Below are positions 1-64,000 of a stretch of 64,000 nucleotides of DNA, one piece after another. Below the pieces are notes generated by a model, which did no database searches, was not told where the DNA came from, and saw nothing but the letters and a program-made list of their open reading frames with translations. A program made the translations under genes and the position numbers. This DNA comes from Escherichia coli. GTDB lineage: Bacteria > Pseudomonadota > Gammaproteobacteria > Enterobacterales > Enterobacteriaceae. How positions within the stretch are numbered: position 1 is the first letter of the stretch; each line of letters starts with the position of its first letter. The stretch is taken from assembly GCF_044324785.1 (NCBI RefSeq), contig NZ_CP172127.1; one strand, given 5' to 3'.

Positions 1-1554
1 AGGAAACATCAACGGACAACAGATTCATGCATTCTGTACTTCCTTTTACCGACAGGTGCACGAGCGTATTACTGAACGTAATCACACGGCCAGTCCAGCA
101 CCACCGGTGGTATTACGCTGGTTGCGGGAACAACATGGAGGAGCAACAATGCGATGCCTGTTGCTGCTCAGCCAGACGAGCATTTGCCATCCACGGGTCA
201 GTGCCACGGTTGATGAAGAATGTTCGCAACGGGTGGATTTATTGCAACAGACATGGCGGGTGATAAGTGCTGACGGACAATGCCGGGTGGAAAGGTGTTT
301 TCAGGCTGCCCGGGGTGATACATCCGGCCAGTATATTGCGTTAAAAACAGTTGCATTGTCTCTGGGGTTACCGGTTGTGACCGGTATTACCCATCGCCCG
401 GTACAGCGCTGTACATTGATTACAGCTCAGTGAACAGCGCTGTTGTGCAGTCAACGAGGTTTTCTGTCTTTTCGTCGGTCATTCAGCATCATTAAACGGG
501 TCTCTGCCTCTTTCTGTTCCTGTGGTGTCACTTCCCCGCACGGCTGACCGTTCAGGTTGTAACGGGCGCCACCTGCTATTAACGCACGGTAATAGCGCGG
601 AGACTGCACATAAGACGCCACTGCTGCATGTAATGTACCAGCGCCAAACGCCAGTTCTCGGATGGCGATATCCTGTATCAGGTCGTCAGGTATCCCCACT
701 TTAAGTGGTTTTGTTTTTTTCCCGGTTGAATGACTCAGGCCAGAGTTCCACAAGACGAATAATGCGCTTACGGTTTTTGCTCTGGCGTTTTGTCATGTCG
801 CCACGGTGTTTTATCAGCAGGTTTCTGTTTATCGTTCAACTGTGGTATCTGGTCACCGGCCTTCATTTTGTATGCTGTGTCCGTTTTATTCTGCAGCGGC
901 GTTGCCGGTGATTTACTGAAAATACCCTGCGGTTTACGGTTAATGGTCAGAGTTACCATCAATTTTGTTACCTCGCGCTGTCAATGGAAGTAGTACCTCA
1001 TCCGATATCTGAAAATGTTTTCCGGTGGATGTTACAGCGAATTTCATGTAAGACATGTTGTTGTCGGTATTGTTCAGTACTGTGCGTTGTGAGCGTATTC
1101 GTTATCAGACAGAGGGGCAGGGAACAAACGTCAGAGGTTAAGGATATCCGGGAACAAATGGCGTAAACGGACATCTCAGTGCCTGAGAAACAGTACAGGT
1201 CAGGCCATCATGGCCTGCAAACAGAGCCCTGGCGACCCCGTGGCCGAAAACGAAACAATAACCCGCGCGCAGTGCGAGGAATCCGGATGTGAAGCAATCA
1301 GCAGGTAATATTAATGGCAGGACCAGCAGGTTCTTTAAACAAACGAACATGCTGTAATTGATATTTTGCTTATTGTATTTTCTTTTTAGTTATTAAATTA
1401 ATTTATTTACGAAAAATTTTCTGCAGATACAGGATGGGAATTCAGGGTGTCATCACGCCTTATGATGACACCCTTCCCCTGGTTGTGGAAAACCGAAGGA
1501 TATATCAGGTTCAGCAACAAAATCAGTGAGCTGAAAGATACCAGTCCCCCAGCT

Positions 1555-2574
1555 TCAGCAGCTTTCACGTAAACATAAACAGGGCTCAATGAATATCTGA
1601 TTGCTCCAGTTACCTTCTTTAATTCGTTCCAGCAAAACATTTCCTGCTTCCAGACCAATTTTCCTGTGAGGAACGGCCATTGTTGTTAATGATGGTTGGC
1701 AAACTTTGCTGACGTCACTGTCACCAAATCCTACTACGGCGAGCTCGTCTGGAACTTTGATCCGTCTTCGTTGACATTCATAGAGAACACCGCAGGCTAA
1801 CTCATCTGACACACATACCAGGGCATCCAGTTCCGGCCATGCGAGCAAAAATTCCGGTAGTTGTGATGCTCCGGTGGAAAAAACAGGTGGCAGAGCAGCG
1901 TTAATAACACGGTTGGGAGACATATGATGGCGTAACATAGCTTTATACCATCCCTGTAAATGCTGCTGAAAGATCCACTGTTCCTGGTTAGCGCATAGCA
2001 AACCGATATTCTGATAACCACGTTGTACCAGCATATCCGTCAGCTCGAACATTGCTGCAACATTATCAATACCAATGTTGATATCTATCGGATCAGTACG
2101 AATGGCACCGATTTCTATAACAGGAATCGAGGCATTTTTGAGCAAGTGACGCACGGTACTATTATGCTCAACACTAAGCAAAATTGCTGCAGCGATATTA
2201 GAAGCCAGCAGGGTTTCCAGCAGTTTTTCTTCTTGTTCCAGACGATGGCGTGACTCAGCCAGGATTATTTGATACCCCGCTGGTTGTAGCACATGTTGCA
2301 GCCCGGCAAACATTTCCGTGCATCCCGCTTCAGCCAGGTTTGGCACGACCATTGCGATCGTGTGTGAAGATGCCGATGCCAGTGCGCTTGCAGTGAGGTT
2401 GGGCATATACCCTAATTCATTAACTGCGGCTTCAATCTTCTCCCTCAATTTATCTGAAACTTGTTCGGGAGTGCGTAACGCTCTGGATACAGTCATTGTG
2501 CCAACTCCCGCGAGTTGCGCGACATCAGCAATAGTGACTTTACCTGTACTACGACGTTTTCGGGTTATTGCCAT
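1555..2574 (-). CDS. LacI-family transcriptional regulator
   Basis: 339-aa ORF; N-terminus KVTIADVAQLAGVGTMTVSRAL is a LacI/GalR-type HTH, followed by a sugar-binding-type core; divergent from the PTS operon with palindromic operator-like sites between them. Confidence 0.85.
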   Translation of the reverse strand: MAITRKRRSTGKVTIADVAQLAGVGTMTVSRALRTPEQVSDKLREKIEAAVNELGYMPNLTASALASASSHTIAMVVPNLAEAGCTEMFAGLQHVLQPAGYQIILAESRHRLEQEEKLLETLLASNIAAAILLSVEHNSTVRHLLKNASIPVIEIGAIRTDPIDINIGIDNVAAMFELTDMLVQRGYQNIGLLCANQEQWIFQQHLQGWYKAMLRHHMSPNRVINAALPPVFSTGASQLPEFLLAWPELDALVCVSDELACGVLYECQRRRIKVPDELAVVGFGDSDVSKVCQPSLTTMAVPHRKIGLEAGNVLLERIKEGNWSNQIFIEPCLCLRESC

Positions 2575-2706
2575 ACAAAATCCTGCTCAGCGACTACATA
2601 TGGAGATCTTTTATTACTTATCATCAACGGCTTCCTGCACTGCCAGTAGCAGAGTATACCTCTTAATATCTGCCATAAGTCTGGATTTAATCAGTGAAAT
2701 CTATTT

Positions 2707-2720
2707 TGATAGCGCTATCA
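2707..2720. promoter_or_regulatory. Putative LacI-type operator, perfect 14-bp palindrome TGATAGCGCTATCA
   Basis: Perfect inverted repeat with central CG, in the divergent intergenic region between the LacI-family gene and the PTS operon. Confidence 0.55.
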
Positions 2721-2740
2721 CAAATTCGAACAATACCTCC

Positions 2741-2754
2741 TGATAGCGCTATCT
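2741..2754. promoter_or_regulatory. Second operator-like site TGATAGCGCTATCT (13/14 match to first)
   Basis: Near-identical copy 34 bp downstream of the first palindrome. Confidence 0.5.
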
Positions 2755-2825
2755 TTGTGATATTGATCGCAGATATACCGTCGTTACTTGAATACATTCT
2801 GGTCATATAAATAAGAAATTAGGGG

Positions 2826-3275
2826 GTGGGAGTGCTTAATATCTGGCTTTCTGATTCAACAATCGCATTACGAAAGAATGCCGCAACCTGGCAGCAGGCA
2901 TTAGATATCTGTGCCAGACCGTTACTGGATGCAGAGATAATTACGACGGATTATCTCAGTGCGATAAAGACACAACATGAAAAACTGGGGCCTTATTATG
3001 TCCTGGCACCCGGGCTGGCCATGCCGCATGCCCGACCAGAAGAAGGGGCAAAAGGATTAGGTTTATCATTATTAAAACTTGAAGAAGGTGTCAGTTTTCA
3101 TACAGAGGAATTTGATCCTGTAGATGTTATCATTTTACTTGCCGCACCAGACAAACACAGTCATATCGAAATGATATCTGCACTGGCTGAGTTATTCTCC
3201 AGCGAAAAAGATTTACATGAATTGCATCAGGCTCGCAATGTGGAGGAAATAAAAAAGATAATTTCACGGTTCTGA
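2826..3275 (+). CDS. PTS EIIA component (ascorbate/mannitol-type IIA)
   Basis: 149-aa ORF with the conserved phosphorylatable His region (LAMPHARPEEG) typical of PTS EIIA-2 domains; first gene of PTS operon; GTG start assumed. Confidence 0.8.
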   Translation: MGVLNIWLSDSTIALRKNAATWQQALDICARPLLDAEIITTDYLSAIKTQHEKLGPYYVLAPGLAMPHARPEEGAKGLGLSLLKLEEGVSFHTEEFDPVDVIILLAAPDKHSHIEMISALAELFSSEKDLHELHQARNVEEIKKIISRF

Positions 3276-3353
3276 TTACATTATAAATTCAGTCTTTTCA
3301 CAACATTGCGCCGTTGCGTGATGGGACTTCTTCAACTTAAAATGGTGAATATA

Positions 3354-3626
3354 ATGAAAATTATGGCTATTTGTGGCTCAGGGCTTGGTAGTAGTTTTAT
3401 GGTCGAAATGAATATTAAAAAAGTTCTGAAAAAAATGGATATAGAGGCGGAAGTGGAACATTCCGATCTCTCATCAGCAACGCCAGGGGCTGCCGATTTA
3501 TTTGTGATGGCCAAAGATATTGCTGCCAGTGCCAGCGTACCGGAAAGTCAGTTGGTGGTTATCAACAACATCATTGATATTAATGAACTCGAAACGCAAC
3601 TGCGTAACTGGTTAGCAAAACAATAA
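3354..3626 (+). CDS. PTS EIIB component (ascorbate family)
   Basis: About 90 aa from internal ATG; N-terminal MKIMAICGSGLGSS matches the IIB active-site Cys loop (compare UlaB/SgcB); the longer track ORF starts at a TTG. Confidence 0.75.
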   Translation: MKIMAICGSGLGSSFMVEMNIKKVLKKMDIEAEVEHSDLSSATPGAADLFVMAKDIAASASVPESQLVVINNIIDINELETQLRNWLAKQ

Positions 3627-3648
3627 CCTTAATTGAAGCGAGGTGGAT

Positions 3649-5037
3649 ATGTTTATCCTTGAAACGCTGAATTTTGTTGTTGATATACTTAAAGTGCCCG
3701 CGATACTGGTCGGCTTGATTGCCTTAATTGGTCTGGTTGCCCAGAAAAAATCTTTTTCAGATGTTGTTAAAGGTACAATTAAAACTATTCTCGGCTTTAT
3801 TGTACTGGGCGGTGGTGCCACTGTTTTGGTTGGTTCGTTAAATCCTCTTGGGAGTATGTTTGAACATGCCTTTAATATTCAGGGCATCATTCCGAATAAT
3901 GAGGCTATTGTTTCTATTGCGCTGGAAAAATATGGCGCATCGACGGCCCTTATTATGGCATTTGGTATGGTGGCGAATATTATTGTTGCCCGCTTTACCC
4001 GCCTTAAATATATCTTCCTGACCGGACACCACACATTTTACATGGCCTGCATGATTGGTGTGATTCTGACAGTGGCTGGTTTTGAAGGTATATCACTGGT
4101 CTTTACCGGTTCTCTTATTCTGGGACTTGTGATGGCATTTTTCCCGGCATTAGCACAACGCTATATGAAGCGTATTACGGGGAATGATGACATTGCTTTT
4201 GGTCACTTTGGCACTCTGGGATATGTACTTTCTGGCTGGATTGGCAGCGTGTGCGGTAAAGGTTCCCGCTCCACCGAAGAGATGAATTTGCCCAAAAATC
4301 TGAGCTTCCTGCGCGACAGTTCCATCTCTATTTCTCTTACGATGATGGTGATTTATCTGATCATGGCGATCAGTGCTGGTCGTGAGTTCGTTGAAAGCCA
4401 GTTCAGTGGTGGTCAAAACTACCTTGTCTACGCCATCATAATGGCCATCACCTTCGCTGCTGGTGTATTTATTATTCTGCAAGGCGTGCGTTTAATCCTT
4501 GCTGAAATAGTTCCGGCATTTACCGGGTTTTCAGAAAAGCTGGTGCCGAATGCCCGTCCGGCCCTCGATTGCCCGGTTGTGTATCCGTATGCGCCAAACG
4601 CAGTGTTAGTTGGTTTCTTGTTTAGCTTTTTTGGCGGTCTGGTAGGGCTATTTTTGTTGGGACAGATGAAACTGGTGTTGATTCTTCCGGGTGTCGTTCC
4701 TCACTTTTTTACCGGGGCGGCTGCTGGCGTATTTGGTAACGCTACGGGGGGACGTCGTGGCGCAATGATTGGTGCTTTTGCGAATGGCTTATTGATTACC
4801 TTCCTGCCAGTACTGTTATTGCCGGTTCTTGGGGCGATAGGCTTTGCTAATACGACCTTTTCCGATGCAGATTTTGGTGCTGTCGGCATCGTCCTCGGAA
4901 ACCTGGCACGTTATCTCTCACCTTTTGCCATCACCGGACTTGTAGTAGCGCTATTTGTGCTGCTGGTTGCCTGGAACATTTTCGCCAGTAACAAAATCGC
5001 TGCCAAAGCGCAGAAGAAGAGTGGAGCCAAATCATGA
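3649..5037 (+). CDS. PTS EIIC permease (ascorbate family, UlaA/SgaT-like)
   Basis: About 460-aa polytopic membrane protein with Gly-rich hydrophobic segments; RBS GAGGTGG upstream; stop overlaps next start (ATGA). Confidence 0.85.
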   Translation: MFILETLNFVVDILKVPAILVGLIALIGLVAQKKSFSDVVKGTIKTILGFIVLGGGATVLVGSLNPLGSMFEHAFNIQGIIPNNEAIVSIALEKYGASTALIMAFGMVANIIVARFTRLKYIFLTGHHTFYMACMIGVILTVAGFEGISLVFTGSLILGLVMAFFPALAQRYMKRITGNDDIAFGHFGTLGYVLSGWIGSVCGKGSRSTEEMNLPKNLSFLRDSSISISLTMMVIYLIMAISAGREFVESQFSGGQNYLVYAIIMAITFAAGVFIILQGVRLILAEIVPAFTGFSEKLVPNARPALDCPVVYPYAPNAVLVGFLFSFFGGLVGLFLLGQMKLVLILPGVVPHFFTGAAAGVFGNATGGRRGAMIGAFANGLLITFLPVLLLPVLGAIGFANTTFSDADFGAVGIVLGNLARYLSPFAITGLVVALFVLLVAWNIFASNKIAAKAQKKSGAKS

Positions 5038-5864
5038 ATGTTAAAGAATTGACTCAATTTGCACGGGATATACGTATCCAGACGCTTAAATCATTAACTC
5101 ATCTCGGCTTCGGTCATTATGGTGGCAGCATGTCGGTTGTGGAAACGCTGGCAGTGCTTTATGGCGCTGTAATGAAAATTGATCCTGCTGCTCCCGACTG
5201 GCCTGAGCGTGACTATTTTATCCTGTCCAAAGGACATGCCGGACCTGCTCTCTACAGTACTCTGGCGCTGAAAGGCTACTTTCCACTGGAAGAATTAAGC
5301 ACCTTAAATCAGAACGGAACCCGCTTACCAAGTCATCCGGATCGGCTAAAAACGTGTGGTGTTGATAGCACCACAGGATCGCTGGGGCAGGGGATATCCA
5401 TTGCCGGAGGGATGGCGCTGTCGCATAAACTGGCGGGGCGCAAGAATCGGGTTTTTTGTATTGTCGGCGATGGCGAACTTAATGAAGGCCAATGTTGGGA
5501 AGCTTTCCAGTTTATCGCGCATCATCGTTTGAATAACCTCACTGTGTTTGTGGACTGGAACAAACAGCAGCTTGATGGTCAACTGGATGAAATTATTAAT
5601 CCATTTGATTTGGAAGGAAAATTCCGGGCTTTCGGTTTTGATGTCGTGACAGTGAAGGGCGATGATATTGAGGGCTTGTTGAATGTAGTTAAACCTGTCC
5701 TGCCAGCTGAGGCCAGACCGAGAGTGGTCATTCTCGATAGCATTAAAGGGCAGGGGGTGCCGTGTCTCGAGCAACTCAGTAATTCTCATCACTTACGCCT
5801 CACAGAAGAGATGAAGGGGACGCTAAACGAAACAATTCGCCAACTGGAGGCTATGCATGATTAA
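5034..5864 (+). CDS. Transketolase, N-terminal (TPP-binding) subunit
   Basis: 276 aa; motifs GHYGGSMSVVE and GSLGQGISIAGGMA are the split-transketolase N-terminal subunit signature; translationally coupled to the PTS IIC gene. Confidence 0.85.
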   Translation: MNVKELTQFARDIRIQTLKSLTHLGFGHYGGSMSVVETLAVLYGAVMKIDPAAPDWPERDYFILSKGHAGPALYSTLALKGYFPLEELSTLNQNGTRLPSHPDRLKTCGVDSTTGSLGQGISIAGGMALSHKLAGRKNRVFCIVGDGELNEGQCWEAFQFIAHHRLNNLTVFVDWNKQQLDGQLDEIINPFDLEGKFRAFGFDVVTVKGDDIEGLLNVVKPVLPAEARPRVVILDSIKGQGVPCLEQLSNSHHLRLTEEMKGTLNETIRQLEAMHD

Positions 5865-6810
5865 TCTCGCACCGGCAGGACAAAAAGACAGCATTGAAAT
5901 GCGCAAAGTTTATGCAGATTTTATCGCGCAACAGAGTAAAAACGTCAGTTCTGTCATTGCTCTTGAGGCTGATTTAATGAGTTCCATGGCAATGGACAGC
6001 GTGGCGCAGGATTATCCAGATCACGTCATTAATTGCGGCATTATGGAAGCCAATGTTATCGGCACAGCTGCAGGGCTGGCCTTAACCGGGCGCAAGCCAT
6101 TCGTGCATACCTTTACCGCATTTGCCAGTCGTCGCTGTTTTGATCAACTCTTTATGTCGCTTGATTACCAGGGCGCTAACGTCAAAGTTATAGCTTCTGA
6201 TGCGGGTGTTGCTGCTTGCCACAATGGCGGAACACATATGTCATTTGAAGATATGGGAATTGTGCGCGGGCTGGCGCATTCGGTGGTGATGGAGATGACA
6301 GATGCCGTAATGTTCAGCGATATCTTGCGTCAACTCGTTGCACTGGAAGGATTTTATTGGATTCGTACCATTCGGAAGCAAGCAGCGAGTATTTACGCAC
6401 CAGGTACAACCTTTACAATTGGCAAAGGGCAGGTATTACGTGAAGGTACGGATGTCACCTTAATTGCTAATGGCATTATGGTGGTGGAAGCCCTGGAGGC
6501 CGCACGTCAACTTGAGCTGGCTGGGGTAAGTGTAGCGGTGATTGATATGTTTACGCTCAAACCCGTTGATCGGATGTTAATTAAAAATTATGCCGAAAAA
6601 ACAGGACGGATCGTAACATGTGAAAACCATAGTATTCATAATGGATTAGGTTCAGCGGTTGCTGAAGTGCTTGTAGAAACTTGTCCTGTGCCCATGCGTC
6701 GGGTGGGGGTTAAAGAGCGGTATGGCCAGGTTGGAGCTCAGGACTTTTTACAGAGAGAGTACGGGTTAACCGCGCAAGATATTGTGGCGGCAGCCAGAGA
6801 GCTATTGTAA
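5857..6810 (+). CDS. Transketolase, C-terminal subunit
   Basis: 317 aa; pyrimidine-binding/C-terminal transketolase domain; overlaps upstream gene by 8 nt. Confidence 0.85.
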   Translation: MINLAPAGQKDSIEMRKVYADFIAQQSKNVSSVIALEADLMSSMAMDSVAQDYPDHVINCGIMEANVIGTAAGLALTGRKPFVHTFTAFASRRCFDQLFMSLDYQGANVKVIASDAGVAACHNGGTHMSFEDMGIVRGLAHSVVMEMTDAVMFSDILRQLVALEGFYWIRTIRKQAASIYAPGTTFTIGKGQVLREGTDVTLIANGIMVVEALEAARQLELAGVSVAVIDMFTLKPVDRMLIKNYAEKTGRIVTCENHSIHNGLGSAVAEVLVETCPVPMRRVGVKERYGQVGAQDFLQREYGLTAQDIVAAARELL

Positions 6811-6928
6811 TTCATGGAGTTTGTTTACCATTCTGTTTTTCTTAAAAGTGAGTGTCTGTGCGGTCACTAAACTCGGTAATAAAGCAGTTCATTGCAGGAT
6901 AAGAAGCGTTTGGTTGTGTCGTTTTACC

Positions 6929-7185
6929 GTAAGAACCGACCGCCGTATGTAGCCATTAAGCCAGTATTGGTAACGTAGGTGCCCACCTTTTCAAACTGGT
7001 GGACGCCTGTTATGGAGCAAAAACATTATCCGCAGAACCCCGCAGATCATTTTCAAATGAGTTAAACTTCAAATGGTTAAACTGGTTTTGCAACCAGGAG
7101 CCTCTGTTGCCCGTATTGCCCGGGAACACGATATCAATGATAACCTCCTGTTCAAATGGCTCAGACTCTGGCAGAACGTAAGGTA
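6929..7185 (+). mobile_element. IS66-family left-end remnant (IR plus frameshifted 5' part of tnpA)
   Basis: Terminal sequence GTAAGAACCGACCGCCGTATGTAGCCAT resembles the IS66 IR at 27504; translated fragment ...INDNLLFKWLRLWQN matches IS66 TnpA at 26994-27419. Confidence 0.6.
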
Positions 7186-8036
7186 AAGGGAGATGAAAAA
7201 GGCAATAGCAGAACTGAGTGACAGTGAAACCATTCTGGCGTACAGGGTTGGATGGTGAAACTGATAAAAAACCCCCTCTGAAATTCTGTCAGAGGGGCTA
7301 GTCAATAAGGGAATAATATTCAACATGAAGATGTCTTCTGGGAATGTTTATATAGCAAATGCTTTCACTCCGGTAATTAATTTCCGTGATTAACTGCTTT
7401 CGATCAATAAAGGAATTGCAAAAGTGTGATCTTGTTCACGACATCGTGGATAATAATATGCCTGATGTCTGAATCCGGAAACAGTGCTCTGGCGGGTTTC
7501 ATGTGAAGTTGACGGATAAAAAATCCGCACGACCAGACAGACGTGCGGTTTACGAAATTCGTAACAAGAGGCTTTTCTACGGATCACGTGGTGCGTGCCA
7601 CGTGAAATTTTTGTAGCGCAAAATGTGTGATGTGTAAATACAAGGAAGGAAAAAAGTTAAATCGGTGGAAGTCCATACCTGCCACGTGTACGTCTGCATT
7701 CCTCGTTTTGAACAGAATTCTCACCAGACATCGTGAATTTCTCATTCAATCATCAGAGATATTAACCAGGATTTTTATTGTTTTGTGATATCAGCAGTGC
7801 AGGTATACAGACATTAAAGTAATCAGGTTTATTATAACCACCTTTACAAAGTTGTATGTGTTTATAATTTAAGGATTTTAATGCCAGTCGTTTTCTGCTG
7901 CTTAAATTGAGGTCGCATATTATACACAATAATATTCCTGGCATTATTAAATTAATAAAAGAGGATTCTTATCACTGTATTTTTGCTCCGCACTACCGTT
8001 CTGGCTGGTGAAGTAATAATACAGGAGAATAACAGA

Positions 8037-9233
<1,197 letters not shown>

Positions 9234-9255
9234 CAGGTCAGGATTTAGATATCTG

Positions 9256-9277
9256 TCCCGGGGGGAGTCCCCCGGGA
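9256..9277. terminator. GC-rich hairpin downstream of the adhesin gene (TCCCGGGGGGAGTCCCCCGGGA)
   Basis: Perfect 10-bp inverted repeat 23 nt after the stop; no clear U-tract, so it may instead be a regulatory hairpin. Confidence 0.4.
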
Positions 9278-9294
9278 TATAATGAGGTACAGAG

Positions 9295-9750
9295 ATGCTG
9301 GATATAATCCTGGCGACGAGAGATATTTATTTTGAAAAAGCCCTGCGAGAGATATTTGGAACCGTAAGCAGTCGAATCAGATATATAGAAGATGCCATAT
9401 CAGACAGAAGAAGGGTGCAGTCAGGCAGGTCATTCAGATATTATTTTGTATTCTGTGATGATGAGTATACAGATATTGTTCGTATTCTTTTTACCGGAGA
9501 GGCCTGCTGTATTCTGAATAAGTCGATGCTGAATCTGAGAGCGGCCGGAGGTGTGTTGACGCTGGAAGAGCGCAGAGCGGTACTGAACCGGTATTACAGA
9601 GGTTTAAGTATTGCGGAGATTACAGAAGAGACGGGGCAGAATGACAAGACGGTATACGGTCATCTTCGTCGTGCACTGCAGCGGTCTGGATTCCGGAAGG
9701 GGCGTTTTATAAAGGGGAGAGAAGCGGCGGGGGATTCAGGTGTTGAATAA
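9295..9750 (+). CDS. Small HTH transcriptional regulator (sigma-70 region-4/LuxR-type HTH at C-terminus)
   Basis: 151 aa; C-terminal LTLEERRAVLNRYYRGLSIAEITEETGQNDKTVYGHLRRAL resembles a region-4-type HTH; immediately downstream of the adhesin. Confidence 0.5.
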   Translation: MLDIILATRDIYFEKALREIFGTVSSRIRYIEDAISDRRRVQSGRSFRYYFVFCDDEYTDIVRILFTGEACCILNKSMLNLRAAGGVLTLEERRAVLNRYYRGLSIAEITEETGQNDKTVYGHLRRALQRSGFRKGRFIKGREAAGDSGVE

Positions 9751-10106
9751 TGTATCTTATATTGTGATATCGGTGCTGCTGCTGTTATTTTTTGTTGTAT
9801 TTGTGACGAATGGTTAAGAATAAAACATGAGCTGGTGATTATCAGGACAGGTTGCTTGTATATGAAGATAACAAAGGTGGCATTTATTTTTGCGCTGTCA
9901 GTGTGGAGTGTTGCTGTGATATGTCTTTTATTATTTGTACTGGTTGTTCTGGGATAGCCATAGTGAAATAAAAAGCTGTCTGAATTAAATTATTTTGCAC
10001 ACATGTTTTAATTCTGCACTGAATTCAGAATGGGTAATCAGTGACCGTCCTGACGGTCACTTTAAAGAAAAGGCATTTACACAGAATTACTGACAGGCTC
10101 TGGCTG

Positions 10107-10445
10107 TCATTCGGCCGATGAACAGTTGCTTAAGACAGGATTATCATTCCCTTCCACCAGATTGGCTTTTTTACCTTTTGTGTACAGTTTATATGAGTAT
10201 CTTTTATTGATGGCTTCGTAATTGGCTCCGGAGGCCATTTTCATTAGCTGCATAGGTATCATCTCATCCATCTGATTAATCACTGCATATGAGTTCCCAG
10301 CAGTGGTGTTGATATAGACCACCTCCATTGTCTTATTTCCATTACAGACATAAGCTGTTTTTGAGATTTCTTTTGTGGCAGCGGAGGATACCATACTGTT
10401 GCTAACAAGAATGAGTGCAAGGACGGGAGAAGAGTATTTTTTCAT
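10107..10445 (-). CDS. MliC/PliC-family lysozyme inhibitor (secreted)
   Basis: 112 aa with signal peptide; two conserved Cys and spacing (YVCNGNK...SYAVINQ...ASGANYEA...NPVLSNC) parallel E. coli MliC. Confidence 0.6.
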   Translation of the reverse strand: MKKYSSPVLALILVSNSMVSSAATKEISKTAYVCNGNKTMEVVYINTTAGNSYAVINQMDEMIPMQLMKMASGANYEAINKRYSYKLYTKGKKANLVEGNDNPVLSNCSSAE

Positions 10446-10895
10446 AATAACTCCTTCTGTAGGTTAAAAAAACAGGTGTTTGATCAGAATTATATTAATA
10501 ATTCATTCATCAGAAAAAAAGGTTTTTGTTATAGCAATAATAATGAGCACAATTGCTTGTGAAACTGGTGCCATTTTACGGTTGCTTAGGAGTGCTGAAA
10601 CTGTGCCTGTTAGGGCACAGCTGGTGTGGTGGTCTCAGTACGGAACAATTTGAAAACCAGAACATCACTTAGGCTTGTGTCCACATTACATGGGGTAGGA
10701 TCAGTATTCCTCTATCAGGGGTAACTCGACCAGGCTGGCTGAGCTCTCGTTTTACTGCGAGTATCTATGCCCATTCAGCCAGTGTCAGCGCGAGAGTGTT
10801 AAATTCCGAGCGATTATCCATGCGCAGCATGACCGGATAACCATGATTTAGCCCCTGCCGAGCTAATCGGGAACTGCATAGCACTCTCAATATGG

Positions 10896-10919
10896 AATAA
10901 GCGATAATTATCGCTTATT
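10896..10919. terminator. Hairpin downstream of nanE-like gene (AATAAGCGATAATTATCGCTTATT)
   Basis: Perfect 12-bp inverted repeat just 3' of the minus-strand operon. Confidence 0.5.
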
Positions 10920-10949
10920 CCCAGCAAAATATCATGCCTCATCGGTGCT

Positions 10950-11639
10950 TTACGAGGCGATCGCTGCAATAAAGCGTGTCGTTATCTGCTGCGGACGAGT
11001 GATTGCCCCCCCAACCACCACGGTATGAGCGCCTAATGTCAGGCAACGTGCGGCGCACTCCGGGGTGTCGACATTCCCTTCCGCCACGACCGGAACGCTG
11101 ACCGCTTTCAGGACCTCACGTAAGAATCCACAGTCATTTTCCGCCAGCACATGCCTGGCAGTTTCTGCGGTATAGCCGTAGAGCGTAGTGCCCACACAGT
11201 CAAAACCCAGACGTTCAGCTGTCACTGCCTCTTCTACTGTTGCTATATCTGCCATCAGAAGTATGGACGGGTAGCGAGCGCGGATCTGCGTGACCAGTTC
11301 TTCCAGCGTCTGACCACCAGGGCGCGGGCGCGCAGTAGCATCCAGGGCAATAATTTCCGGCTCAACGGTCATCAGCTCATCCACTTCCCGGAGAGTGGCC
11401 GTGATAAACACCTCACTGCCAGGGTAATCGCGTTTGATAATCCCTATCATCGGAAGGGAGACAATCTCTTTGATAGCACTAATATCCGCCACGCTGTTGG
11501 CACGGATACCTGCAGCACCACCTTGTGCTGCCGCCAGCGCCATACGTGACATAATAAACGGACTATGTAGAGGCTCATTTTCCAGAGCCTGACAGGAGAC
11601 GATTAATTTACCTTTCAGGGAATCCAGTACAGTTTTCAT
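10950..11639 (-). CDS. nanE: N-acetylmannosamine-6-phosphate 2-epimerase (NanE family)
   Basis: 229 aa; N-terminal [20 protein letters not shown] and overall TIM-barrel NanE-like sequence; start overlaps stop of upstream PTS gene. Confidence 0.85.
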
Positions 11640-13195
11640 TACGATAAAATCTCTTCGACTTCGTTTTTAATGATGGTGACATGAGGGCCATAAATCACCT
11701 GAACGCCGTTGCCGCGAATAATCACGCCACGCGCTCCGGCCACTTTCAGCGCAGCTTCATCTACCTTACTGCTCTCTTTAACCGTCACGCGCAGGCGCGT
11801 GGCGCAACAGTCCACCTCTTCCAGATTCTCTTTGCCTCCCAGCCCGGCAATGACTGCCGCTGCGCGTTCACTCTGAGGCTGGCCGGATTCAACCTGGGTT
11901 ACGTTCTCACGCCCCGGCGTCAGCCAGCCAAAGCGGTTAATCAAATAGCGGAAAGTAAAGTAGTAAAGGAAGAACCACGGTATTCCCACTATGGGGACAT
12001 ACATCCAGTTTGTTTTAGCTTCCCCCTGCAACACGCCGAAGAGAAGGAAATCGATAAGCCCGCCCGAAAAGGTTTGCCCAATAGTGATATGTAAAATATG
12101 GGCGACCATAAACGCCAGACCATCGAAGAAGGCGTGAATTACGTATAATACGGGCGCGACAAACAGGAAGGAGAACTCAACAGGCTCAGTGATTCCCGTC
12201 AGGAAAGAGGTCAGGGCTGCCGACAAAAGTAGTCCGGCGACAACCTTTCTATTCTCCGGCTTTGCAGTATGGTACATTGCCAGACATGCGCCAAGCAGGC
12301 CAAACATCATGGTGATAAAGCGCCCGGACATAAAGCGAGCGGTACCCGCGTAGAACTGCTGCGTATTCGGATCGGCAAGTTGGGCAAAGAAAATCCGCTG
12401 CGTACCTTCAACCAACTGGCCGTTGACGATTTCACTGCCGCCCAGCGCCGTCGTCCAGAACGGCAAATAAAAGATATGGTGTAAACCCAGTGGACCGAGC
12501 ATACGCAGGATGAAGCCGTACAACAGCGTCCCCAGATAGCCCGTCGCATCCACCAGGTCGCCCAGTCCAAAAATGAGTTTCTGGAAATGCGGCCACACCA
12601 CCGTCATAACCGCACCCACTACTATCGCGGCAAGGGAGCTGATAATGGGTACAAAACGAGAACCACTAAAAAAACCGAGAAACTGAGGTAGTGAGACTTT
12701 ATTGAAACGGCTATGTAAAGTGCAGGTGACGAGACCAATCACCACCCCACCAAACACACCAGTTTCCAGTGTCTGAATACCAAGCGTCATCCCCTGGCCA
12801 ACTGAAGCGGGGTTCTTGTGCGCCAGCGTTCCGTTGAGCGTTAATAAGGCGTTGATGGTGGCATTCATCACCAGAAACGCCAGCAATGACGCAAGCCCGG
12901 CAGTGCCTTTATCCGATTTCGCCAGCCCCACGGCGACGCCGACTGCAAAGAGTACCGACAGGTTGGCAAACACAATAGAACCTGCGCTGGTCATGATTGT
13001 GAATATTGCCTGCAACCAGTCGGCATCTAAAAACGGATAAGCCGTCAACGTGTTTGGATTTGACAACGCGCCACCAATCCCTAATAACAGCCCTGCTGCG
13101 GGCAATACCGCAATCGGCAGCATGAAGGATTTTCCGAACCGCTGCGCTTTTTCAAACCATCCCCCCGATGAAGCGCCGCTAAACATTTGCATCAT
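11639..13195 (-). CDS. PTS EIICB component (glucose/maltose/N-acetylglucosamine family)
   Basis: 518 aa; N-terminal EIIC membrane domain with GITEPxEF motif, C-terminal EIIB domain with CATRLR active-site Cys. Confidence 0.85.
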
Positions 13196-13360
13196 TTTAT
13201 CATCTCCTCGATTTTTGATGAAAATTTTTACTATAATTATTCTTATAAATAAAAATCACCATCAAAATCTAAGAAGTCGATCATACTTTTTTAAAATGTC
13301 TGGCATCAATCCCCTCCTTTCCGTCACACTATCAACAGATAAACGCATTAAGGATTTTAC

Positions 13361-14185
13361 ATGTCAGAAAATGAAAACCTGCTGCTGAGATTGCGCCAGA
13401 GCGTTGATGGATATAGCCGAACACAACAGAAGCTGGGAGAGTTTGTACTTAGCGATCCGGCAAAAGTTGTCTACCTGACGATTACCGAACTTGCGCGTGA
13501 AAGCGGCACCAGCGAGGCTAGCGTCACACGTCTGTGCCGAACGCTTGGGTGTAAGGGCTATAACGAATTCAAAATGGCGCTGGCACTCGATCTCCGACAA
13601 GTACAGTTTGTAGAGCACGGCGGTGATGAGATTGACAATGTGGTCAATGAATCCGTGCAAGCAATACAGGACACAGCAAAATTACTCGACAGAGCCTTGC
13701 TGGAAGCAGCCGCGCTTGCACTGCATCAGGCTCAGTCAGTGCAGATTTATGGCGTAGCAGCCAGTGCCATTCTGGGGGAGTATTTACATTATAAACTCCT
13801 GCGTCTGGGGAAACCCGCACAATTGTTCAGCGATATGCATCGTGCTGCCATGAACGCCACAACACTTAGTAAAAACACGTTCGTGGTGGCGATTTCCAGT
13901 TCTGGATCCACGCGCGATCTGCTGCATGTCGTAAAACTAGCGCGTAAGCAAGGTGTGCGTGTACTGGCGCTGAGTAATACACCGCGCAGTCCGTTAGCTT
14001 CGCTGAGTGATATTCAACTGGTCGCGGCCAAACCGGAAGGACCCTTGAGTGCCGGCGCGCTGACTGCCAAAGTGGGAGTGATGCTGTTGGTAGAGCTACT
14101 CACCACATCGCTGATTGCGCTGGATGACCAGTACAGCGAGGTGAGCCAGAAAACAGCCAGCGCGACCCTACCGCTACTGCTTTAA
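13361..14185 (+). CDS. RpiR/MurR-family transcriptional regulator (HTH plus SIS domain)
   Basis: 274 aa; N-terminal HTH (TITELARESGTSEASVTRLCRTLG) and C-terminal SIS sugar-phosphate-binding domain; divergent from the PTS-nanE operon. Confidence 0.85.
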   Translation: MSENENLLLRLRQSVDGYSRTQQKLGEFVLSDPAKVVYLTITELARESGTSEASVTRLCRTLGCKGYNEFKMALALDLRQVQFVEHGGDEIDNVVNESVQAIQDTAKLLDRALLEAAALALHQAQSVQIYGVAASAILGEYLHYKLLRLGKPAQLFSDMHRAAMNATTLSKNTFVVAISSSGSTRDLLHVVKLARKQGVRVLALSNTPRSPLASLSDIQLVAAKPEGPLSAGALTAKVGVMLLVELLTTSLIALDDQYSEVSQKTASATLPLLL

Positions 14186-14276
14186 AGACATAAAAAACCG
14201 CCGAAGCGCTGGGTGCTCCCCATGAATCAGTGATAATAAACCAACATCATATTCTGGTAGGTTCTGGCGAGGTGAT

Positions 14277-14307
14277 TAAAAACGGTGCTCAGCACCGTTC
14301 GTTTTTA
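14277..14307. terminator. Bidirectional rho-independent terminator
   Basis: Hairpin AACGGTGCT/AGCACCGTT flanked by A-tract upstream and T-tract downstream, between convergent genes. Confidence 0.7.
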
Positions 14308-14341
14308 AATTAGCGAGGAGTATCGTAAGATGCTCTTCCCC

Positions 14342-15685
14342 CTACTTCAGAAAATCCTTCACATCCAGTAGAATAAACTCGTTGTCATCCGCCATATTAG
14401 GCCAGCGGCTGGAGGAAAACGGGAAGTTATTATCGTTGCCTACGATGATGTGGTTAGTGTCAACCACATCCACGTTCTCGATGGTGAAGAACGGGAAGGT
14501 CAGCACACCGTCGTTCAGCGGCTTGCGTGCCAGCTTGTTCGGATCCTGAATCTTCATCAGGTCAATATAGCCCAGTTTTTCGACAGGTTTTCCGACGTTA
14601 GTGTCCGAGAAAGCAATTTTATACACCCGTTTGAACCTGGCTACTTGACTGAAGCAGTTGTTGGTCGGCGCGCCGGCGACGCAGGCTTTATCCGCCGTGC
14701 CTTCGCCGTTATCACGCTCGATCACCAGTCCGTGGGTATCATCTATCATATTGAAGTCGCCGATGGCGTTCTGGTTGTCTTCCAGCACGTACTGCCAGCT
14801 GCGACCAGTCCAGGCCTGCTGTTTGGCATCGAACTCCAGCACACGCAGGTAGCGTTTTCCGTCAACGTTCTCGAACTGCTCACCGTCCCACAATGCCCCT
14901 TCCAGCAGCGGATACAGCTTACTGCCGTCCGGCGAGATGGCCATGCCTTCAAAGCCTTTGGAACGCGCCACCTGGAAGTTCAGCTTACCGTCCGGAGCGC
15001 TAGGTAGAGTCAGCGTCGGGTTGTCCGGCGATTTAACCACCTTACCGTCCACTTCTGTGTCGAACACCGCCAGCACCTTGCCGTTCAGGTCGGTCTTGAT
15101 CAGGTAAGGACCGAACTCATCACCGATCCATAAGGCATCGTCGGAAAACTGGAAGCTTTCCGGATCAAAATCGCTGCCGGTCAGATAGCGTAGTTCGGTG
15201 CTCTCGTTGATGATGTGGAACGGCACCTTTTTATCCGGATCATGCAGGAACAGCGTCTTCAGCGGTACTACCGAGCCGTCTTTGAAATCTATCTTGTATT
15301 GGTTGAGGTACAGCATGGCGTCCGGGGAGTTGGCTTTGCTGCCGAAGCCATTGTCAGTCAGCACCCAATAGGTACCGTCGGGCATGTGTTTGATACCTGA
15401 GTGGCCCTGCAACGGCTGACCATTGATCGGCAGGCTGAGTCCTGTCAGGCGTTCTGCGGATTTGCCCGCCACGCTGCCCAGCTCGGTGACGCGTTTGCCG
15501 CTGGTGTATTTGCCGCTCTGTTGCAAATCGCCCGGCGCATCCTTCGGTGTTGAAACAGCGGATTTTGCCGGCAGAATTGCATGCCCGGCCAGCGTTGCCT
15601 GCACCGGCTGCGCTTTGGCCCACAGGTTGGCGCTCAGAGCCATGCAGCCAACCAGTATAGCCAGCCGGATTTTGGAGTTGTGCAT
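14342..15685 (-). CDS. Secreted protein, esterase-like/phytase-like (beta-propeller) family
   Basis: 447 aa with N-terminal signal peptide; repeated motifs (DNGFG, DEFGP) recalled from the phytase-like family; function uncertain. Confidence 0.5.
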   Translation of the reverse strand: MHNSKIRLAILVGCMALSANLWAKAQPVQATLAGHAILPAKSAVSTPKDAPGDLQQSGKYTSGKRVTELGSVAGKSAERLTGLSLPINGQPLQGHSGIKHMPDGTYWVLTDNGFGSKANSPDAMLYLNQYKIDFKDGSVVPLKTLFLHDPDKKVPFHIINESTELRYLTGSDFDPESFQFSDDALWIGDEFGPYLIKTDLNGKVLAVFDTEVDGKVVKSPDNPTLTLPSAPDGKLNFQVARSKGFEGMAISPDGSKLYPLLEGALWDGEQFENVDGKRYLRVLEFDAKQQAWTGRSWQYVLEDNQNAIGDFNMIDDTHGLVIERDNGEGTADKACVAGAPTNNCFSQVARFKRVYKIAFSDTNVGKPVEKLGYIDLMKIQDPNKLARKPLNDGVLTFPFFTIENVDVVDTNHIIVGNDNNFPFSSSRWPNMADDNEFILLDVKDFLK

Positions 15686-16179
15686 GTCATACTCTCCTTT
15701 CGTTGTTATCGCCCAGAAGTAAAACTAACGTCATTGTAGGGAGCAGAAATGACAGAAATATTATGATTACGGTAGGGATAGCCGTTGCCGGCTTCCCCGC
15801 CATGTCAACGCCGGTATTTATGGTTTCTGTTTGCTTTTCTGTAAAAATAAAGGGGAGAGACGACGGTACTATAAACAACCATGATGAATCTCATCTATTC
15901 GGCCCAGATGAAAGACGCGCGTGAGGCTCTTGTTCGTTAAGCGGATACGTATATCCTGTACAATAATCAGATATACCTCACAGGGTCTAACACTTTATCA
16001 TCAACGAGTTGCAGATCAGATAGTCATACGGTTGCTGCGTGCTTTAGCTGGCTGAATACAGCCTGAAATCATCACCGTAATGACATGATGCCCAGCACAG
16101 CCTTACCTTTCTGGCGGCGATGGCCACAACAGCGCGTCAGTATTCTCTGCGTTCAACCAGTGAACAGACCCAACGACTG

Positions 16180-17010
16180 AATGAGTCAGTCCTTTTCTCA
16201 GCACCAATCAGTACTGAACGAGCCCCCTGAACCAGAAGCATTCGCAGATACGAATCACCGGCTTTTGTTATCCTGCCCAGCTTCGACATTCAGCCGCTGC
16301 TGTATTGTGATAGCGTCAGCCCAGCCAGGCTGCCAGTTGCCGTCCCTTTTTAAAATCATGTGCATTACCGATACAGGCAACCAGCGCACAGGCTGTTGTG
16401 GGACCAACTCCTTTTAGCTCCATCAGCTGTTTAATACGGATATCATCCCTTGCAGCCTCATGAAGACGGTGGTCATGAGACGATATGAGTTCATTTTACT
16501 CTGACAGTTCGCACAACAAACGGATGAAGGGTCATTCCACTGCCCCTGGGCAGTATTCCCTGCTGGATTTTACGCACGTGCCTTATCCCCACAGGCAGCA
16601 GCAGACCAAATTCACTCAACAGCCCCCGGATTTCATTACGCAACGCCGTTCGCTCGCGGATGATTCTGGCCCGGACCCGGTATTCTTCCTGTAACGTCTG
16701 CTGGGATTCCGATATGAAAACAACAAATCGCATGCCGGGCCTGCTGACGGCCTCACAGATGGCAGCTGCATTATTAGCGTCGTTTTTGTTACCTTTGAGA
16801 TAAGATTTGACAAGTTTCTACGGAATAATGCGCACGGTAGGCCCCATACGGAATGAGTTCCCGTGCCCAGAATGGGAAGAGCCACAGACTTCGATGCTGA
16901 TGAGGCAGGGAGAAAGCCCGGAGAAAAACGTCATCATGTGGGGAGGGCTCAGCGTTTTTCTCCGTACCACTATTCATTGTGATCAACGCCGTGGATTTGA
17001 AAAACATTTT
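16180..17010 (-). mobile_element. IS110-family transposase remnant (frameshifted)
   Basis: Minus-strand translations ...NKNDANNAAAICEAVSRPGMRFVVFISESQQ...ALRNEIRGLLSEFGL and ...ELKGVGPTTACALVACIGNAHDFKKGRQLAAWLGL match IS110-family motifs, split across frames. Confidence 0.6.
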
Positions 17011-17179
17011 TCGGCAAGATCGAAACCAATACGATTAATATTCATGACTGACTTCTCCACCAGGGAACTGGGTACATCTCAGTCTGGAACGTTGATGCCG
17101 TAAGGAGGAAGATGTCAATCACATCGGCCTACACGCGATGTTAGCTCAGATAGGCGAAACGTATCCGACATTACACTGG

Positions 17180-18496
17180 TTAAGACTTCGTCGATTTCTC
17201 AAAGCGGCGTAGTAACTGATTCCCACGCTCAACGGCGGTATCCAGCGCCTGCTGTGGCGTCTTCTTACCGGTCCACACGCTCTCAAGCTCTTCATCCACA
17301 ATCGCTCTGATCTGCGGCATGTTGCCCAGACGTAGTCCTTTGGTGAACGGTAACGACGGTTTGTTCAGCATCTGACGTGTCGCGATATCCGCCCCTGGGT
17401 TTTTCTCGTAAAAGCCCTGCTCACGGGTCAGGTCATACGCCGCTTTGGTGATTGGCAGATAACCGGTTTTCTGGTGCCACTCGGCAGCATTTTCTGGCTT
17501 CGCGAGGAAGTCGAGGAACTTCGCCACGCCGGTATACGTTTCTTTATCTTTGCCCTGCATCACCCACAGGCTGGCTCCGCCGATAATGGCGTTTTGTGGT
17601 GCATCTTTCGCGTCAGCGTCGTAAGGCATCATGCCTACGCCGTAGTTGAATTTGGCGTACTCGCGAATGCTGGCAAGAGAACCAGAAGAGGCAGTCGTCA
17701 TTGCGCAATCACCGTTATAGAACTTCTCGGTGGATTCATCCTTACGCCCGACGTAGCTGAAATCGCCTTTCTTGTTCATCTCTTCGAGCATGGCGATGTG
17801 TTTCACCTGCTCCGGCTTGTTGAACTCCAGCACCGCATCTGTGCCGTCAAAGCCGTTGTTTTTGCTGGCAAACGGCAGACCGTTCCAGGCGCTAAAGTTT
17901 TCCAGTTGGATCCAGCCCTGCCAGCCGCTGGAGTAGCCGCACTTCATACCGGAGGCTTTCAGTTTCGCGGCATAGTCCGCCAGATCCTGCCAGGTTTTCG
18001 GCGGCTGTTCCGGGTCTAATCCTGCTTTCTTGAAAGCATCTTTGTTGTAATAGAGAACAGGAGTCGAGCTGTTGAACGGCTGGGAGAGTAAGTGTCCGGT
18101 TTTACTGTCGGAGTAGTAGCCTGAAACCGTCGGCACAAACTGCGACTCATCAAAGTTAATCCCCGCCTCTTTAAACACGTCATACACCGGTTTAATGGCT
18201 TTCGACGCCATCATGGTGGCGGTGCCAACTTCATAAACCTGCAAAATAGCCGGAGCGTTACCGGTACGAAATGCTGCGATCCCCGCACTTAAACTCTCTT
18301 CGTAGTTGCCTTTATAAGTCGGTATAATTTTGTAATCCGGGTTTTCGGCGTTAAAACGTTGGACCAGAGAATTCACCTCTTTACCCAGTTCCCCTTCCAT
18401 AGAGTGCCAGAACGGAATGGTCGTCACTGCCTGTGCATTCCCCATTAACGTCAGTCCGAGCACTAGTGCTGAAGCTGTATAATGTAACGGTTTCAT
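17180..18496 (-). CDS. ugpB: sn-glycerol-3-phosphate ABC transporter periplasmic binding protein UgpB (orphan copy)
   Basis: 438 aa with signal peptide; sequence matches my recollection of E. coli UgpB along its length; no ugpAEC downstream, IS remnants on both sides. Confidence 0.8.
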
Positions 18497-18633
18497 CGTT
18501 TATCTCTCTTGCTTGTTGTACCTGATGAGCGAATTCACACGTTTCATGCTCGTGGGATTAAATATCATGCCCGAATTGCAGAAAAATAACTTTTTTATTA
18601 CATGTGTTAGACAGTAAAGTGTTAGAAAGATGA

Positions 18634-18969
18634 CAGAGCAGTGACGGCACAGGTGAGACGTGGTGGATTGAATTTGATCCTGCTGTTGACAGTGAAATCC
18701 GCAAGACATGTCCGGCAGTGATCGTGAGCAATGACGCAGCAAACAGGAACCTCGCTCGAGTAGTCGTCGTTCCTCTGACCAGTAACACAGAGCGAGTGTA
18801 TCCAAGTGAGGCTGTTGTGACCGTAGGTGTCAGAGCAGCAAAGCGATTGTAGAGCAGATTATGGCGGCGGATAAGTCCTGTCTCAAAACACATATTGGCT
18901 CGTTGTCCAAAGCAGATATGTTGTCTGTTGAGGACGCAATCAAGATCCATCTTGGTTTACTGCGGTAAC
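18634..18969 (+). pseudogene. MazF/PemK-family toxin pseudogene (no in-frame start, internal frameshift)
   Basis: Translation ...GETWWIEFDPAVDSEIRKTCPAVIVSNDAANRNLARVVVVPLTSNTERVYPSEAVV aligns with the PemK/MazF core; C-terminal part is in another frame; no antitoxin ORF upstream. Confidence 0.5.
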
Positions 18970-19559
18970 GCCATGTGAATCTGTCGGCTACCGCCATTAG
19001 TGACGGAATTTTCTGTGGGGCAGCGTACCAATGGCATTCGGTTAAGTTCTTGCTGGAGCATCAAAAGAGTTCCAGCGCGTTCTGGGCCGTACATATTTTC
19101 GTGGGTAACACCTCCCTGGCCTTACTCGCTGAGTCATACAACTGCGATCGATTCAGATGCCATTTTGCAATCAGCCTCTCAGAAAGAGCGCAACAGAATG
19201 ATTTTAAATGTTTTCCTGTTACCCGAATCAGTAAAGACAAGTACCTCACTACGAGAAACAAGCAGTTTTTGAAATTAAAATTTTGTTTATTTCTACTACT
19301 ACCGATGAAAACGTTATTATCTTAATAATTAATGTCATTTCAGGATATCCATGTAAGGTTAAGTAATAATATATGAGCCTGTATTTTTATTTTACATCTT
19401 TCTCACTCTGTGAATGAAAATCTTCAATAGAAAATTTGATTTGAATAATTTATATAACTCTTCTATATTACATCAATGCCGATAGAAATCGTAAAAAGCT
19501 TCGTTTTCATAAAAATCTCTTTCAATAATATTTGTAGCTGGACCAGCCCCTTGAAACGC

Positions 19560-20720
19560 CAGATAGTGGATGTATCTTAAAATAAGAGACAGGCTTGGAT
19601 ATATGTCTGACACTGGTTCTAATTTTGAGATGACTGGAACTTTGCCGGGGCTGGAGCTTCGTAAACGTAAAACTCCTCAGGAAAAAATTGGCATTATTCA
19701 GCAGACAATGGAGCCTGGCATGGCGGTGTCACATGTGGCGCGTTTGCGTTGTATTCAGCCCTGCCTGTTGTTTAAGTGGAAAAACAATCTCTGGAAGGAA
19801 GTCTCACTGCTGTTGCTTCAGGAGAGGGTGTCGTTCCTGCCTCAGAACTGCCTGCCGCTATAAAACAAATAAAAGAGTTACAGCTCTTGCTGGGTAAAAA
19901 ACCATGGAAGTTTAGATCCTCAAAGAAGTGGGTGGTGGAGTATGCGCAATCGCGAAAATGGATAGCGCATGTGCCCTTGTTACCTTCGGACAAGGAATAG
20001 CCCCGGTAAGCCGTGTTCTGGGCGATACTCAGGCGGCAGTCCCTAAATGAAGGACTACCGTTAGTGAATGCAAAGCGCGTTTACCGGATAATGAGCGAAA
20101 ATATCCTGTTGTTACATGACAAACCATCACGACTGCAGCGGGAACATAAAGGCCGAATATCGGTAAGGAAAGCGACCAGCGTTGATGTTCTGATGGCTTT
20201 GAGTTCGGTTGCGATGATGGCGAAAAAGTCCGGGTTACGTTCGCCCTGGACTGTTGCGATCGTGAAGCTATCGACTGGGCATCCAATACGGGAGGTTACA
20301 ATAAAGCGACAGTGCAGGATGTGATGTTAGGAGCGATAGAAAAACTCTTTGGCGATAAAGTACCGGAACAGTCCATCCGGTGGTTGACAGATAACGGTTC
20401 AGCGTATAGAGCGCATGAAACACGGCAGTTCGCCAGAGAGTTGGATCTGGAGCCCTGCACAACGGCAATCAGCAGCTCTCAGAGTAATGGAATGGCAGAA
20501 AGGTTAGTGAAAACGATGAAGGAAGACTACATTGCGTTCATACCGAAACCGAATGTAATAACGGCATTGCATAACCTTGCATAGGCGTTCGAGAATTACA
20601 ATGAGAACCACCCGCATAGTGCGTTAGGTTATCTCTCACCACGGGAATATCGATGTCAGCGGATAACGTCACCTTAGATGTAGCAGTTGCCAAACAGTGA
20701 CTCAAGGGCAGGCTTACCGC
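19560..20720 (+). mobile_element. IS2-like (IS3-family) element remnant with degraded orfA/orfB
   Basis: Fragments RKRKTPQEKIGIIQQTMEPGMAVSHVARL...[28 protein letters not shown] (InsC-like) and ...NAKRVYRIM...[14 protein letters not shown]...[25 protein letters not shown] (InsD-like), broken by stops and frameshifts. Confidence 0.7.
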
Positions 20721-20794
20721 ATACGCTGACACTTAGCTGATCGACAGAATATTATTAACAGTTCATCACTGAACGCTACATAATCAGAGTTGCA

Positions 20795-20820
20795 TAAATA
20801 AAATGTTATGTTATAACATT
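20795..20820. promoter_or_regulatory. Possible Fur-box-like AT-rich hexamer repeats upstream of the TonB-dependent receptor
   Basis: ATAAATAAAATGTTATGTTATAACATT contains partially palindromic NATWAT-like hexamers; weak match. Confidence 0.25.
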
Positions 20821-20843
20821 TTAATACCAACATATGTTTTCGA

Positions 20844-22814
20844 ATGTATATGAATGTAATCAGAACTGTCATTTGTACATTAATTATAGTCCCGGTGGGA
20901 CTACAGGCAGCGACCAGTCATTCTTCTATGGCTAAAGATACAATCACCATTGTCGCGACAGGAAATCAGAACACGGTATTTGAAACGCCGTCGATGGTCA
21001 GTGTCGTCACGAATGACACACCGTGGAGTCAGAATGCGGTTACATCGGCCGGCATGCTGAAAGGTGTTGCCGGTCTCAGCCAGACTGGTGCAGGACGGAC
21101 CAATGGGCAGACCTTTAATCTACGCGGCTATGACAAAAGCGGGGTACTTGTTCTTGTTGACGGCGTCCGCCAACTCAGTGACATGGCAAAAAGCAGTGGC
21201 ACTTATCTGGATCCGGCTCTTGTCAAACGTATCGAAGTTGTCCGCGGGCCAAACTCCAGTCTGTACGGCAGTGGCGGGCTGGGAGGTGTAGTGGACTTCA
21301 GAACTGCCGATGCAGCAGATTTCCTTCCCCCCGGAGAGACAAACGGTTTAAGTCTGTGGGGAAATATTGCCAGTGGTGACCACAGCACAGGCTCGGGGCT
21401 CACCTGGTTCGGTAAAACCGGAAAAACAGATGCGCTCCTTTCTGTCATTATGCGTAAAAGAGGTAATATCTATCAAAGTGATGGTGAGCGCGCACCTAAC
21501 AAGGAAAAACCTGCAGCCCTGTTTGCGAAAGGCTCTGTCGGTATAACAGACAGTAACAAAGCAGGTGCCAGCTTGCGTCTCTACCGGAATAACACCACTG
21601 AACCGGGCAATCCCACTCAGACACATGGTGACAGCGGCCTGCGTGACAGAAAAACAGTACAAAATGACGTACAGTTCTGGTACCAGTACGCTCCTGTGGA
21701 TAACAGCCTCATCAATGTAAAGTCAACGTTATATCTCAGTGATATCACTATCAAGACAAACGGTCACAACAAAACGGCAGAATGGAGAAACAACAGAACC
21801 TCCGGTGTTAATGTTGTCAACAGGAGTCATACTCTGATTTTTCCGGGAGCCCATCAGTTAAGTTATGGCGCTGAATATTACCGTCAGCAGCAGAAGCCAG
21901 AAGGCTCTGCCACACTATATCCGGAAGGAAATATTGACTTTACATCGTTGTATTTCCAGGATGAAATGACAATGAAAAGCTACCCTGTTAACATTATCGT
22001 CGGTTCCCGCTATGACCGGTACAAGAGCTTCAATCCCCGTGCCGGAGAACTGAAAGCCGAACGCCTGTCCCCAAGGGCGGCGATTTCAGTCTCACCGACA
22101 GACTGGCTGATGATGTACGGCTCCATATCCTCTGCATTCCGAGCGCCCACAATGGCAGAAATGTACAGGGATGATGTACATTTTTACCGCAAGGGTAAAC
22201 CCAATTACTGGGTTCCTAACCTTAATCTGAAACCAGAAAATAACATCACCCGTGAGATTGGCGCAGGTATTCAACTGGATGGCCTGCTTACAGACAATGA
22301 CCGGCTGCAGTTAAAAGGCGGATATTTCGGAACGGATGCCAGAAACTATATTGCCACACGCGTGGATATGAAACGGATGCGTTCTTATTCTTATAATGTA
22401 TCCCGGGCCCGTATCTGGGGATGGGATATGCAGGGAAATTACCAGTCTGATTATGTTGACTGGGTGCTTTCTTATAACCGGACGGAAAGTATGGATGCCA
22501 GCAGCAGGGAATGGCTGGGCTCCGGCAATCCTGACACACTTATCAGTGACATCAGCATACCTGTTGGTCATAGAGGCGTTTATGCCGGATGGCGTGCTGA
22601 ACTTTCAGCATCAGCCACGCATGTGAAAAAAGGCGACTCCTATCAGGCTGGCTATGCCATACATTCCTTTTCACTGTCTTATAAGCCTGTAAGTGTTAAA
22701 GGCTTTGAGGCGTCAGTAACTCTGGATAATGCCTTCAACAAGCTTGCCATGAATGGCAAAGGTGTGCCGCTTTCAGGCCGAACTGTCAGTCTTTATACCC
22801 GTTATCAGTGGTAA
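20844..22814 (+). CDS. TonB-dependent outer-membrane heme/hemoglobin receptor (ChuA/ShuA/HmuR family)
   Basis: 656 aa; signal peptide, TonB box DTITIVATG, plug and barrel motifs (GRTNGQTFNLRGYD, LVLVDGVRQ), C-terminal YQW; collinear with ChuA but clearly divergent. Confidence 0.85.
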   Translation: MYMNVIRTVICTLIIVPVGLQAATSHSSMAKDTITIVATGNQNTVFETPSMVSVVTNDTPWSQNAVTSAGMLKGVAGLSQTGAGRTNGQTFNLRGYDKSGVLVLVDGVRQLSDMAKSSGTYLDPALVKRIEVVRGPNSSLYGSGGLGGVVDFRTADAADFLPPGETNGLSLWGNIASGDHSTGSGLTWFGKTGKTDALLSVIMRKRGNIYQSDGERAPNKEKPAALFAKGSVGITDSNKAGASLRLYRNNTTEPGNPTQTHGDSGLRDRKTVQNDVQFWYQYAPVDNSLINVKSTLYLSDITIKTNGHNKTAEWRNNRTSGVNVVNRSHTLIFPGAHQLSYGAEYYRQQQKPEGSATLYPEGNIDFTSLYFQDEMTMKSYPVNIIVGSRYDRYKSFNPRAGELKAERLSPRAAISVSPTDWLMMYGSISSAFRAPTMAEMYRDDVHFYRKGKPNYWVPNLNLKPENNITREIGAGIQLDGLLTDNDRLQLKGGYFGTDARNYIATRVDMKRMRSYSYNVSRARIWGWDMQGNYQSDYVDWVLSYNRTESMDASSREWLGSGNPDTLISDISIPVGHRGVYAGWRAELSASATHVKKGDSYQAGYAIHSFSLSYKPVSVKGFEASVTLDNAFNKLAMNGKGVPLSGRTVSLYTRYQW

Positions 22815-22832
22815 CCTCTCAGGAAATAAATC

Positions 22833-23624
22833 ATGATGAAAAATACAGGCTATATCTTAGCTCTTTGTCTGACAGCATCGGGGCATGTCCTGGCCCATGA
22901 TGTCTGGATTACCGGCAAACAGGCAGAGAACAACGTTATCGCAGAGATTGGTTATGGTCATAATTTCCCCTCAAAGGGCACGATTCCTGACAGAAGGGAT
23001 TTCTTTGAAACTCCCCGGCTTTATAACGGGAAAGAGACAATAACGCTGAAGCCAACATCCACGGATTATGTCTATAAAATTGAGTCTGCAGGCAACGGTA
23101 ATAGCTACGTTCTGTCAACGAAAATGAAACCGGGATACTGGTCGAGAACCTCGTCAGGATGGAAGCCTGTCAGCCGGGAGGGCAGAAATGATGTGGCATA
23201 CTGTGAGTTTGTGACTAAATATGCAAAATCTTTTATTCCTGGTGAACAGCAGATGCCAGCACAACTCTATCAGTATCCAATAGGGGATGAGCTTGAAATC
23301 ATTCCGTTATCCGATATCAGTCGTTTCGGTGAAGATGTGAAGCTGAAAGTTCTGTATAAAACTTCCCCGCTTGCCGGAGCCACTCTGGAGCTTGACTCTG
23401 TCAGTTATCTGAAATCATCCCGCCATACTCATGCGGCAGAGCATAAACATTCGGCTCATAAAGCAGAACTTACCTTTGTAAGTAATGAGGACGGTATCAT
23501 CACTGTACCCTCCCTTCATGTCGGGCAATGGCTAGCTAAAGTCAAAAATAAGAAAGTATTTCAGGACAAAAACCTGTGTGATGAAACTGTCGATGTGGCA
23601 ACCTTAAGCTTCTCCCGAAATTAA
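22833..23624 (+). CDS. Periplasmic DUF4198-like protein co-transcribed with the TonB-dependent receptor
   Basis: 263 aa; signal peptide then HDVWI start of the mature protein, as in DUF4198 proteins; 18 bp after the receptor gene. Confidence 0.5.
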   Translation: MMKNTGYILALCLTASGHVLAHDVWITGKQAENNVIAEIGYGHNFPSKGTIPDRRDFFETPRLYNGKETITLKPTSTDYVYKIESAGNGNSYVLSTKMKPGYWSRTSSGWKPVSREGRNDVAYCEFVTKYAKSFIPGEQQMPAQLYQYPIGDELEIIPLSDISRFGEDVKLKVLYKTSPLAGATLELDSVSYLKSSRHTHAAEHKHSAHKAELTFVSNEDGIITVPSLHVGQWLAKVKNKKVFQDKNLCDETVDVATLSFSRN

Positions 23625-24038
23625 TAATACTATTCCTGCCCTGTAATTTACGGGCAGGGTATATCAACCGGAAATAGCCTACTGACATCCATGTATAAAG
23701 CCACATAATTATTTTGTTGATGTATCTTACCTAATACGTAAGCGTAAAGCCAATGCCGTCTGTAACTCCTGATCCTTGCAGACTAAATGTAAGCGCTCCT
23801 TCTGTGCCGTCTTGTGGTGGTTGTCCTGTCTGGCAACAATCGCGTCCATCTATTGATGGACACGAATGATGAATTCTCAGACAACAAAAGATATCACCGG
23901 CTTTCGCTCTTATTTTCCAGATGTATTGCGACTAATATTCGAAGAGCAATTATCTGTTCGGGCTATCGCACTGGAGCAGTTAGGCCTCAGTCATTCCACC
24001 GTTCATAATATCTTTCAACGGTTTAATGCCTCTGGCAT

Positions 24039-24111
24039 GTAAGCGTAAACCGACCGTTGTATTGACGCTTATTTATAGGGGAGAACTACGTTCCATGGCA
24101 GGAGTTCGTCA
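24039..24111 (-). mobile_element. IS66-family terminal fragment (duplicate of the 24994-25066 tip)
   Basis: GTAAGCGTAAACCGACCG... plus about 55 bp identical or near-identical to the end of the IS66 copy at 24994. Confidence 0.55.
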
Positions 24112-24182
24112 GTAAGCGTACAGCCTGAACCGTCTGGTCAGAATCTGACGCATTAGACAAAGTGGTGTCCACAAAATAAGTA

Positions 24183-24584
24183 GTGGGAACCAAAGTGTCA
24201 GATATGCAGAAAAATGTGACTCCCGGCAGGCGAAAAGGCTGCCCTAATTATCCTCCCGAATTTAAACAGCTGCTCGTTGCTGCCTCCTGTGAACCCGGGA
24301 TATCCATCTCAAAACTTGCTCTTGAAAATGGCATTAACGCCAATCTGTTGTTCAAATGGCGACAACAATGGCGCGAGGGAAAGCTGCTATTACCTTCTTC
24401 AGAGAGCCCCCAGCTACTTCCTGTGACTCTCGATGCAGCTGCCGAACAGCCAGAATCGCTCGCAGAGGACCCGGAAACCCTCAGTATCAGCTGTGAGGTA
24501 ACGTTCCGGCACGGGACGCTCCGCTTCAATGGCAATGTCAGCGAAAAGCTCCTGACTCTGCTGATACAGGAACTGAAACGATGA
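24183..24584 (+). CDS. tnpA: IS66-family accessory protein TnpA (orfA)
   Basis: 133 aa; ...ISKLALENGINANLLFKWRQQW motif; preceded by IS66 IR GTAAGCGTACAGCC at 24112. Confidence 0.8.
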   Translation: MGTKVSDMQKNVTPGRRKGCPNYPPEFKQLLVAASCEPGISISKLALENGINANLLFKWRQQWREGKLLLPSSESPQLLPVTLDAAAEQPESLAEDPETLSISCEVTFRHGTLRFNGNVSEKLLTLLIQELKR

Positions 24585-24928
24585 TCCCGTTACCTTCCGG
24601 GACCAAAATTTGGCTGGTTGCCGGTATCACCGATATGAGAAATGGCTTCAACGGCCTGGCTGCGAAAGTACAGACGGCGCTGAAAGACGATCCCATATCC
24701 GGCCATGTTTTCATTTTCCGGGGCCGCAGCGGCAGTCAGGTTAAACTGCTGTGGTCCACCGGTGACGGGCTGTGCCTCCTGACCAAGCGGCTGGAGCGTG
24801 GGCGCTTCGCCTGGCCGTCAGCCCGTGATGGCAAAGTGTTCCTTACGCAGGCGCAGCTGGCGATGCTGCTGGAAGGTATCGACTGGCGACAGCCTAAGCG
24901 GCTGCTGACCTCCCTGACCATGCTGTAA
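24581..24928 (+). CDS. tnpB: IS66-family TnpB (orfB)
   Basis: 115 aa; MIPLPSGTKIWLVAGITDMRNGFNGLAAKV typical of IS66 orfB; the transposase orfC is missing. Confidence 0.8.
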   Translation: MIPLPSGTKIWLVAGITDMRNGFNGLAAKVQTALKDDPISGHVFIFRGRSGSQVKLLWSTGDGLCLLTKRLERGRFAWPSARDGKVFLTQAQLAMLLEGIDWRQPKRLLTSLTML

Positions 24929-25023
24929 ATCTCTTTATCCTGGTTGTCACAGAATAAGCCCGGTAAAATACGGGCTTATGAACGACATCTCTTGTAAGCG
25001 TCAACGGAGCACCGTATTGACGC

Positions 25024-26616
25024 TTATTTATTGGTGAGTACTACGTTCCATGGCAGGAGTTCGTCAACACAGTTGGAGGGCCATTCCGGCAGTACGCTCA
25101 GAATATGGCGCAGATACGCTTCCGGATCGATACCGTTCAGACGGCAGGTGCCGATCAGCCCGTACAGCAGTGCTCCACGCTCGCCGCCGTGATCGCTACC
25201 GAAGAACACGTAATTTTTCTTTCCGAGACAGACTGCACGAAGCGCTCTTTCCGCTGTGTTATTGTCCGCTTCTGCCAAACCATCATCACTGTAATAACAG
25301 AGGGCGTCCCACTGATTCAGTACATAGCTGAACGCTTCGCCCAGTCTGGATTTTTTCGACAGCGTGCCATTCTTCTCCACCATCCATTCATGCAGCGACG
25401 TCAGTAACGCTTTGCTTCGCTGCTGCCTGGCTGCAAGACGCTCTGACTCTGGTAATCCCCGTATTTCATCCTCGATGGCGTACAGTTCACTGATTCACTT
25501 CAGGGCTTCTTCTGCCGTCGCACTTTTGCTGCTGATGTATACATCGTGGATTTTTCGCCGGGCATGGGCCCAGCACGCAACTTCTGTCAGTGCACCACCT
25601 TCACGTTCTGCACTGAACAACCTGTCGTAACCTGTGAACGCATCCGCCTGCAGGATACCCCGGAAGGGGCGAAGGTGTTGCTCCGGGTGTTTCCCCTGCC
25701 GGTTCGGCGAGTACGCGAACCAGACCGCTGGAGGAGATGACGAACCCACATTGCGATCATCCCGGACATACGTCCAGATACGCCCTGTTTTCGCCTTTTT
25801 CTGACCCGGTGCCAGTACCTTTACCGGTGTGTCATCAGTGTGAACCTTGCGGGTGTTCATTACATAACGGTACAGGGCATCATTCACCGGTGTCATTAAC
25901 TGGCAGCACGCGTCAACCCAGTTGGAGAGTAAGGCCCGGCTCAGTTCGACACCCTGGCGGGCAAAGATTTCACTCTGACGATACAGTGGCAGATGTTCGC
26001 AGTATTTTCCCGTTAACACGCGGGCAAGTAATCCGGGGCCCGCGATACCACGCTCTATCGGGCGGGACGGCGCCGGTGCTTCAACAATACAGTCACATTT
26101 TGTACAGGCTTTTTTTACCCGTTCTGTGCGGATCACTTTCAGGGCACTGCTCACCAGTTCCAGCTGTTCAGCGCTGACTTCCCCCAGATAATCCAGCTCA
26201 CCGCCACACTCCGGGCAACAGCTTTCTTCTGGCTCCAGGCGGTGTATTTCACGGGGAAGGTGTGCCGGTAACGGACGACGATGGCGCGACTGTCGCAACT
26301 GGCGGGGAACCTGAGGATCGTCTTCCCGCCCACTGTAACGATCGCTGTCCTGTTCACGTTGTTTCAGCAGAGCCTCAGCCAGTTCAACTTCACGACGCAG
26401 TTTTTCAGAACGGGTACCGAACAGCATCCGGTGCAGTTTTTCTATCTGAGCCCGCAGATGTTCTATTTCCCGTTCATCTTCTTCGATCTTTTCTTCGGCA
26501 CGTGCCAGTGCAGAGCGCAGGAAGGCCTCCGTCTCTTCAACCAGACTCAGTTGCTGGTCTTTCTGACGGAGCTGGCTTTCCAGTTCTGCAATGCGAATGA
26601 GGTATTTCTGACTCAT
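25024..26616 (-). pseudogene. tnpC: IS66-family transposase orfC, split into two ORFs
   Basis: 373-aa N-terminal and 119-aa C-terminal ORFs in different frames, both with IS66 transposase sequence (coiled-coil N-terminus, CxxC zinc motifs, DDE region). Confidence 0.7.
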
Positions 26617-26646
26617 GGCCGTTTTTATAATGCGGCCAGGCGTTTT

Positions 26647-26997
26647 TTACAACATTGTCAGTGCGTTAAGGCGGAATGTTTTTGGCTGACGCCAGTCCAG
26701 CTTATCGAGGAGCATTGCCAGTTGCGAGCGGGTAATGGATACCTTGCCGTCACGTACCGCAGGCCAGATAAACTGGCCTTCCTCCAGGCGTTTGGTGAAC
26801 AGGCACAGACCATCAGCATCAGCCCAAAGAATTTTGACGGTGTCACCCCGTCGGCCACGGAAGATAAACAGGTGACCGGAGAAGGGATTATCATTCAGCA
26901 CATGTTGTACCTGTTCTCCCAGTCCGTTGAAGGATTTACGCATATCGGTAACGCCGGCAACGAGCCAGATACGGGTACCTGATGGGAGTGAGATCAT
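26647..26997 (-). CDS. tnpB: IS66-family TnpB (orfB)
   Basis: 115 aa; paralog of 24581-24928 (MISLPSGTRIWLVAGVTDMRKSFNGL). Confidence 0.8.
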   Translation of the reverse strand: MISLPSGTRIWLVAGVTDMRKSFNGLGEQVQHVLNDNPFSGHLFIFRGRRGDTVKILWADADGLCLFTKRLEEGQFIWPAVRDGKVSITRSQLAMLLDKLDWRQPKTFRLNALTML

Positions 26998-27419
26998 CTT
27001 CCCCTCCCGGTCAGTTCACGGATCAACACTGTGAGCAGCTCTGGCGATGGATTTTCCAGCGTCATGTTACCGTGACGGAATTCCACCTTGCAGGAACTGG
27101 CACTGACTCTGGTCTGAGTGGAAGTGGATAAAGACGGCGCAATGGCCGCCACAGGTTCTTTCTGCTCATCCGGCGTTATTTCTACAGGTAATAATTCAAC
27201 GCCAGTGTCAGAAGAGGTCGTTACCGGAAGACGCCGCGAAACACGCCCTTCGTTCTGCCAGAGCCTGAGCCATTTGAAAATAACATTATCATTGACGCCA
27301 TTTTCACGTGCAATCTGTGCAACACAAGCTCCAGGTTGTGATGCCAGTTCCACCATACGAAGTTTGAATTCATTCGAATAGTTTTTACGAGGTTCTTTTC
27401 GCCAGTCCTGTAATTCCAT
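26994..27419 (-). CDS. tnpA: IS66-family TnpA (orfA)
   Basis: 141 aa; ...FKLRMVELASQPGACVAQIARENGVNDNVIFKWLRLWQNEGR. Confidence 0.8.
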   Translation of the reverse strand: MELQDWRKEPRKNYSNEFKLRMVELASQPGACVAQIARENGVNDNVIFKWLRLWQNEGRVSRRLPVTTSSDTGVELLPVEITPDEQKEPVAAIAPSLSTSTQTRVSASSCKVEFRHGNMTLENPSPELLTVLIRELTGRGR

Positions 27420-27504
27420 ACTTAGATGTCCGTCTATATCAGATGGGCGTCTAAGTTACCAATTCTCGTCTGATGGCTACATACGGCGGTCAGTTTACGC
27501 TTAC

Positions 27505-28740
27505 CTTTATCCCGACAGACGACGTATATTTACCAGTAAGGCCAACCCGGTTGCGCCCTTTGAACCAGAAGTCAAACGTCAGGCTGTCATGGCACTCTGT
27601 ACACGACAAGTATCAGCCAGTGAAATCGCCAGGCGTATTGGTGTCAGTCGTGCGGTATTGTATAAATGGAAAGATAAAATTATCGGCAACAGTGCTTACC
27701 AGACTATGCGTAAACATAACGAACCTTCCCTGGAGGCAGAACGCGATGCGTTGCGGGAGGAAGTCGCCCGACTGAATCAGGAAATACGCCGCCGGCAGAT
27801 GGAGCTGGATATTCTGAAAAAGGCGGAGGAAATCATAAAAAAAGACCCGGGCATCAGTATCAGTCACCTGAACAACAGAGAGAAAACGAAGATCGCTGAT
27901 GCCCTGAGACAAACATATCCCCTGACAGAATTACTGCATGTTCTGGGCCTTGCCCGTAGCAGTTATTTTTATCACCGGGCTGCACTGAAAGCCGGTGATA
28001 AATACGCCACGATACGTACGATGCTGACAGATATATTTAACAGTAATTACCAGTGTTATGGCTATCGTCGCCTGCATGCGATGCTCAGGCATGAGGGGGG
28101 GCGGCTATCAGAAAAGGTTGTACGCAGACTTATGGTGGAAGAACAGCTTGTCGTCAGCCGTAACCGTCGTCGCCGCTACAGCTCATATTGCGGAGAAATC
28201 GGACCGGCTCCGGATAACCTTATCGCCAGAGATTTTAAGGCGGAGCAACCTAATCAGAAATGGCTGACAGATATCACGGAGTTCCACCTCCCTGCAGGTA
28301 AAGTCTGGCTATCATCGGTGGTGGACTGCTTCGATGGAAAAGTTGTGAGCTGGTCTCTCAGTACACGCCCCGATGCTGAACTGGTCAACACTATGCTGGA
28401 TAGCGCTGTCGAAACGTTAAATGCTGGCGAACGACCGGTGATACACAGTGACAGAGGTGGGCATTATCGCTGGTCAGGCTGGCTGGAAAGAGTGAATGCA
28501 GAAGGTCTTATTCGCTCAATGTCCCGCAAAGGATGTTCACCTGATAATGCGGCATGCGAAGGCTTTTTCGGCAGACTGAAAACGGAAATGTATCATGGGC
28601 GTAAATGGTCGGGCATCACGCCAGAAAAGTTCATGCAGCAAGTGGATACTTACATCAGATGGTATAACGAGCGGCGTATAAAATTATCGCCGGGTGCAGT
28701 CAGCCCCAAAATGTACCGCCAACAATGCGGGCTGGAATGA
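27505..28740 (+). mobile_element. IS3-family transposase gene, 5'-truncated by the IS66 insertion
   Basis: Reading frame opens right at the IS66 end without the usual N-terminal HTH start; contains a DDE integrase core (WLTDITEF, HSDRGGHYRW, CSPDNAACEGFFGRLKTE); longest Met-initiated ORF 27589-28740. Confidence 0.7.
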
Positions 28741-29047
28741 TAAAGCAGTCCAGGAAATCGTCCGCATCCCCAGAACGGTCAAACATCGTGGCGTTGACAA
28801 CGGGTTCCTGAGTCCGGTGAAGCGCCGGTTACTGGAAAATGTTGTGTACGTCATAACAGAAACGGAGAGAAAAACGGCGATGCAAATCAGGCGGAGAAGG
28901 GTGTATCAGCGGTTACTGAAGGTTGACCCGCTGAAGTGCATCCTGTGCGGAGGTCAGATGCGGTTTACGGGGCTGAAGCGGGGCTACCGTCTGGCAGAGC
29001 TGGTCATGATGCATGAGCCACTGGCACGACAGCGGGTATACAGCTGA
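28694..29047 (+). other. Possible transposase C-terminal fragment (CxxC zinc motif), family uncertain
   Basis: 117-aa ORF ...CILCGGQMRF... lying among IS debris; no confident family assignment. Confidence 0.25.
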
Positions 29048-29631
29048 GAGCCGCAGAGGGGAAGTTGCGTCCATTTTTTGAGGAATGGAGCAAAAAATCA
29101 TCACAGATATAAAAAATCAATCAATGAAAGCCATTTAATTGCCGGTGCATTGTGGATGCAGTCCTCATGGTACGTAACCAGAGTTGAATAAACATCCATT
29201 TTTTTGTGTTTTTTTAACCTCCCCGGGTTTTTAATTCCTGTCGATTAAAAGTGTTAGATTATTTGGTTAAGAGTTCTCTCGTCCTATTTATTCAGGCGTT
29301 ATCACGGATATGCAGATCGCTAAGTCAGTTGTAAGAAAACCAGACAGTGCACATCATTATACCTAGGTCTTCTCTGGAAAAATACTTAGGAATAATTTAT
29401 GTAAAACAGGTTGTCGTCTTCATGATTTAAACGCAGTACATATATATACTCTATAATAAATACAGGGAGTATCACGAGACGTCTGGATAAGAGGAATAAC
29501 CAGAATAAATTGGTAAGGAATAAAGACACTTATTTCTATTGAGAAAAAACATTCATCCTGATGTGATTAGTATCAATGAAATAATGTGCTTGTATGGTTG
29601 ATAAAAAATGCATCACTAAAGAAAAAACAGT

Positions 29632-32600
29632 ATGAATAAGAATATACGAATTTTACAATTTCTGGTCAGTATACTTTATTCTGTGCAGTCTCATTTTTCT
29701 GGTGCGCAAACAATACAACTGAATGGTAATGGTATACCTGAAAGTATAACCAGGAGTATTACAGGTGTTGATGGAAACGCGGCGCTTAATATCAGCGTGC
29801 CGTATAAAACAAGTTATACTCAAAATATACTATCTGTTGAAAGCAGTATTAACATCAAAGGAGGAACAAGCAATACATCAATCGGTGGTGCAGGTGTCTA
29901 CGGTGAAAACTTTACGCTAAATAATAATGGTAGTGTTTGGGGAGGAGATGGATATAATGGTGGAATTGCTGTTAGTGGCAACAAAATATCTATAAACAAT
30001 TACAGAAATGTATATGGGGGTAATGGTCTTGGTGGCTCAGGAAGTAGCGGAGGTGCAGGGTTAAGCGGGGATGATATTATAGTTGATAATTACAGAAGTA
30101 TATACGGAGGTGATGATGTAGGTGGGACAGGTGGTTCCGGTGTAACCGGTAGCAATATTACAGTGCATAATTCCGGAGGAATATTGGGCGGTAATGGCGT
30201 AAACGGTGGTGATGGTATTAATGGTAGTAATCTTTTCATTACTAACGACAACATGATATCTGGAGGATATGGAATAAAACAAGGGGGAGATGCTATTTCT
30301 GGAAATCAAATCACTTTGAATAATAACGGTATTGTTCAGGGGGGATATGGCCCCGACGGTGGTTGCTCTGTTTATGGAGAAGATATCCATATTAATAATC
30401 ATGGTAATCTTTCAGGATTATATAATAGCCAAAAAGATGCTTATAATACATCAATAATTTTTTCTGGCGGGTATAATTCATTAGATATTTATTCAGATTC
30501 TGTGATTAATGGTGATATTAAACTAGCTAGTATACCTGTTAATGGTACAAATGAATTAATTATTAAAAACATCAATAACGCAACAGCAATTAATGGTGGG
30601 CTAATGATTGGGAATGGCTCATCTGTTTATCTGTCAGGCAAGAACTCCATTTTTAACGGAAATATAAGTATTGATGAAGACGCATCTATGAACCTGTCTG
30701 TAGGAAATGCTAATGTTCACGCAAATACTATTACATTAAAAAGTGATTCATGGCTTAATATAGACACATCAATTAAGAACTGGACTCAGGACTATTACAC
30801 ATTATTGTCGTCAGACACAGGTATCTCGATCGCTGATAATAGTCACATTGTACAATACAATGTATTACTGACAGAAGGTGCTGAAAGTTATGTTTATACG
30901 TCTTTAAATGACGACGATAACAAACTGATATCCATGCTGAGATGGAATAATACAAAAGGGATGGGATATGGAACCTTTAATATAGAAAAAGATGCCACTC
31001 TGAACATAGGCGTTTCTCTTTCCGATAATCTTTCACCTTTATTATATGATGGCTGGGACGGCAAAAGTCTGACAAAATCAGGTAATGGTACTCTTATACT
31101 TTCTGCAACAAACAATTATACAGGAAATACAGAGGTTAAATCTGGCGTATTAATTCTTGCTGCACCTGATGCTCTTGGTCGGACTGAGTATTTATATTTA
31201 TCCCGTGGCGCAGAACTGGATATGAATGGGTATCCTCAGACAATAAGCAAACTACTGACGGCTGCAGGCTCTGTGCTGAACATTCATGGCGGAAGTCTGA
31301 TACTGAATAATGGAGGAGAATCTGCAGGTACTATTGCAGGGGATGGTTCTCTGAACATAAATGGGGGAATGCTTGATATAACGGGTAATAATCGTAATTT
31401 TTCCGGTGTTTTTACCGTGAATAAGGGGGCTCATTTGGCTGTATCCACGGCTGATAATCTGGGGACAGCCTTTGTTGATAACTATGGCACATTAACTCTG
31501 AACAGTACATCAGCATGGCAGCTTACCAACAATATCAGTGGTTATGGTAATGTTCGCAAGACGGGAGCAGGTGCACTGAACATTAGCGATAACGCAAAAT
31601 GGACCGGGATGACAGATATTATTCAGGGGACAGTGATACTGGGGAACGCAGATTCACCGGTGATGCTCGGCAGTAACCAGGTCATTGTTGAAGAGCAGGG
31701 CAAACTCTCCGGGTTTGGGGGCGTTGCAGGAAATCTGAGCAATAGTGGTATAGTCGATCTCACTACATATATGCCGGGTAATATACTGACTGTCGGAGGG
31801 AATTACACTGGCAGAAATGGACTTATTCTCCTCCAGACAGAAACAGGTGGTGACAATTCGAAAACAGATCGTCTGGTGATTAAAGGTAATGCCAGTGGCC
31901 GTACCCGTGTCGCTGTTACTCAGGCCGGTGGTACTGGTGCAGAGACACTTAATGGGATTGAAGTGATTCACGTCAGTGGCAATGCTGATAATGCTGAATT
32001 CATTCAGACGGAACGTATTACAGCCGGAGCTTATGATTACATACTGAAACGTGGTCAGGGGATTAACAGCACTAACTGGTATCTGATTAGCAGAAAAGAC
32101 ATTCCTGTACCACAACCTGAAGCTGTACCGGAAAGCCATGATAATAATTTGCGTCCTGAGGCAGGTAGCTATGTTGCCAGTATTGCTGCTGCAAATAATC
32201 TGTTTGTAACGAATCTGTATGAACGACAGGGACAGGAGTTGTATATCAGCCACATGACAGGAGAAGAAAATGAAGCAGGTATCTGGATGTATAATAAAGG
32301 AAAACATAATCGCTGGCGTGACAACAGTAGTCAGCTGAGAACCCGGGGGAATAGCTACGTTGTGTTAATAGGGGGAGATATAGCTCAGTGGAGCCTGAAT
32401 GGTACCGATCGCTGGCATACAGGTATGATGGCTGGCTATGGTCATAATAATAACAGTACGAATGCCCTGAGCACCGGATACCATTCGGAAGGAAGAATGA
32501 ATGGATACACAGCGGGTCTTTATGCAACATGGTATGCCAATGATGAAACACACAATGGTTCTTATCTTGATAGCTGGCTGCAATACAGCTGGTTTGATAA

Positions 32601-33129
32601 TCATATAAATGGAGAACGGCTGCCTGCTGAGTCATGGAAGTCAAAAGGGTTTACGGTATCTCTGGAAGCAGGATATTCATGGAAGGCTGGAGAGTTTACC
32701 GACAATTACAAGGGAAGTCATGAATGGTATGTTCAGCCGCAGCTTCAGGTTGTCCGGATGAATGTAAAATCAGACAAATATCATGAAAGTAACGGAACCA
32801 GTATTGAAAATACCGGTAACGGAAATATTCTCACCCGCCTGGGAGCAAGAACATGGCTTACCAGCAAAAACGGTAAAAATACGCGGTATGCGGTTCCGTT
32901 CAGACCATTTGTGGAGGCACACTGGTTGCACAATAGTCGTGTTTTCGGCACCAGTATGAATGGTGTAAGTATATACCAGGATGGTGCGCGTGATATCGGA
33001 GAAATAAATGGTGGTGTTGTGGGAATGATAACACCAGAAGTAGCATTCCGGGCTGATGCAGGCATTCAACTTGGAGAACATGGATACCATAATACATCTG
33101 CCATGTTGAGTGTGGAATATCGTTTCTGA
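29632..33129 (+). CDS. Classical (type Va) autotransporter, AIDA-I-like passenger with Gly-rich beta-helix repeats
   Basis: 1165 aa; N-terminal leader, long passenger with repeated GG(x)G(x)G beta-strand repeats, C-terminal beta-barrel translocator ending ...SVEYRF; gene and upstream region visibly AT-rich. Confidence 0.85.
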   Translation: MNKNIRILQFLVSILYSVQSHFSGAQTIQLNGNGIPESITRSITGVDGNAALNISVPYKTSYTQNILSVESSINIKGGTSNTSIGGAGVYGENFTLNNNGSVWGGDGYNGGIAVSGNKISINNYRNVYGGNGLGGSGSSGGAGLSGDDIIVDNYRSIYGGDDVGGTGGSGVTGSNITVHNSGGILGGNGVNGGDGINGSNLFITNDNMISGGYGIKQGGDAISGNQITLNNNGIVQGGYGPDGGCSVYGEDIHINNHGNLSGLYNSQKDAYNTSIIFSGGYNSLDIYSDSVINGDIKLASIPVNGTNELIIKNINNATAINGGLMIGNGSSVYLSGKNSIFNGNISIDEDASMNLSVGNANVHANTITLKSDSWLNIDTSIKNWTQDYYTLLSSDTGISIADNSHIVQYNVLLTEGAESYVYTSLNDDDNKLISMLRWNNTKGMGYGTFNIEKDATLNIGVSLSDNLSPLLYDGWDGKSLTKSGNGTLILSATNNYTGNTEVKSGVLILAAPDALGRTEYLYLSRGAELDMNGYPQTISKLLTAAGSVLNIHGGSLILNNGGESAGTIAGDGSLNINGGMLDITGNNRNFSGVFTVNKGAHLAVSTADNLGTAFVDNYGTLTLNSTSAWQLTNNISGYGNVRKTGAGALNISDNAKWTGMTDIIQGTVILGNADSPVMLGSNQVIVEEQGKLSGFGGVAGNLSNSGIVDLTTYMPGNILTVGGNYTGRNGLILLQTETGGDNSKTDRLVIKGNASGRTRVAVTQAGGTGAETLNGIEVIHVSGNADNAEFIQTERITAGAYDYILKRGQGINSTNWYLISRKDIPVPQPEAVPESHDNNLRPEAGSYVASIAAANNLFVTNLYERQGQELYISHMTGEENEAGIWMYNKGKHNRWRDNSSQLRTRGNSYVVLIGGDIAQWSLNGTDRWHTGMMAGYGHNNNSTNALSTGYHSEGRMNGYTAGLYATWYANDETHNGSYLDSWLQYSWFDNHINGERLPAESWKSKGFTVSLEAGYSWKAGEFTDNYKGSHEWYVQPQLQVVRMNVKSDKYHESNGTSIENTGNGNILTRLGARTWLTSKNGKNTRYAVPFRPFVEAHWLHNSRVFGTSMNGVSIYQDGARDIGEINGGVVGMITPEVAFRADAGIQLGEHGYHNTSAMLSVEYRF

Positions 33130-33150
33130 TGTGTCGGTAATGACTCCAAC

Positions 33151-33654
33151 TTATTGATAGTGTTTTATGTTCAGATAATGCCCGATGACTTTGTCATGCA
33201 GCTCCACCGATTTTGAGAACGACAGCGACTTCCGTCCCAGCCGTGCCAGGTGCTGCCTCAGATTCAGGTTATGCCGCTCAATTCGCTGCGTATATCGCTT
33301 GCTGATTACGTGCAGCTTTCCCTTCAGGCGGGATTCATACAGCGGCCAGCCATCCGTCATCCATATCACCACGTCAAAGGGTGACAGCAGGCTCATAAGA
33401 CGCCCCAGCGTCGCCATAGTGCGTTCACCGAATACGTGCGCAACAACCGTCTTCCGGAGCCTGTCATACGCGTAAAACAGCCAGCGCTGGCGCGATTTAG
33501 CCCCGACATAGCCCCACTGTTCGTCCATTTCCGCGCAGACGATGACGTCACTGCCCGGCTGTATGCGCGAGGTTACCGACTGCGGCCTGAGTTTTTTAAG
33601 TGACGTAAAATCGTGTTGAGGCCAACGCCCATAATGCGGGCTGTTGCCCGGCAT
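33151..33654 (-). CDS. insB: IS1 InsB (made as InsAB by frameshift)
   Basis: 167-aa ORF with IS1 InsB sequence; overlaps insA as in IS1. Confidence 0.85.
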
Positions 33655-33848
33655 CCAACGCCATTCATGGCCATATCAATGATTTTCTGGTGCGTACCGG
33701 GTTGAGAAGCGGTGTAAGTGAACTGCAGTTGCCATGTTTTACGGCAGTGAGAGCAGAGATAGCGCTGATGTCCGGCGGTGCTTTTGCCGTTACGCACCAC
33801 CCCGTCAGTAGCTGAACAGGAGGGACAGCTGATAGAAACAGAAGCCAC
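33573..33848 (-). CDS. insA: IS1 InsA
   Basis: 91 aa [43 protein letters not shown]... Confidence 0.9.
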
Positions 33849-34320
33849 TGGAGCACCTCAAAAACACCATCATACACTAAATCAGTAAGTTGGCAGCATC
33901 ACCCGTTCATTTTCTGAGCCTGTAAAACATGTGGTGATATAGTCTGAGAGCATAAAAGTTGAGATTCTGTGTATCAAGTCCTGTCTTGGCACCGAATGAA
34001 TATTGCTTACGAAGCCCCTTCATGCTTTCCTTGAGAACAATAATTTTATCTTTATGTGAATCTCATTTTTTATAATGATGTCAGATGATTGAAATGCTAA
34101 ATTATATCTGAATCAACTTTTCCTTTGCTAAAGGTATAGAAATAACTGCAAGGCTGTATTTTGTAATTGCCAATTTAAAAATGTCAATTTGTTTTTAATT
34201 ATGTTTTTGTAATAAGTTTGAAGACACAAAAAATAATATAATAACAAAAATCCTCCAGCCTTGTAGGCCAGAGGATAAAATACTTAATTGAGGAAAACAT
34301 CAGGGAAAAGTATTTCTGAC

Positions 34321-35505
34321 TTAACTTTCCCGGCTGGAGAGTGAATCAATGTAATCAGCGTACCATTGCATCATTTCACGGCGGCCATCGAGATACAGGG
34401 CATGATTATAGGTACCCCTGATGGAATTTTTATCCACATGAGCTAACTGCATTTCAATCCAGGCAGAATTAAAGCCCTGTTCGTGCAGAATGGTACTCAT
34501 GGTGTGACGAAAACCATGACCGGTTGCCCTGCCATCGTAACCGATACGTTTGAGCACCATATTGATGCTGGCTTCGCTCATTGGCTTGTTGATATCACAA
34601 CGTCCCGGAAAAACCAGCCGGTATTGCCCGGAGAAAGTTTTGAGCTGCAGCAGAATGTCAGTGGCCTGTCGTGACAGTGGTACGACATGTTTACGTCGCA
34701 TTTTCATGCGGCTTTCAGGGATTGTCCACAGTGCATTATCAAAATCAATTTCTGACCATTCAGCGGACCGTAGCTCAATGGTTCTGAGACCTGTCAGAAG
34801 CAGCAGATTTGTCGCCATGCGGGTAACAGGACTGCCATGATACTCAGCGAGCTTCCGGAGAAAAACAGGGAGCTCATCTGCTCTCAGGTGGGGGAAATGT
34901 GCAGCTTTTGGCGCCGCCAGCGTACTGGTCAGTTCAGATGCCGGATTGACAGTGGCTCGTCCGGTGGCGATGGCATAACGAAAAATCTGATTACAGTATT
35001 GACGCACCTTACGAAGTTTTTCCAGCGAGCCACGTTTTTCTATGCGGCGCAGAATTTCCAGCATTTCCAGCGGGAGGATATCCGTAACGCTTCGTTTGCC
35101 CAGATACGGGAAAATATCTTTATCCAGCGCTTCCAGTACGCTTCTGGCGTAACTTTCAGACCATGACAAAGATTTATGCTGGTGCCATTCCGTAGCGAGG
35201 GCATGGAACGTATTGGTGGCAGAGATTTTCTGAGTGAGTTTTTCCTTTCGCTTCTTTTCGCCCGGGTCACCACCTTCGGAGATGATTTTTCGGGCATCGT
35301 CGCGTTTGATTCTGGCCTCAGCAAGGGAGACGTCGGGATAGACGCCGAGGGCCAGTTTTTTCTCTTTTCCTGCTATCCGGTATTTAAGCCGCCAGTAGCG
35401 GGCACCCGTGGTTTTTACCAGCAGATATAAACCACGTTCGTCAGAGAGTTTATAGTCTTTTTCTTTAGGTCTGGCTGTTTCGACCTGTCTGGCTGTAAGT
35501 GCCAT
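34321..35505 (-). CDS. int: P4-type tyrosine integrase
   Basis: About 394 aa from MALTARQVETARPKEKDYKLSDERGLYLLVK (P4-int N-terminus); C-terminal catalytic region with GHGFRHT and Tyr; next to the tRNA-Phe 3' fragment. Confidence 0.9.
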   Translation of the reverse strand: MALTARQVETARPKEKDYKLSDERGLYLLVKTTGARYWRLKYRIAGKEKKLALGVYPDVSLAEARIKRDDARKIISEGGDPGEKKRKEKLTQKISATNTFHALATEWHQHKSLSWSESYARSVLEALDKDIFPYLGKRSVTDILPLEMLEILRRIEKRGSLEKLRKVRQYCNQIFRYAIATGRATVNPASELTSTLAAPKAAHFPHLRADELPVFLRKLAEYHGSPVTRMATNLLLLTGLRTIELRSAEWSEIDFDNALWTIPESRMKMRRKHVVPLSRQATDILLQLKTFSGQYRLVFPGRCDINKPMSEASINMVLKRIGYDGRATGHGFRHTMSTILHEQGFNSAWIEMQLAHVDKNSIRGTYNHALYLDGRREMMQWYADYIDSLSSRES

Positions 35506-35680
35506 ATGGGGGCTCCTGAAACTGACTGAACACAATGAGCCCCCACCGGGGCCCCCAATGAACGCTTGATTGAGAGAGAGTTCAGTAGAGTCTGGTGGAG
35601 TTCAGAATGTTCAGATTGCTTGTAACGATGTGATTATACTTGAGTTTCGTGGAGTTCGGGAGATGAATCTGGAAGTGAAA

Positions 35681-35730
35681 GTGGTGCCCGGACTCGGAAT
35701 CGAACCAAGGACACGGGGATTTTCAATCCC
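35681..35730 (-). other. Partial tRNA-Phe gene, 3' 50 nt only (displaced attachment-site copy)
   Basis: Minus-strand sequence equals the 3' 50 nt of E. coli tRNA-Phe (as I recall it) including anticodon loop and CCA; identity stops where the 5' half should be. Confidence 0.8.
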
Positions 35731-35782
35731 CGTGCCATAATTGGCTGTGTCAGTTGGTTACACACCATTGAGGTGTGTACTA

Positions 35783-36661
35783 ATGAAAATACTGCCCGTT
35801 GTCTCCACAAAAGGTGGCGAAGGTAAATCAACACAATCCGCAAACCTGGCTGGTTTTCTCGCCGATGCAGGTATCCGTACCCTGCTGATTGACGGAGATC
35901 ATGCTCAGCCCACGGCAAGCAACATCTTTCCGCTGACATATGAAGCGTCAGCCGGTCTTTTTGAGTTGCTGATGCGCACGGCTGACCTCAGTCATCCCGA
36001 TAACATCATTTCCCGCACGGCTATCGACGGACTCGATCTGATAGTCTCCAATGACCCTCATGAGCAGTTAAAAACTGCGATGCTTCACGCCCCGGATGGT
36101 CGTCTGCGCCTCCGGAATGTCCTGCAGCATCCGCTTTTTCTGAACAACTACGATGTCATTGTAGTTGATTCTCAGGGAGCACGTTCTGTCATGCTCGAAA
36201 TGATTATGCTGTCGGCCACTGATTCGGTTGTCGGGATGGTCAATCCGGTACTCCCTGATGTGCGCGAGTTTATTCGGGGCACTGTCAATGTTATGGAGAA
36301 CCTGCTGCCTTACCGGGAGCTGGGGATACCCCTGCCGAAAGTACGCACGCTGGTTAACTGCATGGATTATACGGCACTGGCCAGGAAGACGCTGGATGAG
36401 CTGGCCGGAATTATTCAGACCGGTCGTTACAGCAGACAGTTACCTGAAGGTGCGGTTTCCCTTCTTTCCACACAGATTTACGACCTGAATATTTACAAGC
36501 AGGGGCATGCGGCTGGTCAACCCGTACATCGTCTCGAAAAAGAATCCACACGTCGCAGTGATTCCGCGCTTGTCACGATGCACAGCCTGGCCTGTGAACT
36601 CTTTCCTGAGTGGAAACAGGCGTTTGACGGGCTGCTGGCGAACGGGGGAATACGTCAGTGA
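35783..36661 (+). CDS. parA: ParA/Soj-family partition ATPase
   Basis: MKILPVVSTKGGEGKSTQSANLA deviant Walker A; first gene inside the ICE boundary. Confidence 0.9.
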   Translation: MKILPVVSTKGGEGKSTQSANLAGFLADAGIRTLLIDGDHAQPTASNIFPLTYEASAGLFELLMRTADLSHPDNIISRTAIDGLDLIVSNDPHEQLKTAMLHAPDGRLRLRNVLQHPLFLNNYDVIVVDSQGARSVMLEMIMLSATDSVVGMVNPVLPDVREFIRGTVNVMENLLPYRELGIPLPKVRTLVNCMDYTALARKTLDELAGIIQTGRYSRQLPEGAVSLLSTQIYDLNIYKQGHAAGQPVHRLEKESTRRSDSALVTMHSLACELFPEWKQAFDGLLANGGIRQ

Positions 36662-36749
36662 TTCAGGTTAAGCGAGAACCATGCAGCTCCGTTACCCTGG
36701 CTTATGGACGTTATCAATACCGGACAATATGACGAGAAGGATTAACCCT

Positions 36750-37244
36750 ATGAATAACAGCAGCAATACCACAACCCGTAATACGCTTTCACCCGTTGAG
36801 TCAGCCTGTCATGCCTTACTGGATTTTATTGCCCGGGAAGTTTTTGAGAATAAAGCACCGGAAGAGGACGTCAGGGAACGTTGCAAAGTATTTACAGCGC
36901 TGCTTAACGAAGGATTTAAAGCCCTGCTTGATGAGGCAGGGCTGAATCTGTCAAACCTTCGTAAACAGTGTGAGGAACTGGAATCTCAGATAACCAGACT
37001 TGATTCTCAGTCCGATGCTATTTGTCGCAGAGGTGCTCAAATTGAACGCTTCATTGGTCACCATTTACCTTTTTTCGATTTGAACAAAGTTTTTGATACT
37101 GCCAGTCAGTCATGTGAACCAGCGCCTTCTCCGGCTCAGTCGGCTGTGTCCAGTAGTCAGCCCAGTAATCTGTCAGAGCAAGGGACATCTCAGCGGGTGT
37201 CATCTGTTCAACCGTTGCAGGGAGCCAGTGATGTTGATGAATAA
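36750..37244 (+). CDS. Hypothetical ICE protein (coiled-coil)
   Basis: ORF with RBS GAAGGA before ATG 36750; 3' third overlaps a convergent ORF and may be over-extended. Confidence 0.45.
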   Translation: MNNSSNTTTRNTLSPVESACHALLDFIAREVFENKAPEEDVRERCKVFTALLNEGFKALLDEAGLNLSNLRKQCEELESQITRLDSQSDAICRRGAQIERFIGHHLPFFDLNKVFDTASQSCEPAPSPAQSAVSSSQPSNLSEQGTSQRVSSVQPLQGASDVDE

Positions 37245-37527
37245 GAGCAAACTTAACGGCTTGTTGAACGCTGATACTGTTATCGTCCAGAAAAAACCAG
37301 CGGCGGCTGTTAATCAGCCAGTGTCCGAGCCAGCAAAGTCGGTAAGCGAGCTTCCGGTCAGCTCCGGGAAAGATTTCTGTTCCCTGGTCAAAGAAGGTTT
37401 TGCACCGTTCCACATCGTCGGTGCTCATACCTCCGACTTTCCAGTTTTCATAATATTTTGCCATGTTGCCATCCTCATCATGGTTGTTATCAATGCCGGA
37501 CGGCAGTTGCTGATGATTTGTGTTCAT
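37051..37527 (-). CDS. Hypothetical protein (Trp-rich), antisense to the ICE operon direction
   Basis: About 158-aa ORF with protein-like composition (YWADYW, HQHHW); overlaps the 3' end of 36750-37244. Confidence 0.4.
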   Translation of the reverse strand: MNTNHQQLPSGIDNNHDEDGNMAKYYENWKVGGMSTDDVERCKTFFDQGTEIFPGADRKLAYRLCWLGHWLINSRRWFFLDDNSISVQQAVKFALIHQHHWLPATVEQMTPAEMSLALTDYWADYWTQPTEPEKALVHMTDWQYQKLCSNRKKVNGDQ

Positions 37528-37735
37528 AAGGTATTTCTCTTCGTAAACATGTTGATTATGAGCGCAAATATGCTGTACGTACCTTCTGACCGGGGTCGGC
37601 AAACTTACCGGTCGGAAAATGTACAGACAGTTATGGGCCTTTTATGCCCTGCAACTGTTCGTCCGGCACCCGTTTTCGTTTTTTTGCATGGTGGGTTTGC
37701 TGTGAAACAGGCTCCGTTTGCCCGGGAGGTGGCGT

Positions 37736-39124
37736 ATGTCTGAACGCTATATTCCACGCTCCGTTGATGCAGAGCAGGCCGTGCTGGGCGGCCTGATGCT
37801 CGATAATGAACGCTGGGATGAGGTGGTACTGATGCTCCGGGGGGAGGATTTTTCTCTGGCCGCACACCGGGTGATATTCCGCACCATGTCAGAGCTGGCA
37901 ACCAGCGGTCAGCCGTTCGACCTCATCACGCTGAGTGAGCATATTGAGAAAACAAACAATATTGAGGCACTGGGTGGTTTCGCTTATCTGGCTGAACTCA
38001 GCAAAAATACGCCTTCTGCAGCCAATATTATCGCTTATGCCCGTATTGTTGCTGAAAAGAGCATGCTGCGTCAGTTGCAGGAGACGGGGAATGCGCTGAT
38101 TACGGATGTGGCCGCACCGGATGCGACACCACGCACTGTTCTTGAATCCGCTGAACGTCGGCTCTTTTCACTTTCACAGACTGGCATGTTGCATGAGCGA
38201 TGTGAAGTCAGTCTCACCTCGGCTATGGAGCTGGCGCTGCGTCAACTGGAAGAGGGACTGAACGCCGGCGGGATGACGGGCACGCCCACGGGATTTGATG
38301 AACTGGATAAGATGACCTGTGGTCTGCAGCCCGGCGACCTCATTCTTCTGGCTGCACGCCCGTCTATGGGGAAAACAGCGCTGGGCCTTACCTTCTGTCT
38401 TAATGCCCTGTGTAACCGGACCGATGAAACGGTATTTCTTTTCAGTATCGAAATGTCCCGGGAGCAGCTGATTCTGCGTGTCCTGTCAATGCTCTCCAGG
38501 GTGGAGCTGACACGTCTTCGCAGCAGCATGATGAATGATGAAGAGTGGGCGAGAGTCACGGCAACCATGGGACGCTTCATGAATGAAGCGTCATTCATCG
38601 GAGATGGAAACCGCCTGATAATTGATGACACCTCCTTCCAGACGCCGTCATCGCTGCGTGCCAGCGCCCGTCGTTATGTCCGTCTGTATGGCAGACCTTC
38701 CCTGATAATGGTTGATTACCTCCAGCTGATTCGTTCTCCGGACCAGGAGAACCGAACGCAGGAAATTGCGGAAATATCCCGCGCCCTTAAGGCGTTAGGT
38801 AAAGAGCTGGGATGCCCGGTACTGGCACTGTCTCAGCTTAACCGTCAGGTGGAGCAGCGGGCGGATAAGCGCCCCAATAACGGTGACCTGCGTGATTCCG
38901 GGGCGCTGGAGCAGGATGCTGACCTCATTATGTTTATTTACCGTGATGAGGTTTATAACTCTGGCACGCTGGATAAGGGCGTTGCTGAAATCATTGTGAG
39001 CAAACAGCGGCAGGGGCCAACCGGAACGATACGGGTGAACTTCGACGGCCGCTACACCCTGTTTTCACCGTTTGAACGTGGATGGAATTTTGACCGTGCC
39101 GGAGGAAATGCGTATGTCAATTAA
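37736..39124 (+). CDS. DnaB-like replicative helicase (ICE-encoded)
   Basis: N-terminal DnaB domain (EQAVLGGLMLDNERWDEV), Walker A ARPSMGKTALGL, C-terminal RecA-like motifs; RBS GGAGG. Confidence 0.9.
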   Translation: MSERYIPRSVDAEQAVLGGLMLDNERWDEVVLMLRGEDFSLAAHRVIFRTMSELATSGQPFDLITLSEHIEKTNNIEALGGFAYLAELSKNTPSAANIIAYARIVAEKSMLRQLQETGNALITDVAAPDATPRTVLESAERRLFSLSQTGMLHERCEVSLTSAMELALRQLEEGLNAGGMTGTPTGFDELDKMTCGLQPGDLILLAARPSMGKTALGLTFCLNALCNRTDETVFLFSIEMSREQLILRVLSMLSRVELTRLRSSMMNDEEWARVTATMGRFMNEASFIGDGNRLIIDDTSFQTPSSLRASARRYVRLYGRPSLIMVDYLQLIRSPDQENRTQEIAEISRALKALGKELGCPVLALSQLNRQVEQRADKRPNNGDLRDSGALEQDADLIMFIYRDEVYNSGTLDKGVAEIIVSKQRQGPTGTIRVNFDGRYTLFSPFERGWNFDRAGGNAYVN

Positions 39125-40766
39125 ACGAAATCATTCCGTTGATCTGGGAGCTGCCATCATGCAACCGGGCCGTCAGGCCAGCACGACGGGTAACGTGGTG
39201 GCGCTGGGGGAAACACCGATGATTCTGACGCTGGATCAACTGCGCCCCAACCCGGATAACCCGAGGACCACGCGTAATCCCCGGTACGACGATATTAAAA
39301 GTTCAATTTTCTCCCGTGGACTGGATACGGTGCCCAAAGTCACCCGGATACCTGAGAGTGAGCCGGATATCTATATTTTCAGCGATGGTGGTAACACGCG
39401 ATATCAGATCCTGAAAGAGCTGTGGGAGGAGACCGGCGATCAGCGTTTCTATCGTATTCATGTGCTTTTCAAGCCATGGCCGGGACGGCTTCAGTGCGTC
39501 ATTGGTCACCTGGCTGAGAATGAAGTCAGGGGCGAACTGACGTTTATTGAAAAGGCCCGGGGTATCCATAACGCCCGGATGATTTATGAGGAGTCGATGC
39601 AGCGAACCGTGACGATCAGGGAACTGGCGTCACTGCTGACGGATGAAGGACTTCCGGTAAGCCACTCATCTGTCAGCAGGATGGAGCATACTCTGAAATA
39701 TCTGTATCCGTGGATCCCCGATCTTCTGGAATCAGGATTAGGAAGACCGCAGATCAATTCACTGTTGTCTCTCCGGCAGGATGCGGAACGCATCTGGGGA
39801 CAGTTTGCGGTGGCAACAGAGAACGGGGCGGATTTTGACCGCGTGTTTGGTGAATGCTGCAGCAAATTCAATTCACCGGAGCTCTGGTCACTGGAGATGT
39901 TCCGGGATGAGCTGATTGGTGATCTGCTGAAAGCGTTACCACATCCGGTGCTGGATTATGACCGCTGGTTGCTTGAACTGGATCCGCGGGAGCGTAACCG
40001 ACGTCACCATTTTGGCGAACCTGAGCCGGTGCTCATTCCCGCAGACAGTGATGCGATGCCAGAGCCTGCGACTGACGGTGTGTCGGCAGTGACGGCGGAG
40101 AAGAACAGCGGAAGGGAGCAGTCTGTGATTTCCGCACCGGCTGACCATGACACCGTCATGAATACGGAGCAATCCCCGGCTGGAAAGGCGGAGAGTTCAG
40201 TTATCGAACAACGCGAAGAACGCCGTAGAAAGGAAGTCCAGCCGGATATGTATGGTGGTGAAGAAACATACAGCGGCGATTACGAAGAGGATGGCGATAC
40301 CCGTGATGCTGCGGATCTGCCGGTAACGTCACCGGAAGAGGGGGCTCAGCAGAGCAGCGGTGAAATATTCAGTGAGCCGGTATTCAGTGTTGGTGAACTG
40401 GATGATATCGAATATCTGCAGAATGAGGCATTTCACCTGGCATGGGAGCTGGCGTCACACACAGGCTGTGTCGATGAGCTGGCTATGGACAGGGAAAGCG
40501 AACTGTCTGCGGGATTCGGCGCGGCAGAGGCGAATTGTTCTCCGGTCATGGCATTTCTTGTCAGACTGACCGGTGAGGAGGTTCTGCGGGTCAATCCGGT
40601 TTCCCTTGATGCACTGCTGATAGGCGGCAGTACTGAAGAAGACCTGCCGTTGCTTGATGATGAACATGCAGGAAAGTTGCTTCGCCTGCTGGGTGTGTTG
40701 CGTCGTCTGCGGGGGCTGCAGCGTATGGTGGAAGACGAGAGTGAGGAAGGGCGCGATGAATGCTGA
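39114..40766 (+). CDS. ParB-like nuclease-domain protein (ICE ParB family)
   Basis: N-terminal ParB/Srx-like domain followed by a long acidic low-complexity C-terminal region. Confidence 0.75.
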   Translation: MSIKRNHSVDLGAAIMQPGRQASTTGNVVALGETPMILTLDQLRPNPDNPRTTRNPRYDDIKSSIFSRGLDTVPKVTRIPESEPDIYIFSDGGNTRYQILKELWEETGDQRFYRIHVLFKPWPGRLQCVIGHLAENEVRGELTFIEKARGIHNARMIYEESMQRTVTIRELASLLTDEGLPVSHSSVSRMEHTLKYLYPWIPDLLESGLGRPQINSLLSLRQDAERIWGQFAVATENGADFDRVFGECCSKFNSPELWSLEMFRDELIGDLLKALPHPVLDYDRWLLELDPRERNRRHHFGEPEPVLIPADSDAMPEPATDGVSAVTAEKNSGREQSVISAPADHDTVMNTEQSPAGKAESSVIEQREERRRKEVQPDMYGGEETYSGDYEEDGDTRDAADLPVTSPEEGAQQSSGEIFSEPVFSVGELDDIEYLQNEAFHLAWELASHTGCVDELAMDRESELSAGFGAAEANCSPVMAFLVRLTGEEVLRVNPVSLDALLIGGSTEEDLPLLDDEHAGKLLRLLGVLRRLRGLQRMVEDESEEGRDEC

Positions 40767-41487
40767 TGCCGCACGTCAGGATCAACTGATTAAACGGATA
40801 AGAAAACTGCTGGCGCTGAGCCGGAATAACAGTAACCCCCATGAGGCAGGCCAGGCACTTTCCCGTGCTCAGGCGCTGATGCGCAAGCACGGTATCACTG
40901 AACTGGATACTGATATTTCGGTGATAAAGACCTCGTCATCAAAGGGGGCCCCGTCAGAAGCGGAAAAAGTTCCGGTATGGATGGGGCGCCTTATGCATGT
41001 TGTTGCAGAGGCATTCGGATGCCATACATACCTGGACTGGCGTATCACAACCGGAAGGTACTGGCGGCGGGTTGTCATATTTTATGGCTTTGGGGAGCGC
41101 CCGGTTGTGGCGGCGTATGCCTTTGATGTTCTCTGCCGGCAGATGCAAAAGGCAACAAAGGCGTATCTTTCAACCCAGAGCCGGACATTAAAATTGTCAA
41201 CCCGAAGGGCAAGAGCAGCCATGTTTCGTGACGGCTGGGTTTATGGGGTGCGTGATGTGGTGGATGCATTCCCGCTCACGGAAGATGAGACGCGTGTAAT
41301 GAAGACGTGGCTGAAGAGACAGCAATTTGAGGGAATGGCTGCCTTCCGGAATGTTAAGGACTGTAATGGTGGTGATCGTGCACGCTGGCAGGGATACAAC
41401 GAGGGGAAAAAGGCAACGCTGAATCACGGTGTTGGTTCCCGGGATCTGAGACCGGAAAGCCTGATATCGGGCGGAGGTGAGGTATGA
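40756..41487 (+). CDS. Conserved ICE hypothetical protein (DUF2786-like N-terminus)
   Basis: N-terminal LIKRIRKLLALSRNNSNPHEAGQALSRAQALMRKHGI resembles the DUF2786 motif; overlaps parB-like stop. Confidence 0.5.
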   Translation: MNADAARQDQLIKRIRKLLALSRNNSNPHEAGQALSRAQALMRKHGITELDTDISVIKTSSSKGAPSEAEKVPVWMGRLMHVVAEAFGCHTYLDWRITTGRYWRRVVIFYGFGERPVVAAYAFDVLCRQMQKATKAYLSTQSRTLKLSTRRARAAMFRDGWVYGVRDVVDAFPLTEDETRVMKTWLKRQQFEGMAAFRNVKDCNGGDRARWQGYNEGKKATLNHGVGSRDLRPESLISGGGEV

Positions 41488-42062
41488 GTAACAACTTATC
41501 ACAGGCCACCAACGGGCTGTTGATGCAACTGGTGATGGATCTCAAGAGTGGCTATCTGCGGCGATGTGAAGCGCTGGGGCTTTCCCGGGAAGAAATGCAG
41601 ATGCTGCAGGGGCTGAGCATTGAAGAAATTCACTATCTGTCAAATTCAGAAGTGTCGGTGCTGCGGCTGGATATTAACCACAACAATCTTGTGCGCATGT
41701 TGCAGCAGGCGCGGACTGAACAGAAACGTCTGCAGCGAATCGATCGCGCTCTGGCGCTGGGTGGGTCTATCGAACTCATGGCGTTTTATTTTGGTCTTTC
41801 CAGCGTGGATGTGGCTGCGCGGCGTCGTATCTCCGGTATTGATGTTCGTCCCGGAAGGGGGATCACCCTGAGTGACGATGAGAATTCTGAACTCTGGCGG
41901 TTGTGGCAGAAAGCCGGGATCAATGATGTGGAGAGTGTGGATGGGCTGGATGTCATGATGCTTTGTGCTGAACAGATGAACATTCCACTGACGGCCATCT
42001 GGCATGCCGTCAGAGGGTGGCATACAACCGGAAATCCGGATCAGGTAAGGAGTGCGTCATGA
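41484..42062 (+). CDS. Hypothetical ICE protein
   Basis: 192-aa ORF translationally coupled to flanking genes. Confidence 0.5.
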   Translation: MSNNLSQATNGLLMQLVMDLKSGYLRRCEALGLSREEMQMLQGLSIEEIHYLSNSEVSVLRLDINHNNLVRMLQQARTEQKRLQRIDRALALGGSIELMAFYFGLSSVDVAARRRISGIDVRPGRGITLSDDENSELWRLWQKAGINDVESVDGLDVMMLCAEQMNIPLTAIWHAVRGWHTTGNPDQVRSAS

Positions 42063-42307
42063 AGATGACAGAACTGGTTCCCGGAGTGCTGACAAGTCCG
42101 GGCGTCCCTCCCACCAGTCAGCGTAAGGCGGTTGAACTGGTCAATCGCTTCCGTCGTGGAGAGCGGAATTATCATGAACTGAAGGAAAGGGGATTTGGTT
42201 ATTTCAAGATTGATGTTGGTCCTGGCTGGCGGTTACTGAGCCGGAATAAAGGGCTGACCTGGGCCCTGTTGAGTCATGAACGATACAACAACATGAGACT
42301 GAAGTGA
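42059..42307 (+). CDS. Small hypothetical protein (82 aa)
   Basis: RBS AAGGAG before ATG; start overlaps upstream stop. Confidence 0.5.
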   Translation: MKMTELVPGVLTSPGVPPTSQRKAVELVNRFRRGERNYHELKERGFGYFKIDVGPGWRLLSRNKGLTWALLSHERYNNMRLK

Positions 42308-42316
42308 GGTGGAAAG

Positions 42317-42574
42317 ATGAGTAATGCAGCAAGACTCCAGCTGGGTTTTTCTCCGTTTTCAAAAACTATCGTGCTGGCAAAAATGCGTAATCTTGACGAC
42401 GGAACCAGTCTTCGTGTCGGTAATGATCCCGGTCGCGATGTAACCAATGAGGCGGCTCAGCTTGTCTGGCATCTGGTCATGGCAGAAGGTGGTGAAATTA
42501 TGTGGGAAATGGACGATGGCTCCCGCATGGTGCTGAAGGCTGAAAGTCAGGAGGCAACCAGTGAGCAAGATTAA
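42317..42574 (+). CDS. Small hypothetical protein (85 aa)
   Basis: RBS GAGGTGG; operon context. Confidence 0.5.
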   Translation: MSNAARLQLGFSPFSKTIVLAKMRNLDDGTSLRVGNDPGRDVTNEAAQLVWHLVMAEGGEIMWEMDDGSRMVLKAESQEATSEQD

Positions 42575-42776
42575 CTACCAGGCACTGCGTGAGGCGGCAG
42601 AGAAAGCACCGTGGGGAGACTGGGACTCATATAAACCGCACCGTGGCGCACGAGGTTATGAGGTCCGACTAAGTAAGACGAGTGAGGTTGACGGGGTGTT
42701 GCGGGGTGATGGGGCACAGTTGTTGCAAAAAGCCCAGCGCGGCGCAAAACCGCTGGAAAAACCACTTGCGCACTAA
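42561..42776 (+). CDS. Small hypothetical protein (71 aa)
   Basis: Overlapping start-stop with upstream ORF. Confidence 0.45.
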   Translation: MSKINYQALREAAEKAPWGDWDSYKPHRGARGYEVRLSKTSEVDGVLRGDGAQLLQKAQRGAKPLEKPLAH

Positions 42777-42787
42777 AGGAGATTGAT

Positions 42788-43153
42788 ATGGCACTGACGA
42801 AAAAACAACGTGCAGAACTGCGCATGAAGTTCGGCGGTCGCTGCGCTTATTGCGGCTGCGAGCTTGGCGAAAAGTGGCATGCAGACCATGTAAAACCGGT
42901 CATTCGTTTTGCTGGAAATATGCTTCACCAGGACCGTGACGATATATCCAACATGGTTCCGGCATGCCACCCATGCAATCTGCACAAGCATTGCAGTAGC
43001 CTGGAAGATTATCGGCGAATTATCAGTGATGGTCGTCGTGAATTCCTTGCGTCCGGGAAAGGCAAGGCGCTGGTTCGTATGGGATTGGTTGAAATGAAAT
43101 CTGACCCGGTTGTGTTCTGGTTTGAAAAATATCAAGAAGGGGCTACGGCATGA
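42788..43153 (+). CDS. HNH endonuclease (small, stand-alone)
   Basis: 121 aa; CAYCGC...HADHVKP...N...ACHPCNLHKH is an HNH motif with zinc-binding Cys pairs; RBS AAGGAG. Confidence 0.8.
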   Translation: MALTKKQRAELRMKFGGRCAYCGCELGEKWHADHVKPVIRFAGNMLHQDRDDISNMVPACHPCNLHKHCSSLEDYRRIISDGRREFLASGKGKALVRMGLVEMKSDPVVFWFEKYQEGATA

Positions 43154-43536
43154 CCACTATTACCAAAGAGCGACTGCTGACAATCAAACAGTGGCGCGAA
43201 ACATACGGACCGGGTAGCAACGTTGTCCTTCCAGCAGAAGAAGCGGAAGAACTGGCACGAATTGCTCTGGCATCGCTGGAAGCAAAACCAATAGGTGCAT
43301 TCCACATTGCAGAACAGCAAGTTGACGGCACAAGTGACTACCTCAAGGATGGAGAATGGCCTATTGATAATGGAATTATTGAGGTCTACGCCGCTCCCCC
43401 CGTTCCAGTAGTACCGGAAGAAAAACCAATGCCTAATCCTCTTAGCATGTACGCGGTCGATGCTGTTGCCGCTATTGCAGAGGTGAGAGGCTGGAACGCC
43501 TGTCGTGCCGCCATGCTTCATGGTAAAGGAGAGTGA
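43150..43536 (+). CDS. Hypothetical protein, paralog of 43744-44250 (N-terminal half)
   Basis: Starts MTTITKERLL and contains ARIALASLEAKP; the downstream paralog starts MTTITRENAE and contains FRIALASLEAEP. Confidence 0.5.
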   Translation: MTTITKERLLTIKQWRETYGPGSNVVLPAEEAEELARIALASLEAKPIGAFHIAEQQVDGTSDYLKDGEWPIDNGIIEVYAAPPVPVVPEEKPMPNPLSMYAVDAVAAIAEVRGWNACRAAMLHGKGE

Positions 43537-43537
43537 T

Positions 43538-51769: not shown

Positions 51770-52714
51770 GTGAGTGAAAAAGTTAACAAAATCACTATGA
51801 TTCATGACGGGGCGTTAAAGAAGACGCTTGAAGATCCCGCAGCAGTAAGGGACTTTCTTGAACAGGTCTTGACACACGATCAGATATCCCGCTGTAATCT
51901 TGATACAATAGAAGTTGAAAAGAATTCGTTCGTGACGGAAAGTTTGCGTCAGCATGCCTGTGATGTTTTGATCAGCATGAAGACAAACGACGGCAGGGAC
52001 GGATACATTTATACCTTAATCGAGCACCAGAGTTCGCCGGATAAATTCATCCCGCTGCGTATGATGCGATATATCCTGGCTGTAATGGAGCAACATGTTG
52101 AAAAGCATAAGTGTGCACCTGTGGTGATCCCCGTGCTGTTTTATCATGGTGCAGTGCGGCCATATCCGTATCCGCTGAACTGGGTGGATTGTCTGGATGA
52201 CCCGGAGTACGGACGTGAGATTTATGGCGAGTCAAAGCCATTCAGTCTGGTGGATGTCAGTACGCTTGATGATGATGAAATTGAGCAGTATCGCCGGATG
52301 GCGGCGCTGATGTACACCATGAAGTCCGGAACTCAGGGTGATTTGATTGAGCTGATTGGTAAATCGATCACACTGACGGATAAGTATGGCAGCAGCGTTC
52401 ACCTGAATACGGTGCTTACTTATCTGATGGAACTTTACCAGATGGATGTTGCTGAACTTTTTGAAGCAATATCCACACACTATCCCAGCCACAAGGGGGT
52501 GATTATGACGATAGCGGAACAACTGGAAGAGAAAGGCCTTGAGAAAGGCCGTGCTGAAGGTCTTGCTGAAGGCCGTGCTGAAGAGCGTCAAAAAGCGCTT
52601 GCAGAAACCTATGCATCTGTCCGTCGCATGAGTGATATGGGGATGTCAACAGAAGTTATTAAGCAAGCTCTTCAGCTTTCTGATGAACAGATTCAGGAAG
52701 CGCTTAATAATTAA
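51770..52714 (+). CDS. Rpn-family recombination-promoting nuclease (YhgA-like, PD-(D/E)xK)
   Basis: About 315 aa from GTG after RBS GGAGG; motifs IHDGALKKTL, DVLISMKTNDGRDGYIYTLIEHQSSPDKFIPLRMMRY, VIPVLFYHG are collinear with E. coli YhgA-like proteins. Confidence 0.75.
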   Translation: MSEKVNKITMIHDGALKKTLEDPAAVRDFLEQVLTHDQISRCNLDTIEVEKNSFVTESLRQHACDVLISMKTNDGRDGYIYTLIEHQSSPDKFIPLRMMRYILAVMEQHVEKHKCAPVVIPVLFYHGAVRPYPYPLNWVDCLDDPEYGREIYGESKPFSLVDVSTLDDDEIEQYRRMAALMYTMKSGTQGDLIELIGKSITLTDKYGSSVHLNTVLTYLMELYQMDVAELFEAISTHYPSHKGVIMTIAEQLEEKGLEKGRAEGLAEGRAEERQKALAETYASVRRMSDMGMSTEVIKQALQLSDEQIQEALNN

Positions 52715-52781
52715 CCTCACATCGTAATGATGTGGCAGAGCGCGACTGATGCGTCAGAATGCGTGATGCCCTGTGAACACA

Positions 52782-52810
52782 GCGCCTGCCATTGTGCAGG
52801 CGTTTTTTTT
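52782..52810. terminator. Strong rho-independent terminator after the Rpn gene
   Basis: CGCCTGC-CATTGT-GCAGGCG followed by T8. Confidence 0.75.
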
Positions 52811-52904
52811 GTCAACCGGAAATCAGTTGTTCATTGAGCCTCCCCTCACTTCTTCTGCAAATTGACCTCTGACTTTATCACTTCACTGCAGAGGTAATTC
52901 CCTG

Positions 52905-53483
52905 ATGAAAATATCCCTTCTTTTTTCCGCGCTGTCTGCCTGTGTGTTGCTGGCGGGGTGCCAGAGTCCGCAAAAACTGCAGCAGAGGGCGGCTGCCGTC
53001 CCGGTACCGTCGGTGACAGTCAGCAACAATGTCCGTCCGGCAAATCCGGATGTGTACGCCGGTGCGGCGACACCGGAGGTGGTGCGTTATGACCGCTATC
53101 TGCTGGTTAACACGGCACCGGATACGGTACAGCGTGACCCGCTTTCCCAGGTGATTGACATCCGCATTCCGGCATCACTGAAGCCGACGGTGGCGGATGC
53201 GATGCGTTATGCCCTGAAACAGTCCGGCTACACACTCTGCGCCACGGGGCCTGCCAACGGTGTGCTCTACCGTCAGCCGCTACCGGCCGTGCAGTACCAG
53301 ACCGGGCCGGTCAGACTGCGGAGCGCGCTGCAGATGATGGCGGGGCCGGCATGGCAGCTTGAGGTGGATGATGTGCAGCGCGTGGTCTGTCACAGTCTGC
53401 GTGAGGGTTATCAGTTACCGGCACGCCAGCTGGCGCCGGTACCGGCGGTGGTGAAGGTATCCGGTGCGGAGCAGAAAAAATGA
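52905..53483 (+). CDS. pilL: PilL-like lipoprotein (first gene of the GI-type T4SS module)
   Basis: 192 aa; lipoprotein signal with lipobox LLAGC; position and size match the PilL-like gene of PAPI-1/SPI-7-type elements. Confidence 0.6.
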   Translation: MKISLLFSALSACVLLAGCQSPQKLQQRAAAVPVPSVTVSNNVRPANPDVYAGAATPEVVRYDRYLLVNTAPDTVQRDPLSQVIDIRIPASLKPTVADAMRYALKQSGYTLCATGPANGVLYRQPLPAVQYQTGPVRLRSALQMMAGPAWQLEVDDVQRVVCHSLREGYQLPARQLAPVPAVVKVSGAEQKK

Positions 53484-54259
53484 GTGAAAAGCAACAGGAG
53501 ATATCAGCCGCTGCAGGTGGTTCAGGTGGCACCACACCGTCAGGAAGGGCGAAACGGCGTCCCTCTCCCGGTCTGTTCGCAGGGCTGGTGACGGTGGTGA
53601 TGATGGCGATCGCGGTTGCCGGTCTGGTTCGTTATACGGGAGAGCAGGACAGGCGAATGACTGCGCTGGCGGTGCAGATGAAGGCGTATTCTGATGCGCT
53701 CGCCTTGTCCGGAACGGAACTGGTACCACTGAGGGAGAGGCTGGCTGAGACCGAAAAACAGCTGAAGAGTGTGGCGGAACGTATTTCTCAGCTGGAAAAG
53801 CGTCCTGCACTGACGGAGGAAGAGCATGCGCGTACGGGAGAGATGGCCGCCAGCCTGGCATCACTGCAGACCTCACTGGCGCAACAGGGAGAAACGCTTC
53901 GCACGTATGAGCAGCGACTGGAGAAGGTGGAGAAGACTTCAGTCACCCCGGTATCACCGTCATCTGCGAAAGGCGCGGGCGGGACGATGAAGGGCACAGC
54001 GGCGGTTGCGCCACAGAAGAAACGAATGTCTGCCGGCGTGCCGGTGGTCAGTCGTACCGCGCCGTTTGTTCTGACCGGGACAGAGCAGCGGGGAGGCCGT
54101 ACGTATGCGGCAGTGGCCCCCCGTGGATTCAGCAGTCTTGCTGATGTGACGTTACTGGGTGAAGGGGAGAGCACGACAGGCTGGGTGCTTGAGCGTGCAG
54201 GACGTGGCGAGGCCACGTTCCGGGTGAATGGTCGTCAGGTCCGGGTCATGGTGGAGTGA
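53480..54259 (+). CDS. Conserved ICE T4SS-region protein (coiled-coil, one TM segment)
   Basis: 259 aa; TM helix LFAGLVTVVMMAIAVAGLV then coiled-coil; translationally coupled. Confidence 0.5.
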   Translation: MSEKQQEISAAAGGSGGTTPSGRAKRRPSPGLFAGLVTVVMMAIAVAGLVRYTGEQDRRMTALAVQMKAYSDALALSGTELVPLRERLAETEKQLKSVAERISQLEKRPALTEEEHARTGEMAASLASLQTSLAQQGETLRTYEQRLEKVEKTSVTPVSPSSAKGAGGTMKGTAAVAPQKKRMSAGVPVVSRTAPFVLTGTEQRGGRTYAAVAPRGFSSLADVTLLGEGESTTGWVLERAGRGEATFRVNGRQVRVMVE

Positions 54260-54263
54260 GAAA

Positions 54264-54983
54264 ATGAAGCTGAAAAGTCTGTCACTGGCGCTCATGCTGC
54301 TGTCCCTGCAGGCGATGGCCGCCGTACAGGAGAGTACGCAGCAGGGAACGCGCACCTCCTCATCCTCTCAGGTCAGTACCACCACACAGGAACTGCAGCA
54401 GCAGGCCGGGCAGTGGGGACTCAGTGAGGAAGATTACCGGCGTTACCGTACCCTGATGGAAGGTCCCCGCGGTATTCAGTCTCCGGGGCTGGACCCGCTG
54501 ACGGTACTGGGGATTGAAGCGCGGACGGATGCAGAGCGCAGGGTGCTGGCCGAAAAATGGGTTAAAGCTGAGTATGAACGCACTGAGAAGGAACTGGCTT
54601 TCCAGCGTGAAGTGAATGCCGCCTGGAAACGGTTGTATCCGGGGGTGATGCCGGTCAGCCTGGGGAATTCTGCCGGCATCGCCCGTGACACCGGGGGACG
54701 TCTTGCCCTGTTTGTCAGGTCGAAAGACTGCAGTACCTGTGATGCGCGGCTGGCCGCCGTGCTTTCATCCGGTCGTCAGGTGGATATTTACCTGGTCGAC
54801 AGTCAGGGAAATGATGAAAAGCTGAGGCAGTGGGCCCGGGAGCACAGTATCCCGGCAGACCGTGTGCGCAGTCGCCACATCACGCTGAACCATGACGGCG
54901 GTCGCTGGCTGCGGTTTGGGGAGGGGAGAATGCCGGTGGTACTTCAGCAGGGGGCTGACGGATGGCGCGTGGCAGCCTTCTGA
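54264..54983 (+). CDS. Conserved ICE periplasmic protein (signal peptide; CxxC thioredoxin-like motif)
   Basis: Signal peptide MKLKSLSLALMLLSLQAMAA; CSTC motif; RBS GGAGTG. Confidence 0.5.
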   Translation: MKLKSLSLALMLLSLQAMAAVQESTQQGTRTSSSSQVSTTTQELQQQAGQWGLSEEDYRRYRTLMEGPRGIQSPGLDPLTVLGIEARTDAERRVLAEKWVKAEYERTEKELAFQREVNAAWKRLYPGVMPVSLGNSAGIARDTGGRLALFVRSKDCSTCDARLAAVLSSGRQVDIYLVDSQGNDEKLRQWAREHSIPADRVRSRHITLNHDGGRWLRFGEGRMPVVLQQGADGWRVAAF

Positions 54984-55618
54984 TGTCGCTGCTGCTGATG
55001 GCAGTCAGCATTCCGGCGGGGGCGGCGCTGCATGATATCCCGGAGGGATACGTGCGTGTGGCGGAACAGCATGGTGTTCCGGCAGAAGTACTCTATGCCG
55101 TCTCGCTGACCGAGACGGCCATGGTCCCCTCCGCCATTGGTGCTGTAATGAAAAAACGGAATGAGGATTACAGGGTACCAGCAGTGGCACGTCCCTGGCC
55201 CTGGACCATCAATGTGGCGGGCCGGGGATACCGCTATGCCAGTCGACTGGAGGCCTGGCAGGCCCTCCAGGTTTTTCTGAAACGATATCCGGCCCGACGG
55301 ATTGATGTGGGGATAGCCCAGGTCAATCTGGGCTGGAACGGGCACCGTTTTGCGTCCACATGGGCGGCATTTGACCCGTACACCAGTCTGAACACGGCGG
55401 CGGTCATCCTGAGAGAATGTCGCCGTCGCCATCCTGACAGCTGGCTGCAGGCTGCCGGCTGTTATCACCATCCGGCAGGCGGCGCACCCGCAGTACGCTA
55501 CATCGCGCTGGTGAGGCGGCATATTGACCGCCTCCACCGTGATGCGGTCAGTACGTCAGGTGTGACTGCCATGAATCCCCGTTATATCCGGACAGAACCC
55601 CGGGAGTTAACCCCATGA
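54962..55618 (+). CDS. Lytic transglycosylase (SLT domain, VirB1-like)
   Basis: 218 aa with signal peptide; SLT-type motifs (EVLYAVSLTETAM, PWPWTINV, IAQVNLGW). Confidence 0.7.
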   Translation: MARGSLLMSLLLMAVSIPAGAALHDIPEGYVRVAEQHGVPAEVLYAVSLTETAMVPSAIGAVMKKRNEDYRVPAVARPWPWTINVAGRGYRYASRLEAWQALQVFLKRYPARRIDVGIAQVNLGWNGHRFASTWAAFDPYTSLNTAAVILRECRRRHPDSWLQAAGCYHHPAGGAPAVRYIALVRRHIDRLHRDAVSTSGVTAMNPRYIRTEPRELTP

Positions 55619-56142
55619 AACGATTTAAACGATATGTCATGACGACCGCAACGGGTCTGTTGCTGTGCGCGGCTCAGGCCGGCGCGGAGCTCAGGGTGAT
55701 TGCTGACCTTGGTGGCAGTGATGCCGGCAGGTTTTATGAAGCAATAAACCGCCAGGCGGACAGCGGAACGTCGTCGCCTGTCACGGCGCTGCTGCCGCAG
55801 GGGGAGAGTGCGATGCTGCCTGTTTCCACGCCGGAAATGTCTCCCGGAGAGGTGACGCCGAGGCCACTGCAGTTACCGGGGCTGGGGGCACTGTTCCTCG
55901 TGGGGGATGATGCACTCTCCCGTCAGTGGCTGCAGGCGAATGCGGCCGCGCTGCTTGAAAGGAAGGCTGCCGGTATGGTGGTGAGCGTGACGAATGAGAG
56001 CGGTCTGCAGGCGCTGCGGGCGCTGGCTCCCGGTGTGATGATGGTACCGGCTTCCGGTTCAGCACTGGCCCGCCGTCTGCAGCTTGACCACTGGCCGGTG
56101 CTGATAACGGACAGTGGTATCAGCAGTGTGGTGATGCCGTGA
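55615..56142 (+). CDS. Conserved ICE secreted protein
   Basis: 175 aa with signal peptide (LLLCAAQAGA); operon context. Confidence 0.5.
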   Translation: MKRFKRYVMTTATGLLLCAAQAGAELRVIADLGGSDAGRFYEAINRQADSGTSSPVTALLPQGESAMLPVSTPEMSPGEVTPRPLQLPGLGALFLVGDDALSRQWLQANAAALLERKAAGMVVSVTNESGLQALRALAPGVMMVPASGSALARRLQLDHWPVLITDSGISSVVMP

Positions 56143-56732
56143 TGCAGAGACAACTGACGGACCTGTTACAGGAAGGCGCGTGGCACGGCATTCTGCTGTG
56201 CGTTCTGGTCGTGCTGTTTCTGTTTTTTCCGCGCCTGTGGGGGCGATGCAGGCATCGTGAACGCGCCAGTGAGCGTCGTCACCGCCGTTACCGCGCTGCG
56301 GCTGAACGTGTGCTGACAAAGCTGCCGGAAGGTGGGGCGGGTGTGAAATACCTGCGAAAAATTAACCCGTATGTGTTTGAAGAACTGCTGCTTCTGGCGT
56401 TTGAACGCAGGGGGATGGCGGTCATCCGTAACACACGTTACAGCGGAGATGGTGGCCTGGATGGTCAGGTGCTGATTGACGGCGAGCGGTGGCTGATTCA
56501 GGCCAAACGTTACGGACGGACCATCCGTCCGTCGCATATTGATGATTTTGGTGACCTGCTGCGCCGTGAAGGCTGCCGTGGATTTTTTATTCACACCGGT
56601 CGTACGGGACCTGCCAGCCGGGCACGGCTGGCGCTGTGGCCGGATATTGAGCTGGTCAGCGGGCAGCGTCTGCTGAAACTGCTGAACGGGGCATTGCTGC
56701 CGGATGAACTTACCAGAGGAGCGCGGAGATGA
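56139..56732 (+). CDS. Membrane-anchored restriction-endonuclease-like (Mrr-cat, PD-(D/E)xK) protein
   Basis: 197 aa; N-terminal TM helix (ILLCVLVVLFLFF), then Mrr-catalytic-like motifs YVFEELLLLAFERRGM, SGDGGLDGQVL, LIQAKRY. Confidence 0.6.
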   Translation: MMQRQLTDLLQEGAWHGILLCVLVVLFLFFPRLWGRCRHRERASERRHRRYRAAAERVLTKLPEGGAGVKYLRKINPYVFEELLLLAFERRGMAVIRNTRYSGDGGLDGQVLIDGERWLIQAKRYGRTIRPSHIDDFGDLLRREGCRGFFIHTGRTGPASRARLALWPDIELVSGQRLLKLLNGALLPDELTRGARR

Positions 56733-57241
56733 TGACGGTAAAACGGATGTTTATGTTTTTATTCAGAATAACGATTGTCTGGCCATCCGTGCTGACAGGA
56801 TGCGTGATGATGCTGTATTTCGCGAAGGTCGCCGGCGGTGGTGTGGCGGGACTGGAGCAGCGTTACGGGGTGGAATCCGCCCGCTGGCGTGATGCGCCGG
56901 AAGGGATGGTGATGACAGTGCAGTGCCCGTCGCGTCCCTTTATGGCGTCTGTGAGCACCGGGGAGTGGCGTGCACTGGCTGCATCTGATGATGAATGCAG
57001 CCAGGTTTCGCGCTCTTTCAGAGAAGCTGCAGAGGGCGATGCGCAGTCGCTGCGCAGAGTGGCAGTGACACTGCTGCTGGCATCCGTGGTTCTGGAAGCG
57101 TTTTCAGCCTGCATTCTGCGCCGGGTAACGGCATCCGTCCGGGTATCACCACACTGTGGATATGGCTGCGGACGTGGTGCGGTGGCGCACTGGCCAGAGA
57201 GCAGCGTTCACACTGCACCGGAGAAAGGAGAGCGGGTGTGA
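56729..57241 (+). CDS. Conserved ICE lipoprotein
   Basis: 170 aa; signal peptide with lipobox-like LTGC. Confidence 0.5.
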   Translation: MMTVKRMFMFLFRITIVWPSVLTGCVMMLYFAKVAGGGVAGLEQRYGVESARWRDAPEGMVMTVQCPSRPFMASVSTGEWRALAASDDECSQVSRSFREAAEGDAQSLRRVAVTLLLASVVLEAFSACILRRVTASVRVSPHCGYGCGRGAVAHWPESSVHTAPEKGERV

Positions 57242-58023
57242 ACGTTTCATTTACTGAACAGGTGCAGAGGGATATGCCGCAATGGGCGAATGACCCGTTA
57301 CTGGCATGGGATGCCACCGCGTTTGCGGCAATGTCGGATTTTATTACAGAGCACTACTGGACGGGACAGGGCAGCATCAATGTGTTCCGCATTGTGGGAA
57401 CTGACCATCCACAGTATGCCGGAATGACCTGGCTGGAGCTGCTGGAGCGCGGTAACCGTATGGACATCAATATCCCGTTACTGGAAAAAAATCCGGGATA
57501 CTACACGCAGGCAGAGCAACAGCATGCCGGGATGAGTTTTGTCAGCACGGATGGCGTTGACTGGTATGTCAGTGCAGACGGCAATCACCGCAGTTGCCTG
57601 GCACGCTTTCTGTTTCACCTGCAGGGGGAGGAGCGCACACAGCTTCACAACGTGGCACAGAGTATTTATCACACAGACCGGGCGTTCTGGTCTGCCTGCC
57701 GGGAAATCCACAACCTGACTGACGCGCTGTCCCGGCATGGTGTGTATATCCGTCTGCAGACCCGACGGCAGTGTGTTGCCCGCGAAGACCTGGCCTGCTG
57801 GAAAGTGGACCGTTTCAGCACAGAGGCGCAGCTGACAGTGGATGACGTGCGTGCCGGCGGACATGATATGCCTGCGGTGTATAAGACGTTGCTGCTGAAT
57901 GCAGCAGACGCATGGCGTGAGGTGATGGTATTACAGCGCAGACTGGAGGCGCTGTCTGCATCACCGGGGAACGATTTGCCACGCACATGGTGGCGACGTC
58001 TTTTACGGAAGGGGGACATGTAA
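57238..58023 (+). CDS. Conserved ICE T4SS-region protein
   Basis: About 261 aa from GTG overlapping upstream stop; RBS AGGAGA. Confidence 0.5.
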   Translation: MNVSFTEQVQRDMPQWANDPLLAWDATAFAAMSDFITEHYWTGQGSINVFRIVGTDHPQYAGMTWLELLERGNRMDINIPLLEKNPGYYTQAEQQHAGMSFVSTDGVDWYVSADGNHRSCLARFLFHLQGEERTQLHNVAQSIYHTDRAFWSACREIHNLTDALSRHGVYIRLQTRRQCVAREDLACWKVDRFSTEAQLTVDDVRAGGHDMPAVYKTLLLNAADAWREVMVLQRRLEALSASPGNDLPRTWWRRLLRKGDM

Positions 58024-60140
58024 TGAGCAACCGCTATGTCATTGAGGCATTGCTGAGACCGGCTGTGGAGTTCAATACGGCAGTGGTGGCAGCAACAGCA
58101 GCATGTATCTGTGTGACAGCCCCCTGGGCGGTGGCGCTGGCACCCACCGTCAGTTACGCCACTGCCGGTGGATTTGCCCTGCTGGCCGTGGTGCGTTTCC
58201 GGCAGGGGATGAACATCATCCGGTATCGCCGTAATCTGCGCCGGCTGCCCCGCTATGTGATGAGTACACGGCAGATCCCGCTCAGCCGTCAGCGGCTGTT
58301 TCTGGGGCGGGGATTTCGCTGGACCCAGAAGCATACCCAGCGTCTCCAGGATACGCTGCGACCGGAGGTGGCACACTATCTGCAGCCGGGCGGACTTTAC
58401 CGGCTGGCGCGCTGGCTGGAAATGAAAACGGAACACCGTCTGCCCGCGCTGGGGAAACTGCTCCGGCATGAGTCGTCGCTGAATCCTGTGCGTCCTCTGC
58501 CGCCGGTGGGGGGAAATCCCGCCCTGCATGGTATTGAGCCGGATGAACAGGATGTGACGCTGGCTCTGGGGGAGCGTGTGGGGCATACCATTGTCTACGG
58601 CACCACCCGTGTCGGTAAAACCCGCCTGGCAGAACTGCTGGTCACTCAGGATATCCGCAGGGGAGAGGTGACCATTGTGTTTGATCCCAAAGGTGATGCT
58701 GATCTGCTGCTGCGTGTCTGGGCGGAAGCACACCGTGCCGGGCGGGGTGATGAACTGTATATTTTCCATCTGGGATGGCCGGAAATTTCGGCCCGATATA
58801 ATGCGGTGGGACGCTTCGGGCGTGTTTCGGAAGTGGCTTCCCGTGTGGCCGGTCAGTTGTCCGGTGAAGGGAACTCGGCGGCTTTCCGCGAGTTCGCCTG
58901 GCGGTTCGTCAACATCATTTCCCGCGCCCTGGTGGCACTCGGTGAGCGCCCGGACTACCTGCTGATTGTGCGGTATGTGAACAACATAGCCGATCTCTAT
59001 ATCCGCTATGCCGGAAAGGTGATCCGCGAGCGCATGCCGGAACTGGAGCAGGCGATTGCGAATAACCAGAATGTGATCAGCGAGGAGGATGTTCCCCGCA
59101 CCATGCAGAACCAGCCGGATGCGGTACGTATCTGGTCCATCGAGATGGCCCTGAGCAGTGAGGAGGGTAAAAAAATTTACGATCCGATCCTGGACGGGCT
59201 TCGCAGTGCGGTCCGCTATGACCGTACCTATTTTGACAAAATCGTGGCGTCCCTGCTGCCGCTGCTGGAAAAACTCACCACGGGCAGGATCGCAGAGCTG
59301 CTGGCACCGGACTATCTGGACATGAACGATGCGCGACCGATTTTTGACTGGGAACAGGTGATCCGTAAAAAGGCGGTGGTCTATATCGGCCTGGATGCAC
59401 TCAGCGACAGTGTGGTAGCCAGTGCTGTGGGGAATTCGATGTTTGCGGACCTGGTGAGCGTGGCGGGGCATATCTACAAGCACGGCATGCATGCCGGTCT
59501 GCCCGGTAAGGGGGAAGGCAAAAATGTGGTGAACCTGCACTGCGATGAGTTTAACGAACTGATGGGGGATGAGTTTATTCCGCTCATTAACAAGGGGGGC
59601 GGTGCCGGTATGCAGGTCACCGCGTACACCCAGACATCGTCAGATATTGAAGCGCGTATCGGTAATGCAGCCAAAACGGCGCAGGTTCAGGGAAACTTCA
59701 ACAACATGATCATGCTGCGTGTCAGGGAGAACAGGACGGCAGAGCTGCTGACCACACAACTGCCTCAGGTGGAGATCTACACCAAGACGCTGGTCTCCGG
59801 TCACCAGGATACGGCGGACGTGTCTGCCGGTCAGGATTTCACGTCCAGCACCCAGGATCGTGTCGGCACGGTGAAGGTACCTCTGCTGGAGCCGTCAGAT
59901 ATTGTCACCCTGCCCAAGGGACAGGCGTTTGCCCTGCTGGAAGGGGGGCAGTTGTGGAAAATCCGGATGCCGCTGCCGGCAGGGGATACGGATGACGTGC
60001 TGATGCCGGAGAACATTGCCCGGGTGGCAGAGGCGATGAGACAGAACTATCACACCGGTGAAGGATGGTGGAATGAGCCGCCGTCAGCGCAGGCCGCCGG
60101 AACAGATGAAGGAGGCGGATATGGCGGAAGCGCGTCGTGA
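58023..60140 (+). CDS. traD: Conjugative coupling protein TraD (VirD4-like, PAPI-1/PFGI-1 class)
   Basis: About 705 aa; N-terminal TM segments, Walker A GTTRVGKT, large cytoplasmic ATPase domain; ATG overlaps upstream stop (TAATG). Confidence 0.85.
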   Translation: MSNRYVIEALLRPAVEFNTAVVAATAACICVTAPWAVALAPTVSYATAGGFALLAVVRFRQGMNIIRYRRNLRRLPRYVMSTRQIPLSRQRLFLGRGFRWTQKHTQRLQDTLRPEVAHYLQPGGLYRLARWLEMKTEHRLPALGKLLRHESSLNPVRPLPPVGGNPALHGIEPDEQDVTLALGERVGHTIVYGTTRVGKTRLAELLVTQDIRRGEVTIVFDPKGDADLLLRVWAEAHRAGRGDELYIFHLGWPEISARYNAVGRFGRVSEVASRVAGQLSGEGNSAAFREFAWRFVNIISRALVALGERPDYLLIVRYVNNIADLYIRYAGKVIRERMPELEQAIANNQNVISEEDVPRTMQNQPDAVRIWSIEMALSSEEGKKIYDPILDGLRSAVRYDRTYFDKIVASLLPLLEKLTTGRIAELLAPDYLDMNDARPIFDWEQVIRKKAVVYIGLDALSDSVVASAVGNSMFADLVSVAGHIYKHGMHAGLPGKGEGKNVVNLHCDEFNELMGDEFIPLINKGGGAGMQVTAYTQTSSDIEARIGNAAKTAQVQGNFNNMIMLRVRENRTAELLTTQLPQVEIYTKTLVSGHQDTADVSAGQDFTSSTQDRVGTVKVPLLEPSDIVTLPKGQAFALLEGGQLWKIRMPLPAGDTDDVLMPENIARVAEAMRQNYHTGEGWWNEPPSAQAAGTDEGGGYGGSAS

Positions 60141-60882
60141 TGCGGAACGCAGCCCGCAGTCCCGGGCGCCCCGTCAGCATGGTCTGCTGTACAATCTGGT
60201 GTGGGGCTGGCCGTGGGCACTGGTGGGGCTGATTTTATCCTCCCTGCTGCTGAGTCTGTTGATTGAGTATGCCGGTATGACGTTTTTCTGGAGTGAGGAG
60301 GGGGCGGCGCACAGCCGCGCTGTCATGAACACGGAGCTGGGCTGGCTGTCAACGGAGTTCACCCGCAGTCTGCTGCTTTCCGCGCCGGCAGAAACGGTGC
60401 CGGCGTGGATTTCCGCCGCGTATCAGTGGCTGTTTGTGGACAGTGGCATGCAGACATGGCTGCATGCACAGCAGGCGGGGACGGCGGCAGGCAGAAGCGT
60501 GTCTGAATTCAGCAGTGAGCTGAGTCAGTGGCTGGCTTATCATCTTCATGACTACCTGCTGGCGACGGTGTATGTGACGGTGGTGACGATGGTCAGGGTG
60601 GTTATTCTCGTCCTGTCCGTTCCGTTGTTTGTGATGGTGGTTCTGGTGGCCGTTGTGGAGGGGCTGGGGCGCCGTGATTTGCGGCGTTACGGCGCGGCTT
60701 ATGAGTCCAGCTTTGTCTATCATCATGCAAAAAAATCAGTCAGACCGGCGATTTATGTCCCCTGCATTATTTACCTTTCCTGGCCCGGCGCGGTATATCC
60801 GAACCTGCTGATATGGCCGGCGGCCATGCTGCTGGGACTGGCGGTTACCGTGACTGTGGCATCGTTCAAAAAATATCTCTGA
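60121..60882 (+). CDS. Conserved ICE integral membrane protein
   Basis: About 253 aa; RBS GGAGG; several TM helices (WPWALVGLILSSLLLSLLIEYAG..., VVILVLSVPLFVMVVLVAVV). Confidence 0.6.
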   Translation: MAEARRDAERSPQSRAPRQHGLLYNLVWGWPWALVGLILSSLLLSLLIEYAGMTFFWSEEGAAHSRAVMNTELGWLSTEFTRSLLLSAPAETVPAWISAAYQWLFVDSGMQTWLHAQQAGTAAGRSVSEFSSELSQWLAYHLHDYLLATVYVTVVTMVRVVILVLSVPLFVMVVLVAVVEGLGRRDLRRYGAAYESSFVYHHAKKSVRPAIYVPCIIYLSWPGAVYPNLLIWPAAMLLGLAVTVTVASFKKYL

Positions 60883-60965
60883 TTCATGCGCCGGACACCC
60901 CGGTGCAAAACGTGTTTTGTGGCGGGGTGTCGGCAGACAAGCCACGTACTGACTGTCACAGCGCG

Positions 60966-61157
60966 TCAGCGTAAGAGCACCGGCAGCAAGGGAATGACAA
61001 CAATGGTGATGACGATGATGAGCAGGTTGATGCCCCTGATGACGTCATATAACCAGACAGGGCACTGTGGCTCTTCCCTGACGATATATAACACAACAAA
61101 AAACCAGGTAAGACTGAACAGGGCCCGGTACGGAAGGGCGGTGAGGAGAAATTCCAT
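60966..61157 (-). CDS. Possible small two-TM membrane protein, antisense to the T4SS operon
   Basis: 63-aa ORF with two hydrophobic helices in the gap between operon genes; no clear RBS. Confidence 0.2.
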   Translation of the reverse strand: MEFLLTALPYRALFSLTWFFVVLYIVREEPQCPVWLYDVIRGINLLIIVITIVVIPLLPVLLR

Positions 61158-61400
61158 GCTGATGTTTCCTCTTTACGGGGGGTCATTAGCGGGAAACTGT
61201 AGTGATGACCTGTTTCAGTAAACAGAAAAAATCATTAAAGATGGAATAAAATTGCGCCCCGGCGCGGGGATATGTTCCGGCATTCAGCCATGTCCGTTTT
61301 CCCTTAAAAATTTTCAGTTTTACAAATAGAGTTTATCGCTGACCGGCACACCTGCCTTCTTCATGCTGTACGCACCCACAGATTCTTAACGGAGGTGCGT

Positions 61401-61742
61401 ATGTTTTCTCTTCCCGCATTTCCCCGGCGTGCCGCTGCCCTGGCAGGTACTACCGGGATGATGCTTCTTGCCATTGTGGCTGTGCCGGTTCAGGCCGCCG
61501 AAAAGGATGAGCTGGCAACGGCCATGCGCCAGCTTGACCAGGTACGGGCGGCGCTTGACCGTGCCAGAACGGCATCCCTTCAGGCCACGCCTCATGACGG
61601 GCGTTATTTCTTCGACTACCCGCGCGCACAGGCTGACATTCAGACCATGCAGGCGGGTATTGACCGTTATCTCACGCCGTCCCGTGCCCAGCCCCGAAAC
61701 GGCAGTGCCGTGACCGGTGAATACCGGCGGGAGCGTCCCTGA
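61401..61742 (+). CDS. ICE protein, RAQPRD family
   Basis: Signal peptide then motif SRAQPRN near the C-terminus matching the RAQPRD signature; RBS GGAGG. Confidence 0.7.
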   Translation: MFSLPAFPRRAAALAGTTGMMLLAIVAVPVQAAEKDELATAMRQLDQVRAALDRARTASLQATPHDGRYFFDYPRAQADIQTMQAGIDRYLTPSRAQPRNGSAVTGEYRRERP

Positions 61743-61984
61743 TGGCGCTGACGTCGGCACAGATCACGGCCTTTAAGGTGGCATCCGGTGATGTGGATCT
61801 GAATGTGGTGCATCTGACATCGGTGGGAATGCTGGTTGCCGTTCTCTTTCTCTGGGCCGCCTGGGGACTGTCGGATGCATGGTCCGGGTGGCGTAACGGT
61901 GACGTCAGGGAATCTGCGTTTATCTGGTTTACCGTCCGTACCGCACTGCTGCTTGTCAGCAGTATCTGGATGTTTGCGGGCTGA
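61742..61984 (+). CDS. Small ICE membrane protein
   Basis: 80 aa, two hydrophobic helices; start overlaps upstream stop (TGATG). Confidence 0.55.
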   Translation: MALTSAQITAFKVASGDVDLNVVHLTSVGMLVAVLFLWAAWGLSDAWSGWRNGDVRESAFIWFTVRTALLLVSSIWMFAG

Positions 61985-62011
61985 TTTTCCGTTTTCTTTA
62001 AGGAGACATAT

Positions 62012-62377
62012 ATGTTTAAAAACGCTTTTACTTTCCGTCACCTGCGTCTGGCGGGAATGGGGCTGATTGCTTTTCTGCTGGGCAGTCTGACCCCGGCACT
62101 GGCCGATTTGCCCAAAATTGAGCCGCCATCATCCGGTGGGGGTGGTGGTTTTTTTAATCAACTCAAAGGCTATATCCAGGATGGCATTGTGCTGTTTGGT
62201 CTGGTAGTTGCAGCGGCGGCCTTTGTGAAGGTGGCGGAGGCTGCCGTTACCACTTTTTCTGAGGTGCGTGACGGCAAGACGGGCTGGGGACAGTTCGGGG
62301 CCATTATCGTGGTCGGGGTGGTGCTGCTGGTTGCGGTTATCTGGCTGCTCGGCAAATCCGCGAACATCATCCTGTAA
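62012..62377 (+). CDS. Conjugative pilin-like membrane protein (VirB2-like)
   Basis: 121 aa; signal peptide, Gly-rich linker, two hydrophobic helices; RBS AAGGAG. Confidence 0.55.
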   Translation: MFKNAFTFRHLRLAGMGLIAFLLGSLTPALADLPKIEPPSSGGGGGFFNQLKGYIQDGIVLFGLVVAAAAFVKVAEAAVTTFSEVRDGKTGWGQFGAIIVVGVVLLVAVIWLLGKSANIIL

Positions 62378-62396
62378 TCCACCAGGAGGGCTGTTT

Positions 62397-62762
62397 ATGG
62401 AAACCATTCGTTTTCTGCCCGATCGTCTGAATGCCGAACCGACGGTGTTCCGGGGATTCACCACGCCAGAGCTGGGTCTGGCCGCACTGAGCGGTGTCTT
62501 TCTCGGTCTTCTCTGGACACTGCCACTGATACCGCTGTTCGGCTGGGTGATTATTCCCACCGGTGCCCTGCTCACTCCACTGCTTCTGGTCTGGACCGGC
62601 GGCGTGTGGATCACCCGGCTGAAACGGGGCAAACCGGATAACTGGCTCTGGCAGCGTATTGAAGAGAAAAAAGCGGCGCTGGGTGTGGGGCGCCCTGCAT
62701 TTATCAGGGAAGCACAGGGCTGGTCCCTGCGTCGTTCCCGCGTCAGGGGAGGAAAAGGATGA
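62397..62762 (+). CDS. Small T4SS membrane protein (VirB3-like)
   Basis: 121 aa; RBS AGGAGG; two TM helices. Confidence 0.55.
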   Translation: METIRFLPDRLNAEPTVFRGFTTPELGLAALSGVFLGLLWTLPLIPLFGWVIIPTGALLTPLLLVWTGGVWITRLKRGKPDNWLWQRIEEKKAALGVGRPAFIREAQGWSLRRSRVRGGKG

Positions 62763-63406
62763 GTCGTTTTCGTCATGCCCTGCAGGATCGTGACCAGCAT
62801 ATTCTGACGCTTCGTGTGTTCAGTGGTGTGCTGGCGGGGCTGCTTCTGATGGTCACCCTCGGCTGGATGTCTGCACCTGACCGGCTGACCATCCATAATC
62901 CACCTGATTTACGTTCCGGCAGTACCCGTCCGTGGTGGGAGGTTCCGCCTTCCACTGTCTATTCCTTTGCGTATTACATTTTCCAGCAACTGAATGCCTG
63001 GCCGAAAAACGGTGAGGTGGATTATCCGGCAAAAATTCATGCCCTGTCGGCCTATCTGACACCGTCGTGCCGGGAAATCCTTGAAACGGATGCACGACGC
63101 CGTAAGGACGCGGGGGAACTGCTGGATCGTGTTCGTGTGGTGTATGAGATCCCTGAGCACGGTTACGGCGGACGTTACAACCGTAATCCGGTCACGGTGG
63201 AAGGCCGGGACAACTGGCAGGTTCGTCTCGACCTGGTGGTGGATGAGTATTTTCATGCTGAGCCGGTCAAACGGGCGCTGGTCCGCTATCCGATGAAGGT
63301 GGTGCGTATGGAGGGCGATCCGGAACTTAATCCGTTTGCTCTGGCGCTGGACTGTTACAGCTCCACGCCGCAGCGTCTGGAAGCCGTGAAGGGAGGTGGT
63401 GAATGA
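62759..63406 (+). CDS. Conserved ICE T4SS protein (N-terminal TM anchor)
   Basis: 215 aa; translationally coupled. Confidence 0.55.
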   Translation: MSRFRHALQDRDQHILTLRVFSGVLAGLLLMVTLGWMSAPDRLTIHNPPDLRSGSTRPWWEVPPSTVYSFAYYIFQQLNAWPKNGEVDYPAKIHALSAYLTPSCREILETDARRRKDAGELLDRVRVVYEIPEHGYGGRYNRNPVTVEGRDNWQVRLDLVVDEYFHAEPVKRALVRYPMKVVRMEGDPELNPFALALDCYSSTPQRLEAVKGGGE

Positions 63407-64000
63407 GAACCTGTGTACTGCGCAACCTGCTGCGTCCTGCCGCTGTGATGTTGTCGCTGTCAGTGATGTCCCTGACGGCGCAGGCAGATGAACTGATGAA
63501 GTGGGAGCGTATTCCGCTGGATGTCCCGCTGATGGTGGGGCAGGAGCGGGTCATTTTTGCCGATAAAAACGTGAGGGTGGGCTTTCCGCCGGCACTGAAC
63601 GGCAGGCTGCGGGTGCAGAGCACCGGCGGTGCCGTTTACCTGAAAGCGGACAGCGCGTTTCCGAAAACGCGGATCCAGCTGCAGGATGTGGAAAGCGGGG
63701 AGATGATCCTGCTGGATGTGACGGCCGCAGAAAAGGGGCCCACTGAGCCTGTCCGGATTGTGTATGACGGGGAGGTGAACACGGTGAGCCGTGCCGGCGG
63801 CAGCGCTCCGGAGAGCGCGAAGGCGGGCAGCAGTGACGGACGTCCCGGGAAAGTCGGTGCGGATGACGGCACGCAGGCCCGCCGGACCGCCCCCCGTTAT
63901 GACGAGCCCTTGCCGGTTCTGCTGACCCGGTATGCGGCACAGTCCCTGTATGCTCCGCTGCGCACCCTTGAACCGGTTGCGGGGATCAGACCGGTGGTGC
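63403..64000 (+). CDS. Conserved ICE T4SS periplasmic protein (partial; runs off window)
   Basis: RBS GGGAGGTGG before ATG 63403; signal peptide; frame stays open to the window end. Confidence 0.55.
   Translation, partial: MRTCVLRNLLRPAAVMLSLSVMSLTAQADELMKWERIPLDVPLMVGQERVIFADKNVRVGFPPALNGRLRVQSTGGAVYLKADSAFPKTRIQLQDVESGEMILLDVTAAEKGPTEPVRIVYDGEVNTVSRAGGSAPESAKAGSSDGRPGKVGADDGTQARRTAPRYDEPLPVLLTRYAAQSLYAPLRTLEPVAGIRPVV

Follow-up and report, generated by a model that had tools for sequence, protein, structure and literature searches.

An L-ascorbate-family PTS and a split transketolase in a six-gene Escherichia coli cassette with a divergent LacI-family regulator

In the window, a 64-kb stretch of Escherichia coli DNA, six genes form a genuine, self-contained cassette for sugar utilisation (catabolism). 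The cassette consists of an operon, IIA-IIB-IIC-TktN-TktC (2832-6810), and a divergent gene for a LacI-family repressor. The operon encodes an L-ascorbate-family PTS followed by the two subunits, N and C, of a split transketolase. The operon architecture and the orthology of the genes are assigned with high confidence from sequence. An earlier note on this DNA had proposed this core, an ascorbate-family PTS and a split transketolase in one unit with a divergent LacI-family regulator and two operator-like palindromes, and the comparative data strengthen it. The overall reading is of a CRP-activated, repressor-controlled cassette in which PTS phosphorylation is followed by ketol transfer into the pentose-phosphate pathway, and it has about an even chance of being correct. 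The cassette and its genes are as follows:

1551..6811, no strand: whole cassette, six genes (blastn homology to native chromosomal loci)
1555..2574, minus strand: LacI/GalR-family regulator, 339 aa, predicted repressor of the operon (PF00356, 70 bits; Peripla_BP_3, 99 bits)
2832..3275, plus strand: PTS EIIA, mannitol/fructose/ascorbate type, 147 aa (PF00359, 118.6 bits)
3354..3626, plus strand: PTS EIIB, 90 aa (PF02302, 62 bits)
3649..5037, plus strand: PTS EIIC, L-ascorbate (UlaA/SgaT) family, EIIC-GAT, 462 aa (PF03611, 510.5 bits)
5034..5864, plus strand: transketolase N-terminal (thiamine-diphosphate-binding) subunit TktN, 276 aa (PF00456, 159.6 bits)
5857..6810, plus strand: transketolase C-terminal (pyrimidine-binding) subunit TktC, 317 aa (PF02779, Transket_pyr; PF02780, Transketolase_C)

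All six ORFs are intact and separate, not the fusion of PTS and transketolase that the earlier note described, and Pfam and NCBIfam matches support the gene calls. Translational coupling, which that note extended to all five structural genes, holds for IIC/TktN (4-nt overlap, ATGA) and TktN/TktC (8-nt overlap) but not for IIA-IIB and IIB-IIC, which are 78 nt and 22 nt apart. A Shine-Dalgarno-like sequence precedes both IIB and IIC. The IIC-TktN coupling is not universal, because these genes are separated by about 100 bp in Rahnella. Compared with E. albertii, each of the six genes has a dN/dS of 0.03-0.09 (regulator, 0.039; EIIA, 0.087; EIIB, 0.049), which indicates strong purifying selection on the whole cassette. 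EIIA starts at the GTG at 2832, as in RefSeq, with another possible GTG at 2826. The predicted phosphorylation sites are His66 of EIIA (AMPHA motif) and Cys7 of EIIB (AICGSG motif). EIIC scores 989.5 against the NCBI "ascorbate IIC" model NF009549 (cut-off 890) and is 84-97% identical across the Enterobacterales.

The cassette aligns by blastn with native loci of E. albertii and another Escherichia sp. at 85.7% and 84.5% nucleotide identity across 1551-6811, and the first 9.3 kb of the window has no homology to these loci outside that interval. In both species it occupies the interval between yfcD (nudix) and dcuC-pta-ackA. The comparison of genomic context that the earlier note had suggested bears out its reading: the same six genes are colinear in about 80 Enterobacterales species loci, including those of Salmonella, Serratia and Rahnella. 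At most of these loci, nudix/yfcE/gst adjoins one end of the cassette and pta-ackA the other. This pattern identifies yfcD / pta-ackA as the fixed, ancestral chromosomal site of the cassette in the Enterobacterales. In E. coli the cassette belongs to a genomic island, where IS elements and ireA lie around it, and the alignment limits indicate that exactly 5.26 kb was transplanted into this IS-rich island. The cassette is carried at 99% or higher identity by 132 of 5,426 complete E. coli genomes (2.4%), from humans, poultry, pigs and cattle. A further 234 E. coli genomes contain only a 179-bp 3' remnant, beside IS1 in the same island backbone.

No linked extra enzyme gene was found in the approximately 80 loci, including no dehydrogenase and no ulaG/D/E/F homologue. 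A polyol, one of the substrates considered earlier, would need a dehydrogenase and is not supported. Nor does a PTS take in a phosphosugar, the note's other suggestion; it phosphorylates its substrate during uptake. Outside the Enterobacterales, the IIA-IIB-IIC-TktN-TktC module occurs with other types of regulator in two loci, L093 (a Streptobacillus-like genome, PRD-type regulator) and L098. In locus L097, a transketolase relative from the same branch is found only with an ABC transporter and an FGGY kinase, which by analogy would follow the same logic of phosphorylation and then transketolase action. The Gilliamella version of the cassette has no transketolase genes, and its regulator is 49% identical to that of the window.

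The best NCBIfam scores for the regulator are to GntR of P. aeruginosa (270 bits, cut-off 400), IdnR (225, cut-off 500), GntR (202) and CytR (181, cut-off 436), all below the cut-offs. Orthology to CytR, GntR or IdnR is ruled out, as the scores are far under these values. The cassette shares with this branch an operator palindrome with a central CG, which is typical of LacI-family sites. The following elements are predicted between the regulator gene and IIA:

2653..2658, minus strand: candidate -10 hexamer of the regulator's own promoter, TATACT, a weak prediction (conserved AGTATAC block)
2707..2720, no strand: operator O1, exact 14-bp palindrome TGATAGCGCTATCA with central CG (exact match, invariant across loci)
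2741..2754, no strand: operator O2, TGATAGCGCTATCT, differing from O1 at one position and lying 34 bp further downstream (conserved position)
2756..2771, no strand: CRP-like site, TGTGA-N6-TCGCA, beginning 1 nt past O2, centre 2763.5 (conserved match and offset)
2793..2798, plus strand: predicted -10 hexamer of the operon promoter, TACATT (conserved spacing from the CRP-site centre)

The earlier note had reported two copies of the palindrome. The pair is present, but the second copy is not exact. O1 is unchanged in all 81 intergenic regions (80 fetched loci and the window), including that of Gilliamella. O2 has the consensus TG[A/G]TAGCGCTA[T/C]CT and lies 34-36 bp downstream of O1 in 80 of the 81 regions (34 bp in 51, 35 bp in 27 and 36 bp in 2), while the sequence around both operators diverges. 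With up to two mismatches, the palindrome has three matches in the whole window, compared with 0.22 expected from shuffles; the third, at 21740, lacks the central CG. On these counts the O1/O2 pair is far beyond chance, and both palindromes are very probably repressor sites. AGTATAC is among the few other conserved blocks in the intergenic alignment.

In 78 of 80 regions the CRP-like site departs from TGTGA/TCACA at no more than two positions, and its offset from O2 is fixed in 79 of 80. Of the 80 regions, 78 have a TAnnnT hexamer (TAAAGT or TAGAGT in most species) that starts 29-30 nt away from the centre of the CRP site. The predicted -10 hexamer implies transcription from about 2805, and relative to that start CRP would be at -41.5 (class II), O2 at -57.5 and O1 at -91.5. 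Control of the operon by CRP is likely from this geometry. The earlier note had recorded neither the conserved CRP-like site next to O2 nor the arrangement of the promoter that follows from it. The operators are upstream of the predicted core promoter and not over it. A weak sigma-70-like promoter across O1 (TTGATA-17-AACAAT) would be an alternative arrangement.

Judged by sequence, the cassette is orthologous to Salmonella STM2340-STM2345, paralogous to E. coli vpe and analogous to pneumococcal ula2. In Salmonella Typhimurium, tktC corresponds to STM2340/STM2341, the PTS to STM2342-2344 and the regulator, in the equivalent position, to STM2345 ("PagR"). Gene order, orientation and the O1/O2/CRP arrangement are as in E. 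coli, and the proteins are 88% (regulator), 73% (IIA), 94% (IIB), 92% (IIC), 89% (TktN) and 86% (TktC) identical. The site differs, as the Salmonella copy is at the ancestral position and the E. coli copy is on the island. Neither the PTS substrate nor an operator was found in the accessible papers on STM2340-STM2345. Expression of Salmonella tktC is cited in PMC12651746. The Salmonella transketolase (Shaw 2018) and the regulator (Jiang 2020) have reportedly been treated separately.

In the vpe locus (vpeR-ABC), a divergent LacI-family regulator precedes IIA, IIB and a IIC that is 63% identical to that of the cassette. This locus was reportedly described by Martinez-Jehanne and colleagues in 2012. 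The vpe regulator is only 43% identical overall and has a different effector domain, but it is almost identical over its DNA-binding region, the first 60 residues. The vpe intergenic region contains TGATAGCGCTATCA and two variants. Because the DNA-binding regions are near-identical and TGATAGCGCTATCA is common to both, the cassette and vpe repressors should recognise each other's operators. Unlike the cassette, vpe has no transketolase genes, has a shorter IIC (418 aa) and adjoins deoK genes. It is also much more common, with approximately 1,300 of the 5,426 genomes matching at 60-80% nucleotide identity.

E. coli UlaABC (SgaTBA) has the same family and three-protein layout, and UlaA H135, H194 and D314 are retained in the cassette IIC. 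The similarity to UlaA is distant (4RP8, E = 4e-51), and UlaA Gln139, an ascorbate-contacting residue, is replaced by Tyr. UlaR is DeoR-type, whereas the cassette regulator is LacI-type. The S. pneumoniae ula2 operon (ulaR2-ulaB2-ulaA2-tktN-tktC) also places an ascorbate-family PTS and a split transketolase on one transcript with no other enzyme (PMC4324149). It differs in having an activator, UlaR2, and in most strains the operon lacks the IIA gene.

The closest solved structure is the split transketolase of Carboxydothermus hydrogenoformans (6YAK, E = 3e-64 for TktN; 6YAJ, E = 6e-70 for TktC), and its cofactor-binding residues are common to the cassette enzyme. TktN carries H28, H68, H101, G145-D146-G147, N176 and H253; H28, H101, D146, N176 and H253 are kept in orthologues, and H68 is placed by motif alone. 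TktC residues 113-128 form a non-canonical motif, ASDAGVAACHNGGTHM, that aligns without gaps to the canonical ATHAGLTVGEDGASHQ of 6YAJ. In E. coli TktA numbering, the substrate-contact substitutions are H461D, E468H and D469N, and these are invariant in orthologues. Across 79 orthologues, TktC does not vary at D115, H122, N123, H127, R16, E64 and R173, and S43 is shared by 78. The enzyme keeps E64, the Glu that activates the cofactor, as well as R16, S43 and R173, which contact phosphate. By this alignment its substrate-contact motif is not canonical. The same substitutions are found in the PTS-linked enzymes of L093 (cluster representative P0123) and L098 (P0152), and in kinase-linked modules of other bacteria. 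The pairing of a kinase with a split transketolase was reportedly described for D-apiose by Carter and colleagues in 2018. In the D-apiose pathway (AplK, AptA/AptB; E. coli ST131 cluster, PMC13001218), a ketose is phosphorylated and then cleaved by a dedicated two-subunit transketolase whose subunits match those of the cassette in size and whose genes likewise overlap by 8 nt. AptA and AptB are 39% and 28% identical to the cassette subunits, the AptB motif differs (NAGASYGPLASTHH), and an ABC transporter and FGGY kinase stand in place of the PTS.

In the proposed mechanism, a class II CRP-dependent promoter would drive the operon, and two repressor dimers would bind O1 and O2. Because O2 abuts the CRP site, repressor on O2 would keep out CRP or the alpha C-terminal domain of RNA polymerase. 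This would be anti-activation of the CytR type, where the operator lies beside a CRP site. Phosphorylated substrate would release the repressor. Phosphate would pass from EI and HPr to His66 of IIA, Cys7 of IIB and the sugar in IIC, which would be related to L-ascorbate but probably not L-ascorbate itself. The likeliest candidates would be a ketose, an aldonolactone or a product of ascorbate breakdown. Once phosphorylated, the sugar would serve the dedicated transketolase directly as ketol donor (or acceptor), giving ordinary pentose-phosphate or glycolytic intermediates with no further specific enzyme.

That the transketolase acts directly on the PTS product is put forward tentatively. The Salmonella enzyme (TktC) is said, in work by Shaw and colleagues from 2018, to be a regular transketolase, and this fits a simple flux-boosting role equally well. 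It is nevertheless doubtful that the PTS brings in an ordinary pentose-phosphate entry compound (D-xylulose to Xu5P, sedoheptulose to S7P, or D-glucono-lactone/gluconate to 6-phosphogluconate) with the transketolase as a co-induced extra isoenzyme that raises non-oxidative capacity. The H461/E468/D469 substitutions are invariant and common to distant PTS- and kinase-linked relatives, which points to a specialised pocket and not to a spare copy. Two extra genes kept in a 5-kb cassette across phyla would also be costly if a housekeeping transketolase were enough. The isoenzyme explanation is favoured by the residues retained in TktC, by the reported ability of Salmonella TktC to substitute for TktA/TktB and by the gluconate/idonate repressors GntR and IdnR being the nearest characterised relatives of the regulator. 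It is also favoured by the vpe and Gilliamella versions, which lack a transketolase of their own, so the PTS product is evidently manageable without a dedicated enzyme. It is improbable that the cassette is a second importer of L-ascorbate or of a close analogue (D-isoascorbate, dehydroascorbate) that relies on unlinked UlaG/D/E/F enzymes, with the transketolase handling the xylulose-5-P end product. IIC is a UlaA-family protein and clears the "ascorbate IIC" cut-off, but the distance from UlaA, the Tyr at Gln139, the lack of linked ulaG/D/E/F homologues and the presence of UlaABC in the hosts all count against it. In the pneumococcus, ascorbic acid induces ula2 2-3 fold via UlaR2, and ulaR2 is of importance in vitreous humour, which is rich in ascorbate (PMC4324149, PMC6780617). 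A tkt gene also lies inside the pneumococcal ula operon itself. The induction is weak, however, and could stem from an ascorbate breakdown product.

A mainly regulatory role, with the regulator controlling virulence genes and the PTS and transketolase serving only as signal input, is very improbable. The cassette is kept in plant-, soil- and insect-associated genera without SPI-2 (Rahnella, Serratia, Kosakonia, Mangrovibacter), strong purifying selection acts on all five structural genes, and the invariant operators are in the cassette's own promoter region. This role would fit Jiang 2020 as described in passages of citing papers, where STM2345/PagR is said to raise SPI-2 gene expression and to be induced by PhoB when phosphate is low (PMC12413039, PMC12351708). 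Also in its favour, summaries in PMC5382810 and PMC6455142 describe an effect of the paralogous vpe locus on capsule, virulence and gut colonisation. There is also only a very slight chance that the cassette is a functionless, decaying island passenger in E. coli. The 179-bp remnants and the small fraction of genomes that keep the cassette point in that direction, but the six ORFs are intact and nearly identical in all 132 genomes from different hosts, and the promoter elements are intact.

Six intact ORFs lie between 1555 and 6810, each with a clear family assignment from ORF calling and Pfam/NCBIfam profiles. They encode the ascorbate-type PTS, split transketolase and LacI-family regulator that the earlier note had placed there.

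Features of the cassette (regulator and divergent operon), with coordinates, strand and assignment
1555-2574, minus strand: LacI-family regulator (PF00356 at residues 14-59; PF13377/PF00532)
2793-2798, plus strand: predicted -10 hexamer TACATT, at a conserved spacing to the CRP-like site
2832-3275, plus strand: EIIA_2 protein, IIA (PF00359; GTG start per RefSeq)
3354-3626, plus strand: PTS_IIB protein, IIB (PF02302)
3649-5037, plus strand: EIIC of the UlaA/EIIC-GAT family, IIC (PF03611, 510.5 bits over 14-410; NF009549, 989.5 with a cut-off of 890)
5034-5864, plus strand: split transketolase N-terminal subunit, TktN (PF00456, 159.6 bits)
5857-6810, plus strand: split transketolase C-terminal subunit, TktC (family match)

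The PTS is not fused to the transketolase, as had been claimed; every gene is a separate ORF. The accompanying claim of translational coupling holds for part of the operon. The IIC and TktN genes overlap (ATGA), as do the TktN and TktC genes (8 nt). Gaps of 78 nt and 22 nt separate IIA from IIB and IIB from IIC, and each of the gapped genes is preceded by a Shine-Dalgarno-like sequence of its own. Rfam identifies no RNA element in the leader or the IIA-IIB spacer, its one sub-threshold match lying outside the operon, and the operon contains no convincing candidate for a plus-strand terminator. A frameshifted, truncated transposase fragment is present directly 3' of the cassette at window positions 6999-7174 (RefSeq annotation, identical CLSC36 sequence).

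Close relatives of the IIC protein number in the thousands within the Enterobacterales. In a scan with one genome per species, relatives are present in 232 stretches, from which 80 loci were kept. Genomic context comparison, which the earlier note had proposed as a check, bears out the same six-gene order across these species loci. The order regulator, IIA-IIB-IIC-TktN-TktC is found wherever the stored DNA suffices, with the exception of Gilliamella. In most species, including Escherichia albertii and a cryptic Escherichia species, the cassette is directly bounded by yfcD (nudix) and pta-ackA. Salmonella STM2340-STM2345, equated by gene order beside pta and ackA, is the orthologue: its six genes are colinear, with 73-94% amino acid identity for all. 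Compared with E. albertii, all six genes have dN/dS ratios of 0.03-0.09. In the Gilliamella sp. locus from the bee gut (L086 4908-8359), the regulator, IIA, IIB and IIC genes are followed by a GNAT acetyltransferase gene and there are no transketolase genes.

Among solved structures, the split transketolase of Carboxydothermus hydrogenoformans is the nearest to both subunits. TktN contains the thiamine-diphosphate-binding residues G145-D146-G147 and N176 and the histidines H28, H68, H101 and H253; these are conserved in 80-81 orthologues, except H68, which is placed by motif only. TktC keeps the activating glutamate (E64) and the Arg/Ser/Arg phosphate contacts. Its E64, R16, S43 and R173 align to human E366, R318, S345 and R474 (E411, R358, S385 and R520 in E. 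coli TktA) and are conserved in 78-79 of 79 orthologues. The substrate-contact motif of TktC is ASDAGVAACHNGGTHM, versus the canonical T-H-x-G-x-x-x-G-E-D-G-x-T-H-Q; the canonical THxGxxxGEDGxTHQ is replaced by SDAGVAACHNGGTHM. D115 stands at the position of TktA H461, H122 at that of E468 and N123 at that of D469; H473 is retained, as H127. The D115, H122 and N123 substitutions are invariant in 79 orthologues. The role of H461 in transketolases is to contact the substrate phosphate; D469, a contact of the acceptor C2 hydroxyl, sets stereoselectivity.

Among 1.8 billion representative proteins searched, these substitutions mark a large branch, [GS]D[PA]G...NGGTHM, that is apart from the canonical ATHAG...GEDGxSHQ branch. 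Three loci with relatives from this branch, all with His at position 122, are listed below.

Linked genes at three loci of the same transketolase branch
L093 (Streptobacillus-like genome): PRD-type regulator, IIA, IIB, IIC, TktN and TktC
L097: ABC transporter and FGGY kinase, with no other enzyme
L098 (metagenomic), 772-4808: IIA, IIB, IIC, TktN and TktC, adjoining a DeoR / PdxA-family / GntP / DUF1537-kinase cluster

The contexts of these three loci support a design in which a sugar would be phosphorylated and then acted on by transketolase. The cluster beside the L098 module is of a type typical of four-carbon acid-sugar catabolism, for example that of L-threonate, an ascorbate breakdown product. 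This adjacency is a single case and may be due to chance. Further distant relatives of the transketolase have unrelated neighbourhoods, for example an inositol-like cluster or a DeoC aldolase. The D-apiose pathway has the same design of phosphorylation followed by transketolase. Identity with its transketolase is rejected, as AptA and AptB are only 39% and 28% identical, their motif is different and the kinase AplK is not linked. The cassette enzyme is also not tkt1 of avian pathogenic E. coli: that transketolase is full-length, with a gene of 1,998 bp, and belongs to another island, metE-ysgA (PMC3349570, PMC12928451).

The IIA and IIB subunits of the PTS are separate proteins, with His66 (AMPHA) as the active-site histidine of IIA and Cys7 (AICGSG) as the phosphorylatable N-terminal cysteine of IIB. 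IIC scores above the cut-off of the NCBI 'ascorbate IIC' model NF009549 and matches the UlaA structures 4RP8 and 5ZOV, although its kinship to the solved E. coli UlaA is distant (E = 4e-51). Four UlaA residues, H135, H194, D314 and Q139, line the ascorbate site, with Gln139 a ligand contact. In the alignment, the first three are kept in IIC and Q139 is replaced by Tyr. The distance from UlaA and the change at Q139 are only indirect hints that IIC may not be identical in function to UlaA. The closest E. coli relative of IIC is the IIC of the vpe locus (63% identity), not UlaA. None of ulaG, ulaD, ulaE or ulaF, as expected from the ula regulon layout, is found in the cassette, the window flanks or the listed genes of the Salmonella, Serratia and Rahnella loci. 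Polyol uptake is unlikely because no dehydrogenase gene is linked to any locus.

The regulator consists of an N-terminal LacI helix-turn-helix and a periplasmic-binding-protein-like effector domain, and its structural relatives include 3H5O (GntR) and 3E3M. Of the two palindrome copies described previously, the first (O1) is an exact TGATAGCGCTATCA at 2707-2720; the second (O2, 2741-2754) is a near-copy that ends in T, not A. Both are predicted palindromic operators with a central CG in the regulator's own divergent promoter region and are conserved with the regulator. Each of the 81 intergenic regions examined has an identical O1, and O2 follows 34-36 bp further on in 80, while the remaining intergenic sequence is mostly divergent in the alignment. 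In the Gilliamella intergenic region, O1 is present alone, with no O2 and no recognisable CRP site. A third operator-like match, TGATATCACTATCA, lies within an ORF at window positions 21740-21753; it has two mismatches and no central CG, and probably arises by chance.

A CRP-like site, TGTGA-N6-TC[A/G]CA, begins 1 nt past O2; in 78 of 80 regions it keeps a constant offset and departs from the CRP half-sites at no more than two positions. A TAnnnT hexamer (TAAAGT in 50 regions) starts 29-30 nt from the centre of this site in 78 of the 80. Such spacing would fit a class II CRP-dependent promoter, in which the CRP site is centred near -41.5. With the predicted start at approximately 2805, O2 would lie at about -57.5 and O1 near -91.5. 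From these positions, we infer that the repressor would exclude CRP or the polymerase alpha C-terminal domain, instead of masking the -10 and -35 elements. This mode of repression would resemble that of CytR, which is among the better-scoring relatives of the regulator. A weak sigma-70-like match over O1 is an alternative promoter that is less conserved. The conserved AGTATAC block at 2653-2659 may be the -10 element of the regulator's own promoter.

The E. coli vpe locus has the same layout as the cassette but without transketolase genes. It is not the same system, as it is a paralogue at a separate locus adjoining deoK with approximately 67% nucleotide identity. The vpe regulator is 43% identical overall to that of the cassette, and the first 60 residues, which include the DNA-binding region, are nearly identical. 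The vpe intergenic region (L087 6075-6125) carries the cassette operator together with the variants TGGTAGCGTTATCA and AGATAGCGCTATCA. Because the DNA-binding region is nearly identical and the operator is common to both loci, the two repressors should recognise the same operators but respond to different effectors. For the same reason, regulatory cross-talk is likely in strains that carry both loci. The vpe locus affects virulence and gut colonisation. The Salmonella regulator STM2345 is named PagR (PMC12413039) and has been linked to SPI-2 expression.

The preferred reading is a CRP-activated, repressor-controlled two-step catabolic route. The PTS would take up and phosphorylate an ascorbate-like carbohydrate, and the dedicated transketolase would then carry out direct ketol transfer on the PTS product, which would give ordinary pentose-phosphate and glycolytic intermediates. 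In its most extended form, this reading is possible but doubtful: the PTS and split transketolase would be a complete route for some carbohydrate, with ketoses and products of ascorbate oxidation (L-erythrulose, for example) among the candidates, the transketolase branch would have a remodelled acceptor/phosphate pocket (H461D/E468H/D469N), and the route would be common to Enterobacterales (including Salmonella, Klebsiella, Enterobacter and Serratia), the Streptobacillus-like genome and the metagenome contig with the same module. The repressor operators would be held in common with the virulence-associated vpe, and both loci would form one circuit.

The main rival to the two-step route holds that uptake through the PTS directly yields a standard intermediate, with the transketolase only adding capacity. 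The vpe and Gilliamella versions, which lack a transketolase, are in its favour, as is the reported ability of Salmonella TktC to work as a regular transketolase. The Salmonella enzyme (86-89% identical) was reportedly found to be transketolase-active by Shaw and colleagues in 2018. PMC12651746 cites Salmonella TktC for its expression only. A second rival, an auxiliary ascorbate system depending on Ula enzymes, is suggested by the analogous pneumococcal ula2 operon, which is induced 2-3 fold by ascorbate (PMC4324149, PMC6780617). Conservation makes it unlikely that the cassette is purely regulatory in role or a relic with no function.

The locus is already annotated in RefSeq, and parts of the Salmonella orthologue have been studied. 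As far as the accessible literature shows, the invariant dual operator, the conserved putative CRP geometry, the operator common to the cassette and vpe, and the conserved non-canonical transketolase pocket add to this. No substrate of the cassette, vpe or the Salmonella system is named in that literature. The cassette occurs in many clinically important enteric bacteria, and the identity of the sugar would define a nutrient niche of the bacteria that carry it and could show what a broad and so far uncharacterised group of split transketolases does. The comparative data yield testable parts, namely the operator sequences, the predicted CRP-dependent promoter and start, and the diagnostic transketolase residues.

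Within E. coli, the cassette is present in only 132 of 5,426 genomes, always with at least 99% identity, and window segment 1400-7000 matches several complete E. coli genomes at 100% identity. In two Escherichia copies, from E. albertii and a cryptic species, homology to the window covers exactly 1551-6811 at approximately 85% nucleotide identity, which marks the E. coli copy as an ancestral cassette that has been transplanted. Its host island is characteristic of extraintestinal and avian pathogenic strains. In CLSC36, the cassette is within an IS-rich island that also bears ireA and that ends, approximately 30 kb downstream of the cassette, in an integrase adjoining tRNA-Sec. No tRNA genes are found in window positions 1-64000 (ARAGORN, Rfam), and the strain of the window therefore differs downstream of approximately 18.7 kb. 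In 234 more genomes, including E. coli CRE1540 (L092 6001-6179), all that remains is the final 179 bp of the transketolase C-subunit gene, with an adjacent IS1 and the same island backbone. This remnant argues for repeated deletion of the cassette, and its position beside IS1 points to recurrent IS-mediated loss.

A YadA-like (trimeric autotransporter) adhesin ORF with a Gln-Ala repeat run is present at window positions 7983-9233. It is 1,251 nt long, versus 1,476 nt in CLSC36, with an alignment break at 8586-8665. The same island contains a second carbohydrate cluster at approximately 10950-14185, with a ManNAc-6-P 2-epimerase-like gene, a maltose/glucose-type PTS IIC gene and an RpiR/MurR regulator. 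This cluster may correspond to aec-35 to aec-37 of the BEN2908 selC island. Two tandem STAXI RNA motifs, which are typical of integrative elements, are present at window positions 49955-50261 (Rfam RF01728, at 61.6 and 66.3 bits, each exceeding the gathering score).

Follow-up and report, generated by a model that had tools for sequence, protein, structure and literature searches.

Two short, strongly hydrophobic open reading frames (ORFs), orf25 and orf31, lie immediately downstream of an HTH regulator gene in the window, the 64-kb stretch of Escherichia coli DNA analyzed here, and these two hydrophobic reading frames are real and not a product of chance. They are probably unannotated, predicted microprotein genes. 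The reading that we prefer, with a modest degree of confidence, is that they close an adhesin cassette of three parts and prophage origin, at whose distal end they fill the slot of a small membrane peptide. The window itself is an E. coli accessory island, and the features on which the argument draws are the following.

7179-9969, + strand: mobile cassette with the gene of an Eib-family adhesin, the gene of a 151-aa regulator, orf25, and orf31
7179-7258, + strand: left edge of the cassette, formed by the 3'-terminal ~80 nt of a prophage DUF4376 (tail-fiber-associated) gene
8037-9233, + strand: first gene, Eib-family trimeric autotransporter adhesin (YadA-like; Pfam YadA_anchor, 2.6e-16)
9295-9750, + strand: second gene, 151-aa regulator with a shortened receiver-like N-terminal domain and a sigma-4/LuxR-type HTH (Sigma70_r4_2, 2.2e-7)
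9729-9733, + strand: Shine-Dalgarno-like GGGGG of orf25, inside the 3' end of the regulator gene and 6 nt before GTG 9740
9740-9817, + strand: orf25, 25 aa, GTG start, MLNNVSYIVISVLLLLFFVVFVTNG, a single predicted transmembrane (TM) helix
9835-9957, + strand: longer, 40-aa form of the orf31 frame, within which ATG 9862 is internal and gives the 31-aa peptide
9862-9957, + strand: orf31, 31 aa, MKITKVAFIFALSVWSVAVICLLLFVLVVLG, basic N terminus and a TM helix up to the C terminus (tail anchored)
9958-9969, + strand: right edge of the cassette, where homology between island and prophage ends ~12 nt past the orf31 stop codon
10038-10101, + strand: right-end remnant of an IS1414/IS256-family element, 64 bp, with the last transposase codons and the terminal repeat
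10107-10445, - strand: convergent gene for a PliC-type c-type lysozyme inhibitor (Pfam MliC PF09864, 3.9e-12, 46.4 bits against a cut-off of 22)
Eib prophages (outside the window): ORF-60 (ORF-60A/ORF-60C), annotated in GenBank AF151091 (P-EibA) and in phages GER2 and PhiR12

Two hydrophobic reading frames behind the regulator gene

The sequence-only reading had noticed short hydrophobic ORFs downstream of the HTH gene and a 31-aa peptide encoded at 9862-9957, and both are present as described. The orf31 peptide consists of MKITK followed by 26 hydrophobic residues up to the terminal G. Among the 733 ORFs of 20 to 60 aa in the 64-kb window, only three contain a 17-residue stretch with a mean Kyte-Doolittle hydropathy of at least 2.6, and two of these three are orf25 and orf31. 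When the region from 9730 to 10037 was shuffled with dinucleotide frequencies preserved (n = 5,000), one hydrophobic ORF on the + strand appeared in 5.3% of the shuffles, and two non-overlapping ones appeared in 0.02%. The surrounding DNA is rich in T (39%) and poor in C (11%); T occupies the second codon position at 68% in orf25 and 65% in orf31 in their own frames versus 27 to 42% in the other frames, and this periodicity changes frame between the two ORFs.

The stop codon of the regulator gene (9748-9750) is overlapped by orf25, whose GTG lies 8 nt before the stop for an overlap of 11 nt, while orf31 starts 111 nt downstream of the same stop codon. The overlap of start and stop suggests translational coupling of orf25 to the regulator gene. 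Calculated anti-Shine-Dalgarno pairing amounts to -8.6 kcal/mol for orf25, -8.3 kcal/mol for the lysozyme-inhibitor gene, -7.4 kcal/mol for the adhesin gene, and -5.6 kcal/mol for orf31, and a value of -6 kcal/mol or better is reached by only 7% of the 733 small ORFs in the window. The Shine-Dalgarno element of orf31 is of moderate strength and lies 10 nt from its ATG. In addition, a TAATG stop/start overlap akin to that of ORF-156/ORF-60 is found at 9748-9752, where the frame closes after 5 codons. With its strong Shine-Dalgarno element and stop-overlapping start, orf25 would probably be translated by coupling to the regulator gene and would yield a second single-pass peptide, and orf31 would probably be translated from the regulator's transcript via its own ATG and moderate Shine-Dalgarno element. 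By the positive-inside rule, the orf31 product is expected to insert into the inner membrane with MKITK on the cytoplasmic side.

Neither ORF is called by RefSeq in any record listed among the 183 complete genomes that carry the cassette, and automatic gene callers predict orf31 on over 200 contigs. To call these ORFs unannotatable was fair, since Pfam, NCBIfam, and PHROG contain no family match to either; at E values up to 1, Pfam and NCBIfam returned nothing save a chance match of the 40-aa form to Pfam Doppel (E = 0.038; 14.1 bits against a cut-off of 25). The general remark that single-helix membrane peptides are often missed also applies here, to non-random frames with plausible translation signals that are unannotated in the RefSeq records listed.

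All copies of the cassette are at least 97.8% identical, and population dN/dS is uninformative because substitutions are too few. No substitution was found in orf25 among the 15 copies compared. The polymorphisms of orf31 are all non-synonymous (V6A and V28I in the copies compared; F9L, I20M, and L30M in database variants; none synonymous), a pattern that neutrality fits as well as constraint does, and the regulator gene has five non-synonymous changes and no synonymous ones. In strain SFE8, an IS3-family element is inserted in codon 4 of orf31, which indicates that orf31 is dispensable in that strain. A word-indexed search of 5.8 billion proteins and an exhaustive HMMER search of 1.84 billion representatives recovered, as homologues of the peptides and the regulator, only E. 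coli and Salmonella copies and frameshift artefacts, at least 82% identical. Plasmid and phage collections contained no match, by DNA search or tblastn, to the region of the regulator and the ORFs or to a fused 72-aa peptide. Partial database proteins of 59 to 68 aa that start at 9751-9778 were considered as signs of a recombination hotspot or an invertible element and are explained by draft contig breaks, which fall at the first difference between multi-copy cassettes (SNP at 9832). Likewise, the 129-aa protein P0038 is a chimera from a lineage-specific inversion with its breakpoint inside orf25.

The adhesin cassette and the ORF-60 slot of Eib prophages

The cassette occurs as one block in at least four genomic contexts, lambdoid prophage tail-fiber ends among them, and occupies 292 places in 183 of 5,426 complete genomes, with up to 7 copies per genome. 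Both ORFs are covered in all 292 copies bar one, which is disrupted by an IS. Carrier strains include IMT5155, BEN2908, and APEC O2-211. Within the window, a search for a second (paralogous) copy found none. The blastn match between the window and prophage L009 begins at 7179, which corresponds to L009 position 12282 and falls within the DUF4376 coding sequence (11786-12361); the end of a DUF4376 gene at the left edge shows a lambdoid prophage to be the source of the island copy. The adhesin, whose start according to PGAP is ATG 8037, is 57 to 62% identical to EibA/C/D/E and phage adhesins (tblastn) and matches phrog_9547 (8.9e-42). Its gene contains a (GCTCAG)7.7 repeat at 8107-8152.

The regulator aligns over its full length with ORF-156A (BLASTP E value of 2e-4) and over 130 columns with the ORF-156 family (hhalign probability of 83%; E = 8.6e-6). 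Its AF2 model has a pLDDT of 75.8, with RcsB, FixJ, and EvgA as the top PDB folds. Judged by these comparisons, the regulator is a remote homologue of ORF-156.

In canonical Eib prophages the gene order is eib, ORF-156, ORF-60, the same layout as in the window cassette. The ORF-156/ORF-60 architecture was found in P-EibA, GER2, PhiR12_3, L022 to L025, and L027 to L049, and in all IMG/VR or contig loci that combine an ORF-156-type gene with sufficient DNA downstream; the exceptions were truncated contigs and two loci, L052 and L053, whose adhesin (TAA) is only 44% identical and which lack an ORF-156-like gene. ORF-60 is 41 to 64 aa long; its basic stretch leads into an invariant tail-anchor TM helix, and the gene is coupled to or co-oriented with ORF-156 in every cassette. 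The short variants have 41 or 42 aa, and one type lies 44 nt from the regulator gene. Across the 18-codon core of ORF-60, each pair differs by 7 to 12 synonymous codons and by no amino acid, which marks ORF-60 as a genuine protein under purifying selection; the short variants show that its conserved unit is a minimal peptide of basic residues plus a TM helix. ORF-156 relatives themselves are 156 to 181 aa long and lack a TM tail, the small ORF being separate.

Like ORF-60, orf31 is the last gene after an Eib-type adhesin and an ORF-156-type regulator, on the same strand, at the tail-fiber end of lambdoid prophages. Both peptides have a few basic residues and then one TM helix that runs to the C terminus (orf31 ends in G, and ORF-60, ..RKRY plus TM, ends in Q), both carry a Trp exactly 16 residues from the C terminus, and the natural 41- to 42-aa variants of ORF-60 are nearly as short as orf31. 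A local alignment of the two is ungapped over 29 residues with ~31% identity and ends no more than one residue from both C termini (shuffle P = 0.0125), and hhalign gives an E value of 0.0025 with a probability of only 12%. An HMM built from 26 ORF-60 core sequences scores 2.3 bits with the window allele and 5.0 bits with the common A6 allele, values equaled by 8% and 2% of shuffles, respectively. In contrast to ORF-60, orf31 lacks the core RYTxGAMCFMLFVWLGG: the invariant pattern R-Y-x-x-G-A-M-C-F-M-L-F-V-W-L-G-G is not kept, with 5 of 14 invariant positions matching, and the only core residues retained are A, F, L, V, and W, plus K for R. The start of orf31 is also 111 nt from the regulator stop codon versus 0 to 44 nt for ORF-60, and the window cassette has an additional hydrophobic ORF, orf25, that is absent from canonical cassettes. 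We infer that orf31 occupies the ORF-60 slot, as a counterpart by position and architecture with marginal sequence homology.

Eib-type immunoglobulin-binding or chain-forming adhesin genes travel with a regulator and with a strongly conserved small membrane peptide, ORF-60, and studies of Eib/Cla adhesin expression may miss part of the locus. Our literature search returned no paper that discusses ORF-156/ORF-60 or mentions orf25 or orf31; the original Eib papers were outside the search.

Alternative readings and a possible role

That the ORFs arose by chance in a T-rich 3' untranslated region and were never coding is improbable, and this explanation is already disfavored. The T-rich, C-poor local DNA favors hydrophobic codons, a single hydrophobic ORF is not rare among the shuffles, and homologues are confined to E. 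coli and Salmonella copies that are at least 90% identical; however, two non-overlapping hydrophobic ORFs are very rare among the shuffles, each ORF has its own frame-specific T2 periodicity, orf25 combines a strong Shine-Dalgarno element with a stop-overlapping start, and the position is syntenic with ORF-60. The alternative that deserves the most weight, though we consider it unlikely, is that the two frames are the broken remains of one ancestral small gene that has lost its function. The ancestor would have been an ORF-60-like or two-TM protein of ~68 to 72 aa that started at the regulator stop codon and was broken in two when 1 nt changed in the T6 run (9789-9794) or just past the TAATG overlap, and orf25 may persist as a translated by-product. 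Such decay would account for the two TM-coding stretches, which differ in frame and are separated by only 18 nt, for frame 1 (that of the regulator and of orf31) being open from the regulator TAA to 9957, and for the ORF-156/ORF-60-like TAATG overlap, although the frame entered there soon stops. It would also agree with the exclusively non-synonymous polymorphisms of orf31 and with the tolerated IS insertion in SFE8. If the T6 run gains one T, orf25 and orf31 become a single 72-aa ORF. This fused allele is found only in L007, from a single draft assembly in which 400 bp hold three homopolymer differences, and is probably a sequencing error; the G5/T6 state is identical in all 183 complete genomes. 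Moreover, orf31 has its own ATG, a Shine-Dalgarno-like element, and the N-terminal MKITK, as for an independent N-in peptide, whereas the N-terminal halves of canonical ORF-60 proteins are hydrophilic with no second TM helix, and the orf25 DNA, when read in frame 1, gives a peptide implausibly rich in Cys (CDIGAAAVIFCCICDEW).

The fact that orf31 is in the regulator's frame, with a single stop codon (TAA at 9748-9750) between them, and the existence of a 220-aa fusion protein, P0005, in the database raise the idea of a C-terminal membrane anchor, by which a tethered regulator of ~220 aa would either arise through read-through or frameshifting or have the 151-aa gene as its truncated allele. 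We regard this as very improbable. P0005 requires two homopolymer changes (G4 and T7) that are confined to a single draft assembly, which has a third such discrepancy close by, and that occur in 0 of 183 complete genomes, and it was rejected as an ancestral membrane-anchored regulator; no slippery or read-through signal is evident, and the ORF-156 relatives have a separate small ORF in place of a TM tail. Quite improbable, too, is the suggestion of the sequence-only reading that such peptides are small membrane toxins, in the form of a type I toxin-antitoxin-like system in which orf31 or orf25 is restrained by an antisense RNA. Type I toxins typically share the size, the single hydrophobic helix, and the prophage or island location of these peptides, and a promoter-like site is present on the minus strand at 9866-9838. 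Against this, neither peptide matches a Pfam or NCBIfam toxin family, Fst included, and no meaningful Rfam match was found (the sole match with E ≤ 1, a chance one to a eukaryotic lncRNA model, falls outside the ORFs and scores 14.5 bits versus a gathering threshold of 50). Promoter-like sites number 3 versus 4.1 expected from shuffles, no terminator was found, and the RNA fold is unremarkable (z = -1.27). orf25 is arranged for coupling to an ordinary regulator gene, which type I toxins are not; the counterpart ORF-60 is coupled to or co-oriented with ORF-156 in every cassette; and genomes tolerate as many as seven copies. Hok, Ldr, Ibs, TisB, ShoB, and ZorO are likewise short hydrophobic peptides in accessory DNA, but orf25 and orf31 differ from them in the lack of a family match or a detectable antisense RNA gene, in being co-oriented and apparently co-translated with a regulator, and in their tolerated copy number. 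A toxin role is less likely than an accessory or modulatory one.

For the preferred reading of orf25 and orf31 as cassette microproteins, the most likely role, which is speculative, would be accessory or modulatory in the membrane, with the peptides acting on the pseudo-receiver regulator or on a host sensor kinase. Small modulatory membrane proteins have 25 to 65 aa and one TM helix, are often unannotated, and are often co-transcribed with regulators. In E. coli, regulators or transporters are modulated by the small single-pass inner-membrane proteins SafA, MgrB, AcrZ, MgtS, and PmrR; the targets of SafA and MgrB in strain K-12 are sensor kinases, and in safA-ydeO the small membrane protein is paired with a regulator gene. 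By general comparison, orf25 and orf31 share the size range and single TM helix of these proteins but have no sequence similarity to them, and, unlike them, have almost no soluble residues with which to contact a cytoplasmic or periplasmic domain. A sigma-region-4-like HTH protein followed by a coupled single-pass membrane ORF also recalls pairs of ECF sigma factors and membrane anti-sigma factors. In its predicted model the regulator HTH superposes on region 4 of SigL and SigD with an rmsd of 0.7 to 0.8 Å over 42 residues. However, sigma region 2 was sought in the regulator and is absent, only region 4 matching, and the NCBIfam sigma models score 15 to 20 bits against cut-offs of 43 to 222. 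In further contrast to ECF pairs, the N-terminal domain is, in the predicted fold, a shortened receiver (RcsB/FixJ-like), and orf25 and orf31 lack a cytoplasmic anti-sigma domain.

A bolder and doubtful proposal is that Eib-type prophage adhesin cassettes encode a conserved, two-component-like mini-circuit in which the pseudo-receiver HTH regulator would be tethered or gated at the inner membrane by one or two tail-anchored microproteins, which would thereby control expression of the phage-borne adhesin, with orf25/orf31 and ORF-60 as sequence-unrelated solutions to the same partner role. If true, regulator-microprotein pairs of this kind, borne as prophage morons, would form a new class. Translation of the two ORFs would in any case add two unannotated inner-membrane microproteins to avian and extraintestinal pathogenic E. 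coli, carried by a mobile adhesin cassette that is present in up to seven copies per genome.

The lysozyme-inhibitor neighbor and the IS1414 junction

The convergent MliC/PliC-like lysozyme-inhibitor gene that had been proposed to follow the ORFs is indeed there, with Pfam and NCBIfam matches above cut-off; the latter is to PRK13791 (NF010363), "c-type lysozyme inhibitor" (155.7 bits; cut-off, 127). Its N terminus, MKKYSSPVLALILVSNSMVSSA|ATKE, contains no lipobox (L-x-x-C), and the signal peptide end, ..SMVSSA|ATKE, is without Cys, which makes the inhibitor PliC-like (periplasmic) and not a membrane-bound MliC. A link between this gene and the peptides, implied by the sequence-only reading, is not supported: the IS1414 end remnant lies between cassette and inhibitor gene, so that their adjacency is structural and not functional, and other neighbors take its place in other contexts. 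Elsewhere the HTH and micro-ORF block precedes YaiO, dinI/IS1414 (in prophages), or another IS (in a Salmonella contig). The lysozyme-inhibitor gene, present in 147 genomes versus 183 genomes and 292 places for the cassette, is unrelated cargo joined via an IS1414-mediated junction, and as a neighbor joined through an IS it can be set aside as a false lead.

A degraded IS1414 transposase gene at 9751-10037 was considered and rejected, as tblastn found nothing there and the IS-derived part is 10038-10101 only. This remnant, at which the cassette meets the rest of the island, includes a GTGACCGTC..GACGGTCAC hairpin and is 80 to 88% identical to IS256/IS1414 ends in more than 1,000 genomes; it was also compared directly with the end of IS1414. 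To the right of about 10088, the strains diverge.

Hydrophobic micro-ORFs at the regulator gene

At the end of the gene for a 151-aa regulator lie two short hydrophobic ORFs, of 25 aa (orf25) and 31 aa (orf31), and the coordinates and description that the sequence-only reading had given for such ORFs were correct when the sequence was reread. The features concerned are as follows.

Features of the adhesin-regulator region and its neighbor
8037-9233, + strand, YadA-like trimeric autotransporter (YadA_anchor, 2.6e-16)
9295-9750, + strand, 151-aa protein with a sigma-70 region-4-type HTH (Sigma70_r4_2, 2.2e-7)
9740-9817, + strand, orf25, GTG start, MLNNVSYIVISVLLLLFFVVFVTNG
9862-9957, + strand, orf31, ATG start, MKITKVAFIFALSVWSVAVICLLLFVLVVLG
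10107-10445, - strand, c-type lysozyme inhibitor (Pfam MliC, 3.9e-12; NCBIfam PRK13791, 155.7 bits, cut-off 127)

Three observations set the two micro-ORFs apart from chance. A mean hydropathy of at least 2.6 over 17 residues is reached by only 3 of the 733 window ORFs of 20 to 60 aa, and orf25 and orf31 are two of them. The local DNA is rich in T (39% T, 11% C); in 5,000 dinucleotide-preserving shuffles of 9730-10037, the same hydropathy criterion was reached by a single ORF in 5.3% and by two nonoverlapping ORFs in 0.02%. Finally, T occupies codon position 2 in 68% (orf25) and 65% (orf31) of codons in their own frames versus 27 to 42% in the other frames, and this periodicity shifts frame between the two. 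Because of these three properties, exactly these two frames have a present or recent coding history for hydrophobic helices. The sole other very hydrophobic small ORF of the window (36692-36772, - strand; MVLLLLFIGLILLVILSGIDNVHKPG) lies antisense inside the 5' end of a 187-aa ORF, beside a ParA gene on another island (53 genomes), and is probably spurious.

The GTG of orf25 is preceded at a spacing of 6 nt by GGGGG (9729-9733), whose predicted anti-SD duplex of -8.6 kcal/mol matches that of the lysozyme-inhibitor gene (-8.3 kcal/mol) and beats those of about 93% of the window's small ORFs. This start lies 8 nt upstream of the regulator stop codon, and a start just before an upstream stop codon is the usual arrangement for translational coupling. 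The SD-like sequence of orf31, AGGACAGG, is weaker and more distant than that of orf25 (-5.6 kcal/mol, 10-nt spacing), and an alternative GTG at 9835, which would give a longer form, is essentially without an SD. Automatic gene callers predict orf31 on more than 200 public contigs; RefSeq gives it no label, save "partial hypothetical protein" at contig ends.

A mobile cassette in E. coli accessory DNA

The window consists of E. coli accessory DNA. Of 5,426 complete E. coli genomes, 183 carry region 9200-10700 at 95 to 100% identity, and poultry or extraintestinal infection is the source of many of these. Island and prophage copies have the span 7179-9969 in common; it begins in the final 80 nt of a DUF4376 gene of the prophage and stops 12 nt past the orf31 stop codon. 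Strain ECCNB12-2 and several draft genomes carry this block at the tail-fiber end of a lambdoid prophage, adjoining dinI. Across the 183 genomes the cassette was counted at 292 places, as many as 7 of them in a single genome. Given the common span, the prophage copies, and the varied right-hand neighbors, both micro-ORFs are integral to this mobile cassette.

The implied tie between the micro-ORFs and the lysozyme inhibitor is not supported, since an IS remnant separates them and other genes take that place in some strains. The junction (10038-10101) consists of the last transposase codons and terminal repeat that make up the right end of an IS1414/IS256-family element, and an intact IS256-family element occurs at 10033 in one Salmonella contig and one E. 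coli lineage. To the right of about 10088 strains diverge, some carrying the lysozyme-inhibitor gene (147 genomes, versus 183 for the cassette) and others a YaiO/glycosyltransferase cluster. The signal peptide of the inhibitor is cleavable and contains no lipobox cysteine, which makes the protein PliC-like (periplasmic) rather than MliC-like. Further IS debris may lie between this gene and nanE, as an ORF at 10765-10890 (- strand; ..MLRMDNRSEFNTLALTLAEWA) resembles, on visual inspection, part of an IS3-type integrase core.

Comparison with Eib prophage cassettes

The neck and anchor region of the adhesin is 57 to 62% identical to those of EibA, EibC, EibD, EibE, and related phage adhesins. Right after the signal peptide, (QA)n is encoded by a perfect (GCTCAG)7.7 hexanucleotide repeat (8107-8152); this tract is absent or short in a prophage copy of the cassette (L009), and therefore its length varies in-frame between strains. 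The stalk repeat number also differs, with four tandem repeats of about 33 aa in L009 (13744-14100) and one in the window (8586-8665). Directly 3' of the adhesin gene, a G+C-rich hairpin (9253-9283; CCCGGGGGGAGTCCCCCGGG) runs into a perfect TATAAT 12 nt upstream of the regulator ATG; at the corresponding position P-EibA carries a canonical terminator.

In P-EibA (GenBank AF151091), phage GER2, and PhiR12_3, the gene order is eib, ORF-156, ORF-60, and the ATG of ORF-60 overlaps the stop codon of ORF-156. This order recurs in every further retrieved locus with an ORF-156-type gene and enough downstream DNA, the exceptions being truncated contigs and two loci (L052 and L053) that lack an ORF-156-like gene and have an adhesin of only 44% identity. 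By its match to ORF-156 over the full length (BLASTP E value, 2e-4) and over 130 hhalign columns (probability, 83%; E value, 8.6e-6), the 151-aa regulator is a remote homologue, at an identity of only 21 to 24%. Its AlphaFold model (pLDDT, 75.8) is closest to NarL/FixJ-type response regulators such as RcsB, FixJ, and EvgA, but its receiver domain is shortened; taken by itself, the HTH can be superposed on region 4 of ECF sigma factors. The regulator frame is open for 69 codons past its own TAA stop codon (9748-9957).

ORF-60 (L019 4918-5100, L020 4880-5062, L022 3501-3629, L039 3433-3558, and others) owes its length range of 41 to 64 aa to a hydrophilic, basic N-terminal half that varies or is absent. 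The core sequence, RYTxGAMCFMLFVWLGGV, never varies: pairwise comparisons show 7 to 12 synonymous codon differences and zero amino acid changes. Since the core is kept through such abundant synonymous change, ORF-60 is a genuine, selected, tail-anchored membrane peptide; annotated only as a hypothetical protein, it appears to be unstudied.

Like ORF-60, orf31 occupies the same position in the cassette, has basic residues followed by a helix reaching the C terminus, and carries a Trp exactly 16 residues from its end. The two align without gaps over 29 residues at about 31% identity, to within one residue of both C termini (shuffle P = 0.0125; hhalign E value, 0.0025). However, the invariant core is not kept, and an ORF-60 profile HMM gives orf31 only 2.3 to 5.0 bits, equalled by 2 to 8% of shuffled peptides. 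For these two reasons we regard orf31 as the positional and architectural counterpart of ORF-60, rather than a proven family member. Because the regulators themselves are only 21 to 24% identical, it would be no surprise if a helix of 30 residues had lost recognizable similarity. The canonical Eib cassettes contain no counterpart of orf25.

Alternative and preferred readings, and variation among copies

The micro-ORFs could be what is left of a single broken gene: between the regulator stop codon and 9957, frame 1 runs without a stop, one additional T in the T6 tract would join them into a 72-aa two-helix ORF, and a TAATG overlap resembling that of ORF-156 and ORF-60 is present, yet its frame closes after five codons. 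This origin is unlikely, however, as the G5/T6 state is common to all 183 complete genomes, the sole "fused" 220-aa allele was seen in one draft assembly, where three homopolymer discrepancies fall inside 400 bp, and orf31 has start signals of its own. Pure chance is disfavored by the statistics and is improbable. The idea of a small membrane toxin found no evidence, and a type I toxin is improbable: neither peptide matched a Pfam or NCBIfam family, the locus gave no meaningful Rfam hit, antisense promoter-like sites were not above chance, the RNA fold was unremarkable, the micro-ORFs are coupled to the regulator, and multiple copies are tolerated. That the region is a membrane anchor of the regulator is very improbable.

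The suggestion of overlooked membrane microproteins, in contrast, is plausible, given the nonrandom hydrophobic frames and translation signals. We lean, by a little, toward orf31, and probably orf25, being translated into small inner-membrane peptides. These would make up the distal end of an Eib-type prophage adhesin cassette and have a putative accessory or modulatory role. They would add to the small membrane proteins in the ORF-60 slot.

All cassette copies in the 183 complete genomes are at least 97.8% identical, and exhaustive protein searches for divergent copies or homologues gave nothing further. The polymorphisms of orf31 (V6A, F9L, I20M, V28I, and L30M) are all nonsynonymous and conservative; the regulator gene has five nonsynonymous and zero synonymous polymorphisms among 15 copies compared. 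In SFE8 (L056 1635), an IS3-family element is inserted after codon 3 of orf31, and strain 729_xx_1_3_yolk (L055) has lost one CTG, in-frame, from the Leu run of orf25. In GCA_964257775 (L010 6190-6210 and 9615-9650), about 3.4 kb is inverted in a lineage-specific manner, with one breakpoint inside orf25 (window 9771/9772; GGTG microhomology); a 129-aa "hypothetical protein" (P0038) was rejected as a chimera made by this inversion, which also splits an unrelated gene.

Follow-up and report, generated by a model that had tools for sequence, protein, structure and literature searches.

Described systems that pair nanE, a PTS permease or an RpiR regulator

In E. coli K-12, N-acetylmannosamine (ManNAc) enters through the Man-family PTS ManXYZ as ManNAc-6-P, which NanE converts to GlcNAc-6-P for NagA and NagB; nanE lies in nanATEK, under the GntR-type regulator NanR. 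According to later papers citing Plumbridge & Vimr 1999, K-12 reportedly fails to grow on ManNAc because it transports the sugar inefficiently (PMC10519446, PMC10667646). A second E. coli system, MurR-MurP-MurQ, consists of an RpiR/SIS regulator that senses a sugar-6-phosphate, a Glc-family EIIBC that lacks a IIA domain and needs EIIA-Glc, and a single enzyme that yields GlcNAc-6-P. In S. pneumoniae (nanE-SP1684, or ‘NanP’) and Listeria (lmo2795-nanE), a Glc-family or other PTS permease sits beside nanE with an RpiR regulator (PMC3302838, PMC10667646), and SP1684 has no IIA domain (PMC3302838). These operons are larger and include ABC transporters, a lyase, a kinase or a ROK protein, and their RpiR regulators are activators. 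The Listeria PTS is dispensable for growth on ManNAc (PMC10667646). Lastly, NanR of Vibrio vulnificus, an RpiR-type repressor of the nan cluster, was crystallised with ManNAc-6-P (4IVN; PMC12713135, PMC9177960); it is encoded divergently beside a nanE-containing operon, and its regulon covers full sialic-acid catabolism (nanA, a TRAP transporter and nanK).

Gene layout and island setting

We analysed a 64,000-nucleotide stretch of E. coli contig NZ_CP172127.1 (the window), in which four genes had been proposed in an initial annotation; their coordinates and strands match the open reading frames exactly. A nanE gene (10950–11639, − strand; Pfam NanE) and a Glc-family PTS EIICB gene (11639–13195, −; Pfam PTS_EIIC and PTS_EIIB) are divergent from an RpiR regulator gene (13361–14185, +; Pfam HTH_6 and SIS). 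We refer to these three genes as the triad. A phytase-like gene of Pfam family PF13449 (14342–15685, −) is convergent with the regulator gene. Beyond it lie an IS110-family transposase pseudogene (16044–17045, −), identified from the RefSeq annotation of its identical counterpart in strain CLSC36, and an orphan second copy of ugpB, which encodes a G3P-binding protein (17180–18496, −; homology to core ugpB).

The genes had been described as lying inside an island, and this placement held. Window positions 1–34518 are 99.7–99.9% identical to the selC-associated island of CLSC36, an ExPEC strain, where the island carries ireA, IS elements and a P4-type integrase. The window is an ExPEC/APEC pathogenicity island. 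The full 6.5-kb stretch occurs in 147 of 5426 complete E. coli genomes, and the triad is near full-length in 468 of the 5426 (8.6%).

The triad is not a canonical operon. We rejected the nan operon (nanR[GntR]-nanATEK-yhcH) because nanA, nanT and nanK, which encode the lyase, transporter and kinase, are absent from the locus, the triad is not core, and CLSC36, with its identical copy of this part of the island, carries nanR-nanATEK-nanQ as well, ~500 kb away. The mur operon (murR-murQP) was rejected because there is no etherase gene (murQ) and the permease and regulator score far under the MurP and MurR cutoffs; the triad follows a similar scheme to MurR-MurP-MurQ but is not orthologous to it. 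The chemistry would match that of the K-12 ManXYZ route, but the island combines a Glc-family EIICB, a NanE only 41% identical to the canonical E. coli protein, and an RpiR regulator in a dedicated unit. Among the papers searched, none cites the protein accessions of this orthologue group.

The epimerase

The nanE product (229 aa) matched Pfam NanE (PF04131) at 1.3e-69 (233.8 bits, cutoff 27) and the NanE subfamily model NCBIfam NF002231 at 316.1 bits (cutoff 189). We compared it with a published residue checklist comprising the catalytic Lys and Glu, an Arg-Asp salt bridge, substrate-binding Gln and Arg, and two motifs (PMC8482478). All of the documented catalytic and substrate residues were present, the conserved positions being Q17, R46, K69, D131, Y156, E187, G188, N189, G210, G211 and R215, and both signature motifs were kept (LPMIGIIKR and VGGAITR). 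The protein shares 61.7% identity with S. aureus NanE, and its lineage includes biochemically characterised enzymes (PMC8482478). The S. aureus and C. perfringens enzymes (PDB 6VVA and 4UTT) have the same active-site constellation and both motifs, but differ in host and gene context. We concluded that nanE is predicted to encode a ManNAc-6-P 2-epimerase of a Gram-positive-like lineage.

To our knowledge, the sole NanE reaction requires ManNAc-6-P. Because the module has neither a kinase nor a lyase, the PTS is its only internal source of that substrate.

The permease

The 518-aa EIICB has a PTS_EIIC domain (PF02378, 1e-88) followed by a PTS_EIIB domain (PF00367, 2e-15), and its alignment with structures of E. 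coli PtsG spans the full length (1e-107). The phosphorylatable cysteine is C464 in CATRLR, a CxTRLR-type site, and the GITE motif occurs as GITEP at 334. Neither EIICB nor the rest of the triad contains a IIA domain. The PTS stop codon and the nanE start codon overlap (TAATG), an arrangement by which the two genes are predicted to be translationally coupled.

EIICB scored below every curated equivalog cutoff of known specificity (PtsG, MalX, NagE, MurP and glcB-type). Its best equivalog match was the glucose-type TIGR02002 (587.3 bits, just below the 591.8 cutoff), followed by MalX (482 against 665), NagE (445 against 553), PtsG (421 against 647) and MurP (36 against 516). The only model that it passed was the generic subfamily-domain TIGR00852 (293.1 bits, cutoff 291.1), which is probably why RefSeq names it ‘maltose/glucose-specific’. 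Orthologues are ~75% identical even across phyla. Gene linkage makes ManNAc most likely the substrate, and EIIA-Glc most likely the partner. Against ManNAc, the few nanE-linked PTS permeases investigated so far lacked a ManNAc phenotype (PMC3302838, PMC10667646).

The glucose-type profile match could instead mean that EIICB transports a different hexose or hexosamine (glucose, glucosamine or GlcNAc), with NanE and the regulator forming an accessory sialic-acid arm for ManNAc-6-P made by NanA and NanK. Two further observations favour this alternative. The nanE-adjacent pneumococcal SP1684 has only a mild glucosamine phenotype and no ManNAc phenotype (PMC3302838). The triad-type nanE of C. sakazakii evidently serves sialic-acid catabolism, since this species has a nanAKT cluster without its own nanE and yet grows on sialic acid (PMC3716653); such growth fits a working triad-type epimerase induced by ManNAc-6-P. 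However, there is no reason for a glucose or GlcNAc permease to be strictly linked and translationally coupled to nanE in different phyla, EIICB falls under the PtsG, NagE and MalX cutoffs, and nanATEK already provides E. coli with an inducible nanE. Moreover, the 229-aa nanE is found in every Cronobacter species, and the triad is retained even in the six that lack nanAKT and are unable to use sialic acid (PMC3716653). We therefore regard transport of another sugar as rather unlikely.

The regulator and control region

The regulator (274 aa) contains HTH_6 (9e-19) and SIS (3e-19) domains. Its closest solved relative is V. vulnificus NanR (4IVN; E 1.5e-68, 44.3% identity over 271 residues, 3–273), and the second-best reached only 5e-32. 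We used published criteria for the SIS phosphate loop and pocket histidine (PMC9177960, PMC11014249). The regulator’s AISSSGSTRD aligns with AVSSSGSTKE of Vibrio NanR across the Ser/Thr phosphate-binding loop (SSSGST), and FSDMHRAAM aligns with FEDTHLAAM, which places the conserved pocket His in both proteins. The score against the MurR model was 85 bits (cutoff 408). The protein is most likely a NanR-type RpiR regulator, with ManNAc-6-P as its predicted ligand. The two loci share a divergent arrangement beside nanE, but the island gene accompanies only a PTS permease and nanE, in contrast to the full catabolic regulon in Vibrio.

A divergent control region of 165 bp (13196–13360) separates the regulator gene from PTS-nanE. 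A repeat search of this spacer yielded a candidate operator, an 18-nt inverted repeat (TTTTGATGAAAATTTTTA / TAAAAATCACCATCAAAA; 13213–13267; 83% complementary), and its core, TGATGAAAAT...ATTTTnATCA, is shared by both E. coli alleles, Serratia and Cronobacter. Conservation of the repeat extends to four genera. The repeat overlaps a predicted sigma-70 promoter for PTS-nanE (TTGATG-18-AATAAT; 13236–13265, −; 9/12 consensus matches); sigma-70-like sites in the control region were no commoner than in shuffled sequence.

Origin, conservation and selection

The whole triad lies in a segment (10864–14208) that has 89.3% blastn identity over 3348 nt to a Citrobacter eno-[rpiR<>PTS-nanE]-queE locus (L017, 5986–9333). 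The segment ends 15 nt inside a queE remnant on one side and 23 nt beyond the rpiR stop codon on the other, which indicates that the triad is a unit taken from a Citrobacter-like chromosome. The intact rpiR-PTS-nanE triad is also present in Citrobacter, Cronobacter, Serratia, Peribacillus and Selenomonas, and the Selenomonas version forms part of nagB-nagA-PTS-nanE-yhcH-ROK-rpiR. Purifying selection acts on each of the three genes (dN/dS 0.04–0.20; nanE 0.09–0.15, EIICB gene 0.04–0.09).

The initial annotation had suggested an amino-sugar (ManNAc-like) uptake route apart from the canonical nan operon. The resemblance of the regulator to Vibrio NanR and the rpiR-PTS-nanE linkage across phyla support this proposal, with ManNAc as the probable sugar.

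The island is a mosaic in which the triad sits among IS elements and pseudogenes, and an IS1-bounded deletion has removed it from some strains, such as A23. These features would suit silent, hitch-hiking cargo with no function in E. coli. Against this idea, the two E. coli alleles, ~4% diverged, both keep three undisrupted ORFs (dN/dS 0.09–0.20), the triad is nearly full-length in the 468 genomes noted above, and every catalytic and phosphorylation motif is kept. We consider a functionless triad quite improbable.

The putatively exported phytase-like protein and ugpB

The convergent gene had been described as encoding a secreted phytase-like protein. Its product (447 aa) begins with what reads by eye as a Sec-type signal sequence, MHNSKIRLAILVGCMALSANLWA/KA, which agrees with predicted secretion, and a profile search placed it in PF13449 (5.4e-61; 207.4 bits against a gathering cutoff of 27.6; profile positions 1–284 of 284). 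A true beta-propeller phytase (PF02333) was rejected because Pfam gives PF13449 and not PF02333. The protein has a beta-propeller fold: only about half of it aligns, at 10–12% identity, with the Bacillus Ca2+-dependent beta-propeller phytase (PF02333; 1POO) and the C-terminal domain of E. coli YjiK (3QQZ). Our search of solved structures found no close relative. In Nodularia, a member of the PF13449 family was strongly induced under P limitation (PMC9846622).

A Pho-box-like element, TCATAAT-ATTT-CTGTCAT (15766–15749, −; element span 15733–15766), was read from the sequence ~70 nt ahead of the ATG of the phytase-like gene and is followed, after 10 nt, by TACAAT (15738–15733). It has 10/14 matches, the downstream CTGTCAT being perfect; a search with the strict consensus gave no match in the window. 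Sites with at least 11/14 matches occur at −68 to −84 in four of six phytase-like loci, including Providencia and S. fonticola (background rate 0.022 per 200 nt). A plasmid copy of the gene with 93% identity keeps the element, and homology ends upstream of it.

The orphan ugpB is 96.6% (aa) and 93% (nt) identical to core ugpB of CLSC36, with homology confined to 17125–18657, and no ugpAECQ follows it. It appears to have its own Pho-box promoter (CTGTCATCTTTCTAACAC at 18636–18619), with Pho-box matches at −151 and −140. In strain A23, ugpB and the phytase-like gene travel together. The latter probably encodes a Sec-exported, Pho-regulated phosphoesterase.

The spacer between the modules

The regulator and phytase-like genes had been proposed to share a bidirectional terminator. 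A GC-rich hairpin, AACGGTGC-TCA-GCACCGTT, with an A-run on one side and a T-run on the other, lies at 14281–14299 within a 136-bp spacer (14209–14344) and folds on both strands: −11.3 kcal/mol on (+), followed by CGUUUUU, and −12.5 kcal/mol on (−), followed by UUUUUAAUC, where 0 of 200 shuffles were equally stable. By pattern and energy the proposal is plausible, and the hairpin is a probable bidirectional intrinsic terminator. The spacer is common to both E. coli alleles and has no match in the Citrobacter or Serratia donor-like loci. In HUSEC2011 it is retained to within 4 nt of the stop codon of the phytase-like gene; consequently, the adjacency of the triad and the phytase-like gene is older than the split between the E. 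coli alleles.

This old adjacency, the common terminator, and the annotation of the PF13449 family as phosphodiesterase by some sources might suggest that the two parts are coupled, with the beta-propeller enzyme freeing ManNAc from phosphodiester-linked glycopolymers (e.g. ManNAc-phosphate capsules or teichoic-acid linkage units) for the PTS. However, the phytase-like gene was never beside the triad in any other genus sampled, and it stands alone in other contexts outside this island. The donor-like origins of the two modules differ, and through IS1-bounded deletions either module is also found alone in E. coli. The other neighbours of the phytase-like gene point to phosphate scavenging (ugpB and, on a plasmid, a PhoX gene), as do the Pho-box-like sites upstream. 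We judge coupling to be very improbable and, from the available sequences, take the phytase-like gene to be a separate module of different origin, without conserved linkage to the triad.

Proposed function

Our preferred reading, to which we assign a probability of roughly 0.6, is that the locus holds two unrelated, back-to-back cargo modules: a triad for ManNAc uptake and catabolism, and a gene for a Pho-regulated exported phosphoesterase. EIICB would import free ManNAc and phosphorylate it via Cys464 to ManNAc-6-P. As a IIA domain is missing from the module, host EI, HPr and EIIA-Glc (Crr) would supply the phosphate. The co-translated NanE would then convert ManNAc-6-P to GlcNAc-6-P, which host NagA and NagB would take to fructose-6-P. 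The NanR-type RpiR protein would repress the PTS-nanE promoter via the conserved inverted repeat and release the DNA once its SIS domain binds ManNAc-6-P; we propose a repressor, in contrast to the Listeria and pneumococcal activators. Module B (14345–15764) would be a stand-alone gene for a Sec-exported PF13449 beta-propeller, beside an orphan, Pho-controlled ugpB, and would have only the two-way-terminator spacer in common with module A.

Both modules are plausible, yet fairly ordinary, island cargo. If our reading is correct, module A (10864–14208) would give E. coli an inducible ManNAc transporter together with an inducible epimerase.

Gene organization of the cluster

We found all four genes of the initial annotation exactly at the positions and on the strands it had assigned them. 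The minus strand carries nanE (10950–11639; NanE profile, 1.3e-69; NCBIfam, 316 bits against a cutoff of 189) and a PTS EIICB gene (11639–13195; PTS_EIIC, 1e-88; PTS_EIIB, 2e-15), and the stop codon of the latter overlaps the nanE start codon (TAATG). An RpiR-family regulator gene (13361–14185, plus strand), with HTH_6 and SIS domains, is divergent from this pair across a 165 bp spacer and completes the triad. Convergent with the regulator gene is a ‘phytase-like’ gene (14342–15685, minus strand), and the profile search proposed for its product returned PF13449 (5.4e-61). Between these two genes lies a hairpin (14281–14299) with an A-run on one side and a T-run on the other. Its folding energy was −11.3 kcal/mol on the plus strand and −12.5 kcal/mol on the minus strand, where 0 of 200 shuffles were equally stable. 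Because the hairpin is stable on both strands, it is plausible as a two-way terminator common to the regulator and phytase-like genes.

Epimerase, permease and regulator

The initial annotation had allowed that the epimerase might lack the catalytic residues of NanE, or that the locus might be the canonical nan or mur operon; neither proved to be so. In an alignment with Staphylococcus aureus NanE (61.7% identity), the catalytic and substrate-contacting residues Gln11, Arg40, Lys63, Asp124, Glu180 and Arg208, whose roles are described in PMC8482478, corresponded to Q17, R46, K69, D131, E187 and R215 of the island protein. Conservation extended to the Tyr packing against the N-acetyl group, to the glycine/asparagine phosphate cradle and to both published signature motifs, and a membership test placed the protein in NanE. 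Matches to NanE of S. aureus, Fusobacterium and Clostridium perfringens were strong (E ~1e-74 to 1e-79), whereas Salmonella NanE reached only 8e-38, and identity to the canonical NanE of strain CLSC36 was 41%. Similarity of this kind assigns the island epimerase to a Gram-positive-like NanE lineage. Strain CLSC36, whose island sequence is identical, carries a canonical nanR-nanATEK-nanQ locus ~500 kb from the island. None of nanA, nanT, nanK or murQ was found in the triad cluster, and we rejected the canonical nan operon because of the separate nanATEK in CLSC36 and the missing nanA, nanT and nanK. The mur operon was rejected because murQ was absent and the MurP and MurR models scored far under their cutoffs.

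Over its entire length the permease aligned with structures of E. coli PtsG (1e-107), and it has the EIIC-EIIB order, Cys464 within CATRLR, and GITEP at position 334. No IIA domain was present in the permease; judging by PtsG and other Glc-family permeases that lack IIA, EIIA-Glc should be its phosphate source, and cross-activation of such permeases has been noted (PMC3302838). Membership tests placed the protein among Glc-family EIICB permeases and outside every permease of defined specificity. It scored under the curated cutoff of every specificity-defining model, the nearest being the glucose-type TIGR02002 (587.3 versus 591.8). We therefore did not accept the RefSeq name ‘maltose/glucose-specific’ as meaningful, since the sole model passed was a generic subfamily-domain model; the name probably derives from that model and says nothing firm about the substrate. 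The literature that we searched contained no study establishing the substrate of this permease. The database search also returned P0093, a ‘Cichorium endivia’ protein with a PTS_EIIC-NanE-PTS_EIIB fusion that is 87% identical to the query and is almost certainly bacterial contamination or mis-annotation of a plant assembly.

The best solved full-length relative of the regulator was PDB 4IVN (E = 1.5e-68, 44.3% identity), against 5e-32 for the next RpiR structure and ~1e-17 for MurR. This structure is Vibrio vulnificus NanR crystallised with ManNAc-6-P, and three reports describe NanR as a repressor that binds DNA more weakly with this ligand (PMC12713135, PMC9177960, PMC11014249). Both the SSSGST phosphate loop, rich in Ser/Thr, and the conserved His were retained in the island regulator, and a membership test grouped it with NanR-type RpiR proteins. 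An 18-nt inverted repeat (arms at 13213–13230 and 13250–13267) lies in the divergent control region and overlaps the predicted −35/−10 elements of PTS-nanE; its core is kept in E. coli, Serratia and Cronobacter.

A proposed ManNAc route

We propose that ManNAc would be imported through the EIICB permease as ManNAc-6-P, that NanE would convert this to GlcNAc-6-P, and that NagA and NagB of the host would complete the pathway, with the NanR-like protein acting as a repressor until ManNAc-6-P builds up. The PTS would be the sole internal source of ManNAc-6-P, because this is the only known substrate of NanE and the module contains no kinase or lyase. We infer ManNAc as the permease substrate from gene linkage, and consider the route as described rather likely. 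With NanE residues complete and nanATEK elsewhere, our data supported the amino-sugar (ManNAc-like) route, separate from canonical nan, that the initial annotation had suggested. We place the probability at about 0.55 that the triad provides a Glc-family PTS route dedicated to and specific for ManNAc, through which ~9% of E. coli strains would be able to grow on free ManNAc.

According to PMC10519446 and PMC10667646 (both citing Plumbridge & Vimr 1999), E. coli without the module reportedly does not grow on ManNAc because transport, which goes via ManXYZ, is inefficient. A self-induced, dedicated transporter-epimerase unit would fill this transport gap exactly. Cronobacter provides supporting context: this 229-aa nanE occurs in all seven species, although six are without nanAKT and unable to use sialic acid. 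In C. sakazakii, which does grow on sialic acid, the nanAKT cluster includes no nanE gene (PMC3716653). Two reports call for caution. The pneumococcal nanE-adjacent PTS SP1684 had only a mild glucosamine phenotype (PMC3302838), and in Listeria the PTS of the operon was dispensable for growth on ManNAc and the RpiR protein was an activator (PMC10667646). In the literature searched, we found no paper citing the RefSeq accessions of the E. coli triad proteins, no study of the module by island and APEC terms, and no experimentally characterised orthologue of the triad.

The MurR-MurP-MurQ system of E. coli resembles the triad in combining an RpiR sugar-6-phosphate sensor, an IIA-less Glc-family permease and one enzyme yielding GlcNAc-6-P, but the two are not orthologous. 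Likewise, the K-12 route through ManXYZ and NanE works alike without being orthologous. By its closest relatives, the triad pairs a Vibrio-type NanR with an epimerase of the Gram-positive-like lineage.

Conservation and origin of the triad

Identity to permease orthologues fell from 96% in Citrobacter through 84–89% (Raoultella, Salmonella, Cronobacter) and ~80% (Serratia, Pantoea) to ~75% (Selenomonas, Aeromonas, Peribacillus). Gene neighbourhoods, compared in seven genera, gave a consistent picture: the regulator was divergent from PTS-nanE in Serratia and Cronobacter, the order was PTS-nanE-rpiR in Peribacillus, and Selenomonas had nagB-nagA-PTS-nanE-yhcH-ROK-rpiR, a full path to fructose-6-P.

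In Citrobacter and Cronobacter the triad occupies a core-genome site between eno and queE. Window 10864–14208 was 89.3% identical in DNA to this Citrobacter locus, the homology running from 15 nt within queE to 23 nt beyond the rpiR stop. A queE remnant, the first 15 nt of the gene, remains downstream of nanE (10864–10878); this scar shows that the triad was taken from an eno-queE chromosomal site like that of Citrobacter and Cronobacter. From this match and the queE remnant, we conclude that the E. coli triad is by sequence a captured piece of Citrobacter-like chromosome. Near-full-length copies were present in 468 of 5426 E. coli genomes and fell into two alleles: 147 genomes had one that is at least 99% identical to the window, and 310, including O104:H4 HUSEC2011, had one that is ~96.5% identical. 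All three genes were intact in both alleles and in Citrobacter (dN/dS 0.04–0.20).

The phytase-like gene as a separate module

The phytase-like gene was found in 228 E. coli genomes. Strain A23 has it with an IS110 pseudogene and ugpB, without the triad, and HUSEC2011 has the triad without the phytase-like gene; each module survives alone in E. coli. In alignments, the spacer with a degraded hairpin persisted in HUSEC2011 to within 4 nt of the phytase-like stop codon, followed by an IS1 end, and in A23 an IS1 end lay ~36 nt past the position of the rpiR stop, followed by intact sequence into the phytase-like gene. These junctions identify both strains as IS1-bounded deletion derivatives of a triad-plus-phytase arrangement, which is therefore older than the divergence of the two alleles found in E. 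coli. A23 also has a second, divergent PF13449 paralogue nearby (6120–7478 of the A23 locus), with a better two-half-site Pho box, TGTCAT-TTTC-CTGACAC.

The protein was ~70% identical across Serratia, Providencia, Pectobacterium, Halotalea, Polaromonas, Cupriavidus and Azospirillum. Outside E. coli its gene stood alone in unrelated surroundings, and neither nanE nor a PTS lay close to it in any of the loci examined. Window 14345–15764 (the ORF plus 79 nt upstream) was 78% identical to a Serratia fonticola locus, and on a pigeon-isolate plasmid (6744–8723 of the plasmid locus) a 93% copy adjoined a PhoX-family phosphatase gene. We interpret the triad and the phytase-like gene as separate modules that differ in origin and meet across a 136-bp spacer. 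A membership test assigned the protein to PF13449 and not to the beta-propeller phytase family, and a PDB sequence search returned no solved relative. It is very improbable that the adjacency is other than accidental, with the exported PF13449 beta-propeller acting as a phosphodiesterase on glycopolymers of host or microbial origin and releasing ManNAc, or ManNAc-phosphate, for the neighbouring ManNAc PTS; the pair would then constitute a scavenging system of two steps, put together on an ExPEC island.

Upstream of the phytase-like gene, a perfect CTGTCAT is followed after 10 nt by TACAAT. The strict Pho-box consensus CTGTCATAWAWCTGTCAY, with up to 3 mismatches, had no match in the window, even at ugpB; for this reason, we used a half-site scan with a measured background of 0.022 per 200 nt and the ugpB promoter as positive control. 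Four of six loci, Providencia and S. fonticola among them, had sites scoring at least 11/14 at −68 to −84, and the window copy scored 10/14. A PF13449 member of Nodularia is among the genes most strongly induced under phosphate limitation (PMC9846622). The phytase-like gene probably belongs to the Pho regulon. Beyond an IS110 pseudogene (16044–17045) lies an orphan ugpB, 96.6% (amino acid) and 93% (nucleotide) identical to the core ugpB of strain CLSC36, with homology confined to 17125–18657. It has its own predicted Pho boxes and no ugpAECQ after it, which together with the neighbouring phytase-like gene fits a small phosphate-scavenging patch.

Island context

Both modules had been placed inside an island, and this was confirmed: window 1–34518 was 99.7–99.9% identical to the selC-associated island of CLSC36, a cystitis isolate. 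Besides ireA and many IS elements, the CLSC36 island encodes a second PTS accompanied by a split transketolase, a YadA-like adhesin and a P4-type integrase. Complete E. coli genomes rarely contained the whole 6.5-kb stretch (147 of 5426). We rejected the tkt1/RpiR/PTS island of BEN2908 as the same locus; it is a different one.

Just downstream of the triad are a c-type lysozyme inhibitor gene of the MliC/PliC family (10107–10445, minus strand; NF010363, 156 bits, cutoff 127) and a small gene (9295–9750, plus strand) whose product is a sigma-70 region-4-like HTH protein. The YadA-like trimeric autotransporter gene (7758–9233; ORF call start 7983) contains a perfect CTCAGG tandem repeat of 7.7 copies (8107–8152) encoding AQ repeats. 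Near 8586–8665 the window is shorter than CLSC36 by 279 nt, a multiple of three, which suggests that the length of the YadA-like stalk varies between strains. At ~1.5–6.8 kb lies a second carbohydrate module with a LacI-family regulator, ascorbate-family PTS IIA, IIB and IIC, and a transketolase whose N- and C-terminal halves are two genes. HUSEC2011 has a similar LacI and PTS IIA/IIB/IIC cluster a few kb from its triad copy, with no transketolase in the stretch examined.

The match to the CLSC36 selC junction ends at ~34.5 kb, within the P4-type integrase gene. From ~35.7 kb the window instead has an integrative-element backbone of the SPI-7/PAPI-1 type (dnaB-PI, ParB, STY4528-family, topoisomerase III), with a GC content of 0.55–0.61 and a best match of 99.5% in a chicken isolate. 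No complete E. coli genome held more than 80% of 30000–54000 in one place; island and element seem to stand in tandem, an arrangement rare in the genome collection. ARAGORN found no tRNA gene anywhere in the window, and Rfam no RNA family in 7–20 kb (E up to 0.1).

Implications

The triad genes are routinely annotated and their architecture is already known in kind; neither the ManNAc route nor the PF13449 observation overturns current understanding. The PF13449 protein, ~70% identical across beta- and gamma-proteobacteria and with no solved or characterised close relative, is a reasonable enzymology target. If the triad confers growth on ManNAc, a sialic-acid-derived sugar that E. coli lacking it reportedly cannot grow on, this would be a simple, directly testable metabolic gain on a virulence island, in which sensor, transporter and enzyme came ready-made as one unit out of a Citrobacter-like relative's core chromosome. 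The triad is widespread and highly conserved, its permease being ~75% identical between Enterobacterales and members of Bacillota; because the literature found assigns this permease no substrate, one clean experiment would annotate thousands of genes.

Follow-up and report, generated by a model that had tools for sequence, protein, structure and literature searches.

A second ugpB gene without ugpAEC on genomic islands of Escherichia coli

A solitary ugpB gene and its neighbours

The stretch of DNA analysed here (the window, 64,000 nucleotides of Escherichia coli contig NZ_CP172127.1) carries a ugpB gene at 17180-18496 on the minus strand, called island ugpB in the following. It encodes an uninterrupted protein of 438 aa with an intact export signal peptide ending in AQA, which scores 931.9 bits against the NCBIfam equivalog NF008211 (cut-off 411) and is also matched by Pfam SBP_bac_8 and SBP_bac_1. 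The protein shares 97% identity with K-12 UgpB (13 substitutions), aligns with PDB 4AQ4 over the entire length and has kept the ligand-site residues Glu66 and Trp169 (mature numbering; E89 and W192 in the precursor), with the exchange A166S three residues ahead of Trp169. When the entire window was compared with the ugp region of K-12 by BLAST, 17125-18657 was the sole match, and neither ugpA, ugpE nor ugpC was found beside the gene. Profile score and BLAST result together bear out the description in the earlier note of a full-length UgpB-like gene standing without these three partners.

The ugp homology spans 1.53 kb and ends sharply on both sides. According to the alignment with K-12 it includes, besides the gene, a 161 bp piece of the ugpB promoter (18497-18657, minus strand) and a 55 bp piece of the ugpB-ugpA spacer (17125-17179, minus strand). 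The promoter-side edge lies at -161 relative to the ugpB start codon and the Pho boxes are therefore retained. The spacer piece stops at the start of a REP (GTAGGCCG, ugpB sense strand), so that the other edge falls within the ugpB-ugpA REP element, precisely at an IS110-family element; the junction reads ATCGGCCTAC where K-12 has ATCCGGCCTAC.

This IS110-family insertion sequence (15790-17124, minus strand) is decayed and full length in extent, its ends (~15790 and 17124-17132) being set by comparison with the related copies in pTW10722 and E2348/69. The IS110 remnant reported previously downstream of ugpB is thus present, and it extends to the left past position 16180, where the earlier note began. 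Its transposase pseudogene (16044-17045, minus strand) is annotated by PGAP as frameshifted with an internal stop, and tblastn with an intact IS110-family transposase gave 36-80% identity with several frameshifts and stops. An independent copy of the same IS type in E2348/69 shows the identical junction beside a REP. The left flank of the element in the window was not recognisable as the other half of the REP, and in a search for a guide RNA Rfam matched no RNA family in 13000-24000.

On the other side the ugpB promoter piece directly adjoins a PemK/MazF toxin pseudogene (18658-18968, plus strand), with codons 1-3 missing, a single frameshift and no accompanying antitoxin gene. After repair of the frameshift (near 18836-18860) PF02452 matches over positions 3-108 of 109 with 77.7 bits, and the pseudogene is equivalent to residues 4-108 of a plasmid-encoded toxin of 108 aa, whose gene is intact and has an antitoxin gene upstream. 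What is missing here are only the first three codons, the promoter and the antitoxin: the DNA upstream of the pseudogene is the ugpB promoter, and neither an intact toxin frame nor a cognate antitoxin gene is present. Thus, the decayed toxin gene without start codon and antitoxin had been recognised correctly, with an N-terminal loss of just three codons. The same applies to the IS2-like remnant further upstream (19630-20677, plus strand), a decayed IS3-family element of the IS2 group with a PGAP-annotated frameshifted IS3-family gene and Pfam HTH_Tnp_1 and rve fragments, which is colinear with IS2 at 69% DNA identity over 19678-19984 and 20067-20662. Beyond the IS110-family element lies an intact gene (14342-15685, minus strand) for an exported protein of 447 aa belonging to the 'esterase-like activity of phytase' family (PF13449, E = 5e-61).

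An additional copy in several islands

In the carrier genome CLSC36, which is identical to the window across the region of the earlier note (16180-20720), the locus livF-ugpBAECQ-yhhA is intact. Of 5426 complete E. coli genomes, 5422 have the canonical ugp locus and about 200 hold an additional island-type ugpB (at least 99% identity), none of these copies being plasmid-borne; carriers give two or more ugpB matches. In six E. coli records the best ugpB match lay at 95-99% identity. Island ugpB is an extra copy and not a relocated one, and from the other carriers we infer that the genome of the window also keeps its canonical operon. The proposal of a captured or relocated ugp fragment can accordingly be divided: capture agrees with the sharp ends at -161 and in the REP and with a sequence that differs from all canonical E. 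coli ugpB, while relocation is contradicted by the intact locus in CLSC36. The scenario that the earlier note had named against its own reading, a sole ugpB displaced from ugpAEC by a simple rearrangement, is hardly conceivable in view of the complete ugpBAECQ in native context in a carrier and in nearly all E. coli, the multiple ugpB matches of carriers and the ~7% by which the 1.53-kb fragment diverges from each canonical copy.

The pseudogene pemK', ugpB, IS110' and the phytase-like esterase gene form a conserved block of 4.7 kb that occurs in several E. coli genomic islands, namely beside selC, beside an integrase near yqgA-speC and in a third island. Using a 22-mer specific to the 3' flank of island ugpB, we found the block on 5 metagenome contigs as well, and the exact protein was found in 5224 blocks of an assembly collection. 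In CLSC36 the same 34-kb segment, which includes carbohydrate-uptake genes, lies beside the tRNA gene selC and a gene for an integrase. The window diverges from CLSC36 at ~34.3-34.5 kb, where the segment abuts an SPI-7-type element. Location of selC inside the window was rejected, as the window is without any tRNA gene, and the tkt1 island was rejected as context, as it is located elsewhere, between metE and ysgA.

Compared with canonical E. coli ugpB the coding sequence of the island copy shows 94.2-95.0% DNA and 96.6-97.0% protein identity, with dS of 0.19-0.25 and dN/dS of 0.06-0.09; over the whole 1.53-kb fragment all canonical alleles remain at or below 93.4%. At 39 nucleotide positions the island and canonical copies show fixed differences. 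The distance of the coding sequence is about that to ugpB of E. albertii. In a one-genome-per-species search, the Escherichia among the matches listed were E. coli with 92.6% and E. albertii with 92.1% DNA identity over the fragment. A donor was found neither in this search nor with the three other approaches. A chimeric query of island ugpB and K-12 ugpA never raised the ugpB part above ~93.4%, the 22-mer led to the same block in all five metagenome contigs, and in the large protein database the Escherichia UgpB all fall into one 90% cluster, which cannot resolve a donor.

As judged from its sequence, island ugpB is a horizontally acquired second copy, 1.53 kb excised from an Escherichia-type ugp operon. 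The IS110-family element would have entered the ugpB-ugpA REP in the way of IS621, which targets the REP sequences ATCAGGCCTAC or ATCGGGCCTAC (target ATC[A/G]GGCCTAC; PMC11208160). Subsequently, illegitimate joining at the microhomology GGTGAG within pemK may have split ugpB from ugpAEC.

Selection, promoters and possible roles

The island ugpB alleles are 99.5-100% identical (0-0.5% diverged). When alleles were picked independently of the protein sequence, the polymorphic sites comprised 8 synonymous and 1 nonsynonymous, an excess with P ~1e-4 if a quarter of mutations is taken as synonymous, in a test resting on 9 sites. Across alleles in different islands the protein is exactly conserved despite up to 6 silent differences, and ugpB and the esterase gene have stayed intact in a block whose genes for transposase and toxin are disrupted. 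That the alleles came to differ by gene conversion from the canonical copy is unlikely, since sites typical of the island copy persist at distances of 2-15 nt. That alleles differ almost only synonymously suggests that island ugpB is still under selection. On the lineage leading to the island copy 9 nonsynonymous and 18 synonymous codon changes were counted, against 5 and 59 on the pooled canonical lineages (Fisher P = 0.004); relaxed constraint fits this raised nonsynonymous rate as well as adaptation does. With a gene that looks maintained by selection and a protein that has changed faster than the canonical copies, the repurposed solo binding protein considered in the earlier note may or may not be what is seen here.

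The promoter piece contains a predicted Pho box, CTGTCATCTTTCTAACAC (18619-18636, minus strand), with 14 of 18 consensus positions, the same as the K-12 site. A strict search for the Pho-box consensus (at most 3 mismatches) gave no match because the island and K-12 sites both have 4 mismatches, and a scan for sigma-70 promoters and terminators near ugpB yielded nothing above chance, which for sigma-70 is expected for a promoter without -35 box. In genome L092 the promoter fragment has been lost to an IS1, located 31 bp before the start codon of island ugpB, so that the putative Pho-box-driven expression cannot operate there.

A functionless passenger, carried by chance together with the IS110-family element and the esterase gene and intact only through recent spread of the block, would account for the near identity of the alleles, for the redundancy of the copy next to the resident UgpB, for the loss of the promoter fragment in L092 and for the elevated amino-acid change on the island lineage. 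This explanation appears rather unlikely to us, as it sits poorly with the 8 to 1 ratio of polymorphisms, with a protein unchanged between islands, with the decay of the transposase and toxin genes but not of ugpB, and with the exact protein in those 5224 blocks. If island ugpB is nevertheless inert, it is merely part of an ordinary island mosaic.

We regard it as fairly probable that island ugpB is an acquired second gene switched by PhoB, whose product would act as an extra periplasmic binder together with the resident UgpAEC and/or as a bile chaperone. PhoB would still turn on the gene when phosphate is limiting; in a pst mutant of avian pathogenic E. coli ugpB is induced 40-fold (PMC2648988). 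The exported protein would then bind glycerol-3-phosphate or glycerophosphodiesters, the ligands described for UgpB being glycerol-3-phosphate and glycerophosphocholine (PMC8144458), and would feed the resident UgpAEC and/or enlarge the bile-protective chaperone pool. The latter idea builds on work summarised in the same review, in which UgpB is a bile-responsive periplasmic chaperone whose over-production leads to bile resistance (Lee et al. 2020, as reviewed in PMC8144458).

The esterase gene, which is present in 228 E. coli genomes, accompanied ugpB in each of the 10 contexts listed by an exact-protein look-up and also in strain Z1323CEC0009. A candidate PhoB-type promoter lies upstream of it (15733-15766, minus strand; TCATAATATTTCTGTCAT, a spacing of 10 bp and TACAAT), inferred from a pattern match only. 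The arrangement of CTGTCAT, ~10 bp and a TAnnnT hexamer is kept upstream of esterase homologues in an E. coli plasmid, Serratia and Providencia, and the 18-mers agree with 13-14 of the 18 Pho-box consensus positions. One could imagine that solo UgpB and the exported esterase are a mobile PhoB-controlled pair in the periplasm, in which the esterase would free a phosphorylated product from organophosphates of host or feed and the diverged UgpB would capture it for UgpAEC or guard the periplasm against bile. If true, such a pair would be an advantage for poultry-associated and extraintestinal E. coli, but we think it unlikely.

Quite unlikely, too, is a new or specialised role in general, be it Pho-regulated mobile scavenging of organophosphates with the esterase or mainly a function as chaperone or sensor partner instead of glycerol-3-phosphate transport. 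It would be in line with the constant linkage of both genes in the same orientation, the Pho-box-like promoters on both, the PhoX phosphatase gene next to the esterase gene on a plasmid, the label 'glycerophosphodiester phosphodiesterase' that some databases give to esterase homologues, and the faster amino-acid change on the island lineage including A166S near Trp169. However, the esterase gene is solitary in Serratia and Providencia, where neither ugp nor pho genes flank it, the linkage to ugpB seen here may be a by-product of the insertion sequence, all 13 substitutions in UgpB are conservative, and the Pho boxes were called by pattern matching alone.

Should the preferred reading of a PhoB-switched second binding protein hold and island ugpB be expressed and active, it would clearly illustrate that one component of an ABC transporter can be mobilised alone and selectively kept. 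A binding protein would then be valuable without its own permease, via gene dosage, ligand range or chaperone activity, and phosphate scavenging or bile tolerance would be added to what poultry and extraintestinal E. coli carry as accessory traits.

Comparison with known systems

Island ugpB resembles the canonical gene of the UgpBAEC importer (b3453; PDB 4AQ4, 6X84) in its equivalog match, its length, its signal peptide and its Pho-box promoter piece. It differs in having no adjacent ugpA, ugpE, ugpC or ugpQ, in its location on mobile islands, in a promoter cut at -161, and in 13 substitutions against K-12 with a raised nonsynonymous rate. Two binding proteins served by a single ABC translocator are familiar from LivJ/LivK with LivHMGF and HisJ/ArgT with HisQMP, pairs which are old, chromosomal and of differing substrate range. 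As in these pairs there is a second binding-protein gene for one permease/ATPase set per genome; in contrast to them island ugpB is recent, foreign and near-identical, and docking of its product to UgpAE is putative. The chaperone role described for UgpB, as far as it is outlined in PMC8144458, needs the binding protein alone and could thus be supplied by a solo copy.

For the IS110-family element the closest comparison is with IS621 and other REP-targeting IS110 elements (PMC11208160; PMC1525189), since the IS end here likewise abuts a REP tail, ATCGGCCTAC. The element in the window is another member, mosaic and decayed, and differs from IS621 also by a longer non-coding end downstream of the transposase gene. 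The breakpoint in the REP, next to the IS110-family element, shows in a natural case how elements of this kind can break up an operon and contribute to the movement of one of its genes. With regard to the island, the CLSC36 segment is selC-linked like AGI-3 of avian pathogenic E. coli BEN2908 (Chouikha et al. 2006, via PMC3349570), a likeness by description only, and the segment in the window departs from AGI-3 as described there in abutting an SPI-7-type element with no tRNA gene. Placed among these systems, island ugpB is an accessory gene of interest and not a new kind of system.

Locus layout and extent of the ugp fragment

The window consists of E. coli island DNA, and several complete genomes, e.g. 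that of strain CLSC36, are 100% identical to it at 15900-20900. The minus strand carries an intact gene (14342-15685) encoding an exported protein of the 'esterase-like activity of phytase' type (PF13449), a decayed IS110-family element (~15790-17124) and an intact ugpB of 438 aa (17180-18496). On the plus strand we found a PemK/MazF toxin pseudogene (18658-18968) and, after an AT-rich spacer, a decayed IS2-like remnant of the IS3 family (19630-20677); immediately past the remnant, on the same strand, comes a gene for a haem/haemoglobin-family TonB-dependent receptor (20844-23624; TIGR01785, 414 bits, cut-off 317), with a DUF4198 gene after it. The features named in the earlier note, an orphan ugpB between IS remnants beside a decayed MazF/PemK toxin gene, are all annotated by RefSeq at the matching locus in CLSC36. 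Window and CLSC36 diverge at ~34.3-34.5 kb, at the start of an SPI-7-type integrative element (~34340-42000) that brings genes for ParA, ParB, an island-type DnaB and an integrase; none of the complete genomes in the collection covers at least 80% of 30000-42000, and there is no tRNA gene anywhere in the window. The island also carries an autotransporter gene of 3498 bp (~29632-33129; 33733-37230 in L001), a length that would match that of aatA, an adhesin gene of avian E. coli. A plasmid from a pigeon isolate of E. coli has an equally long gene (L096 1-420) near its esterase and PhoX genes, which hints at a common ancestry of island and plasmid.

The identity of the island protein as UgpB is solid on sequence grounds, as it reaches 931.9 bits with the curated equivalog model (cut-off 411) and aligns over its full length with the solved E. 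coli UgpB (PDB 4AQ4 and 6X84). It belongs to the UgpB family by sequence and stands outside the operon context of that family; RefSeq already names it UgpB (WP_000803221.1). A BLAST comparison of the whole window with K-12 ggt-ugpQCEAB-livFGMH confined the ugp homology to 17125-18657 (93.15% over 1533 bp). Its upstream edge lies 161 bp 5' of the start codon and includes the Pho-box repeat run, CTGTCATCTTTCTAACAC in the island vs TTGTCATCTTTCTGACAC in K-12, each matching the consensus at 14 of 18 positions. A Pho box is made up of two 11-bp repeats with a conserved CTGTCAT in each (PMC2648988). The downstream edge lies 55 bp beyond the stop codon at GTAGGCCG, the first bases of the ugpB-ugpA REP element in K-12.

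Copy number, distribution and origin

The island ugpB is an extra copy. A relocation of the gene, as considered in the earlier note, is not borne out, since the carrier CLSC36, identical to the window over the region in question, keeps livF-ugpB-ugpA-ugpE-ugpC-ugpQ-yhhA-ggt intact at the native site and the carriers listed have two fragment matches apiece. The same note had proposed to locate the canonical operon and to compare the copies; the operon was located in CLSC36, the island copy was compared with canonical alleles as given below, and for the window's own genome we infer the operon from the other carriers. A match over at least 80% of the 1.53-kb fragment is present in 5422 of 5426 complete E. 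coli genomes, none of these matches being plasmid-borne. The canonical copies account for 5223 records at 91.9-93.4% identity, and 194 records reach at least 99%. In six E. coli records the best match is at 95-99%, between island and canonical copies; they may represent recombinants or an older state of the island allele.

The island coding sequence shares 94.2-95.0% DNA and 96.6-97.0% protein identity with three canonical E. coli alleles, which are 95.1-96.9% identical to each other in DNA, and 93.9% DNA and 96.1% protein identity with E. albertii. Since identity over the fragment falls to 85% or less in the next genera among the matches listed, the sequences place the donor among Escherichia-level relatives. 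Over the fragment, no canonical E. coli locus closer than ~93.4% was found, nor was the donor lineage in genome, protein and metagenome searches; a literature search returned no publication discussing the island copy.

Breakpoints on both sides of ugpB

At its 3' edge the ugp fragment directly adjoins one end of the IS110-family element, and on the plus strand the junction reads ...GTCAATCACATCGGCCTAC followed by ACGCGATG, the K-12 equivalent being ...TTATCCGGCCTACACGCGATG. A related, independent IS copy in E2348/69 has its end at ...CATCACATCGGCCTAC followed by GCAAGC, with REP-like sequence on the opposite side, and IS621, the best-studied member of the family, targets ATCAGGCCTAC or ATCGGGCCTAC within REP elements for its insertion (PMC11208160). 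Taken together, the junction at REP, the E2348/69 copy and the targeting by IS621 make a REP-directed insertion of an IS110-family element between ugpB and ugpA the best explanation of the 3' breakpoint. Over its ~1.34 kb the element has a transposase gene with several frameshifts and stops, and the longer of its non-coding ends lies downstream of that gene. It is a mosaic, the ugpB-side half (transposase N-terminus) showing 87% DNA identity to the E2348/69 remnant and the other half (C-terminus) 91% to a copy on plasmid pTW10722, two elements without detectable DNA similarity to each other. The far flank runs directly into the esterase gene promoter and is not recognisable as the other half of the REP, so that a further rearrangement must have removed ugpAEC. 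In strain 104 a true IS2 (L107 1806-3034) has inserted precisely at the element's left end (window 15789-15794).

The 5' edge of the ugp fragment falls within the toxin gene. After repair of one frameshift, 18658-18968 covers positions 3-108 of the 109 of the PemK profile and shows 81% identity to residues 4-108 of a toxin of 108 aa from plasmid pSTEC640_4, which has its antitoxin gene directly upstream. As the join lies at a short GGTGAG common to the ugp promoter and the 'GE' codons of the toxin, it suggests an illegitimate, microhomology-mediated event, which would have cost the antitoxin gene and three toxin codons. The profile match, the single frameshift and these losses agree with the decayed toxin gene of the earlier note, and its IS2-like label also holds, the remnant being colinear with true IS2 at 69% DNA identity.

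Probable selection and proposed function

The 4.7-kb block pemK'-ugpB-IS110'-esterase has identical junctions across different islands, located beside selC, beside an integrase that adjoins yqgA-speC and, in a third island, close to genes for porin and glycoside hydrolase; five metagenome contigs carry it as well. Window and Z1323CEC0009 differ at 15 sites of the whole block, six of them in ugpB and all six synonymous. The polymorphic sites in the island alleles comprise 8 synonymous and 1 nonsynonymous (P ~1e-4, assuming that a quarter of mutations are synonymous, with alleles not picked by protein identity). Most variant bases equal the canonical state; gene conversion as their source is unlikely, as island-specific sites have survived at distances of only 2-15 nt. 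One metagenome contig (L103 1-182, ugpB 1189-1212) shows canonical-type bases at four island-specific sites near its end, owing either to chimeric assembly or to a short patch of gene conversion between the two ugpB copies.

The deeper island lineage has 9 nonsynonymous vs 18 synonymous private codon changes, compared with 5 vs 59 in four pooled canonical lineages (Fisher P = 0.004), at equal synonymous rates. Judging from this raised nonsynonymous share and the subsequent 8:1 synonymous polymorphism, the protein therefore sped up at some stage and was later conserved. The faster change fits an adaptation after capture and also fits a phase of relaxed constraint. Relative to K-12 UgpB there are 13 substitutions, which are conservative; the ligand-site residues Glu66 and Trp169 are unchanged, and A166S lies three residues ahead of Trp169.

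Canonical ugpB is a Pho-regulon gene. In a pst mutant of avian pathogenic E. coli it was induced 40-fold (PMC2648988). UgpB binds glycerol-3-phosphate and glycerophosphocholine, acts ligand-free as a bile-responsive chaperone and confers bile resistance when over-produced (PMC8144458). The island copy retains Pho boxes, export signal and an intact frame, and is most simply read as a PhoB-induced additional dose, or slight variant, of UgpB, which would work via the resident UgpAEC transporter and/or enlarge the chaperone capacity. In CP073976.1 an IS1 (L092 7272-7969) sits 31 bp ahead of the ugpB start codon and has removed the promoter fragment, so the Pho-box-driven expression proposed for the island copy cannot occur in that genome.

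The esterase gene is linked to the island ugpB in every case and in the same orientation. Upstream of it, in the stretch 14342-15789 that holds gene and promoter, CTGTCAT is followed after 10 bp by TACAAT, and CTGTCAT, ~10 bp and a TAnnnT hexamer are also conserved ahead of homologues on an E. coli plasmid, in Serratia and in Providencia. The copy on the pigeon-isolate plasmid (L096 4758-8358, 92.8% DNA identity) adjoins a PhoX phosphatase gene, and close homologues go by the name 'glycerophosphodiester phosphodiesterase' in some sources. The esterase may be an undescribed Pho-regulon member. Linkage, Pho-box-like promoter, PhoX neighbour and homologue names gave rise to the idea that esterase and ugpB form a Pho-controlled scavenging pair, which we consider improbable; as the esterase gene stands alone in Serratia and Providencia, the linkage may be an insertion-sequence accident.

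Two results are the most useful, the breakpoint at REP and IS110 and the evidence that selection acts on the gene. The island ugpB itself is known by annotation, and an extra binding protein on one transporter is a known arrangement, which the island UgpB would resemble functionally in using a transporter in common with the canonical protein.

Follow-up and report, generated by a model that had tools for sequence, protein, structure and literature searches.

Layout of the locus and its surroundings

Within the window, the 64,000-nucleotide stretch of Escherichia coli DNA that was analysed, a gene for a TonB-dependent receptor is followed on the same strand by a gene for a secreted DUF4198 protein (Table 1). 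A sequence-only reading of this DNA had described such a receptor with a secreted protein starting at HDVW 18 bp beyond it, and both gene calls stand where that reading had put them. The AGGAA of the intergenic spacer lies 7 nt before the ATG of the second gene, the two genes are 6-18 bp apart in all orthologous pairs, and no intrinsic terminator is predicted on the + strand either between the two genes or after the pair; co-transcription, which had also been proposed, is held probable. The receptor probably starts at the second ATG of its open reading frame (20850), a start that we favour because the Klebsiella orthologue begins there.

Table 1. Features of the receptor-DUF4198 locus, with positions counted from the first nucleotide of the window
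Feature	Position	Strand	Basis
Putative -35 hexamer TTGCAT	20790..20795	+	16 nt 5' of TATAAC
Predicted Zur operator AAAATGTTATGTTATAACATTTT, perfect 10-3-10 palindrome	20800..20822	.	PWM and consensus matches
Putative -10 hexamer TATAAC, inside the Zur box	20812..20817	+	Read off the sequence
TonB-dependent receptor ORF, 656 aa, ChuA/ShuA paralogue	20844..22814	+	Pfam, TIGR01785, PDB relatives
TonB box DTITIVATG, aa 32-40	20937..20963	+	Aligns with ChuA ETMTVTATG, mature N-terminus
Plug apex DMAKSS, contains K116	21180..21197	+	Alignment with ChuA and clade
Loop 7 (extracellular): FRAP...H446...NPNL-like (VPNLNL)	22137..22229	+	Alignment; ChuA His420 equivalent kept
18-bp intergenic spacer, Shine-Dalgarno-like AGGAA at 22821-22825	22815..22832	+	Sequence
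Secreted DUF4198 protein, 263 aa, Zcp fold	22833..23624	+	Pfam, AF2, Foldseek
His22 codon, predicted first residue of mature DUF4198 protein	22896..22898	+	Homologue conservation
Histidine-rich loop RHTHAAEHKHSAHK, aa 197-210 of DUF4198 protein	23421..23462	+	Clade alignment
GC-rich hairpin, 11 nt past the DUF4198 stop codon, without U-tract	23635..23658	+	Sequence
End of homology to the UPEC-type (82.0312) allele = first GTAAGCG motif	23738..23744	.	Allele comparison

The pair is flanked on both sides by IS fragments. In the allele of UPEC strain 82.0312, which is 96.5% identical, the hairpin is kept and is followed by a CobW/COG0523 gene (PF02492, PF07683) 264 bp downstream. The window lacks this gene, and homology to the 82.0312 allele stops at 23737, directly before GTAAGCG, a motif that we take to be an IS66-family terminal repeat; more copies lie at 23789, 24039 and 24112, and IS66 genes follow. 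It appears from this arrangement that the COG0523 gene was removed from the window's copy by an IS66-family insertion or end. The COG0523 family is recurrent in Zur regulons (PMC2770081, PMC6103462), and Haas et al. 2009 draw outer-membrane proteins in Zur-regulated COG0523 clusters and list one on the Klebsiella virulence plasmid pLVPK (PMC2770081). The 82.0312 allele likewise has its CobW/COG0523 gene directly downstream, but differs from those clusters in that the translated UPEC copy, judged by eye, apparently lacks the usual CxCC, and in the window the gene is missing altogether.

Of 5426 complete E. coli genomes, 1190 (about a fifth) carry the pair, mostly on IncF plasmids, and coverage of the query is at least 80% in 1123 E. 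coli genomes. Among catalogued plasmids 762 have it; 592 of these are conjugative, many come from blood, urine and CSF isolates, and some plasmids have truncated copies. The CFT073 receptor gene has the same position as that of the 82.0312 allele, beside the iro cluster (salmochelin island), and c1265-c1267 are presumably the old CFT073 locus tags for the operon. Both genes are under purifying selection, with dN/dS between alleles of 0.09-0.22 over the two (receptor 0.12-0.18, DUF4198 0.19-0.22). When species-representative genomes were scanned with the clade profile, the only clade member found was in Salmonella enterica subsp. diarizonae; the other 21 loci from the same scan have DUF4198 genes that are only distantly related and belong to Synergistota, Deltaproteobacteria and Campylobacter. 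A literature search of openly accessible papers found none describing the operon or the gene pair.

The upstream palindrome and its conservation

The sequence-only reading had suggested that a partially palindromic element upstream of the receptor could be a Fur box. The palindrome is perfect, and its sequence matches Zur operators. It agrees with the proteobacterial Zur box GAAATGTTATA-N-TATAACATTTC at 19 of 22 positions, with the structure-based E. coli Zur pattern (Gilston IUPAC) at 17 of the 18 specified positions, and with the Zur skeleton RNNNYRNNRYNNYRNNNY, the core with its central TATA, at all eight. The pattern AAATGTTATNNNATAACATTT occurs once in the 64 kb at zero mismatches, while 0.03 occurrences would be expected even with three mismatches allowed. 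On a position weight matrix (PWM) made from four validated E. coli operators (MG1655 znuA/C, zinT and ykgM, and J96 hlyII), the palindrome scores 23.6 bits, and no unrelated site elsewhere in the 64 kb exceeds 12.3. Its 15-nt core GTTATGTTATAACAT is identical in the ykgM operator and in the hlyII operator oligonucleotide, and the hlyII oligonucleotide bound Zur in EMSA. In E. coli, the central TATA is said to set a Zur box apart from a Fur box (PMC4219657).

Fur-box scoring found no Fur box. Within the 260 bp upstream, the site closest to the 19-bp consensus agrees with it at 12 of 19 positions and lies away from the palindrome, and across the 64-kb window the 19-mer has zero sites at three or fewer mismatches; a weak match to the 7-1-7 half-pattern (10/14) lies about 100 bp upstream. 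A Fur box was rejected on the 19-mer and 7-1-7 consensus scans. We conclude that the element is by its sequence a Zur (zinc) operator and not a Fur box, one that Zur would be expected to occupy in vivo; with an operator of the Zur type, the signal to be expected is a shortage of zinc and not of iron.

In the znuC and zinT promoters the Zur box spans -22 to -3 (PMC5916954), and the predicted box here likewise covers the putative -10. A sigma-70 consensus scanner did not report the proposed TTGCAT/TATAAC promoter, because its -35 agrees with TTGACA at only three of six positions, and the promoter is therefore one that we infer. In the E. coli alleles, as in Klebsiella, the motif GTTGCA is kept at a similar distance from the Zur box, and promoter and predicted operator are both kept in three allele groups.

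The operator is also found beyond the window. We scored seven related loci with the same matrix: three more E. coli alleles, a K. pneumoniae plasmid, S. enterica subsp. diarizonae, Providencia rettgeri and a metagenomic contig. In all seven, the site that scores highest across the 10-19 kb of the locus is found 44-50 nt 5' of the receptor ATG; the match in the Klebsiella plasmid copy is a half-box only (15 bits). The promoter sequence that flanks the box does not align from one genus to another, and identity between the DUF4198 proteins is only about 40%. On one metagenomic contig the pair directly follows a ZnuA-family ABC operon, which resembles Sit/Yfe (two permeases) and has its own Fur-like (15/19) site as well as, judged by eye, an MntR-like palindrome; the pair has a separate Zur box. 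We regard this link to an inner-membrane zinc transporter as neutral.

The two proteins and the alternatives to zinc

The receptor matches the Pfam plug (PF07715, 1.1e-23) and TonB barrel (PF00593, 9.5e-37) domains, and its nearest solved structures are ChuA (9dhe) and ShuA (3fhh), both at E about 1e-166. RefSeq annotates it as a hemoglobin/transferrin/lactoferrin-family receptor; it scores 414 bits on the TonB-hemin model TIGR01785, against a cut-off of 317 (316.85), and falls just under the cut-off of TIGR01786 (314.6 against 323.75 bits). Identity to ChuA is only 42% over a full-length alignment, so that the earlier description of a receptor of the ChuA family that is not ChuA was correct, as was its recognition of a TonB box. 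The receptor shares with ChuA and ShuA the plug-plus-barrel architecture, the TonB box, FRAP, the loop-7 histidine (ChuA H420, H446 here) and a location on mobile or pathogenicity-island DNA. It differs from them in its predicted Zur box in place of a Fur box, in having a DUF4198 neighbour in place of chuS/TUV/WXY, in a loop 7 shorter by one residue, and in the plug, where K98 and K116 stand for ChuA His68 and the heme ligand His86. It retains AFRAPTM, H446 and VPNLNL, in which NPNL has become NLNL in the E. coli alleles; other clade members have NPDL or NPNL.

These features bear on the possibility that the receptor, under Zur control, takes up heme or another metalloporphyrin (heme itself, or zinc-protoporphyrin as a zinc source) and that the DUF4198 protein is a separate periplasmic zinc buffer. 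The TIGR01785 score, the full-length identity to ChuA and the conserved FRAP, loop-7 histidine and NPNL-like motif all point that way. Furthermore, the crystal structure of ChuA with heme shows His420 as the main heme ligand, and ChuA retains residual function when His86 is changed to alanine. However, both plug histidines are lysine clade-wide (7/7 receptors), and in ChuA the H86A change impairs use of hemoglobin 32-fold and of hemin 16-fold, measured as minimal substrate concentration (PMC12241658). The lysine in place of the His86 ligand makes heme less probable as the substrate than the sequence-only reading implied. Moreover, no chu/hem/hmu genes adjoin the pair in the window or in eight related loci, genes for a heme-binding protein, an ABC transporter and heme degradation being absent beside it in all of them, and no component of the module would free zinc from a porphyrin. 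We consider a porphyrin substrate unlikely.

Zur-regulated TonB-dependent zinc receptors are established in Neisseria, Pseudomonas and Caulobacter. With ZnuD/TdfJ and TdfH (Neisseria), ZnuD (Pseudomonas, Acinetobacter) and ZnuK/ZnuL (Caulobacter) the receptor here shares its predicted placement under Zur, as a TonB-dependent receptor of a pathogen whose host sequesters zinc; it differs in its ChuA lineage and its DUF4198 partner, and it is not an orthologue of ZnuD. Orthology to ZnuD was rejected, as NF038289 matches at 46.7 bits against a cut-off of 950 and over residues 9-154 (plug) only. No ZnuD chain is among the PDB matches at E <= 1e-10, and no obvious His/Asp-rich surface loop is seen in the receptor.

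The partner had been called DUF4198-like, and profile search and structure prediction both bear this out: it matches PF10670 at 88.6 bits (gathering cut-off 34), its best PDB sequence match is Zcp (9mhi, E 3e-22), and its AF2 model (pLDDT 90.8) is a three-layer beta-sandwich whose top Foldseek matches are Zcp (TM 0.74-0.83) and a Ni-bound DUF4198 protein. Zcp (NGO1049 of Neisseria gonorrhoeae; PDB 9mhi-9mho) is the first characterised DUF4198 protein, Zur-regulated and periplasmic, with a zinc Kd of 0.31 uM, and it is required for growth at low zinc (PMC12663993), yet dispensable for zinc import. The partner resembles it in fold, in a Sec signal peptide (predicted here), in an upstream Zur box and in a cysteine pair of the disulfide-forming kind, C124/C249, that is invariant in the clade and corresponds to C127/C250 of Zcp. 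The differences are considerable, with identity just 23-25%, H43 replaced by glutamate in Zcp, and a 14-residue histidine-rich loop in the partner; Zcp is also monocistronic, whereas the partner is the second gene of a receptor operon.

Where the partner might hold a metal can be judged from conservation. The predicted signal peptide ends ...VLA|HDVW (from inspection and conservation of the junction), with H22 present in 89 of 89 homologues, A21 in 82 and H43 in 81, and the predicted hairpin register would place H22 across a beta-hairpin from H43 in the model. The histidine-rich loop carries four to eight histidines in all ten clade members examined, at low model confidence (pLDDT 64-80); in nearly all the other DUF4198 proteins that were listed, this loop is either short or contains few histidines, P0038 (five His) being an exception. 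The zinc triad of Zcp and its cluster-1 DUF4198 type (PMC12663993), H29/H31/H142, was rejected as the site here, the aligned positions being Q30, E32 and E138 and not conserved in the clade. Membership of the cluster-2 DUF4198 proteins, which have a C-terminal poly-His tail (PMC12663993), was rejected as well, since the partner ends ...ATLSFSRN and has its histidines in an internal loop. The Zcp crystal construct has extra residues ahead of the N-terminal histidine (the chain reads ...GAMV-H).

The operon might instead serve to take up or buffer a different divalent metal (Ni, Co or Cu) under Zur control. In crystals, the zinc site of Zcp also bound Cu, Co and Ni, and the only other solved DUF4198 protein is the Ni-bound NikK, an accessory component of a nickel ECF transporter, for which a literature search found no structural paper. 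An N-terminal histidine with a second histidine may also resemble the histidine-brace copper sites of CopC and YcnI. Nevertheless, zinc is the metal to which E. coli Zur responds, the module is accompanied by a COG0523 gene of the zinc-linked kind, and nickel or cobalt enzymes or transporters adjoin the pair in none of the loci, which makes this explanation quite improbable. Still harder to sustain is the version of the sequence-only reading in which the pair is a Fur-regulated iron or heme uptake module induced by iron limitation. The receptor does belong to a heme receptor family, in Caulobacter, Alteromonas and Avibacterium DUF4198 genes do respond when iron is limiting, and the weak 7-1-7 half-pattern match could be read as a Fur site, but the palindrome is a Zur box in every sequence test, with its central TATA (PMC4219657), and the 19-bp scan found nothing better upstream than the 12/19 match; we think it very unlikely. 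Least credible of all is that the pair is non-functional cargo, a decaying remnant between insertion sequences, for which the flanking IS fragments, the lost third gene and the truncated plasmid copies might speak, but against which both reading frames are intact, dN/dS is low, promoter and operator are kept in three allele groups and full-length copies persist in 1123 genomes.

A proposed route for zinc and its implications

The presence of a Zur operator rather than a Fur box makes the operon most likely an uncharacterised zinc-scavenging system of pathogenic E. coli. Taken with the two proteins and their distribution, the sequence evidence leads us to consider it fairly probable that Zur represses these two horizontally mobile genes, and that they form an operon with which the cell acquires zinc when starved of it. 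The sequence-only reading had proposed an iron or metal uptake module with an undefined substrate; the metal and the undefined substrate hold, and iron does not, given a Zur box without a Fur box. When zinc is sufficient, Zn-Zur would bind the 23-bp palindrome over the -10 region and block transcription, and when zinc is scarce, for example in host tissue, the operon would be expressed. The receptor, with its plug histidines replaced, would then import zinc, or a ligand carrying it, across the outer membrane with energy from TonB. By homology to Zcp, the DUF4198 protein may catch the metal with its N-terminal histidine, His43 and the histidine-rich loop, and would buffer it or pass it on, presumably towards the core ZnuABC/ZinT system. 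Both zinc as the substrate and this route of hand-over are what we infer from the arrangement as a whole.

A bolder form of the same proposal, which we hold to be rather improbable, is that in pathogenic E. coli a plasmid- and island-borne system, evolved from the heme-piracy receptor ChuA, practises zinc piracy. Here the receptor would dock calprotectin or another S100 protein, or would take up a zinc chelate, and the DUF4198 protein would act as a relay through the N-terminal-His/His43 site found across the family and the His loop specific to the clade, a mode of metal binding unseen in the Zcp crystals.

To our knowledge, the textbook E. coli Zur regulon (znuABC, zinT, ykgMO, pliG) lacks any component in the outer membrane. 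Whether zinc enters by a TonB-dependent receptor or by porins is called unclear in a review of metal transport in enterobacteria (PMC3852070), and a 2025 study of ChuA counts ChuA and Hma as the only heme receptors identified in E. coli and Shigella. If the operon is indeed a zinc system, it would be a widespread and overlooked factor in nutritional immunity that travels with IncF plasmids and lies beside the salmochelin island of CFT073, and its receptor would, as a surface-exposed protein, be a candidate antigen as well. The operon would further provide a natural case in which a heme receptor has been re-purposed through its plug ligands and a change of promoter. For the DUF4198 family, the operon offers a second, genetically tractable model with a different layout of the metal site.

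A ChuA-related receptor and its DUF4198 partner

Across the region around the two genes (20600-23800), the sequence matches the chromosomes of many strains, among them APEC IMT5155, at 100% identity. The sequence-only reading had described the first gene product as a TonB-dependent receptor of the ChuA family that is not ChuA itself, and both parts of this description stand: the Plug and TonB-barrel domains are accompanied by a TonB box (DTITIVATG) that aligns to ETMTVTATG in ChuA, and the protein scores 414 bits against TIGR01785, the TonB-dependent heme/hemoglobin receptor subfamily (cut-off 317), but shares only 42% identity with ChuA. Its closest solved structures are ChuA (9dhe) and ShuA (3fhh), with E about 1e-166.

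We lean towards zinc as the substrate transported by the receptor. The main rival is that a porphyrin is still its substrate, and the comparison with ChuA bears on this in both directions. ChuA coordinates heme through His86 in the plug and His420 in loop 7; in H86A, the minimal concentration required is 32-fold higher for hemoglobin and 16-fold higher for hemin, and H420A almost abolishes function (PMC12241658). His420 (H446 here), FRAP and an NPNL-like motif are common to ChuA and the receptor clade, whereas His86 and His68 are replaced by lysine (K116 and K98) in the receptor and in all six other clade members. The Fur box and heme-utilisation neighbours usual for the heme-receptor family are both missing. 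Judged from its sequence, the receptor is a member of that family, but one that lacks one of the family's functional features. Orthology to ZnuD was ruled out (46.7 bits, where the cut-off is 950), and no His/Asp-rich surface loop suggestive of a zinc site was found in its sequence.

The close spacing of the partner gene and its DUF4198 likeness were also correctly recognised: the protein matches PF10670 at 88.6 bits (cut-off 34), and no plus-strand terminator is predicted between the two genes. The only characterised DUF4198 protein, Zcp of Neisseria gonorrhoeae, is encoded by a monocistronic, Zur-regulated gene and forms a periplasmic homodimer, each subunit of which binds one Zn through H29, H31 and H142 with a Kd of 0.31 uM; full growth in low zinc requires it, but zinc import does not (PMC12663993). 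Zcp is both the best PDB sequence match (E 3e-22) and the best fold match of the partner (Foldseek TM 0.74-0.83; AF2 model, pLDDT 90.8). A smaller rival holds that the substrate is another divalent metal; the second Foldseek match is a Ni-bound DUF4198 protein.

The partner keeps the cysteine pair of Zcp (C124 and C249 in the partner), whereas Q30, E32 and E138 stand where Zcp has its three zinc ligands and lack conservation within the clade. All 89 homologues have His22, the residue with which the mature protein is predicted to begin, and 81 of 89 have His43, a Glu in Zcp. In the model, strands 23-31 and 34-42 form a hairpin, and His22 would face His43 at the end of it that lies away from the Zcp site. 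The Zcp crystal construct carries additional residues ahead of its N-terminal histidine, and we therefore speculate that the crystals are uninformative on a possible metal site there. Among the other DUF4198 proteins listed, nearly all have a short or His-poor counterpart of the partner's His loop, an exception being P0038, with five His. Histidine layouts described for the family are a triad and a C-terminal His tail (PMC12663993); the partner's sequence adds a third histidine-rich layout.

Features of the operon and of the surrounding island, with positions in the window unless stated otherwise
Feature	Position	Strand	Details
YadA-like adhesin	about 7980-9230	+	as annotated in identical IMT5155 region
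c-type lysozyme inhibitor gene	about 9360-9700	-	as annotated in identical IMT5155 region
Orphan ugpB	17180-18496	-	sn-glycerol-3-phosphate binding protein; without ugpAEC
Candidate Zur box AAAATGTTATGTTATAACATTTT	20800-20822		perfect 10-3-10 palindrome
Receptor ORF	20844-22814		656 aa; Pfam Plug and TonB-barrel domains
Partner ORF	22833-23624		263 aa; starts 18 bp past receptor stop, AGGAA before
His loop RHTHAAEHKHSAHK	aa 197-210 of partner		4-8 His in 10/10 clade members examined
GTAAGCG motifs	23738, 23789, 24039, 24112
tnpA/tnpB pair (IS66-family)	24183-24928	+
Truncated tnpC (IS66-family)	25024-26616	-
tnpB/tnpA (IS66-family)	26647-27419	-
1165-aa ORF	29632-33129	+	length equal to autotransporter annotated at corresponding IMT5155 place
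SPI-7-type integrative conjugative element	36000-60000		GC-rich (up to 0.61 GC)

The upstream operator and its conservation

The palindromic element noted earlier upstream of the receptor gene proves to be a perfect palindrome, but its suggested identity as a Fur box has to be revised, since its sequence reads as a Zur box. Pattern AAATGTTATNNNATAACATTT occurs once without mismatch in the 64 kb, where 0.03 matches would be expected with up to three mismatches. Of the two Zur patterns quoted by Gilston et al. (PMC4219657), the element matches the proteobacterial one, GAAATGTTATA-N-TATAACATTTC, at 19 of 22 positions and the structure-derived one for E. coli, TGWNAYRWTATAWYRTNWCA, at 17 of the 18 that it specifies. 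A weight matrix built from four sites, the MG1655 znuA/znuC, zinT and ykgM operators and an hlyII oligo bound by Zur in EMSA (PMC5916954), gives 23.6 bits at 20800, against 12.3 for the best-scoring unrelated site of the window, and a 15-nt core, GTTATGTTATAACAT, is identical among the ykgM and hlyII operators and this site. The original Fur/iron reading of the operon is a smaller rival: within the 260 bp upstream, the Fur consensus is matched at 12/19 at best, away from the palindrome, and a scan of the whole window with it found no site at three or fewer mismatches. The Zur box overlaps the sequence TTGCAT-16 nt-TATAAC, which is plausibly the operon promoter and is not among the consensus scanner's predictions; the same box-over-promoter arrangement is reported for znuC and zinT (PMC5916954). 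We consider the operon very probably to be under Zur control.

Relatives of the DUF4198 protein were recovered from a K. pneumoniae plasmid (79% identity), a divergent E. coli allele (75%), S. enterica and Providencia rettgeri (about 40% each) and metagenomic contigs, and a separate scan of species-representative genomes places the pair in S. enterica subsp. diarizonae. The DUF4198 gene directly follows a ChuA-like receptor gene, with a gap of 6-18 bp, in six of the seven recovered contexts; this gene is full-length (~655 aa) in five and partial in one (L010). In the seventh context, L012, no receptor gene could be recognised ahead of the DUF4198 gene, and a Zur-like box (17/22) lies ~215 nt before the latter. 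In seven loci with the pair, the top matrix match of the whole 10-19 kb locus lies 44-50 nt before the receptor ATG: Salmonella (AAAATGTTATGTTATAACATTTC, 26.7 bits), the metagenomic contig (26.2), Providencia (GTTATGTTATAACATAACCTATA, 25.9), the UPEC-type allele of E. coli strain 82.0312 (23.3), the E. coli plasmid allele (23.0), the divergent E. coli allele (19.8) and the Klebsiella plasmid, with a half-site only (15 bits). The box is kept before the receptor amid promoter DNA that is otherwise unalignable between genera, and this is our strongest argument for a functional operator.

At one related locus (L017; metagenomic contig ERR14656792_4512, 4169-4381), the pair lies directly 3' of a Sit/Yfe-like ABC operon. 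Two sites stand in the promoter of this operon, one Fur-like (15/19) and the other a long palindrome (ATAGC...GCTAT) resembling an MntR box, and the pair has its own Zur box within the 174-bp gap; hence, three metal regulators appear to act within 4 kb.

Selection, spread and genomic setting

That the operon is a decaying remnant is a further small rival; dN/dS is 0.09-0.22 for the receptor and partner genes, and both are under purifying selection. At synonymous sites, the window allele diverges from the plasmid or UPEC-type alleles by 0.22-0.27 in the DUF4198 gene and only 0.03-0.09 in the receptor gene, whereas those two alleles diverge from each other by the same amount in both genes (0.09). 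The DUF4198 gene of the window thus seems to be of separate ancestry, suggestive of recombination within the operon.

The pair forms a short conserved module with IS fragments on each side, and alleles are homologous only from some 140 bp before it to 113 bp after it. Of 5426 complete E. coli genomes, 1190 carry the pair, with 424 copies on chromosomes and 819 on plasmids, and it is present on 762 PLSDB plasmids, 727 from Escherichia and 592 conjugative, where it typically adjoins a RepB-family replication gene, probably RepFIB. The 82.0312 allele is 96.5% identical to that of the window and adjoins iroBCDEN; CFT073 has a receptor gene of the same length, C_RS05935, at the same position by the iro cluster (the region covered ends inside the gene). 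A CobW/COG0523 GTPase gene lies 264 bp downstream of the pair in 82.0312 (11149-12345 of the locus; PF02492 and PF07683 matches). By eye, the canonical CxCC metal-binding motif is apparently missing, the sequence reading ...SITSDSISS.... The top two matrix matches of this locus fall at the receptor promoter, so that scan gave no strong Zur box for the gene itself. COG0523 genes recur in Zur regulons (PMC2770081, PMC6103462).

Homology of the window to the UPEC-type allele ends at 23737, where a GTAAGCG motif begins that we take to be an IS66-family end. IS66-family pieces pile up directly after the operon (23738-27420), in an arrangement that differs in IMT5155 despite identity across the operon. 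Elsewhere in the window, a fragment of a PemK/MazF-type toxin gene and remnants of IS elements come after the orphan ugpB. The SPI-7-type element encodes dnaB-PI, ParB, an STY4528-family replication protein, topoisomerase III and TraD, and coverage of at least 80% of it is reached in no more than 7 of the 5426 complete E. coli genomes. The autotransporter-length ORF, the YadA-like adhesin and the lysozyme inhibitor are surface and defence cargo around the operon. The K-12 Zur regulon contains the g-type lysozyme inhibitor pliG; the matrix scan of the window found no Zur box near the c-type gene.

A proposed role in zinc acquisition

We propose that zinc-loaded Zur would repress the operon and that, under zinc starvation, the receptor would import zinc or a zinc-bearing ligand with TonB energy, the DUF4198 protein would capture it in the periplasm, and the core ZnuABC system would complete import. 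No published account of this operon was found in the searchable literature. TonB-dependent zinc receptors and DUF4198 under Zur regulation are each known elsewhere, as is Zur-linked COG0523; what would be new is the combination of these three elements in E. coli, a receptor descended from the ChuA lineage with its plug ligands swapped, the linkage of receptor and DUF4198 in an operon, and the distinct histidine layout of the partner.
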